In this document: positions 1-64,000 of the stretch, piece after piece
Position numbering within the stretch: position 1 is the first letter of the stretch
Layout of the letters: every line of letters begins with the position of its first letter
Assembly (NCBI GenBank): GCA_010909165.1
Contig: MU008191.1
Coordinates: forward strand, 124,001-188,000
Reading direction: 5' to 3'
Length of the DNA: 64,000 bases
Source of the DNA: Anthoceros angustus
Taxonomy: Eukaryota > Plantae > Anthocerotophyta
Position numbers and translations under genes: made by a program
The notes under the pieces: model-generated
The model's input: only the letters and a program-made list of their open reading frames with translations
Told to the model about the DNA's origin: nothing
Databases searched by the model: none

Positions 1-1504
1 AGCGAGAGGCATTAGGAATGGTATACGCCGTTAAGAAATTCAGACACTACCTTCTGCCCAATGAGTTCGTGTTTTATGTTGATCACTTCGCGCTCAAGCA
101 CTTGGTGAACAAGGCAGACTTGTCCGGACGGATTGCGAGGTGGATTCTGTTGCTGCAGGAGTTCACATTTGAGGTGGAGACTAGGCAAGGGCGGCAACAC
201 CAAAACGCTGACTTCTTGTCCAAAAAGAGAGCCCCCCAGGATCAAGAGGACGCCTTCGGATGAGGAATTGGTGGCGGCGATAGAGGAGGAAGGAAAGGTA
301 GGACAAACCCTAAGGTGAGAGCGGACCCACAGCGGAGAAGGGGAGGGGCCGGGCGGCCCTCTTATCGAGTTGGAGCAGTACCTATGGGAGATGGAGCTAC
401 CAACTGGGGGTCCAGTGAGCCTTTGTGCACTCGCTCGCCCTTTTGGTTGTATAAGTTGCATCTTTAAGGTGGGGCGGATGGCGTGGAGCGAAGGTACCTC
501 AGCAGTGAGCGGAGGTGGTAATAAAGGGGATGCACGAAGGACTAGGTGGTGGACATTGTCGGTGAGTCACCACCAAGAAAATCTTGGAGGTCTTGGTGGC
601 CCACCATGTATGGGGAAACACACCAATTGTGAAGAAGTGTGATGCTTGTCGGCGGATCGAAGCCGCCACAACACAATGGCCGTTAGTGCCCATACTAGCA
701 CTAGCGCCTTTTGAGAAGTGGGGCATCGACCGTTGGACCTATCGATAGCACCGAGGCACACACAAAGCGGTACATCTTGGTGGCAGACTCGCACGGTGGG
801 TGGGCGGTCGCTACTAGCGGACTCTGCGAGCACGGTGGCCAAATTCCTCTCTGAAAACATCATCACAAGGTATGGGTGTCCGTTGCGGTAGTAGCGATCG
901 GGGAACCCATTTCCTCAATGATGTGATAAGCGCAATGACGGACTATTTCGGCATCACACATCGTAAAACGGCCCCTACAATCCAGGCCAGATTGTGAGAA
1001 GACCAATGGACTTATCTCGCCGATCCTCAATAAGCGGCGGTTAACTATCGTTGGGATACAAAGCGCCATCGGCGCTATGGGCGTTGAGCGAGAGAAGGTA
1101 ACCATAGCGAACTCCGTATTATCGACCTATGGGCACTCACCCGTTATGCGGTCGAGTTTGAGGTGCCAACACTCCGGTCATGATGGAAAGGCGCTTAACG
1201 GATGAAGAGAGCCACTGGAGGCGGTTGCTAGGGTTTTGTCTGACATCGGAGGCCGGGAAGAGGCGCAGCAATGCGATGCAGAATCAAGCATGGCGTGGCA
1301 TGATAGGCGCCTTAGGAATCGGGAGTATGTGAAGGAGGAGATCGGCCCTCCTTTCTGACGGACATATGCACTTCCGGGTAAACTCCACCTCGATGGATGG
1401 GACCTTACCAAGTCGTGGTATACCCCAATGGGTCCGTTCGACGGCGGTTGGATGGTGCTGCCCACTCGGGTGAGCGGTGGCGGGTGAAAAAGTACCACGC
1501 TTAG
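1..1504 (+). pseudogene. Ty3/gypsy (Athila-like) pol 3' part: RNase H and integrase, frameshifted
   Basis: Fragments VYAVKKFRHYLL..VDHFALKHL..GRIARWILLLQEF (RNase H) and PFEKWGID, GTHFLN (integrase). Ends ...RVKKYHA* at 1504, like the Athila VNGxRLKxY terminus. No chromodomain. Confidence 0.92.
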
Positions 1505-1525
1505 TGTTGGGAGGCATGTAGCGGT

Positions 1526-1537
1526 GAGAAGGGAGTA
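1526..1537 (+). promoter_or_regulatory. Polypurine tract (GAGAAGGGAGTA) of gypsy element 1
   Basis: Purine run about 20 nt after the integrase stop and directly before TGTGGAC. Same motif in reverse at 30643-30654. Confidence 0.8.
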
Positions 1538-2140
1538 TGTGGACTACGGACTTCGGGGTTAGAAATTAGGTAGGGTTTTGTTTTTTGAGGGGAGGATAAA
1601 ATGAGGCGAAAAGGGAAATAAGCATGGGTAGCACTCCTGACGACTGAGTATACTCCGACCGAGTGAGGAACGCACTGACCTACTATGGTAGGTGCCACGG
1701 TAACGATAAGTCCGGACCCACTCCAAGACCGTGCAGGGTACGCGGAAAGTAACTTAGAGTTGAGCCGGAGCGGACCAGGCGACGCCACGCGCAACTCGAG
1801 TGGAGGACGGCATGCCGTCAGACAGAATCTGCAGGGTGTATTCACGCCGCGACGCGCGCGAAGGCCGAGTACGCGCGCGGCCGCAGTAAGCGGAGGCGGG
1901 GCGTGCAGCTGCGCGCACCGCGCTACGACATGTGGAAGAGGCGCCCCCGCCTGGGCCGTTACTCCCAAGGCGTGGGAAGGTCATCACGCAGCCTCGAGAC
2001 ACCTCGCGATCTCGCGCCCGCAACCGGCGGTATCTCGTGGACACTCACGCCTCGCGGCTCACCGCTGAGGTCGGAGAAACAACGCGCGAAGAAGGCGAAC
2101 GCGCTGCCAGCCTCCTGGCGCAACCAAGGAGGAGAAGGCG

Positions 2141-4065
2141 ATGGCACCCAAAAGCTCGAAGTTTGGGAGCCATGGAACCTTGTGGAGCGCAACATTGTGA
2201 CCCGCGCTATCCGGACTTTGGGCCTGCCCAGGAAGGTGAGAATTGGTGCAGAGTGGCATTTGGATGTGTTCCATGGTCGACATTTGACTCACCGTCCGGA
2301 GTTCGCCAAGATGCCGGGCGGTCAATAAGGAGGTGCGGTCCAAGAACCTCCGGAGGACCCAAGGCGATGGACCTTGAGGTCCCGAGCGGCCTACAACCGC
2401 CCCAAGGAGGAAGAGGGGAGGTGAGCCCCTCAAGGCGCAAGGGAAGATAGGGCCGCCACAGCAGCCGCTAAGGCTCGACGCAACGACCACCAACGGTATC
2501 GATATCCGACCGCTGGATGTAAGGCGGTGGCCATTGTCCATCGAACCTACTCACCAAGGTGGATCACCTTGGTGATAATCTGTATATTCGCACGCAGCTG
2601 GGGAAGAGGCGGACGGAAGGATTATCTTCGCTTAGCCGTGAGGCTCGCAAGCTCAGACCGAAGAAGCCTCGCCATTCTCCCCCCATACCGATCCATGGGG
2701 GCATTTCGAGCTCCTCAAGGAAGGAGAGCTTGAGCGAGCCGCCCGAAAGGACCGAGGCCCCGCCGGAAGTGAGGGAGAGGCCGGCCGAAAGCCAAACGGA
2801 CTCGGAGGAGGTCTGGTCCATCCGCAGGACGGACCAAATTCCTTCAGGAGGAGGCAGTGAGCGAGCCAAGGAGGCCCAAGCGGGCGGAGGACCTCTGCAG
2901 GCGAGGCGTGGCGCAGCAGGGCGGGCGCAAGCAGGAGCAGGCGGGATCTGGCGGCGGCCTGGACGAGCCAAGGCAGAGGCTCGGTGAAGGTGGCCAAGGA
3001 GGCGGAGGCCACGAGGCCGATCGCGATCACTATCATCGGCCGGTGGAGGAGGCGGCCGAGAGAGCCACGGCCAATCGAAGGCCGAGCGGGTGAGCAAGCA
3101 CGGACAAGCAGGCGGCTCTGGAGGCCGGAAATCGGGACCTCGGTATGCAGAGGTAGAAGGGAGGCGGCGAGTTGGAGGCAGGGACACCTTGGGTTACAAC
3201 TCCAAGATGCGTCGGGCGGCAAGGAATTCTCAATGGGAGAATCCGGGACTTGACGAGATAGGCGCCTCGGCTCTGCACGAAGATGGAGGCGGTGGCGGAG
3301 CAAGCGCGGACCAACGGCCAAGAAGTTCGCCACAAGGTGGAGGATCTCGGACTCGGCTCGGGAGGTGGGCAGCGGGAGATGGAGGACCGCAAGGAGACTT
3401 TGGGCTGCTCAAACTATCATTGAGAGGAATGGTAGTCAGGACATGGTGAGCAAGCCGAAATAAGCTCCGGCTCAGGCGGGGAGTCGATGGCGATGGAGCA
3501 GGAGGCGGGGCGTCGCCGAGATGGAAGAACTGGGTGAAGCCCGCGATCGCGTGTTGCGGCCGTCGGGCGGAGATGGCGGAGTTAACGGAATGGACAAGGC
3601 GAGGCGGCGAGCGGACAAGCTGCGTCCGGTGAAGTCGGAAGGGAGCGCTCGTTATGGCGGGCAAGGTGGCGTGAGCGGAAGCGGAGAGTTGGAGCAAGTG
3701 GTGACATGCGGGAGGTGGCCAAGGAGGCACCACAGCACCTCGCGGCGGCTCCGGCTATCAACTGGCGGGGAGGTGGAGCAACAAGCGGGGACCGCTCGCT
3801 CCGGAGCACCTATGGCGAAGGAGTATCGGTGCTCGGGCACGTGGAAGAGGCAATCCGGCAAGTGGATTCGGACTTTGCCTATTACCGAGCTCCGAAGGCG
3901 GTAGAGGCCTCTCGGCGCCAGCCAGCGGCCTGGAAGGCTCGGAGGGAAGGGCAGGAGGCGGCCAGGGGACCCTAGGGGCCTGTTTGGAGGCAACAGCGAA
4001 AGAGCCCAGAGGAGGCGGGGCAGGACCCCAAGGTAAGTTCACCACCACCCGATCCGGAGGGGTGA
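2141..4065 (+). pseudogene. LTR-encoded ORF (conserved N-terminal domain plus coiled coil), frameshifted; 3' end approximate
   Basis: MAPK..EVWEPWNLVERNIVT..EWHLDVF..AIVHRT..VDHLGDNL, then E/R/A-rich coiled-coil segments. Homologous in all LTR copies. Confidence 0.7.
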
Positions 4066-4244
4066 GGGGCTGAGGTGCAAAGAGCCAACCCGGACCAAGA
4101 CAAGGGGGGTAAGGAGGAGGACCTAGCGATCGAGGTCCACGGAGGTCGGAGTTTGGAGATCGGACCCCGTGTCACGGACCAGGTCCGAACCCAGGCAGGA
4201 CCCAGTAGGTCGGACTCGAAACGGACCCTTGGGTTCGACTCGGG

Positions 4245-5326
4245 TCGAGGCCGTATATATGATTTTGCAATCTCGCCCGCAAAAGAACTGTTATTATAAG
4301 GTTGTGAAACTCTTGGAGGAAGGGTTGTAATATCCTTCGGGCTGCGGGATATTATGATCTCGGGTAGGGCCCTTCGAGGCCCTCCAAATTATATAGAATG
4401 TAAATATTCAAAATACTGCAAACATATTTGCCTTCAAAGACTGTGCTAGTCCTCCTGAGTAATTCACCCTAGTTGTTTGGGGTTCTGTAGGGACTGCTCA
4501 GGCACATACAAAAAAAACACCGTACGAAAACAGAAAGGGTTGAACCATCATCTTCCACCTGATGGACATGCTTTCATCCAGGAACAGTGGTACTGGACGT
4601 ATCCAGGTCCAAACATCAACATAATCATATCTCGACAAGGGTGCACCTGCAAGTCATAGCATATTCGATTTCTTCTCTGCAACAGATGTATCTCTTTGAA
4701 GGAAATTCACAAAGAAATCCTCATTCTGAAAGGTCTTTGACACGTCTAGACGAGCACAGAAGGGGAAAGGGTCCGAGATATCTCAATAGGCCCTCAGGAG
4801 CAACAAAAGGGAACGAGGATATCTTGCTTGTGTTTCCGAAACCACAATGACGGTTTCGTAACTCTGTGCAATGTCCACCAGGCCAAACCAACGAGTCTGT
4901 TACCAGCCGTAAGCACAACAATGACACCGCCAGGATTAAGAATTCCTGCCCTCAGCAGCCATACGAGCCACTGAATTCGCGAGAAAAGCTTGACCTGTGA
5001 TCAGCAAGACCCAAACCAAAGACGTCCATCTGTAGCAACGAGCAAAAGTATAAGAGGCTCTTGTTGATCATGCACACAGTTGCTGATGTAACTACTGGTC
5101 CATGCTGTAGTCTCTTTCTCTAAGGACGTTCCTTAAAGATTGCTGCCGAAAGGTAATGGGCTCCTTTGGGTATTGCCATGGCCACAGCTTAACAACGTTG
5201 CAAATCAGCAGGCACACTATCAGACTAAAGTTAAGGTAAGAGGATATGAGACCATAGGTTAAGGTGAGAGGTATATGAGACCATAGGTTAAAGTGAGGGG
5301 GATCTTGCAGATGGATGGAGGATGGC
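4245..5326. repeat. Copy 1 of a ~1.09 kb direct duplication (copy 2 at 7698-8792)
   Basis: Near-identical from TCGAGGCCGTATATATG to GATGGAGGATGGC. Differences are mostly short indels, many in homopolymers. Confidence 0.95.
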
Positions 5327-6639
5327 GTTGGAGTGGCGGTCGTCGGACGCCGCCCGGTAAAACTGACGATTCGGGGAAAGGAGGGTCCGCCTCGCGGATC
5401 ATCCGATTAGGTCGCATTGTCGGGCGGGATTGGACCACCAATCCCAAGGCGGAACCGGACCTTCCAGACCGTGAAGGAGATAGGAGGAGGAAATAGGATG
5501 GTAGGCGGCGATTAGGGCATCTTGGTGGCCGTCGGCTCGGAATAGGGGTGTAATAAAGGCGCCCGGCGTAGTAGTAAAGCTGCCACAGATAAATCATCTT
5601 TCTCTTGGTGTTGATGCGCGTTCTTGCGGACCTTGTGTCTTCTTGACGTGAGTCTGAGTCATGGCGAGCACGGCGGCGGAGGATCGATCGGTCACAGTGG
5701 CCGGACCTAACGTGTTGTGGTGTGTGCGGGGTGGTGATTGGGGACCCGTGCTGCGTCGAGCGCGACCCGGTGAGCGGACGAGCGTGTGGCCGGAGGACTT
5801 GGGAGGCGTCTGGCGCCGGACGGAGGCAGTGGAGCAGCGGAGGAGGTCGGGCATGTAACCAGCGTCTTCCTTAAGGCCGATAAGTGTAGTGTGAGAGAGG
5901 TGGGCCGAGAGGTGTGAGGCGAGCGAGGCAGGCAGGCCTTGACAGGTCATAAGCGTTTGGCCATACCGGCTGCGCGGGTGTTGCAGTAGCTAGGCGTGAA
6001 CTAAGGGTGTGTGCGTTGGGGGCGGGGTGGGCGTAAAGTAAGGCGAAACGCTGAAGCCAAAGTCATGTCATTGAGACGAACTCCTTCCTACAACGACACG
6101 GATTGTGGCCGGTGGCCGTCGGCAAAAAGTCGCGCCACATATCCGACATCGAATGAAAGCACATATCCATCTTCAATCTCAATAGCCTCTCCGGTCTTCC
6201 GAGAATCTCCACCTACGGCGCCTCAATTGAATTCATCTAGTCAGAGCTTGCCATACCGGTTCGTGAGAGAATGACGCCTCAAGATGGGAGCTTGGAGAAG
6301 TTTGCTAGGGGCGGGGAATATATCCGATCTATGCAATATGACGAGCAACTTGAAGCAGGATGGCGAAGTCAAGTATCGGACTAAGAGTTGGACCCACTAT
6401 ATAATATATATATAGAGACTTTATGAAAAGAACGATATGGGAAATCCATCTACCCCGAGGCGAAAGGGAACAACCCACGACGGGGCACCAGGGGGTGTGC
6501 CCCTACACTAATCTACCCTATAACCCCCAACCGCCCCAAGATGTCGCTGTCCAAGATAGGGAAGGGCCTACTTACCATTGGTGCCGCCGATGCCCCATCT
6601 CCAGGACACGTGATCGACCTAAAGATGGCGCTGGCTAAC

Positions 6640-7215
6640 ACCACCCTTTGCAGGGCGATGGAAACCCATTGCCCCGAAATATGCCACGACCTTGGAAGGA
6701 AGGCCAACCCCTCTCTCGTTGTAGGCCCTGCGCACTCCTGATGAATCGACAAAAAGCACTCAAGGCCCCATGGGTTTCAATGGCAAAGGTATGAATGTGA
6801 CCTTTGCACGCAGACGTAAATTTTCTTAGTTGCGCTCCCTTCCACCGCCCAACCTGGAGGGTTGATGATGACATGGTTGCTAACAAAATCTTTGGCCTGG
6901 TTGACAACCATCGTCTGAATCGAAACCCTCCCTCAAGTAAAGTCGGCTCTGATAGAGACGCCATTGAACAGAGTATACTGCTGCTCCTTAAAAGGGAAGA
7001 AACCGCTCTCCTTGGCCATCGAGAACATGACGTCTCGGATGGCGTCGTGTGTAGCAATACGTTGTCCACCCATTGGACAATGCACTAAGTGGGTCCGGGG
7101 TTGTCGATGAGGTGAAGAAGAAGCCGAACAAAACACTCTAGTGGACGGACTCAAAGTAAACCTCATCGCGGTAGAAAAAGAAGTCAAAGCGACCAACGCG
7201 TTTGGATGCAAGGCG
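6640..7215 (-). mobile_element. 3' fragment of an RLE-type non-LTR retrotransposon (CRE-like): zinc knuckle and restriction-like endonuclease
   Basis: HLVHCPMGGQRIATHDAIRD (CCHC and RHD-like motif), RADF (PD motif) and FAIETHGAL. TA-rich tail near 6398-6414. Confidence 0.75.
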
Positions 7216-7697
7216 GGCGGTCAAGAAGTTGCACCCTTCCCTGAACAAAGAGTGATATGTAAGATGAGAACTAGGAGGAGAAACAATCCATATGGAAAAG
7301 AAGGTGTGCTTCTTAGATAAAGGATTTCCAATTCTTTATTAGATTTTTAGAGAGAACTCATGTACTAGTGGAAGATGTTTAAGGCATAGTCCAGAATATA
7401 ATTAGATTTTAATTAAGATTACATCTTTTTTTACCAGAAAATACTCACTTCATGTTCTTATACTTCCCCCTTCCAATCCCGCAATCATATGTCCTCCCTT
7501 GTCCTCCCTTATCCTCTCTCTTCTCCCTTTAGGACCGCATTAGCCAGTCCATTCATTAGAACCCCGTGGTTAGGTAACGCTCTGGTCGAATCACAACTAC
7601 GATGGGGTATCTCCCTCCTTCAATTACTCTGGCCCTTGGTGGCCTGTTTGTCAGGAGTGGCCCTTGGTGGCATGTGGCCTGTCTGGTCTAGAGTCCT

Positions 7698-8792
7698 TCG
7701 AGGCCGTATATATGATTTTTGCAATCTCGCCCGCAAAAAGAACTGTTATTATAAGGTTGTGAAACTCTTGGAGGAAGGGTTGTAATATCCTTCGGGCTGC
7801 GGGATATTATGATCTCGGGTAGGGCCCTTCGAGGCCCTCAAATTATATAGAATGTAAATATTCAAAATACTGCAAACATATTTGCCTTCGCAAAAGACTG
7901 TGCTAGTCCTCCTGAGTAATTCACCTAGTTGTTTGGGGTTCTGTAGGGTACACTGCTCAGGCACATACAAAAAAACACCGTACGAAAACAGAAAGGGTTG
8001 AACCATCATCTTCCACCTGATGGACATGCTTTCATCCAGGAACAGTGGTACTGGACGTATCCAGGTCAAACATCAACATAATCATATCTCGACAAGGGTG
8101 CCTGCAAGTCATAGCATATTCGATTTCTTCTCTGCAACAGATGTATCTCTTTGAAGGAAATTCACAAAGAAATCCTCATTCTGAAAGGTCTTTGACACGT
8201 CTAGACGAGCACAGAAGGGGGAAAGGGTCCGAGATATCTCAATAGGCCCTCAGGAGCAACAAAAGGGAACGAGGGATATCTTGCTTGTGTTTCCGAAACC
8301 ACAATGACGGTTTCGTAACTCTGTGCAATGTCCACCAGGGCCAAACCAACGAGTCTGTTACCAGCCGTAAGCACAACAATGACACCGCCAGGATTAAGAA
8401 TTCCCTGCCCCTCAGCAGCCTCCCCATACGAGCCACTGAATTCGCGAGAAAAGCTTGACCTGTGATCAGCAAGACCCAAACCAAAGACGTCCATCTGTAG
8501 CAACGAGCAAAAGTATAAGAGGCTCTTGTTGATCATGCACACAGTTGCTGATGTAACTACTGGTCCATGCTGTAGTCTCTTTCTCTAAGGACGTTCCTTA
8601 AAGATTGCTGCCGAAAGGTAATGGGCTCCTTTGGGTATTGCCATGGCCACAGCTTAACAACGTTGCAAATCAGCAGGCACACTATCAGACTAAAGTTAAG
8701 GTAAGAGGGATATGAGACCATAGGTTAAGGTGAGAGGTATATGAGACCATAGGTTAAAGTGAGGGGGATCTTGCAGATGGATGGAGGATGGC
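7698..8792. repeat. Copy 2 of the ~1.09 kb direct duplication
   Basis: Matches 4245-5326. Confidence 0.95.
8285..8425 (-). pseudogene. Cysteine synthase (PLP fold II) fragment, degenerate; second copy near 4825-4965
   Basis: EAAEGQGILNPGGVIVVLTAGNRLVGLALVDIAQSYETVIVVSETQ resembles the cysteine synthase segment AE..G.LKPGG.IVEGTAGNTGIGLAL....GY.TVIV.PETQ. Confidence 0.7.
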
Positions 8793-10073
8793 ATAGTGCA
8801 TCTGTTATCTGCGGTTCTGTAACCTGAGGGCAGTGCATTTGCGGAGTAGCCACGTTATCACATCCTGCGGTACTTGAAAAAACACAGTACCAGTAGAAAG
8901 ACTGGCCAGCATGGTAGAACCTTTCGGAGCAGCTGTTTACAGTTATCCCCAGTGGTGTGCTCGTGTTTTCGGGCCCTGTCCCTGCAAGCAACGAGCTGGA
9001 CGCATGATGTAACTACGTGTGAGCTCGAAACATCCTTCCAAACGATGAGGACCAAGCATGGCCATTGATGTTTGATGGCTTGAAGCAAAGAAGGGCTTAA
9101 ATTGAATGCATCTCTCAGGTGGTATGAACGTCGGGATAGTCTCTTTCTCCTGTGTCACGATGCAGTTCGCAGTGGCACCAGATAAGAGACTTCGTGTGTG
9201 CTACTGTGAGCTCCTGTCAACAAACTGTTGCCCAACCACTCTGACAGGAGCAATCAAGCTGGAGTTGGGTCGAAGCCACACAACGGTGACAATTCTGTGT
9301 GACGTGGGGAACCAGATACCAGAGCACGCTTTAGAATGTGGAAGCCAAGGGGCTGCCACATCCTACGTGGTTATAGATCCAGCCTATGAAGAGGTAACGT
9401 CTCCGCAGTGTTCGAGGAGGTGAAGGCTTAAATTTGCTTTTTCTGTAGACATTCATCAATTGTATGGGACACCCTGTCGCAAGCGCTCGCTTCCCGTTCT
9501 CGGCGAAGAGGCGTGATTTGTCTCATCCCAGGGTGACCTCAGGCGGAGACACAAGCAGGGGCACATTGGACAAATCCTTTAAATAAAGCCGGAAACTCAC
9601 GAACAACATGTTAGCTGCAGTGAGGGTGACGCAAGGTGCATGATGTATGCGTCTGCGCCATCAAAATGCTCCGCTTTTGGAGAAAACTTTCAGGTGGACA
9701 AGCCAAGCGGATGGTGATCTCACTTGCATCATTCAAAGAATCGTACATAAGGAAAGACTACCTACATAGATACATACAGGAAGCTGCGATGTGGCCAAAA
9801 ATCCGGTAGAGTGTAAGGTATTTACATATGTGTACAATCCGCAGTTGGAAATCTGCCTCAACAGTCCCGCACTCGCCCTCGTTCTGGCAATTCTGCTATG
9901 CTTCAAGAGTTCCCTCATCCAACCTTGGTTGGCGACCTGTGGTCAGGTGCCCTTGTGGCCATTCCTGGTGAGCTTGTCGTCATTCCTGGTGGTGACTTTG
10001 TGGCCATTCCGAACACCGCCTGGTGAATCACCGCCTGGTTGATCATCACTCCCTGAGATGACCATTTGCGCAG

Positions 10074-10096
10074 ACACACACACACACACACACACA
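10074..10096. repeat. (CA)n microsatellite
   Basis: Direct reading. Confidence 0.9.
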
Positions 10097-10158
10097 TGCA
10101 CAAAGCTAGGTTAGCCAACGTTGAGGTGAAGAATTGTGCAAGATGCTTGCAACAAGAG

Positions 10159-11981
10159 TCACCGGGAGGGGCAGCTTGCCATGGCATGGTTGTTCGGCGC
10201 ATGATGCTGGTGCTGGTGCTCCGCGATTTGTCTCTGCATCTCCACATCGCGGGAATCCACGGTCCTGCAAAGGTTCGCAATTTCAATTTCACCGTGAGGA
10301 ACAAGAAACACAAGAACGAAATCGGGGGGACTCGACTCGACTCCAGCCGAGTGGTTTGTACATACCATGGGCCTCGGACGGACGGGTCGTCGAACTTGCT
10401 CCGGACGCTTTCGTCGTACTTGCTGCGGACGCTGTCGTCGTAGCGGTCGCCGTCCTCCCAGAGCGCGTAGGCCTCCTCGCCGTGGGCGGCGTCGTCGCCG
10501 ACCGCGAGCTGCTCGTCGCTCATGCGCAGCGGCACAACCATGCGGATGACCAGCAAGATGATGCTGGTGATCACCATATTCCAGCCCGCCACGAACAGGG
10601 CGCCCGCCAGCTGCTTCAGCACCTGCGGCCCGCGGTTCTGGTGAACCGCCTTCTTGCACCCGAAGATGAGGCACATGTCTTGCGTCGCGAACAGACCTGC
10701 AGCATGGATGACATTCAATTCAATTCCATGCAACTCGATTCAATACGAGAGTGGCGTTGCGCGCGGAAGAACTCACACACACTGCAATGGAATGCGCACC
10801 TGTGAGGAGGCCGCCGACGACCCCGGCGACGGCGTGGGTATGGAAGACGCCGAGGGTGTCGTCGATCTGGGCCAGGAAGCGGATCTGCCGGTGCAGCTTC
10901 ATCATGGTGAACCAGGGCACGGTGCCGGCGGCGATGCCGTACACCATGGCGACCCAGCCGTGCACCAGGCCGGCGCCGGGCGTGATGCACACCAGGCCCG
11001 CGAACATGCCCTGCACGGCCCCGATCACGCTGGGCTTGCGGAAGTAGAAGATGTCGAGCGCCGTCCAGCTGAGCAGCGCCGTGGCCGCGGACAGGTTGGT
11101 GTTGAGGATGGCCAGCGACGCGTCCTGCCCGCCGCGTACGGCGCCCCGCCGTTGAATCCGTTCCATCCAACCACAGTATTCCCGCCCGCACAGCATGAGC
11201 AGCACGTTGTTGGGCGGGAACCGCTCCTGTCCTGCGGCAGCCTCGGCCCTACCTGTTGTTGTTGCCACAGCAATGACACACCTGAGTTCTTGAGCGCGAG
11301 GATACTTCATGGAACGATTTTGCAAGAAGAGAAGAAGCATATGAACAAGAAGAAGAAGAAGGAGGAGGAAGGGGAGGTTGTGGGTGGTGGTGACAGACCC
11401 AGTATGCGGCAACGAGGCCCGCGACGCCGGAGGAGACGTGGATGACATAGCCGCCGGAGAAGTCGATGACGCCGAACTGGAAGAGGAAGCCGCCGCCCCA
11501 CAGGCTGAAGGCGCCCACGGTGTAGGAGAAGAGGAGCCAGAGGGCACGAACATCATCAGGCCCAGAAATTCATGCGCCCCAGGATGGAGCCGGCGATGAG
11601 GATGACGGTGAGCGCGGCGAAGGCGAACTGGTAGTAGATGAGTGTGGACATGGGAAGAAGAGCAGCTGCGGCTGGTTGTGGTACGCCGCCCGCTGGGTGA
11701 GGAAGCTGGGCCCCAGAATGGTGTTCGGCCAGCCCCATATGGGCAGCATCTGCTCCCCGAACGACATCCGGAAGCCCACCAGCGCCCCAGCACACCAGCA
11801 CCGCCGCGAACGCGTACAGCGCCATGAAGGCCGAGTTCACCGCCCACTTCTTCTTCACGATGCTCCCGTACAGGATCACCAGACCCGGCACCGACTGCAG
11901 CCCCACCAGCGTCCCCGCCAGCATCTGCCACGCATTGTCCCCCTTCACCAGCCATTCCGGCTCCAACGCCACCGTCGTCAT
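10159..11981 (-). CDS. AMT2: Ammonium transporter, AMT2/MEP family; about 4 exons, with several frameshifts
   Basis: [110 protein letters not shown] introns near 11252-11397, 10697-10799 and 10235-10365. Confidence 0.93.
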
Positions 11982-14227
11982 CTTTCAATTCACCGAGCAC
12001 TACACTCTACAAGGTCTCGCAATCCCGCACCACCCACCTCGCTCCCGCCCCTCTTCCTAAATTCGCACCTTGTTCACCATGTGCATTCGCATTGATGAAA
12101 TGGTCTCTCCCGCACCACTTCCGTAGATCACCATGCGCCTGCATCCATTCATAATTGATTGCCAGCTCTTTCCTTCCTCCCTCCCTTCCTTCCTGCCAGA
12201 TCACAGCCGTGTGCGCCCTGCTGCCATTTCCATCCCAGGGCTGCCGCTGCTGTTATCTGATCCGTTGACAAAGACGGTGCCCCCGTCCAGGCGGAGGAGA
12301 AGGGAATGCCTCAGGGCGAGTCGGCGATGGCGCCAAGACTCTGTCTCGGCGCGCTACGACGCGATGGAGTCAAGTGCCAGCCTGCGCGCAGCCACACAGC
12401 CAGGCAACGCTGTGAACCAAAGCGCACGCTGCCATATGTTTTTTTTTTTTTTCACCACCTGCCTGCCTAATTTCAGATTCCGTCGCTTCCCACCAGATTC
12501 CTTCTCCCCACCCAAGACGCGCCCGCGCCCCATATTTTATCTCACTAAAACGGATGCCAGAATTTGCAAGATGGCCCACTCCGGTCTCCTGGTGCACATG
12601 CAAGTATCCCACAATTCACACTCTCTACACATTCCCGACAATTTGATGCTTGGTTGGGTGCTAGGCCGGAGGATCACATCTTCTTGCTTAACACCAAGCC
12701 GTAAACCGTGAATGTGTACTCTGGATCGCGTGGCTTAGGCTCTCTACTTAGCTTGCACAAGAATCAATCAAACGGATTCGCATGCCAAGTCTTGTGAAGT
12801 CCTGTTGTGTGTCCGATTCAGTACAACACAATGACCCGACGTTACCACGGTTGAGGGTTTTCCTTTTCGTAATTTGTGCTTTATGAGAAACAAGATATTA
12901 TCCTTTATTTAACTATTGATGTGGAGGAGCGGTGCTTGCTTTATGGACGGATGACCCTCATGACAGTCAACGTCCTTGCACAAAAGTGAAGTAGATGAGC
13001 TGAATGCGTTTAGAACGCTTGCAGCGAATGGTAAATCGCCTAGGAAAGAGTGAGGCGCTGCGCTTTGCGCTCACGGCACGGCCTGCTGATTTGCATACCC
13101 TGGCCTCGATCCCCATTCCATTCAGGCTCAGACGCGGCGCCCCGATTTCTCCTCTTCTTCAGCCTTGGGACTCTTGGCCTTGGTGTTGGAGTGGCCGCAC
13201 TGTTGGAACGCCTCTTTCCCACCTGTGTACTGCACTGCAAATAATAAGCAGGAGGCGCAGCGCTCACTGTGCCTGTTGTGGTGCACCCGCCGCGCGGGCT
13301 TAAACTGGAGTGAGGACGAGTGAAACGAGATTCCGGATCTGCTACAGCTTGAGATGAGTGAGGTCTCTGGATCTTGCTATTGGCCTATCTCTGCTTGTCA
13401 TGTCTGACATGTGCATGCTATTACATACCTGCTTTGCTGTTGGAAAGGAAGGACACGGATAGGGTTCGTTGCCCTCCAGGCATTGTGGCCGCCTAAGGAT
13501 GCCATTTGCGGCAGCTTCCAGCTGATTCTTTGAAATACCATGGCCCGCACATTCGTTTTTCGTCCTCCGGCCAGCAAACAAAAACCAACATGAGCCGCAG
13601 GCCAGGCCGGAAGGAAGGAAGGGATCCTTCCGGCCTGGAAGGAAGGGATCCTTCTGCAGCAGTGCTCAGGATTTGGTAGCAGCTTCTGTTTGGAACAAAG
13701 GATCGGATCTGTACAGGAACAGGCACTTGCACGTTGCAACAAATTCGCAAGAAATGGCAGGCAGGTAAACCGTGAGTGCTCCTCCTTTCACGCTCCAGCT
13801 TGCCGGTGTGACATCATGACGAGCTGGTCCTGGTTCAGGAGGTGCGGTCACGTCGCCATCGCACCGCGGCCGTGCGGTGCCACTTGTCCACTTCTTGGAT
13901 TTCAGACGCGCCACTTGTTACTTGCTCACAAGACAAGGGAGAAACCAGCCAGCAAAGTCGAGCGCTGGTGGACGCTAGGTCTTCCGATTCCGCACTTGTC
14001 TGCGACGTTACGCTGGCAGCACAACAAGTGTGGCCATGGCCTTGGCTGTCCTCGGCCTCGGGCTCGGGGTCTCGAGCATGCACTGTCGGAGTCAGTCGGT
14101 TCCGCGATTGTTCCGGCACATGCAATTGCATCCTTCCCGCTCCTCCTGTAAGCCAAGCCGCGCAGCAGCGTCGAGCCTCTCTTCATTCAGGCGTGAAGAA
14201 ACACCGGCATCCAGGTGAACTCCGAAG

Positions 14228-14656
14228 ATGGCCCGACATTGCTCGCTGCTGCTGCTCACGACCGTCTACGCAGCCGCGCTGCTGGCGGGAGTTGCAGTTG
14301 CTACCGCGCCCGGCCCCCTGAGCTCCCCGAACGTGCAGACCGGGATCTTGGAATTTGGCATCAACATCGGCCTCCGCTTTGGGGACTGCGTCAGCAGAAC
14401 CTTGCCGGACAACGCGCTGATTGCTCCCCATGTGAAGCAGCAGTGCCTGACGTCGCTGCTGCAGAGCAACGTCGATCTCATGTCCTGCTGCCAAGTCGCC
14501 AAAGGCTCCCCCGACTGCTTCTGCCCGCTGCTCAACCAATCCTCTGTCCTCTCCTACTGGTTCGACCTGGACCAGTCGCTGTTGCAGGAGAGGGTGGACG
14601 CAGTTTGCTCCTTCAGAGGAGTCGAGAATGTTACTTCCAGCTGCGGATATGCCTGA
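14228..14656 (+). CDS. Secreted 8-cysteine-motif protein (nsLTP/prolamin superfamily), 142 aa
   Basis: Hydrophobic signal peptide, then C-X18-C-X13-CC-X8-CxC-X27-C-X11-C. Intact single ORF. Confidence 0.8.
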   Translation: MARHCSLLLLTTVYAAALLAGVAVATAPGPLSSPNVQTGILEFGINIGLRFGDCVSRTLPDNALIAPHVKQQCLTSLLQSNVDLMSCCQVAKGSPDCFCPLLNQSSVLSYWFDLDQSLLQERVDAVCSFRGVENVTSSCGYA

Positions 14657-14864
14657 TAGGTACATATCTTGTACAGATTTGGAGCTGTAGGCTGCTTGGG
14701 CGGACATGTGTGATCGGTAATCCCTCGTACAAGTTTTCAAGCTGTAGGCTGCTTGTGCTGACATGTCAGCTGCATCTCTTGTTCGGTTTTAGAGCTCTCG
14801 GCTGCTACTGTAACCCAAAGCTTGATGCGTATGTATGTGTTTATGATGAGTCGATTTTGTTATC

Positions 14865-17100
14865 CGCAGGAACAGGACCCGACTCTGAGTTGTGCAATCG
14901 CTGCGTGTCTCAGACTGTGATATCTCGCCTTTCAATTCTCGAATAAGCGTAGTTGCGTATTTCCGTTGTGACAGTGGTAACACACCCGAAAGTCTGATGA
15001 TTAACAGAGGCGTACTGTCGACGGTGTTGAGGAGACCGAAAGCCAGCCATACTCTTTTCTCCCGCTCCGCCAGCCCCGCGTTCTGTTCTTCCATTGCTAC
15101 ATCCTCCGCAGTTAAGCAGCCGTGTCGTCTCTGTTTCCGCCGACGGTAAACTCATGAACCTGGTAGACACACTTCGATAAACGCCATCACGCGCCTTTCC
15201 TCAACACCTACAGCCTTCCACGAGGCTTCGGTGGTGCGAACTTCCTCCCATCCGCCAGTGTCTGCGTATGTTTCCGACATCAGAACACACTCGGCGACCT
15301 CCTCAAATTCCTATGCACCACCTCGTCAAGCGACGTCCTCCTCTCTCGACACTGCCGAGCGATTCGTAAGCACTCACCAGGACGTCCAGCTCGCGCTGCC
15401 GTTTTTAACACCTTTTCTACCTCGTGTAGTCGGCCAGCTAAGCCCAGAGGATCGACCATGCAATTGTAATTCTTGCATGCTAGCTGGTGAGCTGCCATGT
15501 TCCGCTGCCATGGTATTGGTGTTTTTCGCCTTCGTCCACCTCGCCCACATGACTACACGCATACGGCAGAGAATGTTGCAGCATCAGGCTCCACACCGTG
15601 TTGCAGCATCTCCTCGAAGAACTTAACTGCCATGCCCAAATCGTCATGCTGGGCGTGGCCATTGAGACGTGCTGTCCGGGTCACCACATCCGCCGCTCGT
15701 AGTCCGTCAAACACCAGAGGCGCATCCTCCACGCTACCGCAGTTCATGTACATGTCCACCAGTCGCCAGCTTCCAGCTCTACTTCCAGAATCTGGGCATG
15801 AATCTCCCTGCCGACCTGCAAAGCTCCTGTCCTCTTGATGCTGTGGGATGATGCCATCCTGCTGCATGCTCACAAACAGATCGAGGGCTACTAAGTACTC
15901 AGCATACCCGCGATCGTGGCAGCGGAACATGGCAGCACATCGAATGCAGCTCGAGCATCCTCCAGATTCCCGCATTTTATGCACAAATCCACAAGAGTGC
16001 TCCCCTGAAACAAGTGTGGTTCCAGCCCCCTGTCTCCATCATTTCCGACTGCATCCTCTTGAAACCCTGCATGTCTCCTGCGTTGCAACACGCTCTTAGG
16101 CATCAGACAAAAGTGGTGTTGTCTGCAGCCACCATCCTGTCGCATGGTCAGTCTAGGCTATAAAAGCTTCCTGGAGACGACCACTGTGAACACATCCAGA
16201 AATCGGGGCATTCCATATCACCACAACTCTCAGCAAGGACTTGGTGAAGACGCCCTTGAGACGTATGCGAGGATGCAGCAGGAGGACATTGCGCCAGACA
16301 TTGTGGCTACCGTAAGTGCGTCGAAAGCTTGTGGCAGTGTCGGCGGCATACAGTCAGGGGAGCAAATTCAAGTTCATTCTCAAGTGTTGAAGGTGGGATT
16401 TCAGGCTGATGTATTTGCGTGAAGTGCCCTGAAGTCATAGCATTCCATGCCACCACGTTTATGGTCGACAATCTGTCAAACACTGCTCGAGCATTCCCCA
16501 GGCTTCAACATTTCGCGTACATATCCACCCGGGTGCATCCGACAAACAGGGTGGACTCAAGCCCATCGTCAACCAAATCAGCATGCAGTTCCTTACCAGT
16601 TGTCAAATCTGCTCCAGTTGCACACGCCTTAAAAACTGCCACCAACATGTGCTCATCTGGTTCAGCATTTGCTGATAGAGCTCTACAGCTTGACAACTCT
16701 GGCCATGCTCAGCGTACGCGGAAACCATAGATGTCCACACACATGAGTCTCGAAAAGTCAGTGTGCAGAATACATGGTTTGCTTCCAGCACCCTCCCATG
16801 AGAAGCATACATTCGGATCAGATAACTCCCGGAGAGGTGTCTATCCTCGATTCCATGTTTCACACTCTGAGGATGAACTTGCTTCCCCACCATCAAGTTC
16901 TTTTCGGCAATGCAACCTTTCAAAAGACTTCAGACCATATCCCTCCAGACTGAAATTCCTTGCACGTCCATAATCTCCTGCGCATGCAAAGCCTCATTAA
17001 GCTGATCCTCCTCCCACAATCTGTACCAGGGCCCCAAACATCCGAGATCCTTCGCCCCTTGGGGCCCTGCAGGGTTCAACGTACTGTTAAAAGTACAAAC
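14865..17100 (-). pseudogene. PLS-class PPR-DYW RNA-editing factor pseudogene
   Basis: PPR motifs (VDMYAKC, LVDMYMNCGSVEDA, VFKACATGADLTTGKELHA) and DYW remnants across frames: AFIEV..QVHEFTVG, AFGLLNT..TPLLII, RVCYHCH, SRIERRDITV*D..RLH, SCSCG. Confidence 0.85.
16225..16420 (+). pseudogene. PPR fragment in inverted orientation inside the PPR pseudogene
   Basis: QQGLGEDALETYARMQQEDIAPD..SKACGSVGGIQSGEQIQVHSQVLK on the + strand. Confidence 0.8.
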
Positions 17101-17274
17101 TCAAATGCTGAGAAACCAGAAGATTTCCTGTCCACTGGACAGATACTGACATACCGATGCAAGAAGGAAACGCAGCAAGGAATTCCACAGCAATACCACA
17201 ACGCCTAGTATTCAGGCGCGACGTACCCTGGATTTTGCGCTTCCGGATGAAGTCCTGAACCTTAAAATGAAGGC

Positions 17275-17945
17275 TTAGGGTTTAGGGGCTTCGTGCCGCC
17301 GTGCCTGCTCCCGGAGAAGTCTTGGAACGAAGGTCTGGGCAACCACCAAAGGGAAGGCGATGGTGGCGTCACAATGCACCTTAATCGGCGGAGCCCCAAA
17401 TTTTCCCCAGGACACGGCTTCGTCCGAGAAGCTCCGGCATCGCTTCCATCATACTCCTGCGCGGTGTTGATGAAGACGGAAAAGTCCGCACCGTTCCTCA
17501 TCAGGTTAGCGTTGCAAATAAGGTGCTTGGGCAGGCCGCCTCCGAGACGCTGATGCCGGTCTTGCGCAGGGCAGCGTGCACAGCCTCCCCGTTCATCCGC
17601 GCAATGTCCTGCACAATATCGATCACCAGGCCCGGGTTCCGGTAGCAGTGGAAGTGGATCATGTCCCCCAGAGAGCCATCGGTGAGCGCAGGGCAGAGCA
17701 CCGAGACGCCGTTCCTCTGAGCCCAGTACAAAATGGAGCTAGGGTTGTAGATCTCCCTACCCAGCCTGGCAATCACCTTGGACGGCGTCCACAGCACCCC
17801 CTGCTCCCTCTGCTCGGCCAACAGCCTGTACAGCACCGACATCACCCAGTTCTCGAACTTGCAATAGTTGTCGTTGGGCTCCAGCAGGTTCCCGATCCGG
17901 TTCACACCCTGAGCCCGCAGCAGGGCCCCGGGCCCAGCTGGCACC
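17275..17945 (-). pseudogene. DHS: Deoxyhypusine synthase pseudogene (3' half, frameshifted); inverted copy of about 63345-64000
   Basis: [41 protein letters not shown]. High nucleotide similarity to the intact gene. Confidence 0.95.
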
Positions 17946-18192
17946 CCCGACGCACTGTTTACTTATTTGAAAGTACTTTTCATCCTTTTATCACAAATAG
18001 ATAGCGCAGGTCGGTGTTCGGGGCATGGGAATACCGGCCCTCGAAATTGGATGCTGCTGGTAAAGTTCTCGCCTATCAATACCTGTGTGAACACAACCAG
18101 CTGGAAAGAACGAGCCACCTCTGCCTGCCTGGAAAGAAGGAGCAACCTCTCCCTGAACCTCGTGGCATTTTCGTCAACTCTCCCGTCTGCAC

Positions 18193-18251
18193 ATATTAAA
18201 CTCTCACCTATTAAACTCTCACCTATTAAACTCTCACCTATTAAACTCTCA
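18193..18251. repeat. 15-bp tandem repeat (TATTAAACTCTCACC) x4
   Basis: Direct reading. Confidence 0.9.
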
Positions 18252-18506
18252 CTCTTGGCCAGGAGCTGAGATAAGAAGATCCCTGCGAATTTTGCAATTT
18301 CAACATGCCTAACCTTCCCATCCCAATGGCGCTTGCTCCGGCCGATTGTTGAATTCCTCTTTACTCTCGGACGTTCTTTTCCAATCTCAACATGCCTAAT
18401 CTGCCGACCCCAATTGCACTTGCCTTGGCCGATAGCTGAATTGTTCTCTTATCTCGGCGTTTACATCGGCCAATATAGAGGTGGAAAATTTCGTAACCAT
18501 TGGATG

Positions 18507-18918
18507 GGGCGGGATAATTAGGAGAGGGGAGCCGTATGATGGGAGACTATCACGTATGGTTCTGTGAGAGGGGGCCAGGACGGCAATGGCCCCCTCTCAC
18601 AGAAAAAAGAAAAAAGATGCATAAAAGCTGTGAAACCAAAGCTCTTTCAATCGAGAAAAGATGTACAATGCTCCCGTCCCCGCCAGTGTTAGAGGTGTAC
18701 ACATGACTTCACCTTTCGATTCGGGCGGGATAATTAGGAGAGGAGCCGTATGATGGGAGACTATCACGTATGGTTACGTGAGGGGCCGGGCGGCAATGGC
18801 CCCTCTCACGAAAAGAAAAAGATGCATAAAAGGCTGAAACCAAAGCTCTTTCAATCGAGAAAAGATGTACAATGCTCCCGTCCCCTTGATGTTAGAGGTG
18901 TACATGACTTCACCTTTC
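18507..18918. repeat. ~210-bp imperfect tandem duplication
   Basis: GGGCGGGATAATTAGGAGAG...CATGACTTCACCTTTC occurs twice (18507 and 18723). Confidence 0.85.
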
Positions 18919-18928
18919 AGTTGGGGAT

Positions 18929-21900
18929 TGGGGCTGGGACTTTCGGCCACGGCCAGCGCGCGCACAATCCCGTGTCGTTGTAGCAAGGGGTCCGTTGCCA
19001 AGACAATGATAGGCTCCGTTTGGCACGTTTTCAACCGATTCTCACCTCAACGTAGTGACCGTATCGGACTCAAGCACGCGCGTTCGCAGTTTTACGACTA
19101 ACTACTCTTAACGTTCACCGAACAGGCCCGGCGTGGCCAAACGTTTAAGGACTCGTTCGCGTCCGTATCCTACCAGTCCGTCCCTCGTCCGTCTAGTCCG
19201 TTCTCCTCACCACTCTCACTACGCTCATCGTTCTTTGGGGGAAGAATGGGTGGGTTGCGTGGTCCGGACCTCCTTCGTCGTTCCGCCGGGCCTCTCTGTC
19301 CGGGCTCTACACACCCTCCCGGAGTTCCTCTGGCTCACGCGTTCCGGTCCGTCCAACGTCGGTCCGTTGCTGTGGAAGAGCAAGGGTCTCTGATCGTTCG
19401 CCCCTGCACACACCACCACACGTTAGGGTCCGTCACCAGGACCTTGATCAATCTCTCCGGGGTTGTCATGCACATTGTGACTCGGGACTCACGTTATAGC
19501 AACAGCGCAAGGGTCTACAAAAGCCAGTATCCACCCAAGAAAAGATGCTTTACTAGAGCAGCCGGCCCTCTTATACTCGCCCAAGGCGGCGTCTTTATTA
19601 CACTCTATTTGGTGGTGGCACATTTCGGTGTACTAACTTGCCGCCTATTTCCCCTATTCCGCCTATCTCGTTGTCGGTGGTGAGTGCTCTTAGTTAGCCT
19701 CGGTGCTCGTGGCCCAATCCCTAGCCCTGATAGCTGCGGGGCACCCAATCGGATGATCCGCGGGCCTTCCCTTCGAGACTGTCGGTTGACCGGCGGCGAC
19801 GTGATCACCAAGTCCTCCTCTCCTTCCTCTCTTGCCTCACTTGTGAGCCCTTGCTCTGCGGGTCCCCCGAGAGGTTGTTCCACCGGAGCAGGTCGGTGGT
19901 GATTTCCCCTCCCCCCTGAGTTTGGACCTCGGGGTCCAGTCTCGACTCTAGAGTCCGACCTCAGGGTCCGGCCTTACTTCTGGAGTCCGGACCTCGGGGT
20001 CTGATCTCGACTCTGGGGTCCGGACCTCAAGGTCCGGCCTTATTTCTGGAGTTCGGACCTCGGGGTCCAGTCTCAATTCCGGAGTCCTTGGACTTCTCCG
20101 CCCCGTGGACTTCCCGGGGGTCCGTCCTCCTCCACCGGACCCTCACGTTGTCCCAAGTCCTCCGGGACTTCCCCCTCTATGGCCCCCTCGGGGCCCTCCT
20201 CCCTTCCTTCCGTAGTGGGGTGCAGTGCCTCGGGGCCGGTGGGGTCCATGTCTGCTCCTCCAGTGATCCCTTCCCCCTGTCGTGGCGAGCAGCTCCCAAG
20301 GTCAGTGGCCGTCTCTCGGGCCTTCATCTCTCCTCCTCCTCCTTGACTCGTCAGGTCCGTCAATTTGATTGGGGTGACTCCACGACCTCCGGGGCCTTGA
20401 GGAGCTCCAGCGTGGTAGTAAAGTCTAAAGTCGACTTGTTGGTGCCTCCTCCACATGGGCCGAGCAGTATTCCCTCCTCGGAGGTGCTCGGTAGTTGGGC
20501 GTCTTGGCCGGCTTCTTGGCCGTCTCAGGTCGCTAGGCCCGAACTCGGGACTCTCTTGAGGCCGCCAAGGCTCTCAGGCACCTCCTGCAGCCTCTGCGGT
20601 GCTCTCGTGCTCCTCCTCTCGCCCGTTGGCTCGACCAACTTCGGCCATGGAGCTCGTTGTCCCTCTGCCGCGTCGGACCCGGACCACGCTCCTCTCGAGC
20701 CTCTCCCTCCATCCATCTTTGCTCGGAGGGCCACCATCTCCCTTCCCAGGTGGTCCGGCACCTCTGCCCGGCTCCTGGCTTCCTCCAGCTCCTTCTCCAA
20801 TTCAGCGATGTCCATCTCCTTAGTTCGCCGTCGACTCTCCTCCCCCCTCCAACAGAGCTGGAGACGCTCGATCTCTTGCTCATGGTCCATGATTCTCCCT
20901 TTGAGAATTCCATGTCGCTCCACCGTGTCTTGGAGCTGCAGCTCCAAGGTATCCCTGCGATCCTCCGACTCTGGCCCCTCCTCCGCTCCACCAGCTGTGC
21001 AGGAGATCCTCTATCTCGGCAGCCTCCTTTCTTCTTCACGGCTTGCCGTACGCTCGCCGCCACCTCGGCCTTGAGTTAGCCGCGGCTACCCTAGTCTCCC
21101 TCCACGGTTTCGGTCTCGCCGGTGGTAATTCCCGTCTTCGCCGCGGCCTCGGCCTCCCGCGCCGCCTTCACCTGAGCCTCCCAGGCTTGGTGTTGCTCCT
21201 GCCTAGCCGTCTCGGCTAGGTCCCTAGCCCTTTTCGCCTGCCTTCGGGCCTCCTCCAACTCCCTCTGAGCTACTTCCCTCTGTTTGCAAGGTCCCCGCCT
21301 TGGGCTCCTGGCTTGCTTGGTGCTGTGAGGAACTTGGTCCGATCTAGTTGAACGGATTGGGCCTCTCTCTCCGCCGCCCGGCGCTTCTCCTCCTCCATTC
21401 TCGCGAGGGACTCCGCCTTCTTCCTGGCCGCTTGGGCCGCCTCCACCTGACCCTGGAGCTCCACCATCCGTTGCCAGGTGGCCTCCACTTCGTGGGTCTT
21501 CTCCGCCGTTGGACCGCCTTCGGGTGATGTAGTGGGTCGTGGATGTCGTGGGGTCTTCTCCGCCGTGGGAACCGCAGAGACCCCAGAGCATACCGTCCAT
21601 GACAGTAGCTAGAACCGTGTCTCTTCCACGGCCACCGCTGGGGAGGCACCCAAGAAGTCCGTCGTGGGTGCGGGCATCTCTTGGTCCGTTAGGGACCGCC
21701 ATCACTGCGATCGGAGCGGTGGACCAATGTCTCCGACCCAGACCCTCGGTCACAGTGCTGGGCGGACCTTCCACTTCCTTGGCCCTTTTGGCCGCTAGCT
21801 CCTCCTCTGCCCTTCTTCGCTTGGGACTCGGAGGTGGTGAGGGGTCGTGGTAGCCCTCTTGCCTCTCCCGGTTGGGGACAAGGCAGGCTCGGGGGTGGGG

Positions 21901-23664
21901 TTCTTGCGATGTCCTCCACGCTCACAGGCGTCCCTCTGCTCTCTCAGCCTCCTCAGTTTCCTGCCACTCCATTGGCGGGAAAGAGACCGGTCTTGATCTG
22001 GCTAGTTGGCGGGGCCGTCTTCCGCCTCTTCGCTTCCGCCTAGTCGTGAGTTCGGTTCTAGAGTTGTTGTGGGGCTCTTTGATCCTGCTGGCGTCGCGAC
22101 ATGACTCCCTTCTGCCAGCGCCTCCTCCTGCGTGGGTGCTCGTGAAGGACTAAGAAGAAGGCAGGAATGTCTTCCCACACTTCCACAGGTGGCGAGGGGT
22201 CCGTTCAAGCGTGTTGGTCAGATCCCTCCCAATCGTCCTCCTCCCGGACACTTGGTCTGGCCGGACACTCTGTGTTCTTCCTTCGCTTCTGCTTGGGCGA
22301 GTCCTTCATGGCGCCGCTCTTCTTCTCCTTCCTTGAGGAGGTTCATGTGCCCCACACATGGATAATAAGCAGCGACAAGCCGGGGTGGTCTCACTCCTCA
22401 ACTTCCGGGCCTCTGGTTGATCATGGCGAATAATTCTTTTCGATCGGCCCGCTTCCCCTCTGCGGGCGTGGAGGAACACCGACAAGTTGTCACCAGGTGG
22501 TCCCACCTTGGTGAGCATGTTCCGATGGGCGATGATCTTCGCCACTGCTCGCACCCTCATCTGGGAGGTCAGCATCGACCATCCGTTGGAGGATCATTGC
22601 GTTCCCGGTCTCAAGAGGGCGCTCGGCGCGTCCACCTTCCTTTCACCTTGAGGGCTTTGGAACCACTCCCCTACTTCCTCATTTGGGCGGTTGTACCGCC
22701 TCGGGACCTCCAGTCCACCTCACAGGTCCTCCACGGAGGTTCTTGGGCGGACCTCCTTGTTGCCTTAACATCTTGGGCATACTCCGGACTAGGGGCGTTA
22801 TCAGGTCGAGGCGGCTGGAAAATATCCAGTGCGGTCTTCCGAGCTCCTCCGCCTCGCCAAGGTCCGAAGTCGGGAGTGGCGCTTGGTGCGATATTCCGTT
22901 CCACGAGCACTGGGGCTCCCCACTGCCTTCTTGGGCCCCATTGCGCTCCTCTTGCTCTCATTGTTGGGGTTGAGGCTCAACAATCCTCATCCTTTTGTCG
23001 GCTGCGTCGGTCACTCCAACCACGAGGATGAGCGCGCTGCTGGGTGCTTGAGAGACAACGCCCGAGCGTGTCTCGGCGCGAGAGGCGCAACCGTCGCAGT
23101 CGCTTGGAAGAATGACCTTCGCTCGGGCATAGCGTCGAGTAACCGGTGGCGGGCGTCTCTTGCTGCCGTGGCTTCGAGGCCTACATGGCTTACTCTAGCC
23201 TTACTGTGCGCGTGCTCTAGCCTTCTGGCCCGCGTACTCTGTATCAGTGTATCGCCAACCGCGTACTCTGGCCTTGATGGTACGCCAGCGTACTCTGGCC
23301 CCTCGCTAGCACCACATACTCGGGCGTGAATGCCTATAACGACCAGCGGCAACCCCTCGTGTCCTGCATGCACATCACCGCCGGTCGTGGCTGCACAAAA
23401 TCGCTCCCGACTCCCAAGTTACTTTACTCGTACTTATCATGCCGGGGTGTAGTCCGGACTTACCGATGTGCTCCAGAGTGCGGTATCAGCTCGGAGTGTC
23501 GTCGTGGCCGCTCACGGAGTCGATGCGGAGTCGCTGCCTACTCCAGTGTAGTCAGGAGTACTCGATATATTTCTCCCTTTCCGCCTTATTTTCTACTCCA
23601 CACCTCTGAAAAAAAGCAAAACCCTAGCTCATTACCTACCAAAGGGAAGAGTCCATAGTCCACA
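18929..23664 (-). mobile_element. Solo giant LTR (~4.7 kb) of a diverged subfamily, with the internal ORF (ATG at 22941)
   Basis: Ends match the family termini. Encodes MGPKK..VERNIA..PDFGPW and RVRAVAKIIAHRNMLTKV plus a coiled coil. No pol adjacent. Flanks GGGAT/GACAT are not a clean TSD. Confidence 0.8.
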
Positions 23665-24102
23665 GACATGAGACACGGTTGTTAGCCACCAGCATGGTGG
23701 ACATGTATGTTAAATGTGGGAGCCAAGGGCGAGTTTCCATGAGGACCCGCTGAGACCCGGAACCCACGGAAGGGTTCATGTTTCATTTCTATGCTCTCTG
23801 CTCCGCATCCCCTCGTATCCTTGACTTGAAGGCACGTGGCGGTGTAAACTTTTAAGGTGACCAGCAACGTCCCATAACCCATCTCATCACTTCATCTCAT
23901 CTCATCTCATCTCTTACCCAATCTCCATGGGATTGCCTGGCAGCCCATCCATACTTCCTTCTCGCACATGAATGTTGGGTGTCTTATGTGTCGTGTGCAT
24001 TCACATCAGTGGAAGCCAGAGAGCGTTTTACTCTTCGCCAACATGTACGCCTTGTCCTTGGTGCATTCTTGCGCATTGTGTTTTGTGCAGTGTTGAGTTC
24101 AC

Positions 24103-24760
24103 ATGGCCTCACAACTGAATGCTAGTTTACTGGCCGTGATTATGGCCATTGTGTTGGTTGTGAAATATGTACTTGATGCTATCACTCATGTCCAGAGAAA
24201 TTTGTTGGGAGTTGAGGGCATGGGGTGGATGTTCTGTGGAGATCAATTGGACCTTGACGATGTCATGGAAAATTTCATGATTGCAATGGATGAGTTTCAT
24301 GGTGTGCTCTCTGTCATTATCACTACTACATATCTACCGAGGGGTCTTCTCAATGGCATTCAGTATGGGGGACTTTACATCAAACCAAGGATCAAAGACT
24401 CATGGGCTCTATACAAACATGTGGCCTTAACAGATGAGCGCCGGTTTGCAAGATTCTTCAGGTTCTCATGGACTACATTCAACTACAATTGTTCTCTCAT
24501 TGCTCATGATTTGGAGTCCATCCAGGTCCCAGGCTTTGGCACAACTCCAGGGCGAATCATTCCTATGGACAAGCAAGTTCGCATTGCATTGCGGAGACTC
24601 GCAAAGGGTGACACTTATATTTCAATTGGAGAAGCTTTTGGTGTGGGCTCTATTACATACAGCATGTAAGATTTTGCACAGATTCGTGACTTCCTTGATG
24701 GTTCGTAGGAGAAACCATCTTGTGTGGCCATCATCAGTTGCTATGCCACTGATTAAATGT
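24103..24760 (+). pseudogene. PIF/Harbinger transposase N-terminal (HTH) fragment
   Basis: FARFFRFS..TF..(L)..IPMDKQVRIALRRLAKGDTYISIGEAFGVG, then HLVWP after a frameshift. Truncated before the DDE core. Confidence 0.8.
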
Positions 24761-25577
24761 TGCTACTTGAGACACCGAAATTGCCATTTCAACAGAAGCT
24801 GCTATTTGAACAAAGCTTCCATTCCAAGAAGCTGCCATTCCTACTGAAGTTGCCATTCCTACTCAAGCTGCCATTTCTTACTATCTGATTGTGCAACGTC
24901 CTGATCCGTTGAAGCCATGTAGCTGTGCGTGAATGGCCGCGATGACACTGGCCTTGATGCCGCCGGTAATAGAAGTCCGCTTCCCCACATTTTGCTAGAT
25001 TGTCGCATATTTCCGCATATTGTGAAACCATATTGCCGCATTGCCACAAACAGGTGATCGTAAAATGGGTATTCCTGAACGGAAGGATAATCCGTTGAAC
25101 GGAAGCCATGGTGGCACCCGGTCGCCTCCCAGTGGAGAGTCTGCTCAGGTCAATACCTCCCGAAAATAAACCGCTCAAACTCAGCGGGTTCGCTCAGATT
25201 CACGAACGTATGCACAAAAAAATAGTTTGGCCAAACGCGTGAGTCAGCATCCATTTTGAGCCGAAAGGGTCTCTTGGAAACCCGCCCTCACAACATGCCC
25301 GTAGGCTGTTCGACAATATGCCTGCAAGAGATGTGGAACGCATTGTTTGCAACCTGTGGTCAACAACCTAAACAACCTGCACAATGTGCAAGCGAAGAGT
25401 ACGACCCTTTATATTAAGGGCCCGTAAAGCCACGTCAACACGGAGAACGAATTTCCTCCAATTTCGGTTTCGGATGGGACATCCGCTCATGGGTCTCGCA
25501 ATACGGCGCAGTACCTAATGAGACAAACTTTGTCGTGCCGGTGTTCTATGCAAGTAAACCCGACCCGGTGTTCCCCT

Positions 25578-25617
25578 AGAAGAAGAAGAAGAAGAAGAAG
25601 AAGAAGAAGAAGAAGAA
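25578..25617. repeat. (AGA)n microsatellite
   Basis: About 13 AGA units. Confidence 0.95.
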
Positions 25618-26049
25618 TTTTATTTAAGTCCAATAAGGACGGATCTCCGTCATGGGACTTGGTACTTAACAACTTGTACCATGGTATGCCTAAGCTACTT
25701 GCACCAAGGGCATCCATTCCCTTTAGGCATCCCATCTAATTACGATCAGGGATGCTTAATAACCACGTTCTTATAATGTGTGTCCATTTGGCCTAAGCCA
25801 TTTGGACACACATTTGGCTTAGGCCGTCCTGAGTGCAAAGTCCCGAAACAGCCGACCCGGTGATCCCCTAAGCCATCCCTAGTACACAGTCCCAAAACTT
25901 ACAGGCTTCCCAAAACTTGTAGGCGTATCGTCGAGTGTGGAGGCTTTCGGCCACTCCACCTTTACATTGTGTGGTTGGTCTTCATTATGATGAGCATTGA
26001 AGGAATGTGATTGTTTCTCATCATCAATTTGTTGGTTTCAGCTCGACAA

Positions 26050-26231
26050 GAATTAGATTGGGGCAACGATGAATACCTGGACATGCCTTGGTGGTATATG
26101 CCTATGCTTCTTTTTCTACTCACATGGTTTTATGTCATGAATCTTAAGTGGCAATCATGATTGTTGGCATGAATGCCAGCTCTCCAATAGAGTGTGGTGG
26201 AAATTCCCTAGGCTATACGTGTTATGGCGAA
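26050..26231 (+). pseudogene. 5' part of a Harbinger transposase split by the LTR element (start approximate)
   Basis: NRVWWKFPRLYVLWR joins in frame to TSEMGAWH..WHKKYRMS at 42943 onward. Confidence 0.7.
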
Positions 26232-29200
26232 TGTGTTTGACTTGCGATGGCCGGTAGGCGCACAATCCCGTGTCGTTGTAGGAAGAAATCCGTTCCCAAG
26301 GGAATGATAGGCTCCGTTTGCGCGTTTCGTGATTCTTACCACTAGCTCGTTCGATCTCAACACATACTCTAACTACTCAGCGTTCACCGTCTGGGCCGGT
26401 ATGGCCAAGCGTTTAGGGACCCGTTCGGCGTCCGTATCGTTCACATTCGTCACTCACACTTCGGTCCTTTCCTCTCCCTCACGCTACACTCCTCGGTCTT
26501 AGAAAAAGCAGCGGGTTACAGTCCGGACCTCCTCGTCGTTCCGGGCCTCTCGTCCAGCTCTGCCGCCCTCCGGAGTTCCTCGGCTCACACGTTCAGTCCG
26601 TTCGGTCTTTGGGGGCGGCTCCGGGCACGGGTCACCCGATCACCCTGCACACACCACAACACGTTAGGTCGTCACGGGACCACGATCAATCTCCCGGGCG
26701 CCGTGCACCTTTCGGTGACTCGGGACTCACGTTAGCAGAAGACACACAAAGGTGCAAGAGCGGCATCAACACCAAGAAAGATGATTTATTGGGCCTTAGC
26801 CCTCTTATACTCGCCGGTGGTGCCTTTATTACACCTCTATTACGGTGAGGGCCCATTTCGGTGTGCCTAACCGCCGCCTACTACGCCTATTCCACCTATC
26901 GCCGTCGGTGGTGGGTGGATAGCCCCATTCCTTCTTGGCACGGCCCAAAGCCATGTGCGGCGCTCGGATGATCCGCGGACCCTTCCTCTTCATGCAGCCG
27001 GGCTGCGCCACCGGTGGCGGCACGTGATCACCAAGTCTTCCTCGTCCTCCCTCTTCTCTCTCTGGCGGGCCCTGGGGTGGGCCCTCAATGGATCTGCTGG
27101 GGTTGGTGGTGGCTCTCCCCACTCCCAGTTTGGACCTCGGGACCTGTCTCGACTCGAGTCCGGACCTCTAGGTCAGTCTTCCCTCTGAGGTCCGGTCTCC
27201 TGGGCCCGGCCTTCTTTGAGTCGGTCCTCGGGGCCGGACTTGCCTCAGGTCGGTCTTGGACCCAACCCTTCCACAGGGTCCGGACCTCGGGGTCGGATCG
27301 TCACTGAGTGGATCCCTAAGTCAGACTTCCTTGAGGCGGACCTCGGGATCGGCCTTTCCTCGAGTCAGGACAAAGTCAGGACCTCGAACTCTGGGCATGC
27401 CTCCCGGGCTGGTCAGGTTCATCCACTGAGCCCTCCCTTGGTTCCCGAATGCCCGGTTGCTTTCCTTCCTCTCAAGATCCTCCCTCGTCCTTCCATGCGA
27501 GGGTCTTAAGTCTTACCTCGGTGTGTGCCCTTCCTCCTCCGGTTCCTCCTGCTCTCCCTCGCTGCTGCCGTCGTCAAGCAGGCTCCTAGGACTCCAGCGG
27601 TTGTCTTGTCCCGGTCCGTCCTCTCGCTCCTCCTTCCATCCCTTGAGTCCACCCTCCACTGGGGTGGCGCGGGACCTCGAGCCTTGAGGAGCTCTGCGTG
27701 GTAGTAGGCGGTCAATCGACTTTGAATCGCCTCCTCCACATGAGCACACTCCCTCCTCAGGTGCTCCGGCAGCGGATCGCCCGGCCTGCTCCCGTCTCTG
27801 GCCAAGCTTACGGTATGGTGCGGACTCCCTTGAGGCCGTCAAGGCTGCCTCCGTTACCTCTTGCAACCTTGCTTTCGGCGTTCTCCTCCTCCGTCGTTGT
27901 TGCTCACTTGATTCTGCCATGGGTGAGCTCCCTTCTGCTTCCTGTAGCTTTTCCTCCAGTGCTTTCTTCCCCCCGTCTATTCTTTCCGGAGGTCCTCCAC
28001 TTCCTTCTCCAGGCGGGCGGTATCCCGTCAGGCTCCGCCACATCCTGCTGCAACCTTGCGGCCGAACTCCTTGCAGCCTTTTCTCCTCCGTCTTCAAGCG
28101 GGCTGGGCGTTCTACCTCTCGAAGTCTTGGATTCTCTCGTTGAGAACCCCTGCTCCGTGCATCTTGGGTTGCAACTCCAAGGTGTCCTTGTTCCTCCGGC
28201 TCCTGCCGCCCTTCTACCTCCTGCAGTGCACCACAGGGTCCCCAATCTCCCGGGTGCTGGCCTCAGCCTCCTCACGGCTCGTGCTTGCTCCGACCACTTG
28301 CTCGGCCAGTTGGCGGCTCTCTCGGCCGCCTCCCTCCACGGTTCGATCACGCCGATAGTGATCGCGATCGGCCGCCGTGGCCTCCGCCTCCTTGGCCACC
28401 TTCACACAGCCTCTCCGGCTTGGCTCTGGTCGGTCAGGCTGCCTCGCAGATCCGCGCCCGTTCGCTTGCGCCGGGCGTCCTCGCTTCTGCTGCGCTCGCC
28501 CCTCACTGCGGAGGTCCTCCGCGCTTGGGCCTCCTTGGCCAGCTTTTGTTCCTCGGTGAAGGAATTTGTCCGGTCCTTGCGGATGGACGGACCTCCCTCT
28601 CCGCCTCCGGCGTTTCCTTCCTCAATCGGCCGAGCTTGGCCTTCCTTCTCGCCTCTGGGCTCCCTCCAGCTGCTCACGGAGGCACCATGCGCCTCGGGTG
28701 GCTTCCACCTCACAGGTCTTCTCGGCCATCCCTTGAGACCCCAGGCATTCCATGGGTAGCAGGAACCACCGTGTTTCCTCCACGGCGGCTGATGAGGCTC
28801 CCACAAAGTCCGTGGCGGGGCCGGCATCTCCGTCCGTCAAGGACCTCCATACTGAGGAGCAAGTCTGGGTTCTCGGACAATCGGGACCCTTAGGTCACGA
28901 GTCTTGGCTCAGCTTCCCCTCCTTGGCCCTTTTGGCGCGAGCTCCTTCTCCGCCCTTTTCCTCCACAGGGCTCGGCGGAGGTGATGGAGTCAGGGACGCC
29001 CTTTGCCCCTTCACCGGCGGGACCCGGCTCTGGATCTGTGCTGTGTCCTCCTGCTCCTCCTTCGCCTCCTTCGCTTCCTCGCTTCTTGCCACTCGTCGGC
29101 GGGGGAGAATCAGCATGGCCCAGGGTGCAGCGTTGGTAGCCGTGGTCTTGCGTCTCTTGGCTCTCTCACAGTCGGCGGGCTCCTCGGGGAGTGATGGCAG

Positions 29201-30642
29201 TGGCGGGGCTGCAGGGTGTTCTTCTGCTTGGGCTTACGGTTGGGGCACGGAAGGAGGCGGGGAATTCCCATACTGGGGTGGTGAGGGGTCCGTTCAGCGT
29301 ATGGAGTCAGGAATCCTCAGTCGTCCTCCTCCGTCCGTTTGGTTTTGACGACCGGCCTCCTCCCTCGGCGCCCTTGCCGCTCCACTTGGCGGGGCCTCGG
29401 TCCTTTCCGGGCGCTCGCTCAAGCTCTCCTTCCTTGAGGAGCTCATGCCCCATACATGGATCGGTATGGGGCGGCCCAGATGGCGAGGCTTCTCGGTCAC
29501 TGAGCTTGCGAGCCTCACAGCTAAAGGCGAAGATAATCCTTCCCGTCGCCCTCTTCCCAGCGGCAGCGTGCGGGAACACCAATAGATTATCACCAAGGTG
29601 ATCCACCTTTTGGTAGGTTCGATGGACGATGATCCGGGCCACCGCCCACTCGGCATCAGGTCGGATATCGACCAACCGTTGGTGGTCGTTGCGTCGAGCC
29701 TTAGCATCACTGTGGTGGCCTATCTTCCCCTTCGCCTTGAGGGGCTCGGCACCACTCCCCTCTTCCTCCTTGGGCGGTTGTAGGCGCCTTGGGACCTCAA
29801 GGTCCATCGCCTTGGGTCCTCCCGGAGGTTCTTGGACCGCACCTCCTTGTTGCGCCCGGCATCTTGGGCAAACTCCGGACGGTGACCTTCAAATGTCGGA
29901 CCATTTGGAACACATCCAAATGCCACTCCTGCACCAATTCTCCCGCTGAGCGAGCCCAAAGTCCGGATAGCGCGGGTCACAATGTTGCGCTCCACAAGGT
30001 TCCATGGCTCCCAAACTTCCGGGCTTTTGGGTGCCATCGCCTTCTCCTCCTTGGTTGCTGGCCGCTTGCCGAGGCTGGCGTTGCGCCTTCGCGTTGCTCT
30101 CCGACCTCAGCGGTGAGCGCGGCAGGCGTCAGTGTCCACGAGATACGCGGAGCGGTTGCGGGCGCAGATCGTGTCTCGAGGTGGCGGCCTTCTTGACCAC
30201 GCCGGGAGTAACGGCGGGCGCCTCTTCATCGTGGCGGAGTGCGCATGGCTTACTCGCCTCGCTGCAGCGTGCACGGCCTTACTGCGCGTACTCGGCCTCG
30301 CGTGCTGCAGCGCGCGGCGGCGTGAATACATATAACGGCCTCTGGCAGGTTACGGTCTGACCACTGCATGCCGTCCTCCACTCGGGTCGTCACGTGGCGT
30401 CGCCTAGTCCGTCCTTCGCCCAACTTCTAAGTTACTTTCCACGTACTTATCACCGGTCACGGGTGGGTCGGACTTATCCCGTTACCGCGCGCCATCGTAG
30501 GTCTTGCGTTCCTCACTCCGGTCGAGTATACTCCGGTCGAGTCAGTGCTAAGTGCTTATTTCCTCCTTTTCGCCTCATTTTATCCTTGCTCACAAAAACA
30601 AAACCCTACCTAATTTCTAACCCCCGAAGTCCGTAGTCCACA
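26232..30642 (-). repeat. 3' LTR (4.4 kb) with internal ORF starting at ATG 30037
   Basis: Begins TGTGGAC on the minus strand right after the PPT. Colinear with 36025-42938. Confidence 0.85.
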
Positions 30643-30675
30643 TACTCCCTTCTCACTGTTGGCGTCTCGCCAACA

Positions 30676-33600
30676 CTAAGCGTGTACTTTTCACCGCCAC
30701 CCGTTCACCAGTGGGCGGTTCACCATCCAAGCGCCGTGAGCGGACCCATTGGGGTATACTGTACGACTTGGTAAGGCCCCATCCATCGTAGGTGGAGTTT
30801 ACAGGAAGTGCATATGTCGGTATCGTAAGGAGGCGGATCTCCCTCCTTCACATACTCCCGATTCTAAAACGCTATCATGCCACGGCTTGCGTTGATTACA
30901 TACCGATTGCATTATTATTGCGCCTCTTCCGGTCCTCCGTGTCTTGTACAAACCCTAGCAACCGCTCGGTTGGCTCTCTTCATCCGTTAAGCGCCTTTCC
31001 ATCATGACCGGAGTGTTGGCACCTCAAACTCGGCCGGCATAACGGGTGAGTGCCGCCGTCGAATAATACGGAGTTCGTTGCGTGGTTACCTTCTGCCGTT
31101 ACGAGCGCCCGCCGATGGCGACTTTGTATCGATCGTGCGCATAGTTAACCGTCGCTTATTGAGGATCGGCGAGATAAGTCCATTGGTCTTCTCCGTCGAT
31201 CCGTTGGCCTTGGATTGTAGGGGCGTTTACGATGTGTGATTGCGAAATAGTCCGTCATTGCGTTATCACATCATTGAGGAAATGGGTTCCCCTATCACCG
31301 GTAGCGGACACCCATACCTTGTGATGATGTTTTCGTGAGGAATTTGGCCACCGTGCTCATGTCCGTTCGTAGCGACCTTCAACCCACAGTGCGGTGGTCC
31401 GTTGCCACCAAGATGTACCGCTTACATGTGCACGGTGGTTGGTGTATGGGTCCAGTCGATGCCCATTTCTCAAAAGGCGCTAGTGCTAGTATGGGCACTA
31501 ACGGCCATTGAGTTGTGGCCGTCGGCTTCCCGATCCGCGGACAAGCATCACACTTCTTCACAAATTGGTGTGTTTCCCCATACATGGTGGGCCACAGTAC
31601 CCAGCCTCCAAGATTTTCTTGGTGGTGACCTGTGCTGCATAATGTCCACCACCTAGTCCTTCGTGCATCCCCTTTATTACCACCTCCGTTTCCGTCTGTT
31701 GGAGGTACCTTCGTTCCACCGTCCCTTAAAGATGCACGTTATCTGATAGGAAAGGCGGCGTAGTGCACAAAGGCTGCCTGGACCCGGTTCGATTCGTTGG
31801 GTAGCTCCATCTCCCATAGGTACTTCCAACTCCGCGTAAGAGGCCGCCCCTGCGTCCTCCTTCTGCCGTGGGTCCTGTTCACCCGACTTGGGTTTGTCGG
31901 TGTGCTCCTCTACCTCCTCCTCTATCGCGCCACCAATTCCTCATCCAAGGCGTCCTCTTGATCCTGCGGGGCAGGCTCGTTTTAATGGATAAGAAGTCGG
32001 GCGTTGGTGTTGCGTCCTTGCCTAGTCTCCACCTCAAATGTGAACTCCTGTAGCAGAATCCACCTCGCAATTCGTCAGGACAAGTCGCCTTGTTCACCAA
32101 ATGCTTGGTAGTGATCAACATAGAACACAAACTCATTGGGCGGAAGGTAGTGTCCGAATTTCTTCAGTATACCATACCCAATGCCTCTCGCTCCGTAGTA
32201 GTGTACCTCCGTTCGCGTCGTGGTGTCTTCAGCGTAGTAGATTGGGTGATCCCTCGTTTATCATCTTTTGGTGAGCACTACCCGATGGCGGTGACACATC
32301 CGTACACATGGAATCGCTTCCCCGGTCAGGTCCTTTGAGTCTTGGGGCCGACAGTGGTGCGGAGGTCTCTGAATCGCCTCCCTTTACGGCGTCGGTCCAT
32401 TCCTCCTCCTTCTGAGTAGCTCTTAGCACAGGCCCGCTTTGCAAAATCTTGTATGAAAGCGATAGTAACCCATGCCGGAATCCCGTAACTCCTTCAAGTT
32501 CGTTGGTGGGCTGCAGGGTGGATGACTTTCACCTTGTCTTGGTCCACCTCTATCCCTCTTACGACACTCGGTGCCCCAACAAGATTCCTCATCATGCAGT
32601 AGCATTTCTCGGGATGCGAGCCGTTGAGTCTCCTACATCGTTCCAAACACTTCCATAATGTCCGTGTTTGTCCTCCTCTCCGTGCACCAGTCCAAGAACA
32701 CCTCCATGAAGTCCCTCGGGAATTCCGGAAGACATTGGTCACCATCCGCATAAATGATCCGGGTGCTCTGTCATCCCGCACTCCGTTTGTAGGCAAGCGT
32801 CCCCACTCCGTGGTGAATGTTGTCTTATCGGTCAGGCTCCCTTAGGTATGGCGGTTGTGGCCGATGGCCGTCAAGAAGGAGTAGGTACTCCGGCCCACCT
32901 TGTCTATGTCGTCCACAAAGGGCATGGGAAATGGTCCTTTTAGTGGCGGCGTTAAGCTTTCTCCGATCTGGACCGAATCGCCCTGCTGCTTCTTGGCCCG
33001 ACCACAATGCGCCACCCACTCCTTTGTTCACGATTGGGAAGATGATGTCGCTTCGGATACTTATCCGGACTTCCTTGACCTTGGCGAGTGCTTGGGATTG
33101 ATTTATCTTGCCTAATCCGAGGCACGCTCACGGCTTCGATCTATCCGGTGTTAGCCTTGTTTGAATGCCTTTCATATCCGTGACCTTGAAAGCAAACACC
33201 TGAATTCCCCAACAAGCTGTGAGGTCTCGTTTAACCCTCGGCATGCCCTTGCGGAATTTGAGAATTTCACAGGCGAACCTCCACGTCTTCCACATCGTCG
33301 GGTTGAGTCTCCCTTTCTCTTTGCGCTCGTCCAGCCGTCCTCCATCGGGTTCATCTTCACGCATTCCCCACTCCGAAGAGCTCGTCCAGTGAAGCAGGTT
33401 ACTTCCTCGGTTCTACTCCCGTCTCTGCTGGACCCTCCTCTTGATTGCCTTCCCGGCTCTTGTTCCGCGAGTCCACCCTAAAACAATCGATGACCTCCTC
33501 GTCCACCTCGCTCCAAAGGCGTCCTCCGGTAATCCATCTCCTCCTCGACCACGTGATTTTGGGAAAGGGTAGTCCTCATTCGTATCCTCGCGTTCATCGT

Positions 33601-35985
33601 CCCATGTCTTGGTGAGGTGTACCCTACGTGGTCTTGTGGTTTCTCACCACGTGTATGTCCTCCAGTGTCGCTACCGTCCTTCCCTCACCTTGGATCCCAG
33701 TCCGGCTTGAAGTGTATCTCCTTCCGTCCAGTGTAGTTTTGTCGGCGAGGCCAGCCGCTAGCGGACCTCATACCCGGAGTCGGGGTCGATGACAAAATCT
33801 AATGTATAGGGGCTCCGCTATGGTGGCTTGGACTCGGGACAACTCCCTGGCGCTCGCGCATGTCGCCATCCACGAGGGTTTTGGTGGATGGCTCGAAGGT
33901 GGTGAACCCGGCCGTCTTGCGGTGGCCTCGGTGATGAGGTTCACTCGACCCGTGTCTAGAGGCGTTTTAATTACACCCGCAATTTCCACACTGCTGGCGC
34001 CCGGTCGTATGAGATCGACCCTTACCTCACGTTCTTGCCCTTAGGACCAAGGGTTCCGCGTGGTTGCGTTTCACGATGGCCTTCGGACTTCACAGCCGAT
34101 ACGGGTTGTCCTTTAACAAGCGCCTAAGGGACACCAAGTGTTGTTGGTCCATCATCAAGTCGGCCACCTTGAAAGGGCGGGTGGTTCTCTGCGTCCGCGT
34201 TCGCCTTGTCTCCTCCGGTTTGGCTCTCTGTGGTGGCGGACCACTTAGGTCTGTCGGAGTTCTTCTTGAAGCATCTCGGTCACTTCCGAACCACATCCGG
34301 TGGAAGCTGCGTTGCCGTGGGTGTCCGCTTCTCAGGAGACTCCGGTGGCTTTTGGGGGTTCTTCTCTGGCGGGCTGCCGGTTTAACTCGTCCTCTTTGGC
34401 GGGTTCGGCTTCCCAGTGTTCCGTCCTCCGTATCCGTGGGACTATCCTCATTTTCTTCCTCTTGGCTCCGTTCCTTCGCTCCTTTCGGCGACTCGGGTTG
34501 ACACTTCCGGTACCTCGGTCCGCCTTCTTCTCCTTGGCGAACTTGCCCGTACCACCTCGTTCGAGCTCCTCGGTGCCTCCTCCCCTCCATGATTGTCGTC
34601 TTCAATTTATGCAGGCGCCGCCTTAGGGAGGGCGTGGTCTTGGCTCCCGGCCGGGGTTGCGTGGCTGCCGTCTCGGCGAGATTCGGACCGAGTCTTGCGC
34701 ATGTGCCCTTTGCCCACAATCTCCACGGCCGTTCAAAGTCCGTTGTATGCGGTGGGGTATGGGCCAGGCGTTGGAGTAGTGTCGGGGTTCCCAGTTCCAA
34801 CGGACCGCCGCCCGAGAATTCTGGAGGGCTCCCATGCGGTTGCATCGGAGGTGATGGATGGACCTCCGGCGGGTACATCGTCACGGGATCGTGGTCCGGT
34901 TGTGCTTCTTGCACTTGGTCATCCTCACTTTGTTCCTCGGACTCTTCCCGTAGTCGTACTCCACAGTTCACGGGTGCGGAGGGCGGTTGGCCTTGAATGC
35001 CCATGTTGGTGTGACACGCAAATGAGTCGACGTGGTGGTCGCTCACTCTTTCACACGGTTGATCGTCAACTCCTCCACCCTCTTCATTACCGTTCTAGAT
35101 CTTCCCTCGGCCGCTACTTCCTTCAAAGGCTGGGTCGAAGGACCTCTGCCGGGCATCATGACCTCCTTCTTTTCCACCCTCGACTCACCTCTTCTTCTTT
35201 TTTGCGGTTCTTCTTCTTCCTCTGCCTCCTGGATTCTTCGAGTCCTCTTCCTCTTCCTCCAAGTGCCTCGGTCTCATCATCCTCCTCGTCAGGGTTCTTC
35301 ATCTTGATTCCGATTCTTCTTTTTCTTCTTTCCTCCTGGAGGTCCTCGGCCGTCGTTGGTGCATCGATTCTTCATAGTTCTCCGCCGCCCGCCTTGCTCA
35401 CATCTTTCTGCAAGCAACGGCATGTAGCCATTGGCTTGGATAAGCCATGCGAACCACGCACTTTGCATGGTAGTGTGGGTGGGGTGCCGTCCAGTAGAAC
35501 CGTTCGATGTCGATCCCAACTTCTCCGTCTTCCTCTTTGGGTTCTCGAGTTTGGACAAGATGTAGCCTTCTTGATCGATTCGCGGAATCTTTCTGAAGGC
35601 ATCCTTCAATCTTGAAGGTTGCGGGGGCGTTACGGGTGGTCGGTATTTCCTCCGATACCAGGCCTGTCCCGAGGACCCTTGGAGCAATTTGGATTAGCTG
35701 CGTCACCTTCTCCGTTGAAGTTTGCTCGGGACAAAATCCTCCAAAGGTTTGCATCTCTCTCCTTCTTACCCAAAGAGAGAAACTTGGTCGGTTGTTGCCA
35801 TCCGATCGCAAGGGGTGAGGAACCGCCCCCGCCACACCGCTGCTGCTTCCTCCTCGATCAAACAACTCCACCACTTACAGCGGTTGTGCCTCTCGAGCTC
35901 GTCGTCTCTCACGTACTGCGCTCGGGGCTCGGCGATCCACAACGTCCGACTCTCTTAATTCCTTAACTACCTCCGTCCTCCGCAT
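30676..35985 (-). pseudogene. gag-pol (gag, protease, RT, RNase H, integrase), heavily frameshifted
   Basis: LDTG (protease), RKLNAATK, LLDG, APGSFMRMVTNVF (RT), CDAC..PFEKW, YILVATD (integrase). Same family as 1-1504. Confidence 0.88.
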
Positions 35986-36006
35986 CCGCAGCTGGGCGAT
36001 TTCATT

Positions 36007-36021
36007 CCCGCAGCGGCGCCA
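36007..36021 (-). promoter_or_regulatory. Primer binding site, tRNA-Asp type
   Basis: TGGCGCCGCTGCGGG on the minus strand, 3 nt after the LTR end CCACA. Resembles the Athila PBS TGGCGCCGTTGCCGGG. Confidence 0.8.
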
Positions 36022-38142
36022 AAATGTGGCGCGACTTTGTGATGGCCAGCGGGCGCGCACAATCCGTGTCGTTGTAGGAAGAAGTCCGTTCCCAAAGGAA
36101 TGATAGGCTCCGTTTAGCGTTTGGTGATTCCGCACTTGCGCTCGTTCGGTCTCAACACATACTCTAACTACTCTAGCGTTCACCGTCTGAGCCGGTATGG
36201 CCAAGCGTTTGAGACCCGTTCGTCCGTGTCGTTCATTCGTCACTCACACTTCGGTCCTTTCCTCTCTCCCTCACGCTACACTCCTCGGTCTTAGAAAAGG
36301 CCGCGGGTTACCGTCGGACCTCCTCGTCGTTCCGCGGGCCTCTCGTCCGGGCTCTGCGCCCTCCGGAGTTCCTCGGCTCACACGTTCGGTCCGTTCGGTC
36401 TTTGGCGCGGCTCGGGAGCAGGTCACGGTCACTTCACACACACACACACGTTAGGTCGTCACGGGACCACATCAATCTCCCGGGTATCGTGCACCTTTCG
36501 GTGACTCGGGACTCACGTTAGCAAGAAGACACACAAAGGTGCAGAGCGGCATCAACACCAAGAGAAGATGATTTATTGGGCCTTAGCCCTCTTATACTAC
36601 GGAAGGTCGGCGCCTTTATTACACCTCTATTACGGTGAGGCCACTCGGTGTGCCTAACCAGCCGCCTACTACCACACCTATTCACCTATCGCGCCGTCGG
36701 TGGTGGGTGGATAGATTCCTTCTTGGCAGGTGGCCAAAGCCGAGCCACATCGGTGCGGCGCGCAATCGGATGATCGCGGTAGGACCCCTTCCTCTTCAGT
36801 GCATGGTGCGCCACCGGTGGCGGCAGTGATCCACCAAGTCTTCCTCGTCCTCCCTCTTCTCTCTGGCGGGCCCTGCGTGGGCCCTCAAGTTGGATCTGCT
36901 GGGGTTGGTGTTGGTGGCTCTCCCCACTCCCAGTTTGGACCTCGGGACCACTGTCCGACTCAGTCCGGACCTCTAGGTCAGTCTTCCCTCAGGTCCGGTC
37001 TCCTGGCCGGCCTTCTTTGGAGTCCGGTCCTCGGGGCCGGACTTGCCTCACAGGTCGGTCTTGGACCCAACCCTTCCACAGGGTCCGGACCTCGGGGTGG
37101 ACTCGTCACTGAGTCCGGATCCCTAAGTCCGGACTTCCTTGAGGCGGACCTCGGGGTCCGGCCTTTCCTCAGTCGGACAAAGTCAGGACCCTCGTGGGCA
37201 TGCCTCCTCACGGGCTGGTCAGGTTCATCCATGAGCCCTCCCTTGGTTCCCGAATGCCCGGTTGCCCCTTCCTCTCAAGATCCTCCCTCGTCCTTCCATG
37301 CGAGGGTCCGAGTCTTACCTCGGTGGCGCCTTCCTCCTCCGGTTCCTCCTGCTCCCTCGCTTCTGCTGCCGTCGTCAAGCAGGCGCTCCTAGGACTCCAG
37401 CGGTTGTCTTGTCCCGGGTCCGTCCTCTCGCTCCTCCTTCCATCCCTTGGAGTCCACCCTCCACCTGGTGGCGCGGGACCTCAGCCTTGAGGAGCTCTGC
37501 GTGGTAGTAGCGGTCGGAATCGACAGATCGCCTCCTCACATGAGCCGGGCACCGTACTCCCTCCTCAGGTGCTCGGCAGGCGGCGCCCTGGCCGTCTCCG
37601 TGGCCAAGCTTACGGTATGGTAGGCGGACTCCCTTGAGGCCGTCAAGGCTGCCTCAGTTACCTCTTGCAACCTTCCTTCGCTCGGCGTTCTCCTCCTCCG
37701 TCGTTGTTTGACTCACGATTTGCGGGCCATGGGTGAGCTCCTTACCTTCCTGGCCGGACGAGCAATGCCTTTCCTCCAGTGCTTTCTTCCTTCTATTCTT
37801 TCCGGAGGTCCTCCACTTCCTTCTCCGGGGCGGTATCCCGTCAGGCTCACGGCTTCCGCCACATCTGCTGCAACCTTGCGGCGTCGAACTCCTTGCCGCC
37901 TATTCTCCTCCGTCTTCAAGCGGGCTGGGCGTTCACCTCTCGCTCGAAGTCTTGGATTCTCGTTGAGAACCCCTGCGCTCCGTGCATCTTGGGTTGCAAC
38001 TCCAAGGTGTCCTTGTTGTCCTCCGGCTCCTGCCGCCCTTCTACCTCCTGCAGTGCACCACAGGGTCCCCAATCTCCCGGGTCTGGCCTCATGCCTCCTC
38101 CTCGGCTTGCTCCTTGCTCGGCCCAGTTGGCCGCGGCTCTCT

Positions 38143-39170
38143 GCCGCCTCCCTCCACGGTTCGATCACGCAGGTAGTGATCGCGATCGGCCGCCTCCCTC
38201 CACCGGTTCGATCACCGATGATCGCGATCGGCTCGCCGTGGCCTCCGCCTCCTTGGCCACCTTCACAGAGCCTCTCGACGGCTCTGGTCGTCAGGCTGCC
38301 TCCGCGAGATCCGCCCGTTCCGCTTGCGCGTCCTCGCTTCTGCTGCGCTCGCCCCTGCACTGCGAGGTCCTCCGCCGCTTGGGCCTCCTTGCACCGCCGC
38401 TTCTATTCTCCTCCGTCTTCAAGCGGGGGGCGTTCCACCTCGCTCGAAGTCTTGGATTCTCGTTGAGAACCCCACTGCTCCGTGCATCTTGGGTTGCAAC
38501 TCCAAGTGTCCTTCTGTTGTCCTCCGGCTCCACGCCCTTCTACCTCCTGGTGCACCACAGGGTCCCCAATCTCCCGGGTCTGGCCTCCAGCCTCCTCACG
38601 GCTCGGCCGTGCTTGCTCCTTGACCACTTGCTCGGCCTTGAGTTGGCTGGCTCTCGGCCGCCTCCCTCCACGGTTCGATCACGCAGGTAGTGATCGCGAT
38701 CGGCCGCCTCCCTCCACCGGTTCGATCACCGATGATCGCGATCGGCTCGCCGTGGCCTCCGCCTCCTTGGCCACCTTCACAGAGCCTCTCGACGGCTCTG
38801 GTCGTCAGGCTGCCTCCGCGAGATCCGCCCGTTCCGCTTGCGCGTCCTCGCTTCTGCTGCGCTCGCCCCTGCACTGCGAGGTCCTCCGCCGCTTGGGCCT
38901 CCTTGCACCGCCGCTTCTATTCTCCTCCGTCTTCAAGCGGGGGGCGTTCCACCTCGCTCGAAGTCTTGGATTCTCGTTGAGAACCCCACTGCTCCGTGCA
39001 TCTTGGGTTGCAACTCCAAGTGTCCTTCTGTTGTCCTCCGGCTCCACGCCCTTCTACCTCCTGGTGCACCACAGGGTCCCCAATCTCCCGGGTCTGGCCT
39101 CCAGCCTCCTCACGGCTCGGCCGTGCTTGCTCCTTGACCACTTGCTCGGCCTTGAGTTGGCTGGCTCTCG
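38143..39170. repeat. 514-bp essentially exact tandem duplication
   Basis: Identical ORFs offset by 514 nt (38291/38805, 38324/38838, 38403/38917). Confidence 0.92.
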
Positions 39171-42070
39171 GCCGCCTCCCTCCACCGGTTCGATCACCGA
39201 TGATCGCGATCGGCTCGCCGTGGCCTCCGCCTCCTTGGCCACCTTCACGAGCCTCTCGACTTGGCTCTGGTCGGTCGGCTGCCTCGATCCGCGCCCGTTC
39301 CGCTTCCGCCCGGGCGTCCTACGCTTCTGCTGCGCTCGCCCTCTGCTGAGGTCCTCCGCCGCTTGGGCCTCCTTGGCACCTTGTTCCTCGGTGAAGGAAT
39401 TTAGTCCGGTCCTTGCGGATGGACGGACCTCCCTCTCCGCCTCCCGTTTTCCTTCCTCAATCCTGAGAGCTTGGCCTTCCTTCTCGCCTCCAGGCCTCCA
39501 GCTGCTCTGGAGGAGTACCATGCGCTCGGGTGGCTTCCACCTCCACAGGCCTTCTCGGCCATCCCGCCAGAGCATACCGTCCATGGCGGTAGCAGGACCC
39601 GCCGTGTTTCCTTCCACGGCCCTGATGAGGCTCCCACAAAGTCCGTGGCGGGGCCGGCATCTCCGCGTCAGGACCTCCACCATGATCCGGAGCAAGTCGG
39701 TGGGTTCTCGGACAATCGGGACCCTTAGGTCACGAGTCTTGGCTCGGGCTTCCCCTCCTTGGCCCTTTTGCGCGAGCTCCTTCTCGCCCTTTTCCTCCAC
39801 GGGGCTCGGCGGAGGTGATGGAGTCAGAGCCTTTGCCCCTTCACTGTCGGCGGCAGGACCCGGCTGATCTTGCCGGTGTCCTCCACTCCTGGCGGCGTCC
39901 TTTACGCCCTCCTTGCTTCCTCGCTTCTTGCCACTCCGTCGGCGGGGAAGAATCTTGCACCGGCCCAGGGGTGCAGCGTTGGTAGCCGTGGTCTTGCGTC
40001 TCTTGGCTCTCTCACAGTCCGGGGCTCCTCGGTAGGAGTGATGGCGGTGGCGGGGCTGGGGTCAGGCTTCTGTGGGTGCTCGGTTGGGGCACGGAAGGAG
40101 GAGGCGGGTGCTTCCCATACTTCCACAGGTGGTGAGGGGTCCGTTCAGGGCGTATGGGTCAGGAATCCTCGATCGTCCTCCTCCGAGTCCGTTTGGTTTT
40201 TCGGCGACCGGCCTCCTCCTCCGGCCCTTGCCGCTCCACTTCGGAGCCTCGGTCCTTTCCGGGCGCTCGCTCAAGCTCTCCTTCCTTGAGCTCAAATGCC
40301 CCCATACATGGATCGGTATGGGGCGGCCCAGAATGGCGAGGCTTCTCGGTCCGAGCTTGCGAGCCTCTGGCTAAACCGGGCGAAGATAATCCTTCCCAGT
40401 CCGCCCTCTTCCCAGCTGCGCGTGCGGGAACACCAATAGATTATCACCAAGGTGATCCACCTTGGTAGTAGGTTCGATGGACGATGATCCGGGCCACCGC
40501 CCGACTCATTGTCAGCAGTCGGATATCGACCAACCGTTGGTGGTCCGTTGCGTCGAGCCTTAGCATCGGCTCTTTGGCCTATCTTCCCTTCGCCTTGAGG
40601 GGCTCGGCACCACTCCCCTCTTCCTCCTTGGGCGGTTGTAGGCCGCCTCCCTCCACCGGTTCGATCACGGGATAGTGATCGCGATCGGCCGTGGCCTCGC
40701 CTCCTTGGCCACCTTCACGAGCCTCTCGGCTCTGGTCGTCAGCCTCGCGAGATCCGCCCGTTCGCGCCGGGCGTCCTCGCTTCCTGCTGCGCTCGCCCTC
40801 CTGCGGAGGTCCTCGCCGCCCGGGCCTCCTTGGCCCCTGTTCCTCCGGTGAAGGAATTTAGTCCGGTCCTTGCGGATGGACGGACCTCCCTCTCGCCTCC
40901 GGCGTTTTCCCTCAATCGGAGCTTGCCTTCCTTCGCCTCCACAGGCTCCCTCCAGCTCAAGGAGTACCATGCGCCTCGGGTGGCTTCCTCCAGGTCTTCG
41001 GCCATCCATGCGGACCCCGAGCATACCGTCCATGGCGGTGGCAGGACCGCCGTGTTTCTCCACGGCGGCTGCTGTGAGGCTCCCACAAAGTCCGTGGCGG
41101 GCATCTCACGGTCCGTCAAGGACCTCCATACCCTTGATCAGCAAGTCGGTGGGTTCTCCGGACAATCGGGACCCTTAGGTCACGAGTCTTGGCTCGGAGC
41201 TTCCCCTCCTTGGCCCTTTTGGCGCGAGCTCCTTCTCGCCCTTTTCCTCACAGGGCTCGGCGGAGGTGATGGAGTCAGGAGCACGCCCTTTGCCCCTTCA
41301 CATCGGCGGCAGGACCGGCTCTGGATGCGTGCTGCGGTGTCCTCCTGCTCCACAGGCGTCCCTTTACGCCCTCCTTGCTTCCTCACTTCTTGCCACTCCG
41401 TCGGCGGGGAAGAATCTTGTGCCAGGGGTGCGTTGGTAGCCGTGGTCTTGCGTCTCTTGGCTCTCTCACAGTCGGCGGGGCTCCTCGGGGAGTGATGGCG
41501 TGGCCTGGGGTCAGGCTTCTGTGGGCCCTGGTTGGGGCACGAGGAGGAGGCGGGTGCTTCCACAGGTGGTGAGGGGTCCGTTCAGGGCGTATGGAGTCAG
41601 GAATCCTCGGTCGTCCTCCTCCGAGTCCGTTTGGTTTTCGGACGCCTCCTCCCTCGGCGCCCTTGCCGCTCCACTTCGGCGGGGCCTCGGTCCTTTCCGG
41701 GCGCTCGCTCAAGCTCTCCTTCCTTGAGGAGCTCGAAATGCCCCCATACATGGATCGGTATGGGGCGGCCCAGATGGCGCTTCTCGGTCTGAGCTTGCGA
41801 GCCTCTGGCTAAGCGGCGAAGATAATCCTTCCCAGTCGCCCTCTTCCCAGCTGCGGTGCGGGAACACCAATAGATTATCACCAAGGTGATCCACCTTGGT
41901 GAGTAGGTTCGATGGACAATGATCCGGGCCACCGCCTACTCGGTCAGCAGGTCGGATATCGACCAACGTTGGTGGTCGTTGCGTCGAGCCTTAGCGCCGC
42001 TTTGGCTGGCCTATCTTCCCTTCGCCTTGAGGGGCTCGGCACTCCCCTCTTCCTCCTTGGGCGGTTGTAG
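39171..42070. repeat. ~1.45-kb imperfect tandem duplication (39171-40640 and 40641-42070)
   Basis: Same landmark sequences repeated, e.g. GATTATCACCAAGGTGATCCACC at about 40439 and 41873. Confidence 0.85.
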
Positions 42071-42938
42071 GCGCCTCGGGACCTCAAGGTCCATCGCCTT
42101 GGGTCCTCCGGAGGTTCTTGGACCGCACCTCCTTATTGACCGCCCGGCATCTTGGGCAAACTCCGGACGGTGACATCAAATGTCGGACCATTTGGAACAC
42201 ATCCAAATGCCACTCCTGCACCAATTCTCCCGCTTCACGGGCGAGCCCAAAGTCCGGATAGCGCGGGTCACAATGTTGCGCTCCACAAGGTTCCATGGCT
42301 CCCAAACTTCGCGGGCTTTTGGGTGCCATCGCCTTCTCCTCCTTGGTTCATGGCGCTTGTGAGGCTAGCGGCACGTTGCGCCTTCTTGGCGCGTTGGCTC
42401 CGACCTCAGCGGTGAGCGCGCGAGCGTCGTGTCCACGAGATACCGCGGAGCGGTTGCGGGCGCGAGATCGCGTGTCTCGGTGCCGCGACCTTCTTCCGCG
42501 ACCACGCCTTGGGAGTAACGGCGGGCGCCTCTTCCACATCATGGCCGTGCGCGCACTGGCCCTGCTGCCGCGTACTCCTCGCGCGTACTGCGGCCTTCGC
42601 GCGCGTGCCACGGCCCCTCGCGCGGCGACGTGAATACTGCTATAACGGCCTCACGGCAAGGTTACGGTCGACCCTGCATGCCGTCCTCCACTCGGTCGTC
42701 ACGTGGCGTCGCCTGGTCAGTCCTTACGCCCAACTTCTAAGTTACTTTCCTGGCGTACTTATCACCTGGTCACAGTGGGTCGGACTTACCCGTTGCCGTC
42801 GCACGTTCCTCACTCCGGTCGGTATACTCCAGTGCCGTCCGAGTGCTAACCGTGCTTATTTCCTCCTTTTTCGCCTCATTTTATCCTTCGCTCCACAAAA
42901 AAACAAAATCCTACCTAATTTTCTTGAAGTCAGTCCAC

Positions 42939-44050
42939 TGAACATCTGAGATGGGCGCATGGCATCATGGCAATTTAATTAGCTTGGATGTGCAATGGCA
43001 CAAGAAGTACAGGATGTCATAAAGCTTTTCCTGCGGGTTGGTAGACATGTTGGACCCTTACCTCACCAGGAATTCTCCACGAAAACCTCTAGATATATAC
43101 CTTATTGTGGCTTTTGTTTTATGTAGGCTTGCAAAAGGACAATCCCCGGAAGATGTGGCAGACATCTACAGAGTAGAAGTTTCTAGTGTTGTTCATGATA
43201 CGCAACTGGTTACTAGAATTTTGGCTCATCCTCGTGGCCTTTGTGCTAGATTCATCAAGTGGCCATCATTAGAAAGACAGGCTGCAGTCTCTAGAGAATT
43301 CAGGGCGATCACTGGATTTCCAAACGCAATGGGGTCGATAGATGGTTGCCTTATAAAATTGTGGCAAAAGCCAGCGAGACAACACACACCTGCAGCTTAG
43401 TGGTGCAGACATGACATTTTCAACATTATACTGCAAGGAGTTGTAGATGTAGATGAGTTTTTCATTGATGTGTCTTGCAGGATGCCAGTTGGTCATCATG
43501 ATTTTGCAATGTTACAAGACAGGAGAATTTGGAAAAATTACTCCACAAGACTATCATGGATGGTCCTTGCATGAAATGATTCTTCAAGATCCTCCAGGTC
43601 TCAGACTTCAACGAAGAGGTCCTTCTAGGGTACACTTACCTCCGTATCTGCTAGGAGATAGTGCCTACCTCTTATTCCCCTTCCATGTGAAACCATTCAA
43701 TCGTGGAAGTGGGCTTGACAAAAGTGTGGAGCAAGAGCTTGAGCAGGGGCCGTATTACAGTGGAGAACGCATTTGCCAAGCTGAAAAACAGTTGGAGAAT
43801 CCTCAAGAACATGAACATGAAGTTGGATCATTGTAGCCAAACGGTTATTGCATGCTGTGCTCTGACAAACTATTGTCGAACGTGCGGCGATCCACCTCCA
43901 GACAACTTGCAAGGAGAAAGATATCCATGGCAGCTCAAAGGTATGGGAATACTTGGCGAAGCAGAGAGAATTTTGAACAGGAGAGCAAAGCAGCAAAGAG
44001 AAAACTTGTTCTTATTTTGGAAGCAAGAAGGGAACTTGCAGGCTCTATAG
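42939..44050 (+). pseudogene. PIF/Harbinger DDE transposase, 3' part, disrupted
   Basis: GFPNAMGSIDGCLI, LQGVVD, YLLGDSAY, RITVENAFAKLKNSWRIL, IACCALTNYC. Confidence 0.92.
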
Positions 44051-44059
44051 GTCAAGCAT

Positions 44060-44993
44060 ACATTGTTTTCTATAGTGCTCAAGTCACTTGAAGACAAAAT
44101 TGTTGTCATTGCACTTGTGTCCTTGCCTGCATTTCTTCTCGCTTTAGTTCGAACTCCAATCTGATTTTATTTATCTCTTGCATCTGCTCAATCTTTGTAA
44201 GTTCCACCTTGGACATGGTCTCTGCAAACGAAGCCAATGCCTTGCCAAACTCTACACCAAAATCAATGTCCATAGAACGTTTCCCCTTCTGTTTTCTAGT
44301 TATAACCCTTCACGATGCAATTCTAGATACATCGCAAGCTAGGGCTTGGTGTGCCACTAGAGTTGGTCAGGGTCTTTTCCAGAGTAACTTTGAAACATGT
44401 ACTAGCACAAAGCGGGACCCTTGTAGTCACTTTGTTCGCACCCCCTCAGAGACCTGTTGCAATGACTTTTGGGTAAGACAATTCCTTCACAGGAGAAATG
44501 GCATCCTCATCTACACTCTGGCAACAGTACCTGAACCTGCATTCGCAATGGAAAGAAAAGGTTCATCAGGGCATGCATCGTCTAAATTGATGATAGGGGT
44601 GTCTGCTTTCGGGTTACACCCATATGGAACACCTGAAACCTTGGGATTGTCAAACATAACAGCATCAAACAGCTCGAAATATGGCCATGTCGGAGCCCCT
44701 TGGCCTGGCTGTGTCTTCTTCTCTTTCTCCTTTTTGTAGACCCTCTTCAGGTTTTCGACTTTCTGTTTACAACCTGTAACTTTGAAAGCACAATACTGGA
44801 CCTCGTGGGCAATCTCTTCCCAAAGTTTGTGCTTCAAGTTACCTCAATTCAACATAACATACTTGTCGGCATAAGCATCTACCAAGGCGATTGTGCTATC
44901 TTGTGTCCAATTTGCGACAAGATGCCAAGGCTGGAGTGGACGTAGATTGTGTGAGGGCTAGCTCCTCCATATCTTCGACTTCCACATGCTCCA
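44060..44993 (-). pseudogene. Myb/SANT (trihelix-like) DNA-binding ORF of the Harbinger element; ends approximate
   Basis: LWEEIA..CKQKVENLKRVYKKEK..WPYFELFDAVM, convergent with the transposase as in two-gene PIF/Harbinger elements. Confidence 0.8.
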
Positions 44994-45019
44994 TAGGCTA
45001 TAATGAAAGAAGCAAGTGC

Positions 45020-45280
45020 GCGATGGCAACCCTAGCGAAATGGCAACTCTAGCGCAAGGCAACTCCAATGCGATGGCAACCCCAGCGAAATGGCAACTTC
45101 AGCGCAAGGCAACTCCAAAAAGGTAACCCTAGTGAAATGGCAACTCCAGCGCAAGGCCACTCCAATGCGATGGCAACCTCGGCGAAATGGCAACTTCAGT
45201 GCAAGGCAACTCCAACGCGATGGCAACCCCAGTGAAATGGCAACTCCAGCGCAAGGCAACTCCAACGCGATGGGCAACTT
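45020..45280. repeat. GGCAAC-containing ~17-bp units in a ~50-bp higher-order tandem array
   Basis: GCGATGGCAACCC.AGCGAAATGGCAACT..AGCGCAAGGCAACTCCAA repeated about 5 times. Confidence 0.9.
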
Positions 45281-45740
45281 TAGTGCGATGCCAACTTGCA
45301 GGGCCGAGTTCTATTTTTACACCCGGTCCACATTTCCCACCCCTCCCTTAGTGTGGTACGTACTGCGGTACAAAGTTGGATACTAGGAAAGGACGCGGTT
45401 TTGCCATTCTTATAGCCATATGTACCATGCTTTCCTTTATTAGTCGATTCCATACAGTGTGAGATTCCGCAGTATGGCTCAATGTGCAATGAGAACAGCC
45501 CTCCAGGCTGTTGTGAAATAAGGAAAACATTGGACATTCAATGTCAATAATTCATGAGCTTCTGAATCACTACAGAAACAATTACAATGGGACGACAATT
45601 ACATTGTCGATGCTAATCTTTTGACCCATCAGCAATGCATTGTGCGATAAAAACATCACCTATATCTACCGAACTGGTCGTTGTTGATGCCTTCACAATT
45701 TGAATCTTCTTGACCAATGATCGATAACACTATATGGCGC

Positions 45741-46409
45741 TCAGAATGAGGCCAACACGCAAACCAAACAAGCTACCCACAAGATTGATGACAAGATGAA
45801 AATGGCTAGGCTACTCAATTTTAAAAGTCCAAATAAGATGAAAAGTAAGCCCCCTCCAATCACAAAAATCTCAGCTAACATTGGCACTGGATGCGCATTA
45901 CTTGTCAAACGTGCAGGAAGCCGAGTTCTTCCTTCGAACAACGAGATGACCACCACCCGTACAGAAAACACCGCCACGCATGCGGCAAGCATTGCCGCAT
46001 TTGCAGTAAGCATTGTACAATGTACAGTAGAGACGGAGACCCACGGAAACTTGATTAGATCATCCAAACTTTCCGGCCGGTGCAGTAAGAACAACCAAAT
46101 GATGCCAAGTGAGAGTTTCAAAGCAAATGGGATATCCGCAAATAGGACATCTGCTTGCTGGTCATTGACTTCAACAGGTTTGATTGCTCCATGGCCATTC
46201 CCACCTTGTACATCCACTCCATCATCTGAGTGGTCATTCTCACCCAGTGTCTTCACTTCACCCTGTGAGAGAAGCAAACGATGAGCACTGCTAGCTTCAT
46301 CTTGATGTGACGAGAAACCCATCGCTACCGGCTTTGTCCCGGGCAATGAATTTTCAGCCCTGGATTCGAAATCCACCATTAGAAACCCCTCTACTTCTGA
46401 ATCACTCAT
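45741..46409 (-). CDS. Hypothetical membrane protein (~222 aa; acidic N-terminus, about 4 hydrophobic segments)
   Basis: Uninterrupted ORF in AT-richer DNA, with hydrophobic helices in the C-terminal half. No family recognised. Confidence 0.55.
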   Translation of the reverse strand: MSDSEVEGFLMVDFESRAENSLPGTKPVAMGFSSHQDEASSAHRLLLSQGEVKTLGENDHSDDGVDVQGGNGHGAIKPVEVNDQQADVLFADIPFALKLSLGIIWLFLLHRPESLDDLIKFPWVSVSTVHCTMLTANAAMLAACVAVFSVRVVVISLFEGRTRLPARLTSNAHPVPMLAEIFVIGGGLLFILFGLLKLSSLAIFILSSILWVACLVCVLASF

Positions 46410-47787
46410 AATGAATTTTTGGCCCACAATCCCCTTGTTTGCCCACCAAGGAGATGCGACACGAGCTAAACGCACAAACGTGTACAAAAGAGATCAAAGG
46501 AAAAGGAGACTCAACTATGTCTATGTAAATCCTAGGGTCTACACCAACATATGTAGTCTTCTACATGTGTAATCTCTCGATAAGAAGAGATCAATTTATT
46601 AAAACAAATTAAAACAATTATATTAGATATATAATAGTACTGAGTTATTAATTAATCATCTTAAATATATCATTATAATTTGTAGAGTACAGTTTTAACC
46701 CTAAACCTGGTCTTTATATATCCGTTTTCCTAATTGGGACCTCTTAACTCCATAAGGACAATGCTACTCAAATCGGTGTCATTTTGCCTTTTTTTTGAAC
46801 AAAAATTATAAAATACATGGTTGCCTACTATGTGAAATTATCAGCTCTATCTTCCATTATTTTTTTTCCAGAAAACTCTTATTTTAGGCCATGAATTTAA
46901 AAGAAACTTCTATAGAAAAGTCCTACCATGGTGGGCTCTAATAATGGGGTCCTTCAACGGTGTCTAAAATCCACATGCGTCACCTTCTGCACCCAAACTT
47001 CAAGCCTCACGGCGTTTGTGCCACCCTTTGGCCTTCATGGAAGGCCAGCCAATCATTGCCTCGCTCTCCACGCCCGAAACTCTAATTGCCGGTGCCTTCC
47101 CGCTATTTTCCTTAGCTTTGCCATTGGCTAAACTTACTTTGACATATGCGGCCACCTGCCATCTCCTCCATTATTCCACTTCTATACACCAGTATCAACG
47201 GCGCTCTAACGCGTCCTAACTCTCCTTCTTTCCCATTTGCGGAAGCTTGGTTACAATCTCTGCTCATTAAAGAAGGTCTCCTAAGAAGTGGAGACAGGCT
47301 ACACTTTTTAGAGACTGAGGTCGTTTTGGCCAAATTTGACCTCTAAAATGAAAACGAAACGCTCTTTTGAGGGTTTTTCCAGAAAAGAAGCCCAAAAACA
47401 CACTTTTTGGGGGACCTAACGTTGTCAAAAGCAATTTTTCTAGGTTTCTCATGCCTTGGGACCCTACTTGGAATGATCTAGGATTTTACCTGGTTTGAAA
47501 AAATCCCATTTTTCACATTTTTCGAGCAGATTCAAAGCACACTACCAACATTAATGACATAACGCTATTTTATAGATTGGTTGAGGCAAGCTGTAAATGG
47601 TGCCGATGCTTTATAAAAAATTATGTTCCAAAGAAACGGAACAGATATGAGTATAAATATCACCGTAATTTCAAAACTACATATCATCATCACTCCTAGG
47701 AAAAGTGTAGGTTTACCATGGATATTACTAAGGAATTCAAAACGTAATTTACTACTTATGTAGTACAACGATAGTAGTAAATGGCTA

Positions 47788-47892
47788 TCGATTGAAACGC
47801 GGCAAACAGAGCCTATCATTCTCTTGGGAGCGGACTCCTTACTACAACGACACGGGATTGTGCCGCCTACGGCCATCGGTAAAGTCGCTACT
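47788..47892 (+). mobile_element. Short remnant of the gypsy LTR 3' end
   Basis: GAGCCTATCATT..CTACAACGACACGGGATTGTG..AAAGTCGC matches the LTR terminus. Confidence 0.8.
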
Positions 47893-48708
47893 GCAGTCTT
47901 GAACAAATGGAGTGCGAAGATGCTAAACTGCTTTAGCCTGCCAAGCGGACAAAAGCTAAGCAACAGCATGTCTCCACTCACAGATGTTGAGAAGGCACAA
48001 ATGCTGAATATTTCTTATAGACAAGGAGTAGGGAAACTTATCTATGCCGCAAACACCACTCGTCCAGAAGTCGCTTGTGCTACAAGCATTCTTTCGCAAT
48101 GCCTTGAAAACCCTGGACAACAGCATTGGTAAAGTGTTAAGTGTGTATTTCGTTAATTGAAGGGAACACCACACATAGGCATCAAGTACTGCTATAAAAA
48201 AGGAAAAGGTCTTGATCTTACGGTTTACACTGATTTAGACTATGCAGGAGATATAGACACTCGAAGATCAATGTCTAGGTATGTAGTTTGTATGGCAGGT
48301 GGCCCTATATGTTGGTCTAGCAAGAAGCAGCCAACAGTGGCTCTCTCTAGTACAGAAGCTGAGTATCGAGTTTTAACAGCCGCAGCTACGGAGGTGGTTT
48401 GGTGTAAACTGCTTCTCAAAGAGCTTGGCTTGCAGATACCAACCTGTACAGTTATCAGAACTGATAATCAAGGAGCAATGGCATTTGCAAGAAACCCTCT
48501 GTTTCACTCTCAAACCAAACACATTGGTGTGGAGTATCACTACATCAGAGAACTAGTGACATTAGGGCAGATAGGATTAGAATACATACCAACTCAAGAC
48601 AACCCTGCAGATATCTTTACGAAAGCTCTCGGAAAGGAGCTACATGAAAAACATGTTAAAGGTCTGAGTTTAGGTGAGTCATCCACCTTCCTAGCTAACC
48701 CACCATAG
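47893..48708 (+). pseudogene. Ty1/copia RT C-terminus and RNase H fragment
   Basis: YRQGVGKLIY..TRPEV, YTD.DYAGD..TRRS, WSSKKQPTVALSSTEAEY, DNQGA, KHI..YHYIRE, ADIFTKAL. One in-frame stop at about 48130. Confidence 0.95.
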
Positions 48709-49242
48709 TCTACTTCTAAGAGGAACTCAATAACTGAAGTCCGATGAGGACTCATAGCTGATTGAACACTCATCTCCTGAACGTGGAGAGATTGAATCAG
48801 AAATACTGTCTTCAGTAGGGTTCTCATAGTCTGGTTCATAGGGTGACAAGAAGCTCTCATTGGACCTCGGAGAGTTGTGTGTCATGCGTTCTTGGTAGGA
48901 TAGCCTCTCCTCAGTCTCCAAGCTTTTCTCTCTCTCAATCCGGTCTTTAGATCCTGTTGGAAGCAGTAGGAGTGAGCAAGTTATCAAAATACATACATAA
49001 TATTGAAGAAGAAAAGTCAGTAGTGACGAATAAAGTGGAACTTACTGTAAACACTGAACACGCGGCCAAGAAACTGTTGACATATATGGACTCTAACACG
49101 AACCATTCTTATGCGCGTGTACCTATACTTGTACCAAATTGGAGAGCAAGGCTGGCTGCAATTGCCGAGACTCACAATTCTCGTTTCCTTGTCAAAGTCC
49201 CCGTGGGGGAACTTCCAAGGCACAGGCGGCCCGGAATCAGAG

Positions 49243-52200
49243 TGTGGCGGGACTTTCGCTGATGGCCAGCCGGGCGCGCACAATCCCGTGTCGTTGTAGT
49301 AAGGAGTCCACTCCCAAGAGAATGATGGGCTCCGTTTGCCTCGTTTCAATCATTTCGTCCCTCACGTAGTATCGGTTCAGTCTCAATACACCTATTCATC
49401 GTTTTAAACCTAACTACCCACAATGCTCACCGACAGGCCCGGTGCGGCCAAACGTTTAAGGACCCGTTCGCGTCCGTGTCGTTCAAGTTCGTCACTCAAC
49501 CCTCTAGTCCGTTCCTCTTACCACTCTCACTACTCTCACCATCCTTGGGAAAAGCGCGGGTGGCTACGCGGTCCGGACCTCCTCCGTAGCTCTGCCGGGC
49601 CTCTCCGTCCGGGCTCTGCCGCCCGGAGTTCCTCCGGCTCCACACGTTCCGGCCGTCCAGCGGCACCCTGGATGAGCAAGGGTCCCTAGGCGCTATTCCA
49701 CATACACCACCACACGTTAGGGTCTCACCAAGACCTTGATCTCTCTCCTCCGCTTTCGATGACTCAGGACTCGCGTTAACAAGAAGGCACCCAAGAGCCT
49801 GCCAGAAGACGCGGCATCAACACCAAGAGAAAGATACTTTACTCAGGGCAGCCTCAGCCCTCTTATACTACGCCGAAGGTCGGCACCTTTATTACACCTC
49901 TATTCCGGATGAGGGCTGGCTCGGTCGCCCTAATCGGCCGCCTATTCTCCTATTCCTCCTATCTCCGCCGTCGGTGGTGGTGCAGGATAGATTCTCTTGC
50001 ATGGCCCAAGGCAGCAGCACGCATCGGGATCCGCGGGACCCTACCTCCCCGGTGCAGGCTGCGCTACGGGCGGGCGGCGACAGCGGTCACCACTAAGTCC
50101 TCCTCCCCCTCCTCTCTTATCTCTCTGGCGGGCCCCTGCACAGCGGGCCCTCCAAGGGATGGATCTGCCGGGGCTGGTGATCGGTGGCTCTCCCCCACTC
50201 CCTGAGTCTGGACCTCAGGACCCCGTCTCGACTTCGGAGTCCGGACTTCTAGGTCCGGCCTTCCCTGTCACGACATAGGGTTAGGGTAACCATGGTTAAG
50301 AGGTATAGTTAGGTTAAAAGGTATAGTTAGGGTTAGGGTAACCATGAGTGTAAAGGCTACTTAAGCCACAATCAGTCGTAATGAAGGCAGAGCTAGTTGT
50401 GTGCTTCCACATTGCTCGATCGCTGACCAAGTTCATGGTACAACCTGTATCGAGCGGTCGGATTGTTGGTGGGGATGGCGGCGATTTGAATCGGTTGCAT
50501 CGCAACTATCGAGCTACGCGATTCGATCGACATGAGGAGGTGGTAGCACGATTTCAAGCGAGCGACCGGTTCCGACGGCCGAGGGTGAGATACGTGGCCG
50601 CCCTTGGGGTACACTTTGTACAGGCGAAGGGCAGCATGTGGGTATTTTACTAGGCGGAGTTGTGTAGAGAGGCTTTATCGGTACCTGGAAGGACCTGCTT
50701 GATTTGGAGCGAGCGAGCAAGGGCTGGATTTGCCTCACGGCGAGATCGAGGGAGAGCTCTGCCAGCGAAGGTTTTGCGAGGTACTGGGGCCACAATGTGG
50801 ATTTCGAGGGGAGACTACCGCCACCATCTTGCCGGAATAACTGCCAATCCCCCACACCGTCATAGGCGGTCGAGGGCGTGACCCAGGGCCCTTGTGCTCT
50901 ATACCGCCCAACGGCAGCAAGGGTGGACACGCCACGACAGGCGACGGAGGATCTAACGACCGGCTCACCGAGGAGGCAACGGGCGAATAAGAGGCGATCA
51001 ACTCGCGGGGCTTGAGGTCATGCCAAGGGCACTACAGATCATGTACTAACCTTGGTGTAAGCTGGACATGAAATCCCGGGCCGCAGCGAGGGCTCTGTGG
51101 TGTCTGGCAAGGTGATTCCCAGGCCAGTCCGCGGCCTTGTGGTACTTGCACCAAGATTGCTGTGCAAAGACTGTTCTTGTGTGTAAATTGAGTCGAAATC
51201 CCGGGCTGAAGCGACAGCCCTGTGGCTCACAGGGAGGCTGTTCCCAGGCCAGCCGCGGCCTTGTGGTGCCTCCGTCGAGGGTTTTGCTCGATGAGTCGCA
51301 AAGTGTGAAGCTTCTCGACGATCCCGGCGAAGATGATCCTTCCGATGCCCCTCCTTCCTCTCTGCAGGCATGCGGAACCCCAGAATTGTCACCAAGGTGA
51401 TCTACCTTGGTGAGCATGTTCCGATGGACAATGATCCTAGCCATTGCTCTCACCCTCACATCGGCAAACTGACATCAACCGTTGGGTTGGGTTGCAGCCC
51501 CTGCTTTATGACGCGGCCTTTGCCGCCTCATTTTTCCTGCGGCCTTGGGGGTTCCAACCACGCCCCCAATTTCCTCCGGACGGGCCAGTCACCCCTCGGG
51601 ACCTCCACGGTCCACCTCCTAGGGTCCTCTCAAGGCTCTTAGATCGAACCTCCTGGCTGGCGCCAACATCTTCCGGCGTACTCCCGGACGGGCGGCTGTT
51701 GTCGAAGGTCATGACACGGAAAACGTCCAGGTGCCACTCCTTGACCAGCTCCCCCGCCTCCTCCAGCCACGGCCCGAAGTCCGGGTAGCGCTTGGTGACG
51801 ATGTTGCGCTCCACCAAGCACCATGGCTCACAAACCTCCGCCGCCTTCTTGGGTCCCATCCTCCCGCTCCCTCTGTCCCGCTGCTGAGGCGTGAAGCTCC
51901 ACAATCTTTCGCTCCTTAGTCGCGGTGTCAGTTGCTTCACTCGCCAATTCGAATGCGCGAAGGATCTTTGGAGCAATAAAAAGACAACGCCAGAGCCGGG
52001 TGTAGCGCGAGAATGCGAAACTTCGCCGAAGTTGTTTGGAAGAATGACCTCCGCCTCACTTCTCTCCGCGGAAGTAACCGGCGGGGCGGCTCTTTCTTGT
52101 CCGTGGCGCCGAGCTGCATGGCCCGCTTACTTCCGCCCACTCGGCCTTACTGCCGCGCGCTGAGCGTGAATACCTGCATGCGGCCAGCAGCATGCTACTA

Positions 52201-52509
52201 CGGCTGCTGCGCATGCCGTCTTCCATTCGAGGCCATCCACGTGGTGCGCCTGTCTAACTCACGCCCCAACTTCTAAATTACCTTACTAGGCGCTTATCCC
52301 ATTCGACCGGAGGGTCCGGACTTATCCGATACTCGGTCGTGGTCCGGGGTCCCGGAGTGCGGGGTCCGTTACCGAGTCAGTGCACTCGGATTGTGCTCGG
52401 TGCCGTCGTCTTATTCCTCCTTTTCCGTCTCATTTTACACTCCATTCCTACGAAAAAAAAAAAACAAACCCCGCTTATTTCCCAACCCAAGGGGAGTCCG
52501 TTGTCCACA
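49243..52509 (-). mobile_element. Solo giant LTR, third subfamily, with perfect TSD CAGAG; internally rearranged; ORF ATG at 51859
   Basis: CAGAG|TGTGGCGG...GTCCACA|CAGAG. Encodes MGPKKAAEVCEPWCLVERNIVTKRYPDFGPW..KEWHLDVF and RVRAMARIIVHRNMLTKVDHLGDN. Confidence 0.92.
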
Positions 52510-53295
52510 CAGAGTCAGAATAAGCATATTCACCATCCTCAAATCTGCGCTTGGCACAAGCAGCTTTGGAAAACTGTTTCACTTTCCTTGGCAGGTTTGG
52601 AGGGTACACCCATGCCTAGTCTCTCACCAAATGGCCGACTAGCAACAACAGCAGCCCTTCTCTGAGCCAACACAGCCTTCGTGACACCTAGTGGGCGCCT
52701 GGGCGTGAGACATACCCTCCGCGTCGATCACATGAGGAGGCAATCTCTCCTTTCTCCTGGCGAGGCAGTCCTAGTAGAGTGAACCTCCTAGGTCATCTCA
52801 CGCATATTAACGTGGGAGCAAGGATCTCACAGTCGGAAGAAGAAGACATTGTAAGAAGCGCAATCTTTCTCTCGATACGCTCAATGGCAATAAGATGAGA
52901 GCGAAAAAGAGGATTATAAAGGGGATGTACCTCATAACTGGTGGCTTCATACTGGCGCAATGCATGTTTCCCGTTTGGCCACTATCGGGCGTAAACCGCA
53001 CACGAAGTCGAACAATTGTGAGATAGCCTCAGCTGAACTCGAGCACACAAGCAGCTCGCGTTTCAGAGACAGTCCTTCTCATAACCAACAAGTGGGAGTG
53101 ATGAAATAGGGTGTTGGAGTTATGATAAGGGTTTAGGGTTTATTAATATCCCACACATATAGTATGAATAGGCACTTCAATATATTTTCTTTCAACCTGT
53201 TCATTAGGGATATACTCCTTATAAATTGTCATTAACACACTTATAGGAATTTGAGGGGTTAACACATATAGGAATTTGAGTGGCCAACACACACA

Positions 53296-55702
53296 TAGGA
53301 ATTTGAGTGGCCACAAAAAGCTATACAGTCTGGTTTTAGCAAACCAAAATTCGTTTTGGCCGCATGGTACACATCATGTCCCGGAGGGTGCCGTCGCTCA
53401 GCCACGGGGCGTAACTACCAGCGCTCAACCACATGTAAGTACATATCCGATTTAAGTTTTGATTGTAGAGCCCCGAAGGGCTTAGGTCAAAAAGTAGAGT
53501 ATGCCGCTTTATGTATCCCGCACGCGGTATTCTTTAGTAAAAGGCGAAAGAATAGTTTGCTCTGTGCTGAACACACGGCTCGTACATACCTCTTCTCGGA
53601 TGTAACTTGGTTGTACAATGTAATTCAATAGAAGAAGATCCTCGATCAAGAACAGTAACTTATAATGCTAGTACAATCCTCAAGTCATACAGGTCGACCC
53701 GTATACTATAGTATATACTAGCATCATGCCTGACTCTGGGTTATGGTCCCCAGTTTCTGGTAATGAATCCACCGTGATAATGAATCCATCGATTGTTGAA
53801 GGTTGTGTCTCCTTTAAACTCCGTCTTGGTGAGAGTTTTCATTTCATCTGGATATTTGCTCTCAACGTTGCTTCCGCTTTTTGCACAACATTTGCTCGCT
53901 GACAATGCTGCGTGCTCTTCCACCGTGGGATCCAAATCAGGTGCTCTACCATTGTACCAGTAATCACTTGATGCAAAGAGCCCAACTTCACAGTTAAAAT
54001 GCACTTGATGCTTAGAGTACGGCCCTGAATACTAGAGCCCGTAAAGTGACGTCATCAAGGAGAACGAACTTCCCTCGGTTTAGGTTTCAGACGGGACATT
54101 CGCTCTTTCCGTGCACAAGAATGCTCCATCCTCATGACGCACCCTTATCCTAATGCCCAATCGCAAGTTTGCGCTTCCTCACCGTGCGGTCCCATTTAGG
54201 ATATTTTACGAGCATCTTCACTCGAATACGCAAATTGAGAAAGAGATTCATTGAGAAAACTTTATCATGGACCCATCATAGCTTCATGGACATCCTCATA
54301 AAAATTCATCATCACCCAAGGTTTGGATATGCTAATCCTAATCTCCAAACTGGAAAATGGGCCATTCGAAAAGAGGCCACCCATTGGCTTGTAAACTCGC
54401 TAAGGTTCAATGCATCTTAAAGGAATCTTGCCTTCATGTTCATCATTGGGCATGAAGACGGTATCTATCTATTATGTTGGAAAAATCCACATGTTGCCCA
54501 TAGTGCCTGGCACATATGTTGAAAGATCCGAGGTGGAGAATCGTTATGGAAAAATCTCAAAGATATGAGATGAAGAATTGCTATGAAAAAAATCTCAAAG
54601 AGGTGAAGAATTGCTGGGAAAAAAATCTCAGAGCTCGGAACCCACCCAAAACCACTGAAAATGAGTAGGTTCATCCTCTAGAAGTTAACTATCTCATATT
54701 TTAAGGGCATTCACCAGCTCCAAACAAACCACTCAAAACGAGTATGTTAATCCTCTAAGGTTAACTATCCCATATTTTAAGGGCATTCACCGACTCGAAA
54801 CGGAGGTACTAGGAGAATGATATTATAGTGAGAATAACCACCACACGTGATGGCATAATCGGGTGAAAGCGCCGGCAATAACCCGTAACTAGACTAAATA
54901 GGAGTAACTTAAGATGCCAATTTAAAAAAAAAATTGTGCCGCCAAATGCTCAAAGGAGGGCGGGGGAGGGAGAGGCCCAATACACAATTAGGAATTTGAG
55001 TGGCCACAAAAAGCGATACAGTCTAATTTAACCAAACCCGGATTCGTTTTGGCCGTATCGTAAGAAAACGTTTTGGCAGCAAGGTACAGTACCGTACCCC
55101 AAGGGGTGATTCGGCGTTAATTAATTAAAATTAGTAAAAGTTAAAAATCCAGAAAATATTATACTTAAAATGTTGAATAGGTAAAAATTTATGAGTTTAT
55201 GATGCCGAAAATAAGGAAATTAGGGTTTGTGTGGAAAATTAGGGCCTATTTAGGGGAGGTCTATATATATCCATTAGTTTTATATATATACCTATGTATT
55301 TTAATAAATGTTGAAATTTGATAAAATTATTTTTTGTAAATATTGAAATTTTAAAAAATATAAATATTTATGTTGAACCTTATTTTTTTCAAAAAAATAA
55401 TTATTTCAACATTATCCTGTTGAAACACCTCTCGGGGTACGGTACTCATTTTGGACGCATGGGAGGATCACGTAACATAGGATGCCGTGGCTCAGCCATG
55501 GGGCGCAACGAACGACATCGCAACAGTCTATCAGCTGTGGCACAGATCCGATTTAAGTTTTGATTGTAGAGCTCCGAAGGGCTCAGCCCAAAAAGTGGAG
55601 TATGCCGCTTTTTGTGTCCCGCGCACGGTATTCTTTAGTAAAAGGCGAAAGAATAGTTCGCTTTGTGCTGAACACACGGCTCATACCCTACCATTCCCGG
55701 AT
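53296..55702. repeat. Dispersed direct repeats (53296-53600 similar to 54989-55055 plus 55546-55702); probable non-autonomous DNA transposon debris
   Basis: TAGGAATTTGAGTGGCCACAAAAAGC and TCCGATTTAAGTTTTGATTGTAGAGC..GCTGAACACACGGCTC each occur twice. Confidence 0.75.
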
Positions 55703-55806
55703 GCTAGTCTAAGTAGGACCACAGTTGCTACGCAGGTCTTCTGCGTGATATGGGGTATACCCGACAAGCCAATCAAGACTTCGTTGCCCGATTGTTGTCG
55801 ACGTTA

Positions 55807-55914
55807 TTATTATCCCTTTTATCGTGAGATGCCTTATTATCCCTTTTATCGTGAGATGCCTTATTATCCCTTTTATCGTGAGATGCCGTATTATCCCTTT
55901 TATCGTGAGATGCC
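55807..55914. repeat. 27-bp minisatellite x4 (TTATTATCCCTTTTATCGTGAGATGCC)
   Basis: Direct reading; YYPFYREMP x4 in the ORF track. Confidence 0.95.
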
Positions 55915-56144
55915 TGCGGAGGCGGATAAGGAGATGCGCTCGCTGAAGGGCTGTTCACGTTTCGGTCAGAAATAGCACCGGTATTGCGTAATTGAAAACC
56001 GAGCTTGCCAATCCTTTTTATGTTCATTCTTCTGATGACAAGAAATAGCGGGCCGTACCGCAATAGAGAACAGGCGAGCTGATGCGGCCAGATGATGCTA
56101 GAAATGGGAACATGCGTCTTGTTCTACTATCGCGCATGGGGGGT

Positions 56145-59100
56145 TTAGGGCGGTCTAATCTCCTCCAGCTGCGATCCTAAACTCTTCAGCAAGTCAGTCA
56201 GTTGCTTATGCCGAGGACTCTGGCAGTCTCCTACCACAAAAATGTGTACTTGGTGGTCATGCTCGATCCAACTCAACCCGGGGTTCTTCCATGCGCCTTG
56301 TTTTCGTCTCAGGCTGTGCACCTCCCATGCATGATCCAACAAACCAGCACCAGCATAAATGTGTGCCATCAACACATATGCAGCAGAATGCTTCGGCTGA
56401 AGATGCACCGCATGAGTGAAGGCATGTTCTCCCAGGGGCACATTGCCATGTTTTCGACAGGCACTCAGCAAGCACAACCACATGGACAGTGCAGGCTCCA
56501 TGGGCATGGTTGACAGCAGGTGTTGTATACTTTTGAAGGATCCAGCACGACCGAATAGGTCCACCATGCAGACGTAATGCTCCACCTCTGGAGTTATGCC
56601 ATGTTCAGTCCTCATGGATTCAAAGTACTCAACCCCTTTCTCCACCAAGCCAGCATGACTGCATGCAGAGAGGAGTGAAAGAAACGTCACCCCATTTGGC
56701 TCGAAGCCTGCGACATGCATTTCATCATAACATTGCAGAGCTTCTTGGCCCAGCCCATGCTGAGAGTATCCGGAAATCATGGCATTCCATGTCACCACAT
56801 CCTTTGCAGGTAATTTGCGGAAGACTTTGCGAGCATCTTCTAGACTTCCACACTTTGCATACATGTCCACCAGGACAGGAAAGAGCTCGGTTTCGAATCC
56901 GCGGTCCTGAACCTGGGAATGAAGGTGCTTCCCCTGCTGTAAAGCCCCAACACTGGCACATGCTTTCAAAAGACAAGCAAACATAGTGTGGTCCATGGGA
57001 GGTAAGCCCTCCTCTTGCATCTTTGAATACAGAGAAATGGCTTCCTGACTGAGCCCTTGCTCAGCATATCCGACAATCATCGCAGTCCATGTCACCACAT
57101 CTCTTGCAGGCAGTCTGTCAAAAACCATGCGTGCATCCTCTAAACTCCCACATTTGGCGTACATGTCAACCAGGCAGTTGCCGATGACAGTATCGAGTTC
57201 AAGCCCTTTGCCCTGGATCTGGGAGTGAATTTGTCTCCCCTGATGCAAATCTCCAACAGTGGCACAAGCTTTCAAGAGGCAGGAAAGCAAAACATCATCA
57301 GCACTTACGATGCCCTCCTGTTGCATACTTGCATAGAGAGAGAGCGACTCTTCACCGCATCCATGCTGAGCATAACCATCAATGATCGCAGTCCATGCCA
57401 CCACATCTTTTGTGGTCAATTTGTTAAATACTCGGCGGGCATCCTCTAAGCTCTGGCACTTCGCGTACATGTCCACTAGGCTGCTACCAAGAACCAAATC
57501 ATCTTCTAAACCTTGGTCCTGGATTTCAGAATGAAGTCGCTTCCCGTAATGTAGAGATCCAAGAATTACACAAGATTTGAGCAGACACACGAATGTAACA
57601 ACATCAGCTAGAATGATGCCTTCTTGTTCCATACATGCATAAAGAGACAGACAGTCCTCTCCAAGCCCATGGTGAGCATATCCAGCGAGCATTGCATTCC
57701 ATGTAACCACATCTTTTGTTGATAAGCTGTCAAACACTGAGCGTGCTTTGTCTAGGCTGCCACATTTTGCATACATGTCCACCAAGCAGTTGCCAATAAC
57801 AACATCATCTTCCAAACCTCTTTTTTGTATGTGCGAATGGATCTCTTCGCCCTCACGTAGAGCTCCAATGCTGGCACATGCTTTCAAAAGGCACACAAAT
57901 GTAACATGATTGGCTGGAATAATGCCATCCTTCTGCATCATCACGTAAAGGGTAAGAGATTCTTGAGGGAGCCCATGCTCTGAATATGCGGAAATCATGG
58001 CAGTCCAGGACACAACATCTTTCGTTTGCAACCCATCAAACACATAACGAGCATCCCCTAAGCTCCCACAGTTCGAATACATGTTCACCAAGCTGTTGCA
58101 AATAACTGCATCGGTTTCCAATCCTTGGTTCTGTATCTGGGAATGGAGTTGCATCCCTTGACATAAATCTCGAATGCTCGCACAGGATTTTAAAAGGGAG
58201 GCAAACAGAACGTTATCAGGTGGGGTTGTGCATTCCGATCGCATCAGCGCATATAGGGCAAGGGCTTCTCGACCAAGACCATGCTCAGCATATCCCGCAA
58301 TCATTGCAGTCCATGTCACAACGTCTTTGGTAGCAAGCGTGTCAAAGACTCTGCGAGCGTCATTCAAGCTTCCACATTTGGCATACATGTCCACCAAGCT
58401 GTTGCCAAGAAGCACATCAATATGCAGTCCCTGTTCTTGAATCTGACAATGAAGCTGCCTCCCCTCGTGTAAAGCTTTAGAAGTACTGCACGATTTCAGC
58501 AGGCAACAAAATGTGACAGGATCAGGAGTCATGCCCTCTTGTTGCATCCTTGCATAAAGATCAAGGGCTTCCGAGCTAAGCCCGTGCTGAGTGTACCCCG
58601 TGATCATTGTCGTCCAAGTCACCACATTTTTGATGGGCAATGCCTCAAACACCCTACGAGCATTTCTCAAGCTGTCAGATTTCACATACATGTCCACCAG
58701 GCAATTTGCGATAGCCAGATCTGCCATCGAGTCCCTTTCCAGCAAGAGGGCATGGAGCTTGCTGCCCTGATGTAACGCTCCAATGCTGGCACATGCTTTC
58801 AAAATGCACAGAAATGTAACATTATCAGATGCAGTGGTGTGCTCCAGACACATATGAGAATGAAGAGAGAGACAGGCCTCAACTTGCCCATGCTGGACAT
58901 AGCCTGAAATCATCGTATTCCACGAAACCACATCTTTTGTGGTCAAACAGTCGAAAACCCTGCGAGCATCGTCCAAGCTGCCACATTTCGCATACATATC
59001 AACTATGCCGTTGCCAACAAACACATTGTTTTCAACTGCACTTTGGAGAACATCAGCATGCACCTGCTTGCCCCATGTTAAGTCTGCCTCGGTTGCACAT

Positions 59101-59660
59101 GCTTTGAGGACGGCCACAAAGACATAGTCGTTGCGCTCCGTACCTGACTGCCGCATTTTTGCATACAGTTGTATAGCCTGCGTACCCTGTCCAAGTTCAA
59201 CATGCGCTGAGATAATGGAAAACCACATATAAGAATTTGGTGCACCATGGTGGGCAAACACTTCCGTTGCTTCCTGCAATTTCTTGTGGGCCGCATACAT
59301 CCGGATGATGTTGTTGGCCAAAAAGGTGTTGGACTGGTATCCACTTCTAACACTGACAGCATGAACACGACTGCCATGAACCAGAAACTTGTCTGCCATG
59401 CACTTTCTGACCGCATCATAGAAAAGACGCAAGGAAACATAAGACCCTCGGTCCACCAGGATCTCCAAAGCCTTGACAGCTTCAACAACCTCTCCATCCT
59501 GAAATGCTGTTCCCACATCAACATCTGCTTCACACTGTGCCACCCTGCATTTTTGAGGGGCTGTCAAAACAAGGTGGGTACCCCAGGACTCTAAACTGGG
59601 TGCCCCAGAAAAAACACAGTGGCAAAAGCAGCTCAGTGGCGGAAATGGACCTTCCAGCAC
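56145..59660 (-). CDS. PLS-class pentatricopeptide repeat protein with E and E+ regions and no full DYW; true start uncertain
   Basis: 1171-aa open frame with many P-L-S triplets (LVDMYAKCGSL.DAR.VF, DVV.W.AMI), an E domain and PG box KNPGLSWIE, then a stop. Confidence 0.95.
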   Translation of the reverse strand: MLEGPFPPLSCFCHCVFSGAPSLESWGTHLVLTAPQKCRVAQCEADVDVGTAFQDGEVVEAVKALEILVDRGSYVSLRLFYDAVRKCMADKFLVHGSRVHAVSVRSGYQSNTFLANNIIRMYAAHKKLQEATEVFAHHGAPNSYMWFSIISAHVELGQGTQAIQLYAKMRQSGTERNDYVFVAVLKACATEADLTWGKQVHADVLQSAVENNVFVGNGIVDMYAKCGSLDDARRVFDCLTTKDVVSWNTMISGYVQHGQVEACLSLHSHMCLEHTTASDNVTFLCILKACASIGALHQGSKLHALLLERDSMADLAIANCLVDMYVKSDSLRNARRVFEALPIKNVVTWTTMITGYTQHGLSSEALDLYARMQQEGMTPDPVTFCCLLKSCSTSKALHEGRQLHCQIQEQGLHIDVLLGNSLVDMYAKCGSLNDARRVFDTLATKDVVTWTAMIAGYAEHGLGREALALYALMRSECTTPPDNVLFASLLKSCASIRDLCQGMQLHSQIQNQGLETDAVICNSLVNMYSNCGSLGDARYVFDGLQTKDVVSWTAMISAYSEHGLPQESLTLYVMMQKDGIIPANHVTFVCLLKACASIGALREGEEIHSHIQKRGLEDDVVIGNCLVDMYAKCGSLDKARSVFDSLSTKDVVTWNAMLAGYAHHGLGEDCLSLYACMEQEGIILADVVTFVCLLKSCVILGSLHYGKRLHSEIQDQGLEDDLVLGSSLVDMYAKCQSLEDARRVFNKLTTKDVVAWTAIIDGYAQHGCGEESLSLYASMQQEGIVSADDVLLSCLLKACATVGDLHQGRQIHSQIQGKGLELDTVIGNCLVDMYAKCGSLEDARMVFDRLPARDVVTWTAMIVGYAEQGLSQEAISLYSKMQEEGLPPMDHTMFACLLKACASVGALQQGKHLHSQVQDRGFETELFPVLVDMYAKCGSLEDARKVFRKLPAKDVVTWNAMISGYSQHGLGQEALQCYDEMHVAGFEPNGVTFLSLLSACSHAGLVEKGVEYFESMRTEHGITPEVEHYVCMVDLFGRAGSFKSIQHLLSTMPMEPALSMWLCLLSACRKHGNVPLGEHAFTHAVHLQPKHSAAYVLMAHIYAGAGLLDHAWEVHSLRRKQGAWKNPGLSWIEHDHQVHIFVVGDCQSPRHKQLTDLLKSLGSQLEEIRPP

Positions 59661-60994
59661 TCTTCAACGCCGGCTCAGAACGCTCAGTGGCAGAAGTCAG
59701 AGTCTCTCCTGGTCCATGCTTCCCGTGAACCCATGCACACTGTGTACAGGGTCTGAAATCGGCGTGCACCTTTGAAACAAGATGAAATGGTGCAACCATC
59801 AGCAAACAGCAGTTGAGGACCGAAGGAACCTTTCATTCTCTGTCCATGCATCGGGTACAACCACAAACAAGAGGCACCCACCTCATTCAAGCTGTTGTTC
59901 CACCAGTGTGCACGCTGCTCCGAAATGCTAATTGCAGATGTGCAATGCTCCGCTGTGCCGAGCAACAAGGACAGATGTCTGTTGACGTTGGGTTTGCTTT
60001 GAATAAGGAGAGAAACAAGCATTTGGCTCTTCATCTGTGTGGCACCTTCCCCATCTCATTCTGACACGAAGAGCACATGTTCTATCGTTTAGGCAGGGTG
60101 TCAGTGGACTCTCCTTGTGGGTCACGCCTGACGGCGCTCAAGTGCAACTGGCGTATCTGTGGCGTGTATGTGCACGGAAAGAGGGAAGGTGGCAGCGAAA
60201 GCTTTGTTTCTCAGCGAATTCTCAGCAGTTTGGCCGACTGGAGCAGGCACAGTAATGAGGGAACAACTTGCGGTCGACCCTTTTTCCGGTTCGGGTTGTT
60301 GAGGGAACAACTTGAGGAATCTTCGAAGATTCCTGTACTGCCCAGGTGATGCTTCATTGCCCTCGCCTTCCTGAGGCCACCCCTGAAAATCTGTGGGCTA
60401 CATGGACGCCAAACTCAGTACTTGGTGATGGAAGTAGAATTGGGCAAGAGTTCTCGTAACTGCAGCTTGCCAGACCGACCGGATCCTCGACGATGATGCT
60501 TCAGTTGCAGTCCCTCTTATCAACAAAGCCACTCTCATCAATTGAAGGAAGCGGACCTACTCCCTCGGGACACGTTGAAGGAGAATACTGGTCCGGGAAA
60601 AACGATTATTGATGCCTCCAACGGACGATGCAGGCTCCTCGCATGCCACATGCCAGCACATGAAAATCGTCCAGACAAGGCAGAGAGTCCTATGGGATGC
60701 ATATTCAGCGCTGCCCGAAAATCCGTTTCGCCGACATCCTGCTTGTTGATGAGGTGAAAACAACCCATACTGGACACAGCCAGCAATCTTGAGACAGGGG
60801 AAGGCATATCTCAAAGTTTCCATTTTCCCTATGTGAATTCACGAAAGAGAGAAAATTGCCATTTCAGAAGGCGACCTGTCCTGCTGTACTTGCACATGGA
60901 CCCCAAACATGACGTTCCAGCAGTAGTTGCATCAAAAGGTCACTCAGCTGTAGATGGACTTGGTGTGATCTCTTAGCTCACTGTGAGCTGACGA

Positions 60995-62601
60995 TCAGTT
61001 GAATGCATTAGCTATCGCCAGAACGAGGTTCGATGCCAGGCTCAACATTGCGATAGTTGTGAGAGTTATCCTCAACGTCAGGTACCTAAAGAAGAAACAT
61101 TACATCAACAAGATCTGCGTGGAGGTTACAGATTTTGCTTGTTGAGCGCACTTACCATGAAGGAACCAGCTTCATTCTTGCGAACGCGATATCAACTCCA
61201 ATAACCTGAGTGCGGGAAGGCGGTCATGGCAGGATCCACGAGCACAGCAGCAGAAGGAGTGGAAGGAAAAAGGACTTACTAGACCAAATGAGGATATGAG
61301 AAGTGCAAACTGTGGAATAGTCGGAAGAAGCAAAGCAAGCCATCCAAGCAGTGATGGCACCACCCCCCACAAGTACCTGCTCAGGAAGCAATTACGAGGC
61401 GATTCTCAAAACCCAAGTGACAAGAACAGGAGACCAAACTCGACATCTATCTGTCTTGGATTAGCCTCGGTGAAGGAGACATACCGTAGAGAGTTGGCAG
61501 TCATGTTGAAAACCTTATGATCAGATGACACTGTACATGCCACAACAAGGTGAAAGACTCAGAAGTCCTGTGCATACCAAGGTCCTATGTGCCAGCATGA
61601 AAGTTCTTTGGAATGATCTGACTAACCTCCGTAGCCAGCCATGGCAAGCCCCCAATGAGGTCCACCAAGAAACGTGAGAATAATTGCGCCATATGCAGCT
61701 TGGGCTCCAGCATGCATCCCGTAGAACAATGCCTGCCTTCACTGCCACTAGTCAGCCTCTCTGGTTTCCATCTCAGCCACAGCGTAAGCTGTCTACAAAT
61801 GCCCGAAATGAGCACACATCAGGGAATTTTGCCAGATATCACACCGTTGGAAGGAAAGCATCTATTGGTGGTGCCAACGCGATAAAGGGTATCAGACCGG
61901 CTAGACCGAGACCAAGGGCAGGTAAAGGGATGTTCGGGATCTCAGACAAGCTCCAAAGCTGACCTTCGCCGTCATCATCCTCAAACGGATCCTGCACCTC
62001 AGGCCTGCCCTGCACAAGATGCCAGGTTGTTTCAAGTACTCCATGACAAGATGCAATCACAAAACAGGGTCCGTCAATCTCAACTAGTTACCTCTGAAGG
62101 CGCAGACACTGTACTGTACAACCTTCTGCTCATGAAAGAACTGCCATGCTGCTCTCTGGACAGCCAGGTGAAAATCTGCTAAAGCCACAAGTTCTGGTCA
62201 CTGCATGCACAGCAAAGAGGAGCAACGAGATGGCAGGTTCGCATATTCCGCACCGCATTCTGTCGCAACTTCGTTGTAGAAATAGTGGACAGTCCATCCC
62301 AGCCAGCGGAATTGGAGCACGCCGAGTGATGACATCGTGCTGAGAACCGTCGATCGAGCTGCATGCAAACGGAGCTCCCTTGCAGGCATACTCGCAAATA
62401 ATCAGCTGATTTGGTGGGAGACAAACTGGCAGAGGCAGAATTGGTGGGACAGGCAGGCGTGAAAGTGCTTCTGGACGGGGCAAGGGCAGCCTGAACGCCA
62501 GCTTCAAACGCGATCGGTAGAGATGACACAGCACACAGATGCGACTTGTACAAGTGACCTACAAGAGGAAGAAGGCGCGAGATGTGTCCAACACCTGCCA
62601 T
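60995..62601 (-). CDS. DUF3429/TMEM69-like membrane protein; multi-exon, with a transit-peptide-like N-terminus
   Basis: IPLPALGLGLAGLIPF, AYGAIILTFLGGPHWGLAM, YLWGVVPSLLGWLALL and P.WYLTLR..LT on successive GT-AG exons. Confidence 0.82.
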
Positions 62602-62888
62602 TGCGGCCAAAAGAACCACAGGATTTCCCAGCGATTCTGCCAATGCGGGCGCTACACAAACCACAAACTCAACCAAGACTCGCGTTGATCTCCACTCAAT
62701 TCAGCGACGGGGAAAGAAAAGACTGTACAGCGAACGAGAGCAGAAATTGCCTGTGCAGGCGCGGTCTCTGAGGAAGAGCGGCTTCGTGCTTTGTGAGGTA
62801 GATAGGTTAGAACTTCACAAGCCTGACCTCGGGTTGGGACGGGTTTTCCACACATCCACGGATTGTCAAGCCTGATATCTTCGTGTTG
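62602..62888. promoter_or_regulatory. Short (~290 bp) divergent intergenic region; candidate bidirectional promoter
   Basis: Head-to-head start codons at 62601 (-) and 62889 (+). Confidence 0.55.
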
Positions 62889-64000
62889 ATGGCGAGCGAG
62901 AGCGTGCCGGCGGAAGCTGTGCAGAATGTGCTGCGGGCGTCATCGCTGGCGGGGCTCGAGGGCCGGCAATCCGTGTCCGGGTTCGAGTTCAACAATGGGC
63001 TGGACTACGGGGGCTTGCTGCAGGCCATGCAGCACACAGGTTTCCAGGCGTCGCAGCTGGGGAGGGCGGTGGAGGAGGTGAACCGGATGCTGGACTGGAG
63101 GCTGAGCGACGAGCCCGTGGAGGAGGGGAGCAGCGAGGCGGAGCAGGATGCGGGCTTCAGGGCTTCGGTGCGGTGCAAGCTCTTTCTGGGGTGCACATCC
63201 AACCTGGTGTCGTCGGGGGTGCGGGAGAGCATCCGGTACCTGGTGGAGCATAGGATGGTGGACGTGCTGGTCACCACGGCCGGGGGAATCGAGGAGGACA
63301 TCATCAAATGCCTGGCTCCCACCTACATGGGGGACTTCACCCTGCCCGGGGCCCAGCTGCGGGCTCAGGGGCTGAACCGGATTGGGAACCTGCTGGTGCC
63401 CAACGACAACTACTGCAAGTTCGAGGACTGGGTGATGCCGGTGCTGGACAGGCTGCTGGCCGAGCAGAGGGAGCAGGGGGTGCTGTGGACGCCGTCCACA
63501 GTGATTGCCAGGCTGGGCAGGGAGATCGACAACCCTAGCTCCATTTTGTACTGGGCTCAGAGGAACGGTGTCCCGGTGTTCTGCCCTGCGCTCACCGATG
63601 GCTCTCTTGGGGACATGATCTACTTCCACTCCTACCGGAACCCGGGCCTGGTGATCGATATTGTGCAGGACATTGCGCGGATGAACGGGGAGGCTGTGCA
63701 CGCTGCCCCGCGCAAGACCGGCATCATCGTGCTCGGAGGCGGCCTGCCCAAGCACCATATCTGCAACGCGAACCTGATGAGGAACGGTGCGGATTTTTCC
63801 GTCTTCATCAACACCGCGCAGGAGTATGATGGGAGCGATTCCGGAGCTTCTCCGGACGAAGCCGTGTCTTGGGGGAAAATTCGGGGCTCCGCCAAGCCGA
63901 TTAAGGTGCATTGTGACGCCACCATCGCCTTCCCTTTGCTGGTTGCCCAGACCTTCGTCCCAAGAGTTCTCCGGGAGCAGGCACGGCGGCAGGAAGCCCC
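62889..64000 (+). CDS. DHS: Deoxyhypusine synthase, intronless; the stop lies just beyond the window
   Basis: [63 protein letters not shown] (catalytic Lys). Open to the window edge, so absent from the ORF track. Confidence 0.97.

Follow-up and report, generated by a model that had tools for sequence, protein, structure and literature searches.

The window, a 64,000-nucleotide stretch of Anthoceros angustus DNA, carries on its minus strand an Athila-like gypsy retrotransposon whose accessory protein gene is housed in the LTR. This core of the original prediction is confirmed, and its details are confirmed in part; an apparent sequencing-error problem, a probable switch of the PPT and a likely protein family are new. 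We consider the layout highly probable, with the PPT directly behind the integrase, the ORF inside the LTR and the ORF kept by solo LTRs. On balance we favour an Athila-like element with a U3 ORF that is likely related to the Athila 3′ ORF; its predicted product is a DNA-binding protein of VANC-like type that would counter host silencing. The features are as follows.

36025..42938, minus strand: 5′ LTR (copy A), 6914 nt, lengthened by tandem duplication of the ORF region inside it
37315..42329, minus strand: U3 ORF of copy A, broken, some segments duplicated
36006..36021, minus strand: PBS, 3 nt past the LTR end, assigned to the tRNA-Asp type from its similarity to relatives
30676..36005, minus strand: internal region (whole internal span, including the pre-LTR module, 30643-36024)
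30643..30675, minus strand: pre-LTR cis module with the PPT (30654-30645), which lies 21 nt past the integrase stop
26232..30642, minus strand: 3′ LTR (copy B), 4411 nt, TGTGG start at 30642
27513..30037, minus strand: U3 ORF of copy B, some 840 codons long, many indels in the assembly, 3′ end approximate
27158..27286, minus strand: short repeats holding the palindrome RGTCCGGACY, between the ORF and the TATA-like box
26785..26830, minus strand: AATAAA, TATAAG, AATAAA cluster, probably the U3/R boundary, some 580 nt short of the LTR end
18929..23664, minus strand: solo-like LTR (copy C), 4736 nt, ORF from 22941
19924..20087, within copy C: 33-nt array, counterpart of the RGTCCGGACY repeats
49243..52509, minus strand: solo LTR (copy D), 3267 nt, perfect TSD
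1..1537, plus strand: second element, RNase H-integrase end and PPT
1538..6139, plus strand: 3′ LTR (copy E) of the second element, mosaic, 4602 nt, ORF from 2141

RT, RNase H and integrase are readable at 33021-30699 (minus), with the integrase stop TAG at 30678-30676, and their order between direct repeats with a PBS and a PPT is that of Ty3/gypsy elements. The gag and protease of this element are inferred, not detected: a search of the frameshifted 5′ internal region gave no match, and gag is found in the relatives L001 and L004, two of five metagenome loci (L001-L005) that carry a 3′ ORF. At the 5′ LTR terminus, CCACA at 36025 is followed by a TTT spacer and then by TGGCGCCGCTGCGGGA, in agreement with the predicted end 3 nt before the PBS. 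The PBS motif, near-identical in L001 and L004, is one that we take to be of the tRNA-Asp type; a search for a tRNA gene within the window found none. The TGTGG start was predicted just past a PPT about 20 nt beyond the integrase stop, which is borne out by the spacing measured; the LTR begins 33 nt after that stop, with the ORF downstream of the PPT, and the same integrase-PPT-TGTGG arrangement precedes copy E. Because the PPT lies so close behind the integrase stop and a solo copy has a perfect TSD, the LTR start can be placed about 600 nt ahead of the extra ORF. The accessory ORF is therefore part of the LTR, and solo LTRs retain it.

All five related copies are present where they had been proposed, in minus sense except for copy E. 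Their common termini held in part: TG starts are found in four of five copies and CA ends in all, but 26232 ends ACACA, 18929 ends CCCCA and 42938 lacks the first T. The proposed LTR size of 4.4-4.7 kb did not hold, given the lengths listed above. Copies A and B differ by 3-4% substitutions, while copy C is collinear with copy B along its length at about 63% identity. Copy D keeps only about the first 540 nt of the ORF (51859 to about 51320), followed by about 1 kb of unrelated DNA, and the 4.6-kb length of copy E is coincidental because this copy is a mosaic with a foreign middle. In the window, neither pol nor a PBS was found beside the solo copies or upstream of the 5′ LTR. The 5-bp TSD called for is perfect (CTCTG/CTCTG) only around copy D (chance about 0.001), that is, in one of three testable insertions; it matches at 3 of 5 positions around copy C (chance about 0.11) and is unclear for the full element, with copy E outside the test.

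The imperfect TSDs, together with an error-rich assembly, the odd duplications of copy A and the mosaic copy E, could be explained if the true LTR were short (0.6-0.9 kb) and the ORF internal, as it is in L001 and probably L005, the long units being tandem or recombined fragments or an assembly artefact. However, in three copies the first base is precisely the one that follows the PPT, the DNA upstream being unrelated, and a PPT-plus-TG sought near the 3′ part of the copies was absent from A, C and D, with one weak candidate each in B and E. Neither of the observations that the original prediction had set against itself was made: the sole perfect TSD in the window flanks a long unit and not a repeat of about 600 bp, and the ORF lies downstream of the PPT at the two junctions in the window and in three relatives with accurate assemblies. 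L003 and L004 also show the PPT-then-ORF order in independent assemblies, and we regard a short LTR as very improbable. Junctions, TSD and relatives support the interpretation that the accessory gene resides in the LTR and is left behind in solo LTRs.

A shared pre-LTR PPT module follows the ORF in two relatives (L001, L005) and precedes it in L003, L004 and the window element. On this basis the layout likely arose by a switch of the PPT. When the window element is scanned with the module from behind the L001 and L005 ORFs, the best score (72; mean 40, sd 6, next 65) falls right after the integrase. The peak is at the same place in L003 (97) and L004 (102), while the junction does not lead in copy E (58, second place) or L002 (56, a tie). 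In L004, a 9-bp inverted repeat relates the post-PPT start to the PBS-side end; in L001, the LTR start was inferred because the contig is a collapsed circle. The ancestor may have had PPT-like tracts flanking the ORF on both sides, as L001 still has, and plus-strand priming would then have moved to the upstream tract.

Because a TATA-like box lies about 580 nt from the LTR end, the ORF is probably in U3. The AATAAA/TATAAG cluster occurs in four of five copies, copy E having no TATA-like box there. Transcription of the U3 ORF may begin at a promoter within the first 600 nt of the LTR, or the ORF may be expressed from spliced RNA, and its transcript would end at the LTR poly(A) site.

The predicted sense ORF about 600-720 nt into each copy was recovered in position but is unbroken in none of the five: an ATG followed by (A/G)PK occurs at LTR nt 606, 610, 724, 651 and 604 in copies B, A, C, D and E. 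In copy B, the ORF comprises an N-terminal globular domain (about 30037-29480), a low-complexity linker and a charged, coiled-coil-like part. The ORF breaks look like long-read errors because the indel-heavy pattern recurs in pol (46 deletions, 10 insertions, 1 stop) and in an unrelated repeat (16 indels, 0 substitutions). Contigs of one DNA run covered 30 of 30 bins and, among the matches listed, 8 of 12 indels restore letters; these contigs derive from many copies and are not taken as proof of errors.

The 5′ half of the U3 ORF is under coding constraint. In all three N-domain pairs and the linker, the sense-over-antisense codon score exceeds all 25 neutral re-deals (one non-coding control also did so on sense minus antisense, though not on the sense score), and no constraint was found in the first coil segment. 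Sense stop codons stand at 0.75-0.77 of expectation in four of five ORF copies, against 0.92-1.26 outside and 0.81 in the pol control. Mismatch periodicity was clear in only one of seven ORF comparisons, and the pol control failed as well; low-complexity sequence overwhelmed a six-frame tblastn of the copies against each other, and its result was set aside. We also considered whether the U3 ORF is a decayed passenger, captured once into the LTR and no longer selected. No copy is intact in the assembly, D and E miss large parts, constraint is weak in the coil part and protein database searches gave no match. Against this, the constraint spans subfamilies 30-35% apart, the indel-dominated breaks fit read errors, and the L003 ORF, at the same position as that of the window, is unbroken over 606 codons; decay thus appears hardly credible.

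Homology of the window ORF to the 3′ ORF of the relatives is moderately supported. In a scan of the window with a profile of the relatives' domain, all six N-domain copies rank among the ten best places (summed score 113.7 against a null of 79.0, sd 4.5), with three of the top four places off target and copies A, B and E not independent. A wider 8-sequence profile gives 88.9 against a null maximum of 87.6, local scoring against the relatives gives z of 0.8-4.2 per copy, glocal sums give z of 3.0, 2.0 and 4.1, and hhalign of fragments gives E of 0.004-0.4. The relatives' domain in turn appears to resemble the Transposase_32/ATHILA ORFs (PF20167/PF03078): 23 of 30 Atlas matches of the L003 domain are PF20167 (score 0.91, 160 shared features), and L005 matches PF20167 at E 2.5e-4 with 21 bits, under the cut-off of 45. 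The window fragment reached only 0.84 in the Atlas, to unnamed bacterial clusters, and a Pfam search for PF20167/PF03078 gave no match for window fragments or L001-L004. A word-based protein search, a phage tblastn and a metagenome scan with window ORF fragments found no relatives; a full HMMER scan with the window ORF gave five matches, among which P0009 and P0012 are unrelated tandem-repeat proteins. Taken together, we consider a family link between the U3 ORF and the Athila 3′ ORF quite likely.

The predicted fold of the relatives' domain offers a lead to function. The L003 domain model (pLDDT 82.5), compared with 48,161 chains, best matches DNA-bound VANC21 (Z 6.7, rmsd 4.5, 188 residues aligned; next Z 2.3), suggesting a shared fold; the match covers nearly the whole domain at 12% identity, with Z below 8. 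It was made with the protein of a relative, the window protein not being foldable. Foldseek against PDB and viral models and a PDB sequence search found nothing, and a single-sequence model of L016 (pLDDT 35) was left out of the fold search. An anti-silencing role of the U3 protein is a tentative prediction, as are its DNA binding and trans action from solo LTRs. With the same layout, the protein might instead act in the particle or on RNA (export, packaging, integration tether), as would a conventional product of an Athila 3′ ORF: DNA binding is read from a single middling fold match, it is unclear according to PMC7264820 what the sense-strand 3′ ORFs do, and coiled coils of Athila-domain proteins are modelled as oligomers in the available text of one report (PMC13547354). 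We think this unlikely, given that the one clear fold match is a transposon-encoded DNA-binding anti-silencing protein and that the repeated short motifs adjoin the promoter, as VANC targets are described in the accessible part of PMC5735166. More speculatively, a seed-free-plant Athila-like lineage may have had a VANC-like gene put in U3 by the PPT switch, each solo LTR forming a self-contained cassette of gene and target motifs that could unsilence the family in trans; by extension, 'env-like' Transposase_32/ATHILA ORFs would be DNA-binding anti-silencing proteins and not envelopes.

The label 'Athila-like' is a fair one. In our own tree, built without REXdb references, the pol of the window element falls with Riccia proteins and L001-L004 (support 1.00), and the clade with Riccia proteins and L001-L005 is separate from seed-plant-type loci with strong PF20167 matches. 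There is no room for an extra RNase H between RH and INT or past INT, the protease-RT interval being unreadable, and none is listed for P0001-P0008 or L004. As in the Athila clade (Athila4, Calypso, Bagy-2; OTA non-chromoviruses), no extra RNase H is seen in the readable parts, the PBS is probably of Asp type, a sense ORF lies 3′ of pol and a PF20167/PF03078-like domain occurs in the relatives. In contrast to that clade, whose extra 3′ ORF is internal and upstream of the PPT, the PPT of the window element precedes the ORF.

The LTRs of plant elements are regarded as non-coding, and the formation of solo LTRs is seen as a means by which the host deletes element genes. A U3 gene is present in two copies per insertion and outlasts solo-LTR deletion. 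Families of this kind would be missed or wrongly labelled by LTR finders with short length limits and by extra-ORF surveys limited to the space between LTRs. Both ORF/PPT states occur among the relatives, which display a simple route from one to the other, and the fold lead points to a function that can be tested for the 3′ ORFs of Athila type, reportedly of unknown role.

Described Athila 3′ ORFs sit between pol and the 3′ LTR (PMC7264820), and Athila4 and Calypso have an extra PPT according to the part of PMC2829016 available. Absence of an additional RNase H is also noted for Tat Z clades in the accessible text of PMC10508981. According to the available sections of its report (PMC1142308), soybean Diaspora is of the Athila lineage and has a tRNA-Asp PBS, both of which are probable for the window element, and the two are alike in a long LTR and a PPT close behind pol (128 bp in Diaspora). 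Diaspora is presented there without an extra coding region, whereas the long LTR of the window element is coding. VANC21 (VANDAL21) and the PMD proteins (MAIN, MAIL1) appear to resemble the relatives in predicted domain fold and in combining a globular domain with a coiled coil; the available excerpts describe PMD and the DUF1985 of VANC as similar in structure, and PMD-A as encoded by a retrotransposon. VANC differs in residing in Mutator-like DNA transposons and in its low sequence identity, and for the window family binding and demethylation are predictions. MMTV sag is likewise a protein gene mostly in U3, kept in solo LTRs and served by several promoters, as far as the available portion of PMC4667437 describes it; it belongs to a vertebrate retrovirus and encodes an unrelated protein, so the parallel is one of layout only. 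Retrosat2 and Ogre likewise have very long LTRs (3-5 kb), but their LTR content is described, in the extracts available, as regulatory and not coding.

We find that the ORF-in-LTR layout is real and unusual, and that it constitutes a new variant among Athila-like elements. The full element is arranged as follows:

36025-42938, minus strand: 5' LTR (copy A), from self-comparison
30643-36024, minus strand: internal region, between LTRs A and B
30678-30676, minus strand: integrase stop, from the pol reading
26232-30642, minus strand: 3' LTR (copy B), from self-comparison

Self-comparison of the window recovered all five related copies at the positions originally noted: A and B, the solo-type LTRs C (18929-23664) and D (49243-52509), and E (1538-6139), the 3' LTR of a second element. 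The polypurine tract (PPT), first placed about 20 nt past the integrase stop, begins 21 nt after it, and the LTR indeed starts with TGTGG at 30642, only 33 nt from pol. The same pol-PPT-TGTGG junction lies upstream of copy E at 1538. LTR A ends in CCACA, followed by TTT and the primer binding site (PBS), in agreement with the 3-nt spacing noted before. Proteins of Riccia sorocarpa match the reverse transcriptase-RNase H-integrase reading (58-67% in the best segment) and share its C-terminal motif; for gag and protease, the window element gave no profile match.

Copy A covers B from end to end, its 2.5 kb surplus consisting of tandem duplications within the ORF region. Copies A, C and D start at the post-PPT base, and pol sequence is absent from the 1.5 kb upstream of each; neither PBS nor gag-side sequence occurs downstream of B, C, D or E. 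The target-site duplication (TSD) of D is a perfect 5 bp (chance about 0.001), and that of C agrees at 3/5 positions; the full element shows no clear one. The expected LTR size of 4.4-4.7 kb proved too narrow, as the copies span 3267 to 6914 nt. The 5' end of copy E resembles B at 79% and its 3' end resembles every copy at 65-68%; this mosaic also contains a 1.1-kb foreign repeat. The tandem duplications in A (37895-42077) are confined to the 5' LTR; recombination and misassembly are both possible origins. The 1.1-kb repeat is dispersed (4245-5326, inside E, and 7698-8792), carries a 29-nt tandem near one end and has no visible TSD.

Between LTRs A and B, substitutions amount to 2.8-3.9%, and there are 1.8-2.3 indels for each substitution. 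The two copies of the unrelated 1.1-kb repeat differ by 16 indels and 0 substitutions, and aligning the pol region takes 46 deletions, 10 insertions and one stop. We infer long-read error from this indel-rich pattern, so ORF breaks in the window say nothing about intactness or decay.

The ORF start was first placed about 600-720 nt into each copy; an ATG with the same following residues is found at 604-724 nt in all five. In B the ORF has about 840 codons and reaches about 27513. It comprises a globular 5' N-domain, a linker and a coil part. In frameshift-tolerant codon alignments, sense outscored antisense in 6/6 ORF comparisons, which contained no sense stops, against 1-2 in each of the six flank comparisons. 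The sense-minus-antisense score was compared with 25 neutral re-deals per comparison: none reached the real value for three N-domain pairs and for the linker, one did for the second coil part and three for the first. Of the two flank controls, one likewise gave 0/25 by this measure, but 4/25 on the sense score. Observed/expected sense stop triplets were 0.75-0.77 in four copies, 0.99 in the short D piece and 0.92-1.26 in flanks; of seven ORF comparisons, just one gave a clear signal in a simpler test of periodicity. Taken as a whole, these tests give good evidence that the 5' half of the ORF is coding and weakly suggest the same for the coil part.

A metagenome scan with the pol alignment retained 80 of 531 matches, 38 of them with at least 700 nt beyond integrase. 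All five loci closest by pol (L001-L005) have a sense ORF 3' of integrase, that of L002 ending after 190 codons. A tree was built from 33 sequences (26 hand-chosen from the 80 loci, five proteins and two window copies); in it, the window pol clusters with the Riccia proteins and L001-L004 (support 1.00). Behind the ORF, both L001 and L005 carry a 50-nt module with PPT and TGT at its end; scanned across L003, L004 and the window element, this module has its top score right behind integrase. The module was not found behind the ORF in these three, where the contig extends 215 nt in L003 and not at all in L004. L002 has a PPT and TGTGG 26 nt past the stop. The first 9 bp after the PPT of L004 form an exact inverted repeat with the LTR end preceding the PBS, and the LTR-PBS spacer is 5 nt, the length reported for Diaspora and Calypso (PMC1142308). 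Behind integrase, L001 retains another PPT-like tract, one that lacks TG; the locus is likely an intermediate state. Its contig (3717-7590) is a circularly permuted element, in which two PPT-like tracts flank the ORF and the LTR is roughly 1 kb long.

Judged from these junctions, ORF-before-PPT and PPT-before-ORF states coexist within one clade, and the simplest route is for priming to have left the downstream tract for the upstream one; origin of the layout by such a switch is plausible. Its direction is suggested by the internal ORF of L005 and of described Athila elements. Some 900 nt short of the LTR end, at about 27105-27126 (minus strand), lies a G-rich tract that is conserved in A and D too; no TG follows it, and it may be what is left of the downstream PPT.

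In reverse transcription, everything downstream of the priming PPT becomes LTR. Plus-strand priming at the integrase-side PPT would thus place the ORF inside the LTR, reverse transcription would duplicate it to both element ends, and recombination would leave it in solo LTRs. Some 580 nt short of the LTR end, poly(A)-like signals cluster with a TATA-like box; the ORF would accordingly belong to U3. An own promoter for the ORF is plausible, since in L003 a TATA-like stretch lies between LTR start and ORF; the window copies have no clear one ahead of the ORF.

With window ORF fragments as queries, no relatives appeared in Pfam, word-based protein search, phage tblastn, HMMER, the metagenome scan or Atlas. 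The relatives' N-domains align well with each other, and a frameshift-tolerant profile of them, run over the whole window, placed all six window N-domain copies within the top ten. Their summed score was 113.7 against 79.0 (sd 4.5), the copies being mutually related; other scorings of this link, including a wider profile, were weaker. The window N-domain is probably homologous to that of the relatives. In Atlas, 23 of 30 hits of the L003 protein carry PF20167 (Transposase_32), with one PF03078 (ATHILA) cluster besides, and L005 matches PF20167 under the cut-off. PMC11728184 describes PF20167 as a relative of the Athila ORF.

The predicted L003 model (pLDDT 82.5) gave no Foldseek match. A wide structure search returned VANC21, the anti-silencing protein of VANDAL21, with DNA (Z 6.7, rmsd 4.5, 188 residues aligned; next Z 2.3). 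The tool cautions that Z under 8 may reflect a common arrangement; the gap to the next Z and the coverage make a VANC-like fold of the L003 domain a lead at most. VANC proteins recognise short motifs in tandem repeats and strip methylation (PMC5735166). Between the ORF and the TATA box lie repeats of the palindrome RGTCCGGACY, which has 34 strand matches in the window (4.9 expected), every one in this LTR family. The palindrome was selected post hoc, from copies that are homologous, and counts as a candidate target and nothing more. The function predicted for the ORF protein is a testable one.

The ORF-in-LTR layout recurs in independent assemblies. The published accounts consulted put extra ORFs between the LTRs, in the internal region, and mention LTRs up to about 5 kb (Vicient and Casacuberta 2020; PMC3485330; PMC6317226; PMC10508981; PMC2829016; PMC4667437; PMC13547354; bioRxiv 2024.09.27.615353; PMC5735166; PMC11728184; PMC1142308). 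In the mostly open-access literature covered, we found no statement of an LTR-resident ORF in plant elements or of an Athila-VANC structural link. Diaspora, of the Athila lineage, resembles the window element in its PPT close behind pol and its long LTR but is reported without an extra ORF (PMC1142308). Its LTR is a possible place for ORF remnants.

Other genes in the window are:

56145-59663, minus strand: unbroken PPR gene with E motif, 1172 codons
15556-16038, minus strand: short PPR-coding piece
9918-12006, minus strand: ammonium transporter gene, in two frames
17265-17962 (minus strand) and 63344-64000: deoxyhypusine synthase pieces

E-type PPR proteins are the type serving organellar RNA editing. 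This gene marks the host as a land plant, and the pol relatives suggest a seed-free one. The two-frame transporter gene may be either a real pseudogene or an assembly error. The second deoxyhypusine synthase copy is about 94% identical and in opposite orientation.

Follow-up and report, generated by a model that had tools for sequence, protein, structure and literature searches.

LTRs of several kilobases, like those of the retrotransposon family described here, are found in Ogre and in LARD/Sukkula-type elements; LARDs are devoid of coding capacity, and the extra ORF of Ogre sits between the 5' LTR and gag, not within the LTR. Genes located in LTRs are familiar from retroviruses, namely sag of MMTV and nef, which overlaps U3, and among plant elements the LTRs of the Cassandra TRIMs contain 5S RNA. 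Plant LTRs with hammerhead ribozymes (retrozymes) have been described as well, and the extra ORFs of plant gypsy elements are reported in the internal region, as far as the account in PMC6317226 goes. A narrow, weak phrase search of the literature found no description of a protein-coding ORF inside a plant LTR. Target-site duplications of 5 bp are given for 93.4% of plant elements (PMC6317226); unequal recombination yields solo LTRs that retain these duplications, long LTRs being the more prone to it, and when different elements recombine, the duplications around the resulting solo LTR do not match (both from PMC7251063).

The window, by which we mean the whole 64,000-nucleotide stretch analyzed here, contains a 3267-bp unit (E) that, judged by its sequence, is a solo LTR of a Ty3/gypsy retrotransposon. 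The unit and its parts are:

49238..49242, no strand: left copy of the target-site duplication, CAGAG
52510..52514, no strand: right copy of the target-site duplication, CAGAG
49243..52509, minus strand: LTR E, read as a solo LTR, 3267 bp, collinear with LTR A in four blocks and at both termini
49243..49352, minus strand: true 3' terminus of E, about 110 bp, highly conserved, abutting the primer-binding site (PBS) in full elements
51326..51437, minus strand: the internal block with the widest distribution among the LTRs, matching A, B (in two places), C and D at 77-83% identity
52211..52327, minus strand: conserved block near the true LTR 5' end, holding CCACGTGG at 52237-52244

The termini of E, TGTGG at 49243-49247 and CCACA at 52505-52509, read TGTGG..CCACA on either strand; four larger repeats of the window (A, B, C and D) have matching ends in the same register. 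The same TG start, in register and preceded by unrelated upstream DNA, occurs in six copies in the window, as does a 19-nt core of the conserved LTR end (0.01 copies expected). The terminus ..GTCCACA is common to A, C, D and E, the end of B having diverged, and past CCACA the copies E, B and D run into unrelated DNA. Collinearity with LTR A extends over positions 34-1024, 2084-2195, 2352-2618 and 2969-3085 of E, plus its last 130 bp. Because no intact element of E's own subtype is present in the window and the identity of E to A-D (73-82%) is confined to blocks, the status of E as an LTR rests on the homology of the ends and on architecture. No PBS-like motif was found near E, the flanks of which are not purine-rich, and tblastn with two gypsy polyproteins found no match to pol in 49243-52509 or in its flanks. 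The self-matches of E comprise only a pair of about 75 bp (51070-51143 and 51195-51267) and short tandem arrays.

Two of the shared blocks contain recognizable motifs. The most widely conserved one includes an inverted repeat at 51390-51412 (9-bp arms, 5-nt loop). The block closer to the 5' end contains, in CCACGTGG, the motif CCACGTG, which we take to be a candidate G-box; E, A and B retain it, and C and D have altered versions. A search of the 49100-52650 region against Rfam gave a single match, with an E-value of 0.045 and 21 bits versus a gathering score of 70. A metagenome scan with the invariant LTR-end motif returned 53 loci, all of them chance matches: in a BLAST comparison of E, A, D and the F region with these loci, only the 21-25 nt motif itself was shared.

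The related copies in the window are as follows:

26232..30642, minus strand: LTR A, 4411 bp, 3' LTR of a full element
30643..36024, minus strand: internal region of the A..B element, with degraded reverse transcriptase, RNaseH and integrase (RT-RNaseH-integrase)
36025..42944, minus strand: LTR B, 6920 bp, with internal duplications, 5' LTR of the A..B element
1538..6139, plus strand: LTR C, 4602 bp, 3' LTR of an element cut by the window start
18929..23664, minus strand: LTR D, 4736 bp, probably another solo LTR
47770..47895, plus strand: fragment F, terminal ~125 bp of an LTR of E's subtype, inverted relative to E

The homology between A and C continues beyond CCACA into integrase-coding DNA, which is not the case for B and E; the respective alignment (1-2771 versus 32192-29383) shows 81.7% identity overall, its first ~1.5 kb being internal DNA. 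Upstream of C, a region encoding RNaseH and integrase (3-1034, plus strand) is followed by a purine tract (1523-1537), the counterpart of which in the A..B element is at 30643-30656 on the minus strand, and GAGAAGGGAG followed by TA directly precedes the LTR in both A and C. At the other end of the A..B interior, a PBS-like sequence, TGGCGCCGCTGC (36010-36021, minus strand), which is the sole match in the window, is separated by 3 nt (TTT) from the end of B. In Pfam, RT_RNaseH matches 3-260 (plus strand) with an E-value of 1.6e-13, and weak matches to Integrase_H2C2 and RT_RNaseH lie between A and B. The tblastn search with the two gypsy polyproteins (P0007 and P0016) yielded 14 segments, five in 3-1034 (plus strand), nine in 33156-30688 (minus strand) and none in E, and in both regions the order of the pol segments is RT, RH, IN. 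On these grounds, the family comprising E and A-D is assigned to Ty3/gypsy, with LTRs of 3.3-6.9 kb and a pol-bearing interior, and falls outside the LARD/TRIM-like class because remnants of RT-RH-IN are present in the A..B interior and ahead of C.

These observations bear on most of what a first-pass annotation of this DNA had claimed. The perfect 5-bp duplication around TGTGG..CCACA agrees with our delineation, as does the interpretation of the unit as a solo LTR, being collinear with the paired LTRs A and B and lacking a PBS, a purine tract and an interior; and the duplication can indeed serve as independent evidence for the boundaries of a multi-kilobase LTR, homology setting the same ends. 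The claim that gag-pol is missing is correct for the unit but not for the family, which has RT-RNaseH-integrase at 33156-30688 (minus strand) and 3-1034 (plus strand). The orientation has to be turned around: the element is on the minus strand, with 52509 as the true 5' end of E and 49243 as its true 3' end. The true orientation is the reverse of the window, and a minus-strand ORF within E is therefore sense to the element:

51509..51859, minus strand: 117-codon ORF in the sense orientation of the element, from the ATG (51857-51859) to the stop codon (51506-51508)
51680..51859, minus strand: coding-like segment, approximately the first 52-60 codons of the ORF, recognized by codon composition and by a synonymous excess in comparison with A, B, C and D

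Measured from the true LTR 5' end, the ORF lies at a distance of 651-1001 nt, and the homologous stretch lies inside each of the LTRs A, B, C and D. The strongest alternative to a coding function is that this is a chance open frame in GC-rich DNA, the block being kept as a cis-acting DNA or RNA element (promoter, packaging or dimerization) and the codon-like pattern stemming from composition or from a decaying captured exon, a reading that we consider to have a substantial although lesser likelihood. The length of the ORF, which is unremarkable, is compatible with it: among 500 shuffles of E, 354 contained an ATG-initiated ORF of at least 117 codons and 101 a stop-to-stop frame of at least 206 codons. 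At this place several frames are open and overlap, and the neighboring conserved block coincides with the hairpin and not with a clean frame. In each of the four other copies (A-D), the first 52 codons are interrupted by frameshifting, so that the copy in E is the only unbroken one in the window.

Searches for homologs of the ORF also leave room for a non-coding origin. A phmmer search against 1.84 billion representatives produced two matches only (P0001 and P0002), both artefacts, and these were rejected as relatives, being long proteins made up of tandem repeats, in which many weak stretches add up to the score; against 218 other retrieved proteins, nothing scored above 8.3 bits, and no Pfam family, including any transposase family, matched the ORF. 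In ESM Atlas, the whole ORF scored 0.83 and residues 1-60 scored 0.91, the latter to clusters of 46-56 aa fragments; PF00817 (IMS) is present in 56-59% of the members of these clusters, with 150 features shared. An IMS identity was nevertheless rejected, no Pfam match to IMS being found at E-values up to 10 in the ORF or in the opposite-strand frames. The single-sequence AlphaFold2 model has a mean pLDDT of 52.5, with two helices over residues 3-52 (pLDDT 63-68) and the rest below 50, values too low to support a fold search. The ORF was also rejected as the start of gag, being 2.3 kb upstream of the LTR 3' end and the PBS. Ahead of the ATG, E has a TATA-like run that A-D do not preserve, and accordingly no transcription start is proposed.

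Against a chance frame stand several features of the first ~52 codons. The coding-like segment is the top window in a six-frame scan of E, with GC contents of 0.62, 0.38 and 0.88 at the first, second and third codon positions, respectively, and the contrast between third and second positions reaches 0.53, the highest among all windows of E (next 0.32). In codons 1-50, ω is 0.08-0.12 in the ORF frame versus 1.1-1.9 in the other two sense frames; these estimates are based on nucleotide alignments, the protein-guided tblastn alignments, which force similarity through frameshifts (identity 0.47-0.64), having been discarded. The synonymous excess is confined to one of the three sense frames in three lineage comparisons (p = 9e-4 for E-D, 1e-5 for E-A and 3e-5 for D-A; p of 0.7-0.9 in frames 1 and 2). 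An unbiased six-frame scan for such an excess led to the same place: of 286 windows, the six with the strongest signal all fall in the ORF frame, with p from 1.4e-7 to 2.6e-5. In the same scan, another stretch, 50087-50261, reaches p of about 1.5e-4 on either strand in the comparison with D. Simple 3-periodicity of mismatches, for which the best ORF window has p = 0.008 among 62 windows, is by itself not significant.

The third-position excess is partly due to the GC-richness of these positions: mismatches are distributed over the codon positions as 8:9:21, and approximately 12:8:18 would be reckoned if only G and C mutated. The excess survives conditioning on base identity, however (p of 0.002-0.003). 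Furthermore, all five copies (E and A-D) have retained the ATG together with a purine at -3 and G at +4, and a captured exon in neutral decay would not outlast the rest of the LTR in conservation. Thus the reading we prefer is that LTR E likely carries a short protein-coding segment preserved by selection, the first ~52-60 codons showing signatures that point to purifying selection across three LTR lineages. The description of E as gene-carrying in the first-pass annotation can be kept to this extent, the ORF being present and its beginning coding-like, but not for codons 53-117, which are indistinct from the other frames, and with the reservation that the four other copies are broken.

The insertion site of E lies in the vicinity of another degraded element:

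47905..48708, plus strand: C-terminal ~260 residues of a Ty1/copia polyprotein, with the stop 534 bp left of the insertion site

When one CAGAG is removed together with the unit, the minus-strand half-frames 52511-52615 and 49020-49241 come into phase and form 108 open codons. This rejoined frame, which had been put forward as support for the LTR boundaries, does exist, yet it is no evidence and is not above chance, because such frames are the norm in this DNA and the flanking piece has no homolog: of 388 neighboring positions sampled, 206 fall within a frame of 108 codons or longer and 116 within one that reaches 139 codons or more (median 110), and the left half-frame (74 residues) has no homolog among proteins of 131-2000 aa. 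The plus strand is also open across the same junction, with frames of 139 and 98 codons, and the rejoined minus frame has no Met upstream of the junction. A sensitive BLAST search with both flanks found no second copy of them in the window.

The duplication itself could be coincidental, with E a lone LTR resulting from illegitimate deletion or from recombination between different elements; this we regard as very improbable. Rearranged copies do exist in the region, given that neither D (flanks GGGAT and GACAT, agreeing in three of five positions) nor the A..B element (two of five) has a clean duplication, and fragment F, the truncated LTR end, is 1.3 kb away from E, belongs to E's own subtype with 94% identity over 79 bp and abuts the truncated copia pol. 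A match of five out of five positions at boundaries fixed by homology has a chance probability of about 1 in 1024 (about 3 in 1000 over the three testable copies), however, and both termini of E are complete; solo LTRs that stem from recombination between elements, moreover, lack matching duplications, as stated in PMC7251063. Even less credible is that E is a self-contained mobile element of another class with 5-bp duplications (a DNA transposon or a LARD/TRIM-like element) and not an LTR: the presence of an ORF and of 5-bp terminal inverted repeats and the absence of gag-pol would fit, but E has no terminal direct repeats inside, homology links its two ends to those of repeats bordering a gypsy PBS, pol and purine tract, and the ORF matches no transposase family.

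The best explanation as a whole, in which we have high confidence, is that E is a solo LTR that likely arose by LTR-LTR recombination and that the first ~52-60 codons of its ORF are likely peptide-coding. Under this scenario, integrase would have made a 5-bp staggered cut in the DNA 534 bp downstream of the truncated copia pol, and a full element of ~12-17 kb would have integrated in minus-strand orientation; its 3.3-kb LTRs would then have undergone unequal homologous recombination, with loss of the interior and one LTR equivalent and retention of both copies of CAGAG. The first ~52-60 codons likely encoded a peptide that served active elements. Solo LTRs are immobile relics, and it is therefore the full elements that would spread the ORF, which the solo LTR merely retains; the earlier proposal that solo LTRs disperse it has to be abandoned.

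Comparison with plant solo LTRs shows E to be a textbook case, with TG..CA ends, a perfect 5-bp duplication, no PBS, purine tract or interior, and full-length homology to paired LTRs, except that its 3267 bp are about six times the median LTR length of 552 bp given in PMC7251063. As such, E is an ordinary relic, useful mainly as an anchor for annotation: it pins down the termini of an unusually long LTR family and sets right the orientation and class of that family. What is out of the ordinary is the coding-like segment that the LTR contains. From LARDs, the family differs by its pol remnants.

The 3.3-6.9 kb LTRs of E's family are longer than those known from Athila. The family further differs from Athila/OTA in that no env-like ORF was found in it and in that its best pol matches are proteins annotated in Marchantia and Riccia. 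It resembles them in the RT-RH-IN order with no chromodomain after the integrase, and in the PBS, which has TGGCGCCG..TGC at its start and follows an AT-rich spacer of 3 nt; this corresponds to what is printed for ATHILA, where the AT-rich spacer measures 3-6 bp. TGGCGCCGCTGC agrees with the printed ATHILA tRNA-Asp/Asn PBS in 11 of 12 positions (10.64898/2026.03.20.713144). The primers of non-chromoviruses include tRNA-Asp (PMC6317226), which is used by Diaspora and Calypso (PMC1142308).

What E has in common with Cassandra and the retrozymes is that the LTR would carry a conserved functional unit in addition to promoter and terminator; the modules of these elements are RNAs, and Rfam found none in E. 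Compared with sag and nef, the ORF of E shows no sequence similarity to anything found, and only ~52-60 codons look constrained. With a likelihood that we put a little short of even, an Athila-like gypsy lineage of liverwort type may keep in its multi-kilobase LTR a real coding exon (an ATG in good context and ~52-60 codons) that was under purifying selection during the divergence of three lineages, the copy in E being possibly expressed. If so, each insertion would plant two copies of the exon and each solo LTR would leave one beside LTR regulatory DNA, such that a small gene, linked to a promoter, would be spread across the genome in many copies by LTRs and solo LTRs. The exon would then be a plant counterpart of sag, with which, as with nef, it has in common that a sense ORF within the LTR is present in both LTRs and is kept in solo LTRs.

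The 3267-bp unit E lies between two copies of CAGAG, at 49238-49242 and again at 52510-52514 by sequence inspection, with TGTGG as its first bases and CCACA as its last; the perfect 5-bp target site duplication (TSD) described around these termini in the first-pass annotation thus holds. BLAST of E against the window identified five related but diverged copies, A-D and the LTR-end fragment F.

LTR copies (BLAST of E against the window), duplications within copy B, and the ORF of E
1538-6139, reverse-complemented relative to E: LTR copy C
18929-23664, minus strand: LTR copy D
26232-30642, minus strand: LTR copy A
36025-42944, minus strand: LTR copy B
37895-38708 vs 38396-39219: internal duplication 1 of B (94%)
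39170-40649 vs 40641-42077: internal duplication 2 of B (86%)
short, ending at 47895: fragment F
51509-51859, minus strand: ORF, 117 codons, sense to the element, 651-1001 nt from the LTR 5' end

The TG start is in register in all six copies (A-F), with unrelated DNA outside, and the 19-nt core of this end occurs six times, versus 0.01 expected. The opposite end reads an identical ..GTCCACA in E, A, C, and D and is diverged in B; E and A share four collinear blocks along with both termini. The boundaries of E are thus fixed by homology of the ends, independently of the CAGAG duplication, and the chance of a 5/5 flank match at ends fixed in this manner is about 1 in 1024. The flanks agree at three of five positions in D and at two of five in the element bounded by A and B. 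At the corresponding end of A and E, the ~40 bp just beyond the LTR (26190-26231 vs 49200-49242) look weakly alike (GTGG.GGAA.TTCC..AGGC), which is likely due to chance because wider similarity beyond these ~40 bp was not found when the flanks were compared with the window.

Given that E has both termini and a perfect duplication but no pol, no primer-binding-site motif and no adjoining purine tract, we agree with the earlier call of a solo LTR, and it is very probable that E is an ordinary relic of this kind, from a gypsy family whose LTRs are unusually long. Internal direct repeats are absent from E, which matches itself only in a ~75-bp pair and in short tandem arrays. In an AT-rich island (50277-50345) within this GC-rich LTR, a 19-nt string with TTAGGG-like repeats occurs on either side of an 18-bp unit x2.1. 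Passages of PMC7251063 describe unequal recombination between both LTRs of one inserted element as the standard origin of solo LTRs, a process that retains both copies of the duplication and is favoured by long LTRs; a passage of PMC6317226 states that 93.4% of plant elements are flanked by 5-bp duplications. Under this scenario, a full element would have inserted at CAGAG and its two LTRs would have recombined unequally, leaving E with both CAGAG kept. The first-pass annotation further held that solo LTRs disperse the accessory ORF; however, because a solo LTR is unable to transpose, E retains the ORF rather than disperses it, and the spread would have been due to full elements, which carry the ORF in both LTRs per insertion, with recombination then leaving one copy.

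The open lead is the coding-like segment inside the LTR. The length of the ORF is ordinary, given that shuffles of E contained a frame of at least 206 codons in 101 of 500 cases and an ATG ORF of at least 117 codons in 354 of 500. No Pfam family was found for the ORF, and the search for homologues among 1.84 billion representatives returned two matches, both rejected as artefacts of repeat proteins; the structure model is poor (mean pLDDT 52.5). All four other copies (A, B, C, and D) contain a frameshift within the first 52 codons, with a 1-nt gap at codon 23 common to A, B, and C.

On the coding side, the ORF stretch is among the few LTR blocks alignable between lineages, and the ATG (51857-51859), the purine at -3 and the G at +4 are kept in five of five copies (E, A, B, C, and D). 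Over codons 1-52, GC at positions 1/2/3 is 0.62/0.38/0.88, close to the 0.61/0.44/0.83 of the deoxyhypusine synthase gene in the window; a six-frame scan of E ranks this GC3-GC2 contrast, 0.53, first (second, 0.32), and the signal starts at the ATG and reaches about codon 60. In nucleotide alignments, ω over codons 1-50 is 0.08-0.12 in the ORF frame vs 1.1-1.9 in the other two, and codons 53-117 show no distinction in ω from the other frames. When every E-versus-copy BLAST segment was scanned for substitutions in six frames (286 windows), the best six of the 286 were all in the ORF frame, with 13.5-16 synonymous vs 5-8 non-synonymous differences at an expectation of 20-22% synonymous (p 1.4e-7 to 2.6e-5; about 4e-5 corrected for 286 tests). 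For frame 0, p is 9e-4 (E-D), 1e-5 (E-A), and 3e-5 (D-A), compared to 0.7-0.9 for frames 1 and 2. Copies A, B, and C are mutually non-independent. GC-rich third positions account for part of the bias; conditioned on base identity, p is still 0.002-0.003. A second stretch, 50087-50261 on the minus strand, shows more synonymous-type differences between E and D than expected (p about 1.5e-4 on either strand), which is probably a composition effect because the plus strand is equally strong and this stretch has no GC3 signature. From these sequence comparisons, we lean towards translation of the first ~52-60 codons of the ORF in active ancestors. In a limited phrase search of the literature, no case of a protein-coding ORF within a plant LTR came up; as evidence of absence this is weak.

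E lies downstream of a truncated Ty1/copia pol, 534 bp from its stop; only the last ~260 residues of this pol are in the window (47905-48675), and F cuts it off on its left side. This fragment is an LTR terminus of ~125 bp (47770-47895, plus strand), 94% identical to the end of E over 79 bp and inverted relative to it. It belongs to E's own subtype, lies 1.35 kb left of E and adjoins the point at which the copia pol (47896-48708) breaks off; the remainder of its LTR and of copia is absent from the window. The minus-strand frame said to be rejoined upon removal of E does exist, the two half-frames being in phase across the junction and giving 108 open codons, but it carries no weight as evidence, since, of the 388 neighbouring positions sampled, 206 lie within a frame of 108 codons or more and 116 within one of 139 or more. 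The minus-strand frame lacks a Met ahead of the junction, two plus-strand frames (139 and 98 codons) also read through it, and no homologue of the left half-frame was found when proteins of 131-2000 aa were searched.

The window is plant-like nuclear DNA that holds a 1172-aa PPR protein with E motif, deoxyhypusine synthase, and ammonium-transporter fragments. The synthase ORF (62811-63998, plus strand) is open over 396 uninterrupted codons, and part of its region has an inverted duplicate (17285-17933 vs 63344-64000, ~94% identical). LTR C contains one copy of a 1.1-kb direct repeat (4245-5326 and 7698-8792, 97.7% identical, spacing 3.45 kb) whose second copy falls beyond the LTR; either a segmental duplication or the nesting of a younger element may account for it. 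Immediately to the right of LTR B are fragments of a PIF/Harbinger-type DDE transposase and a Myb/SANT-like protein (43691-44047, plus strand, and 44514-44843, minus strand; DDE_Tnp_4, E-value 9.8e-9; Myb_DNA-bind_4, E-value 2.1e-11).

Past CCACA, A and C are homologous to each other (self-BLAST HSP 1-2771 vs 32192-29383, 81.7% identical overall, the first ~1.5 kb being internal DNA), and B, D, and E pass into unrelated DNA. The DNA common to A and C encodes pol: Pfam RT_RNaseH matches 3-260(+) (E-value 1.6e-13), weak matches to Integrase_H2C2 and RT_RNaseH lie between A and B, and tblastn with two database gypsy polyproteins gave 14 segments, ordered RT, RH, IN, five in 3-1034(+) and nine in 33156-30688(-); the rest of the window, E included, gave no segment. 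The gypsy pol fragments have their best matches in proteins annotated from Marchantia and Riccia (69-78% identity), on which basis we describe the window as liverwort-like. The location of pol beside A and C makes these 3' LTRs and B the 5' LTR; pol placement also corrects the earlier orientation, the true one being the minus strand for A, B, D, and E. The description of the family as lacking gag-pol does not survive either, with RT, RH, and IN remnants in the A-B interior and upstream of C, and is true only trivially of E. At ~87% identity between A and B, their element is old; internal duplications make B 2.5 kb longer than A.

The invariant core of the LTR end proximal to the primer-binding site (49285-49303 in E; the motif is also in the five other copies) contains GTCGTTGTAGTA, which we take to resemble the 5' end of the likely primer, plant tRNA-Asp, and which may be an extended primer contact; ARAGORN found no tRNA in the window. 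LTRs A and C both have the purine tract GAGAAGGGAG plus TA immediately before them. On the minus strand, TTT and then TGGCGCCGCTGC (36024-36010), the sole such motif in the window, come after the end of B. Pol, this primer-binding-site motif and the purine tract identify the family as Ty3/gypsy, Athila-like; its LTRs measure 3.3 to 6.9 kb and its gag-pol is degraded. Compared with the ATHILA tRNA-Asp/Asn primer-binding site, as given in sections of a preprint (10.64898/2026.03.20.713144), TGGCGCCGCTGC matches at 11 of 12 positions, and the 3-6 bp AT-rich spacer that precedes the ATHILA site has its counterpart here in TTT.

Follow-up and report, generated by a model that had tools for sequence, protein, structure and literature searches.

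Probable remnant of an orphan protein-coding gene inside the long terminal repeats of an old Ty3/gypsy retrotransposon family in Anthoceros angustus

Genes located in the U3 region of a long terminal repeat (LTR), or overlapping it, are represented by sag of MMTV and nef of the lentiviruses, both of which belong to viruses of vertebrates. The LTRs of retrotransposons are usually masked and annotated as non-coding control DNA, therefore an LTR with coding capacity is unusual. In the available text of PMC7264820 the extra open reading frames (ORFs) of plant elements are listed only in the internal region, and a phrase search of the same text returned no wording that would put ORFs in or within an LTR. 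According to the portion of PMC2851119 (2010) that was accessible, a gene-encoding LTR had never been identified up to then, and our literature searches turned up no account of a gene within a plant LTR.

A first-pass annotation of the window (the whole 64,000-nt stretch of DNA analysed here) had pointed to conserved peptide blocks shared by three diverged LTR subfamilies. These blocks proved to be real: they lie on the minus strand (on the plus strand in copy A), and the homologous domain recurs in five copies within the window, which represent three subfamilies (E; D; A/B/C). When the 117-aa ORF of copy E was used as tblastn query against the window, the other copies were recovered with E values of 5e-19 (C), 6e-10 (B), 3e-9 (A) and 2e-8 (D). 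The mutual identity of A, B and C is 80-87% (about 85% between C and B), while the identity of D, and likewise of E, to the other copies is 62-72%, and the length of the repeat unit varies between 3.3 and 6.9 kb. The features are the following.

49243..52509, minus strand: copy E, a solo LTR of 3,267 bp, which starts with TGTGGAC.. and ends with ..GCCACA
51506..51859, minus strand: ORF of E, 117 codons from the ATG plus the stop, putative N-terminal part of the LTR-borne gene
51370..51462, minus strand: C-terminal block of E, RVRAMARIIVHRNMLTKVDHLGDN, in a frame different from that of the 117-codon ORF
49857..49869, minus strand: TATA-like box of E, AGTATAAGAGGGC, situated 626 bp ahead of the LTR 3' end
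49887-49897: motif of E accompanying the TATA-like box, GTGTAATAAAG
18929..23664, minus strand: copy D, LTR of the second subfamily, about 4.7 kb
22486..22941, minus strand: homologous domain of D, ATG at 22941, with frameshifts and stops
21380..21830, minus strand: second coding-like block of D, WRSLTD..ATDFLGAS..VEETRF, then a helix
26232..30642, minus strand: copy B, 3' LTR of about 4.4 kb, preceded by a polypurine tract and integrase/RNase H remnants
29568..30037, minus strand: homologous domain of B, ATG at 30037, broken, with lesions in common with A and C
30643..36024, minus strand: degenerate internal region of 5.4 kb separating LTRs C and B
36025..42944, minus strand: copy C, 6.9 kb, probable 5' LTR of the element that has B as its 3' LTR
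41856..42329, minus strand: homologous domain of C, ATG at 42329, broken
1538..3258, plus strand: copy A, start of a 3' LTR, B-like to about 3258
2141..2579, plus strand: homologous domain of A, starting at 2141, broken

Copy C reaches 6.9 kb because of internal tandem duplications; it was also observed that the C-terminal half of its domain is duplicated as a fragment at 40366-40536.

The unit that is repeated is a genuine LTR, and it belongs to an old Ty3/gypsy retrotransposon. All five units have the common 5' end TGTGGAC(T/A)A(C/T)GGACT, located at 1538, 23664, 30642 and 52509 and, in a degenerate form, at 42944 in C; they also have the common 3' end ..GCCACA, and TG..CA termini are present in every copy. 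Copy E is bracketed by a perfect 5-bp target-site duplication, CTCTG (52514-52510 and 49242-49238), and the polypurine tract GAGAAGGGAG stands 2 bp ahead of the LTR in A (1526-1535) and in B (30654-30645). By these ends, termini and duplication the LTR nature of the carrier, assumed in the first-pass annotation, was confirmed. In addition, a primer-binding-site-like sequence, TGGCGCCGCTG (TGGCGCC..), runs from 36022, 2 bp past C. Remnants of the coding region could be recognized as well: the pol remnant upstream of A gave an RT_RNaseH Pfam match (E 1.6e-13, at 3-260), and the internal region between C and B gave weak Pfam matches in the expected order to RNase H (E 0.006) and Integrase_H2C2 (0.005-0.07), its reverse transcriptase being seen by eye in the read-through translation, without a Pfam match. 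The polypurine tract, together with RNase H/integrase or pol remnants, is found ahead of both A and B.

The same landmarks bear on a different interpretation, in which the unit would not be an LTR, the ORF would be a sense accessory ORF of the ordinary kind, flanked by pol and a short (about 1 kb) 3' LTR, and C, D and E would be 5'-truncated elements. Such a position is the usual location of plant accessory ORFs in the available text of PMC7264820; a target duplication was not seen for D, where the flanking 5-mers agree at three of five positions, or for the C-B pair (two of five), and the primer-binding-site-like sequence was not paired with a tRNA, no tRNA gene being present in the window. 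Nevertheless, C, D and E, three independent copies whose upstream flanks are mutually unrelated, begin precisely where the sequence after the polypurine tract begins in A and B, the perfect 5-bp duplication is found exactly at the ends of E, and after C come TGG.., an internal region bearing pol, and finally B. We consider truncated elements of this kind to be very unlikely indeed.

The 117-codon ORF of E (51859-51509, minus strand) holds the blocks MGPK, EPWxLVERNI..PDFGPW, KEWHLDVF, EVRSKxL and GPWRSRG, in the sense orientation, and the predicted protein would have a small helical N-terminal module and a Gly/Arg-rich basic tract. The start ATG is kept in all five copies; in A, B, D and E it stands 596-723 bp downstream of the LTR start, i.e. 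beyond the polypurine tract and not in the internal region. It had been proposed that the peptides persist although the DNA is strongly diverged. The subfamilies are indeed diverged, but the domain DNA itself is aligned by blastn at 67-69%, compared with 70-72% for the non-coding 3' kilobase of the LTR. Since the domain is no better conserved at the DNA level than this non-coding part, the persisting peptides alone prove nothing, and long stop-free frames are cheap here because the sense strand of the LTR is T-poor (13-19% T).

Selection was tested by comparing pS with pN between the subfamilies (Fisher) in the frame of the conserved ATG. The values were pS 0.57 and pN 0.30 for E-D (p 3.7e-5), 0.54 and 0.25 for E-C (p 7e-6), and 0.62 and 0.31 for D-C (p 3.9e-6). 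In the two shifted sense frames pS was approximately equal to pN (p 0.2-1), as it was in two of the antisense frames, and the antisense frame with the same third codon position gave a weaker echo (p 0.002-0.03); only the ATG frame was strongly significant, and only over codons 1-75 (51859-51635 in E). The pooled values were pS 0.81 and pN 0.20 for codons 1-40, and pS 0.54 and pN 0.28 for codons 41-75. Within the young A/B/C group no pattern of pS exceeding pN was detected. The dN/dS-type check suggested earlier for the subfamilies thus gave an excess of pS in the ATG frame only, and it supports the protein-level selection claimed in the first-pass annotation for codons 1-75 (p 4e-5 to 4e-6), but not for codons 76-117, where there is no selection signal, and hardly for the C-terminal block, where the signal is weak. 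The codon statistics argue that the first 75 codons or so evolved under purifying selection during the divergence of the three subfamilies.

One might also suppose that there was never a gene, and that the blocks are a by-product of the conservation, at the DNA level, of cis-acting LTR sequence (enhancer/promoter modules) in a T-poor and stop-poor strand. The base composition of the strand, the blastn identity of the non-coding 3' kilobase (70-72%), which is higher than that of the domain (67-69%), the comparable sense and antisense scores of the C-terminal block in six-frame tblastn, the breakage of every copy, the lack of homologues in the protein searches and the low confidence of the model of the 117-aa ORF are all in agreement with this supposition. 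It leaves aside, however, that the synonymous excess appears in exactly that frame which the conserved ATG opens (three subfamily comparisons, p about 1e-5), the remaining five frames having a weaker excess or none, and three-base periodicity is not expected from a cis-acting DNA element. On balance we hold conserved control DNA of this sort to be improbable as the source of the blocks.

The RVRAMARIIVHRNMLTKVDHLGDN block of E comes after a stop and in a frame other than that of the 117-codon ORF, its antisense translation scores as high as the sense one in six-frame tblastn, its coding signal is weak, and conservation is visible at the DNA level too. Separately, a resemblance of LVERNIVTK.. 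to IVHRNMLTK.. was noticed, possibly an internal repeat, with an exact match at the DNA level in E only.

In D, B and C a stretch rich in P/S/T and in charged residues is followed by a second conserved block, about 1.1 kb downstream of the first one; E is without this part. For D-B the second block gave pS 0.54 and pN 0.26 (p 4.8e-6) and for D-C p 0.0035, the controls not being significant, and these p-values are optimistic because the block was chosen after a sliding scan; sliding dN/dS over the global D-B alignment was too noisy except in two blocks. The second block is coding-like and appears to have been under selection in the longer subfamilies; it may or may not share one ORF with the N-terminal module. 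The AlphaFold2 model of a stop-free piece of D (21273-21608) contains a single helix of 60 residues (residues 35-94, pLDDT 90-98), while the model of the 117-aa ORF is of low confidence (pLDDT 52). A PDB sequence search with the helix piece returned only matches with E 0.1-0.8, which were taken as chance. A linker followed by a long coiled coil, about 600 residues altogether, had been expected; the P/S/T-rich stretch and then one 60-residue helix were found in D, B and C, but none of the copies has a continuous ORF of about 600 aa, and E has no such region. A coiled coil of several hundred residues was not found, and the one 60-residue helix in D is the extent predicted.

None of the five copies in the window is intact, and all of them are now pseudogenes. 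Only E keeps the 117 codons open; over that span, comparison with E shows 10-14 indel events that break the frame in each of A, B, C and D. A, B and C have in common one stop and no fewer than three frame-breaking indels, therefore their ancestor was already broken, and late in the history of the family the gene may no longer have been needed in cis. The decay of every copy in the window weakens the present case.

The LTR-borne gene, as far as its decayed sequence could be searched, is an orphan without a known protein family. Pfam, where frameshifts reduce the sensitivity of the scans, yielded no family for the 117-aa ORF with an E cutoff of 10, nor, with a cutoff of 1, for the sense frames of LTRs D, B and E translated with X-read-through. 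Transposase_28, ATHILA ORF-1 and PMD, which had been advised for comparison, were matched neither in these scans nor in 134 ORFs of at least 110 aa from both strands. No PDB entry matched the 117-aa ORF by sequence, and word-based protein searches yielded nothing for this ORF (longer and near length classes) or for the 166-aa ORF of B (longer class). In the ESM Atlas the best score was 0.83 (recognition 2120), under the useful range. The two matches obtained by phmmer among 1.84 billion protein representatives were judged spurious, both being long, internally repetitive proteins aligned in 18 and 8 short stretches. The description of the domain as unrecognised consequently stands for the Pfam families in the sense frames, for the PDB and for the 1.84 billion representatives. 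A transmembrane or hydrophobic segment was likewise not found in five stop-free pieces covering part of the ORF (Kyte-Doolittle mean over 19 residues at most 0.76).

These searches, together with the decay, have to be considered with respect to the idea that an ancestral element captured part of a host gene, and that the ORF is this part, carried as a passenger without use to the element. The capture of host fragments by plant LTR retrotransposons is documented (PMC7264820, available text), and the ORF may have been dispensable in the A/B/C lineage. On the other hand, captured genes occur as one or few copies in the cases covered by the same text, whereas the present ORF was kept in three subfamilies that are 30-38% diverged, with purifying selection after their split; moreover, neither the word-based searches nor the comparison with 1.84 billion protein representatives brought up a host-like relative. 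A captured passenger therefore seems very unlikely to us.

Our preferred reading, to which we assign a probability of roughly 0.7, is that a protein-coding orphan gene, of which the blocks are the decayed 5' part, sat inside the LTR of an old Ty3/gypsy family, likely in U3, and was under purifying selection as the three subfamilies diverged. The placement is based on the TATA-like box AGTATAAGAGGGC, which is exact in four of the five copies (E, D, B and C) about 570-650 bp before the LTR 3' end, a region that is likely to correspond to the U3/R boundary. The conserved ATG is upstream of this box and the ORF ends before it, therefore the gene probably sits in U3. A gene in U3 would therefore be copied to both ends of the element at each reverse transcription. 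It would be transcribed from the 3' LTR as the 3'-terminal part of the element RNA, and to be translated it would depend on a subgenomic or spliced message, or else on its own promoter within the initial ~650 bp of the LTR. In the long forms the predicted protein would continue after the basic tract with a low-complexity linker and an oligomerising helix.

The encoded protein likely served the replication of the element itself. Its mode of action can be proposed only tentatively: it might have been an element-specific cofactor that bound the element RNA or a host factor and acted in trans, like the Rev-type/CERV-type factors, a possible role that we would still call doubtful. A function as silencing suppressor ranks below this and appears quite unlikely. 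A wider reading, unlikely too, would regard the LTR as a gene-carrying module, where the first ~650 bp would be the promoter for the orphan accessory protein, and both LTRs as well as every solo LTR would be potential expression units of a trans-acting factor controlling the replication of the family or host silencing. If true, this would be a plant counterpart of the retroviral U3 genes, at a place where the annotation of plant retrotransposons never looks.

Several described systems can be compared with this locus. The sense-type accessory ORFs of plant LTR retrotransposons resemble it: in the available text of PMC7264820 they are sense extra ORFs located downstream of pol, retained in copies and subfamilies alike, without outside relatives and without assigned function, all of which applies here. 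Those ORFs, however, lie between pol and the 3' LTR, whereas the present one starts 596-723 bp inside the LTR and so is found at both element ends and in solo LTRs; the pieces of it that were tested lack an env-like hydrophobic segment. The Retand/Tat elements, to which a loose similarity had been noted from the beginning, share the non-chromovirus-style Ty3/gypsy character and a long stretch after pol with tandem repeats and an accessory ORF (PMC11963269, in the part available). The similarity is only positional: their accessory ORFs run antisense in the interval from pol to the 3' LTR, in many cases with TRP28 (Transposase_28), while our ORF runs in the sense direction past the polypurine tract, within the LTR, and no TRP28 domain was found in it.

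ORF0 of the rice elements Retrosat2, RIRE3 and RIRE8 is, in the sections of PMC3485330 at hand, also an orphan and fast-evolving extra ORF with some constraint, carried by Ty3/gypsy elements whose LTRs exceed 3 kb; it is positioned upstream of gag-pol in the internal region and not in the LTR, and its sequence is unrelated to that of our ORF, none of our searches having returned it. Revolver, a transposon-like gene of the Triticeae, is a unit of about 3 kb whose ends are homologous to LARD LTRs of about 5 kb and which carries the gene of a 139-aa protein (PMC2851119, accessible portion). It has introns and inverted terminal repeats, and in that portion it is not shown as the terminal repeat of a pol-bearing element. 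By comparison, the unit described here is demonstrably an LTR, adjoining pol, a polypurine tract and a primer-site-like sequence.

With sag and nef the likeness is in the arrangement, i.e. an ORF of U3 that would be expressed from the 3' copy through a subgenomic message and doubled by reverse transcription, although for our ORF the U3 location derives from the TATA-like box only. The proteins are unrelated, and in contrast to the membrane protein Sag, the tested pieces of our ORF showed no hydrophobic segment. A gene located beyond the polypurine tract is doubled at each transposition and persists in solo LTRs, and this location alters how it can be expressed, dosed and lost. The present case is probably a variant of the known extra ORFs of retrotransposons, decayed and carried inside an LTR.

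The feature is a decayed, orphan, sense-oriented accessory gene that is borne by an LTR. The peptide blocks MGPK, EPWxLVERNI..PDFGPW, KEWHLDVF, EVRSKxL and GPWRSRG, to which the first-pass annotation had drawn attention in copy E, all lie within a 117-codon ORF. That observation was mostly right: the blocks and the LTR subfamilies stood, and the C-terminal block is shifted in frame. With the 117-aa ORF as tblastn query against the window, four more copies were located.

Copies of the domain in the window
51859-51509, minus: copy E, ORF of 117 codons with ATG start
51462-51370, minus: copy E, C-terminal block RVRAMARIIVHRNMLTKVDHLGDN, past the stop and in a frame different from that of the ORF
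~42329-41856, minus: copy C (tblastn E 5e-19)
30037-29568, minus: copy B (tblastn E 6e-10)
~2141-2579, plus: copy A (tblastn E 3e-9)
22941-22486, minus: copy D (tblastn E 2e-8)

The ATG is kept in five of the five copies. The mutual identity of A, B and C is 80-87%, that of D or of E with the remaining copies 62-72%; three subfamilies can therefore be distinguished, as had been proposed. A 15-base motif, AACATSSTCACCAAG, occurs twice in the E domain, once per conserved block (51791-51805 and 51406-51420, minus), and it returns in D, C and A at the C-terminal block (6 matches vs 0.43 expected); such repetition could stem from an internal repeat, from a DNA motif or from chance.

The domain was correctly described as unrecognised. 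Pfam contained no family for the 117-aa ORF, and scans of the sense frames of LTRs D, B and E, in X-read-through, and of 134 ORFs of at least 110 aa on both strands of the window revealed no relative either. Neither word-based protein searches nor the PDB and the ESM Atlas yielded a relative, and phmmer against 1.84 billion representatives returned only two repetitive proteins, which were rejected as relatives because they matched through many short stretches. The structural model of the 117-aa ORF was of low confidence.

The earlier claim that the repeat unit is an LTR was borne out by shared ends, a target duplication and adjoining pol remnants: it is a true, very long LTR (E ~3.3 kb, B ~4.4 kb, D ~4.7 kb, and C ~6.9 kb, enlarged by internal duplications). 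Sensitive blastn and alignments revealed a common 5' end, TGTGGAC(T/A)A(C/T)GGACT, in all five units (aligned at 1538, 23664, 30642 and 52509, degenerate at 42944), and a common 3' end, ..GCCACA; the flanks upstream of C, D and E are unrelated. Copy E (49243-52509, 3,267 bp) is a solo LTR with CTCTG on both sides, a perfect 5-bp target duplication. In A and B a purine tract, GAGAAGGGAG, stands ahead of the LTR, and pol remnants stand ahead of the tract: an RT_RNaseH match upstream of A (3-260, Pfam E 1.6e-13), and weak RNase H and integrase zinc-domain matches, in the correct order, upstream of B. Two bases past the end of C (36025) lies TGGCGCCGCTG, which resembles a primer binding site and is separated from B by 5.4 kb of degenerate internal sequence; since B and C are moreover ~85% identical, they probably bounded a single old element as its LTRs. 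No target duplication was seen for the C-B pair (flanking 5-mers agree at 2/5 positions) or for D (3/5 positions). Reverse-transcriptase-like motifs were visible by eye in the X-read-through of the internal region, where Pfam reported no RT.

Other features of the window
9918-12006, minus: ammonium transporter fragments in two frames (Pfam Ammonium_transp 2e-21 and 2e-7), overlapped by a long opposite-strand ORF typical of GC-rich DNA
15556-16038, minus: PPR fragment
17285-17933, minus: inverted deoxyhypusine synthase fragment in two frames, 93.6% identical to the ORF 45 kb off
18527-18600, plus: group II catalytic intron model match (52.4 bits), ~330 bp past the 3' end of LTR D, possibly a fragment of DNA from an organelle
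24097-24666, plus: unassigned 188-aa ORF upstream of copy D
43691-44047, plus, and 44514-44843, minus: PIF/Harbinger-type remnants directly upstream of LTR C (DDE_Tnp_4 1e-8, Myb/SANT-like 2e-11)
53466-53580 and 55569-55681, minus: two full-length U5 snRNA genes (Rfam 78.6 and 86.5 bits), in a ~255-bp repeat pair, 80% identical (53351-53602 and 55446-55703)
56145-59399, minus: PPR protein, 1,084 aa, with E motif and internally repeated DNA (Pfam PPR 1.5e-122); like the PPR fragment, indicative of a land-plant genome
62889-63998, plus: deoxyhypusine synthase ORF, apparently intron-free (Pfam DS 1e-119), continuing past the window end

The persistence of peptide blocks had been set against strong DNA divergence, a contrast not confirmed in that form, as the domain DNA itself aligns at 67-69% between subfamilies. 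Furthermore, tblastn matches appear in all six frames wherever the DNA is conserved (at the C-terminal block antisense was slightly ahead of sense, 52.8 vs 44.3 bits), and stops are rare because T is scarce in the sense strand (13-19%). Peptide persistence alone is thus not evidence of selection, therefore synonymous and non-synonymous differences of the natural copies were compared by column, with a MAFFT nucleotide alignment, Nei-Gojobori difference counts in every frame and the Fisher test.

Differences in the frame of the 117-codon ORF (the three comparisons have branches in common and are not independent)
E-D: pS 0.57, pN 0.30, p 3.7e-5
E-C: pS 0.54, pN 0.25, p 7e-6
D-C: pS 0.62, pN 0.31, p 3.9e-6

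This pS/pN form of the proposed dN/dS check between subfamilies gave a frame-specific excess of pS. In the two shifted sense frames pS was about equal to pN (p 0.2-1), two of the three antisense frames had no pS excess, and the antisense frame with the same third codon position gave a weaker echo (p 0.002-0.03). When the comparisons were pooled, pS was 0.81 vs pN 0.20 in codons 1-40 and 0.54 vs 0.28 in codons 41-75, and no selection signal was found in codons 76-117; the C-terminal block, read in the frame proper to it, gave a weak one (0.40 vs 0.27, p 0.006). Protein-level selection, as suggested earlier, thus stood for codons 1-75, not for codons 76-117, and weakly for the C-terminal block: it was shown that the N-terminal ~75 codons were under purifying selection during the divergence of the three subfamilies. 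Among the young A/B/C copies the codon-position pattern is absent, as expected from decay after insertion.

Stops and frameshifts interrupt every copy except the first 117 codons of E, and no intact copy exists among the five in the window. Over the 117-codon span, 10-14 frame-breaking indel events separate each non-E copy from E, some of them alignment-dependent. At least three frame-breaking indels and one stop are at identical places in A, B and C, which puts the break in or before their common ancestor. Either this lineage kept spreading without the gene, or the copies were made by segmental duplication. LTR C has internal tandem duplications at 37895-39380 and 38917-42077 (minus), comprising ~510-bp units and a 1.7-kb duplication, the larger of which copies the C-terminal half of the domain as a fragment at 40366-40536. 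The A-B similarity ends at ~3258, and a 1.1-kb direct repeat pair (4245-5326 and 7698-8792, plus, 97.7% identical) begins inside copy A. An LTR-3'-end-like piece at 5476-6140, 66-73% identical to B and C and as distant as E, may derive from another copy or a younger nested element.

When D was scanned in sliding steps against B and C, a second block emerged at 21830-21380 (minus) in D. Its D-B comparison gave pS 0.54 vs pN 0.26 (p 4.8e-6) and D-C gave p 0.0035, values that are optimistic since the segment was picked after the scan; control frames were not significant. This downstream helix block was probably also under purifying selection while the subfamilies diverged. After its peptide, WRSLTD..ATDFLGAS..VEETRF, comes a stretch predicted by AlphaFold2 as one 60-residue helix (pLDDT 90-98), and the stop-free pieces of D between both blocks are P/S/T-rich (26-34%) or charge-rich, which makes the suggested layout of domain, linker and helix plausible in the long subfamilies. 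The whole middle part is missing from copy E, and none of the copies in the window has the layout as a single ORF; of the proposed ~600+ aa with a long coiled coil, the linker and the predicted helix are plausible, one ORF and a coil of several hundred residues are not supported.

The ORF is oriented like pol, and its ATG is 596-723 bp downstream of the LTR start. The most conserved LTR DNA is the last kilobase (70-72% between subfamilies); in LTR D a 33/66-bp tandem array (19924-20087, ~5 and 2.3 copies) adjoins it upstream. An invariant AGTATAAGAGGGC, with GTGTAATAAAG ahead, is present in E, D, B and C some 570-650 bp from the LTR end; if this putative TATA box is genuine, the ORF would be located in U3. 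From there, every round of reverse transcription would place it at both ends of the element, and the element RNA would have it at its 3' end. To be translated, it would depend on a subgenomic or spliced message, or on a promoter within the initial ~650 bp of the LTR. The protein, as predicted, would consist of a small helical N-terminal module and a Gly/Arg-rich basic tract, with a predicted low-complexity linker and oligomerising helix in the long forms. No hydrophobic segment was found in the stop-free pieces analysed, and the predicted features fit a soluble RNA- or host-factor-binding cofactor better than an env-like protein. An RNA-handling cofactor acting in trans, of which CERV of the C. 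elegans element Cer1 is one, is a tentative suggestion with rather low odds, and a silencing suppressor seems improbable.

The placement of the ORF is unusual and possibly overlooked in general, the interest being tempered by the broken state of every copy in the window. Our literature search, of incomplete coverage, turned up no account of a gene within a plant LTR. The closest functional analogy is provided by MMTV sag and nef, which are retroviral U3 genes. Plant LTR retrotransposons are known to have extra ORFs; those described in the available part of PMC7264820 are in the internal region, whereas the present one is inside the LTR. Similarly, Retrosat2 ORF0 is upstream of gag, according to the accessible text of PMC3485330, and not in the LTR. 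The proposed likeness to Tat/Retand elements is only loose, since their ORFs, as far as the accessible portion of PMC11963269 describes them, are antisense and often with TRP28, in contrast to the sense ORF found here. The nearest plant precedent is Revolver, a ~3-kb gene-bearing unit with ends like LARD LTRs, whose authors state, in the part of the paper at hand, that no LTR encoding a gene had ever been identified (PMC2851119).
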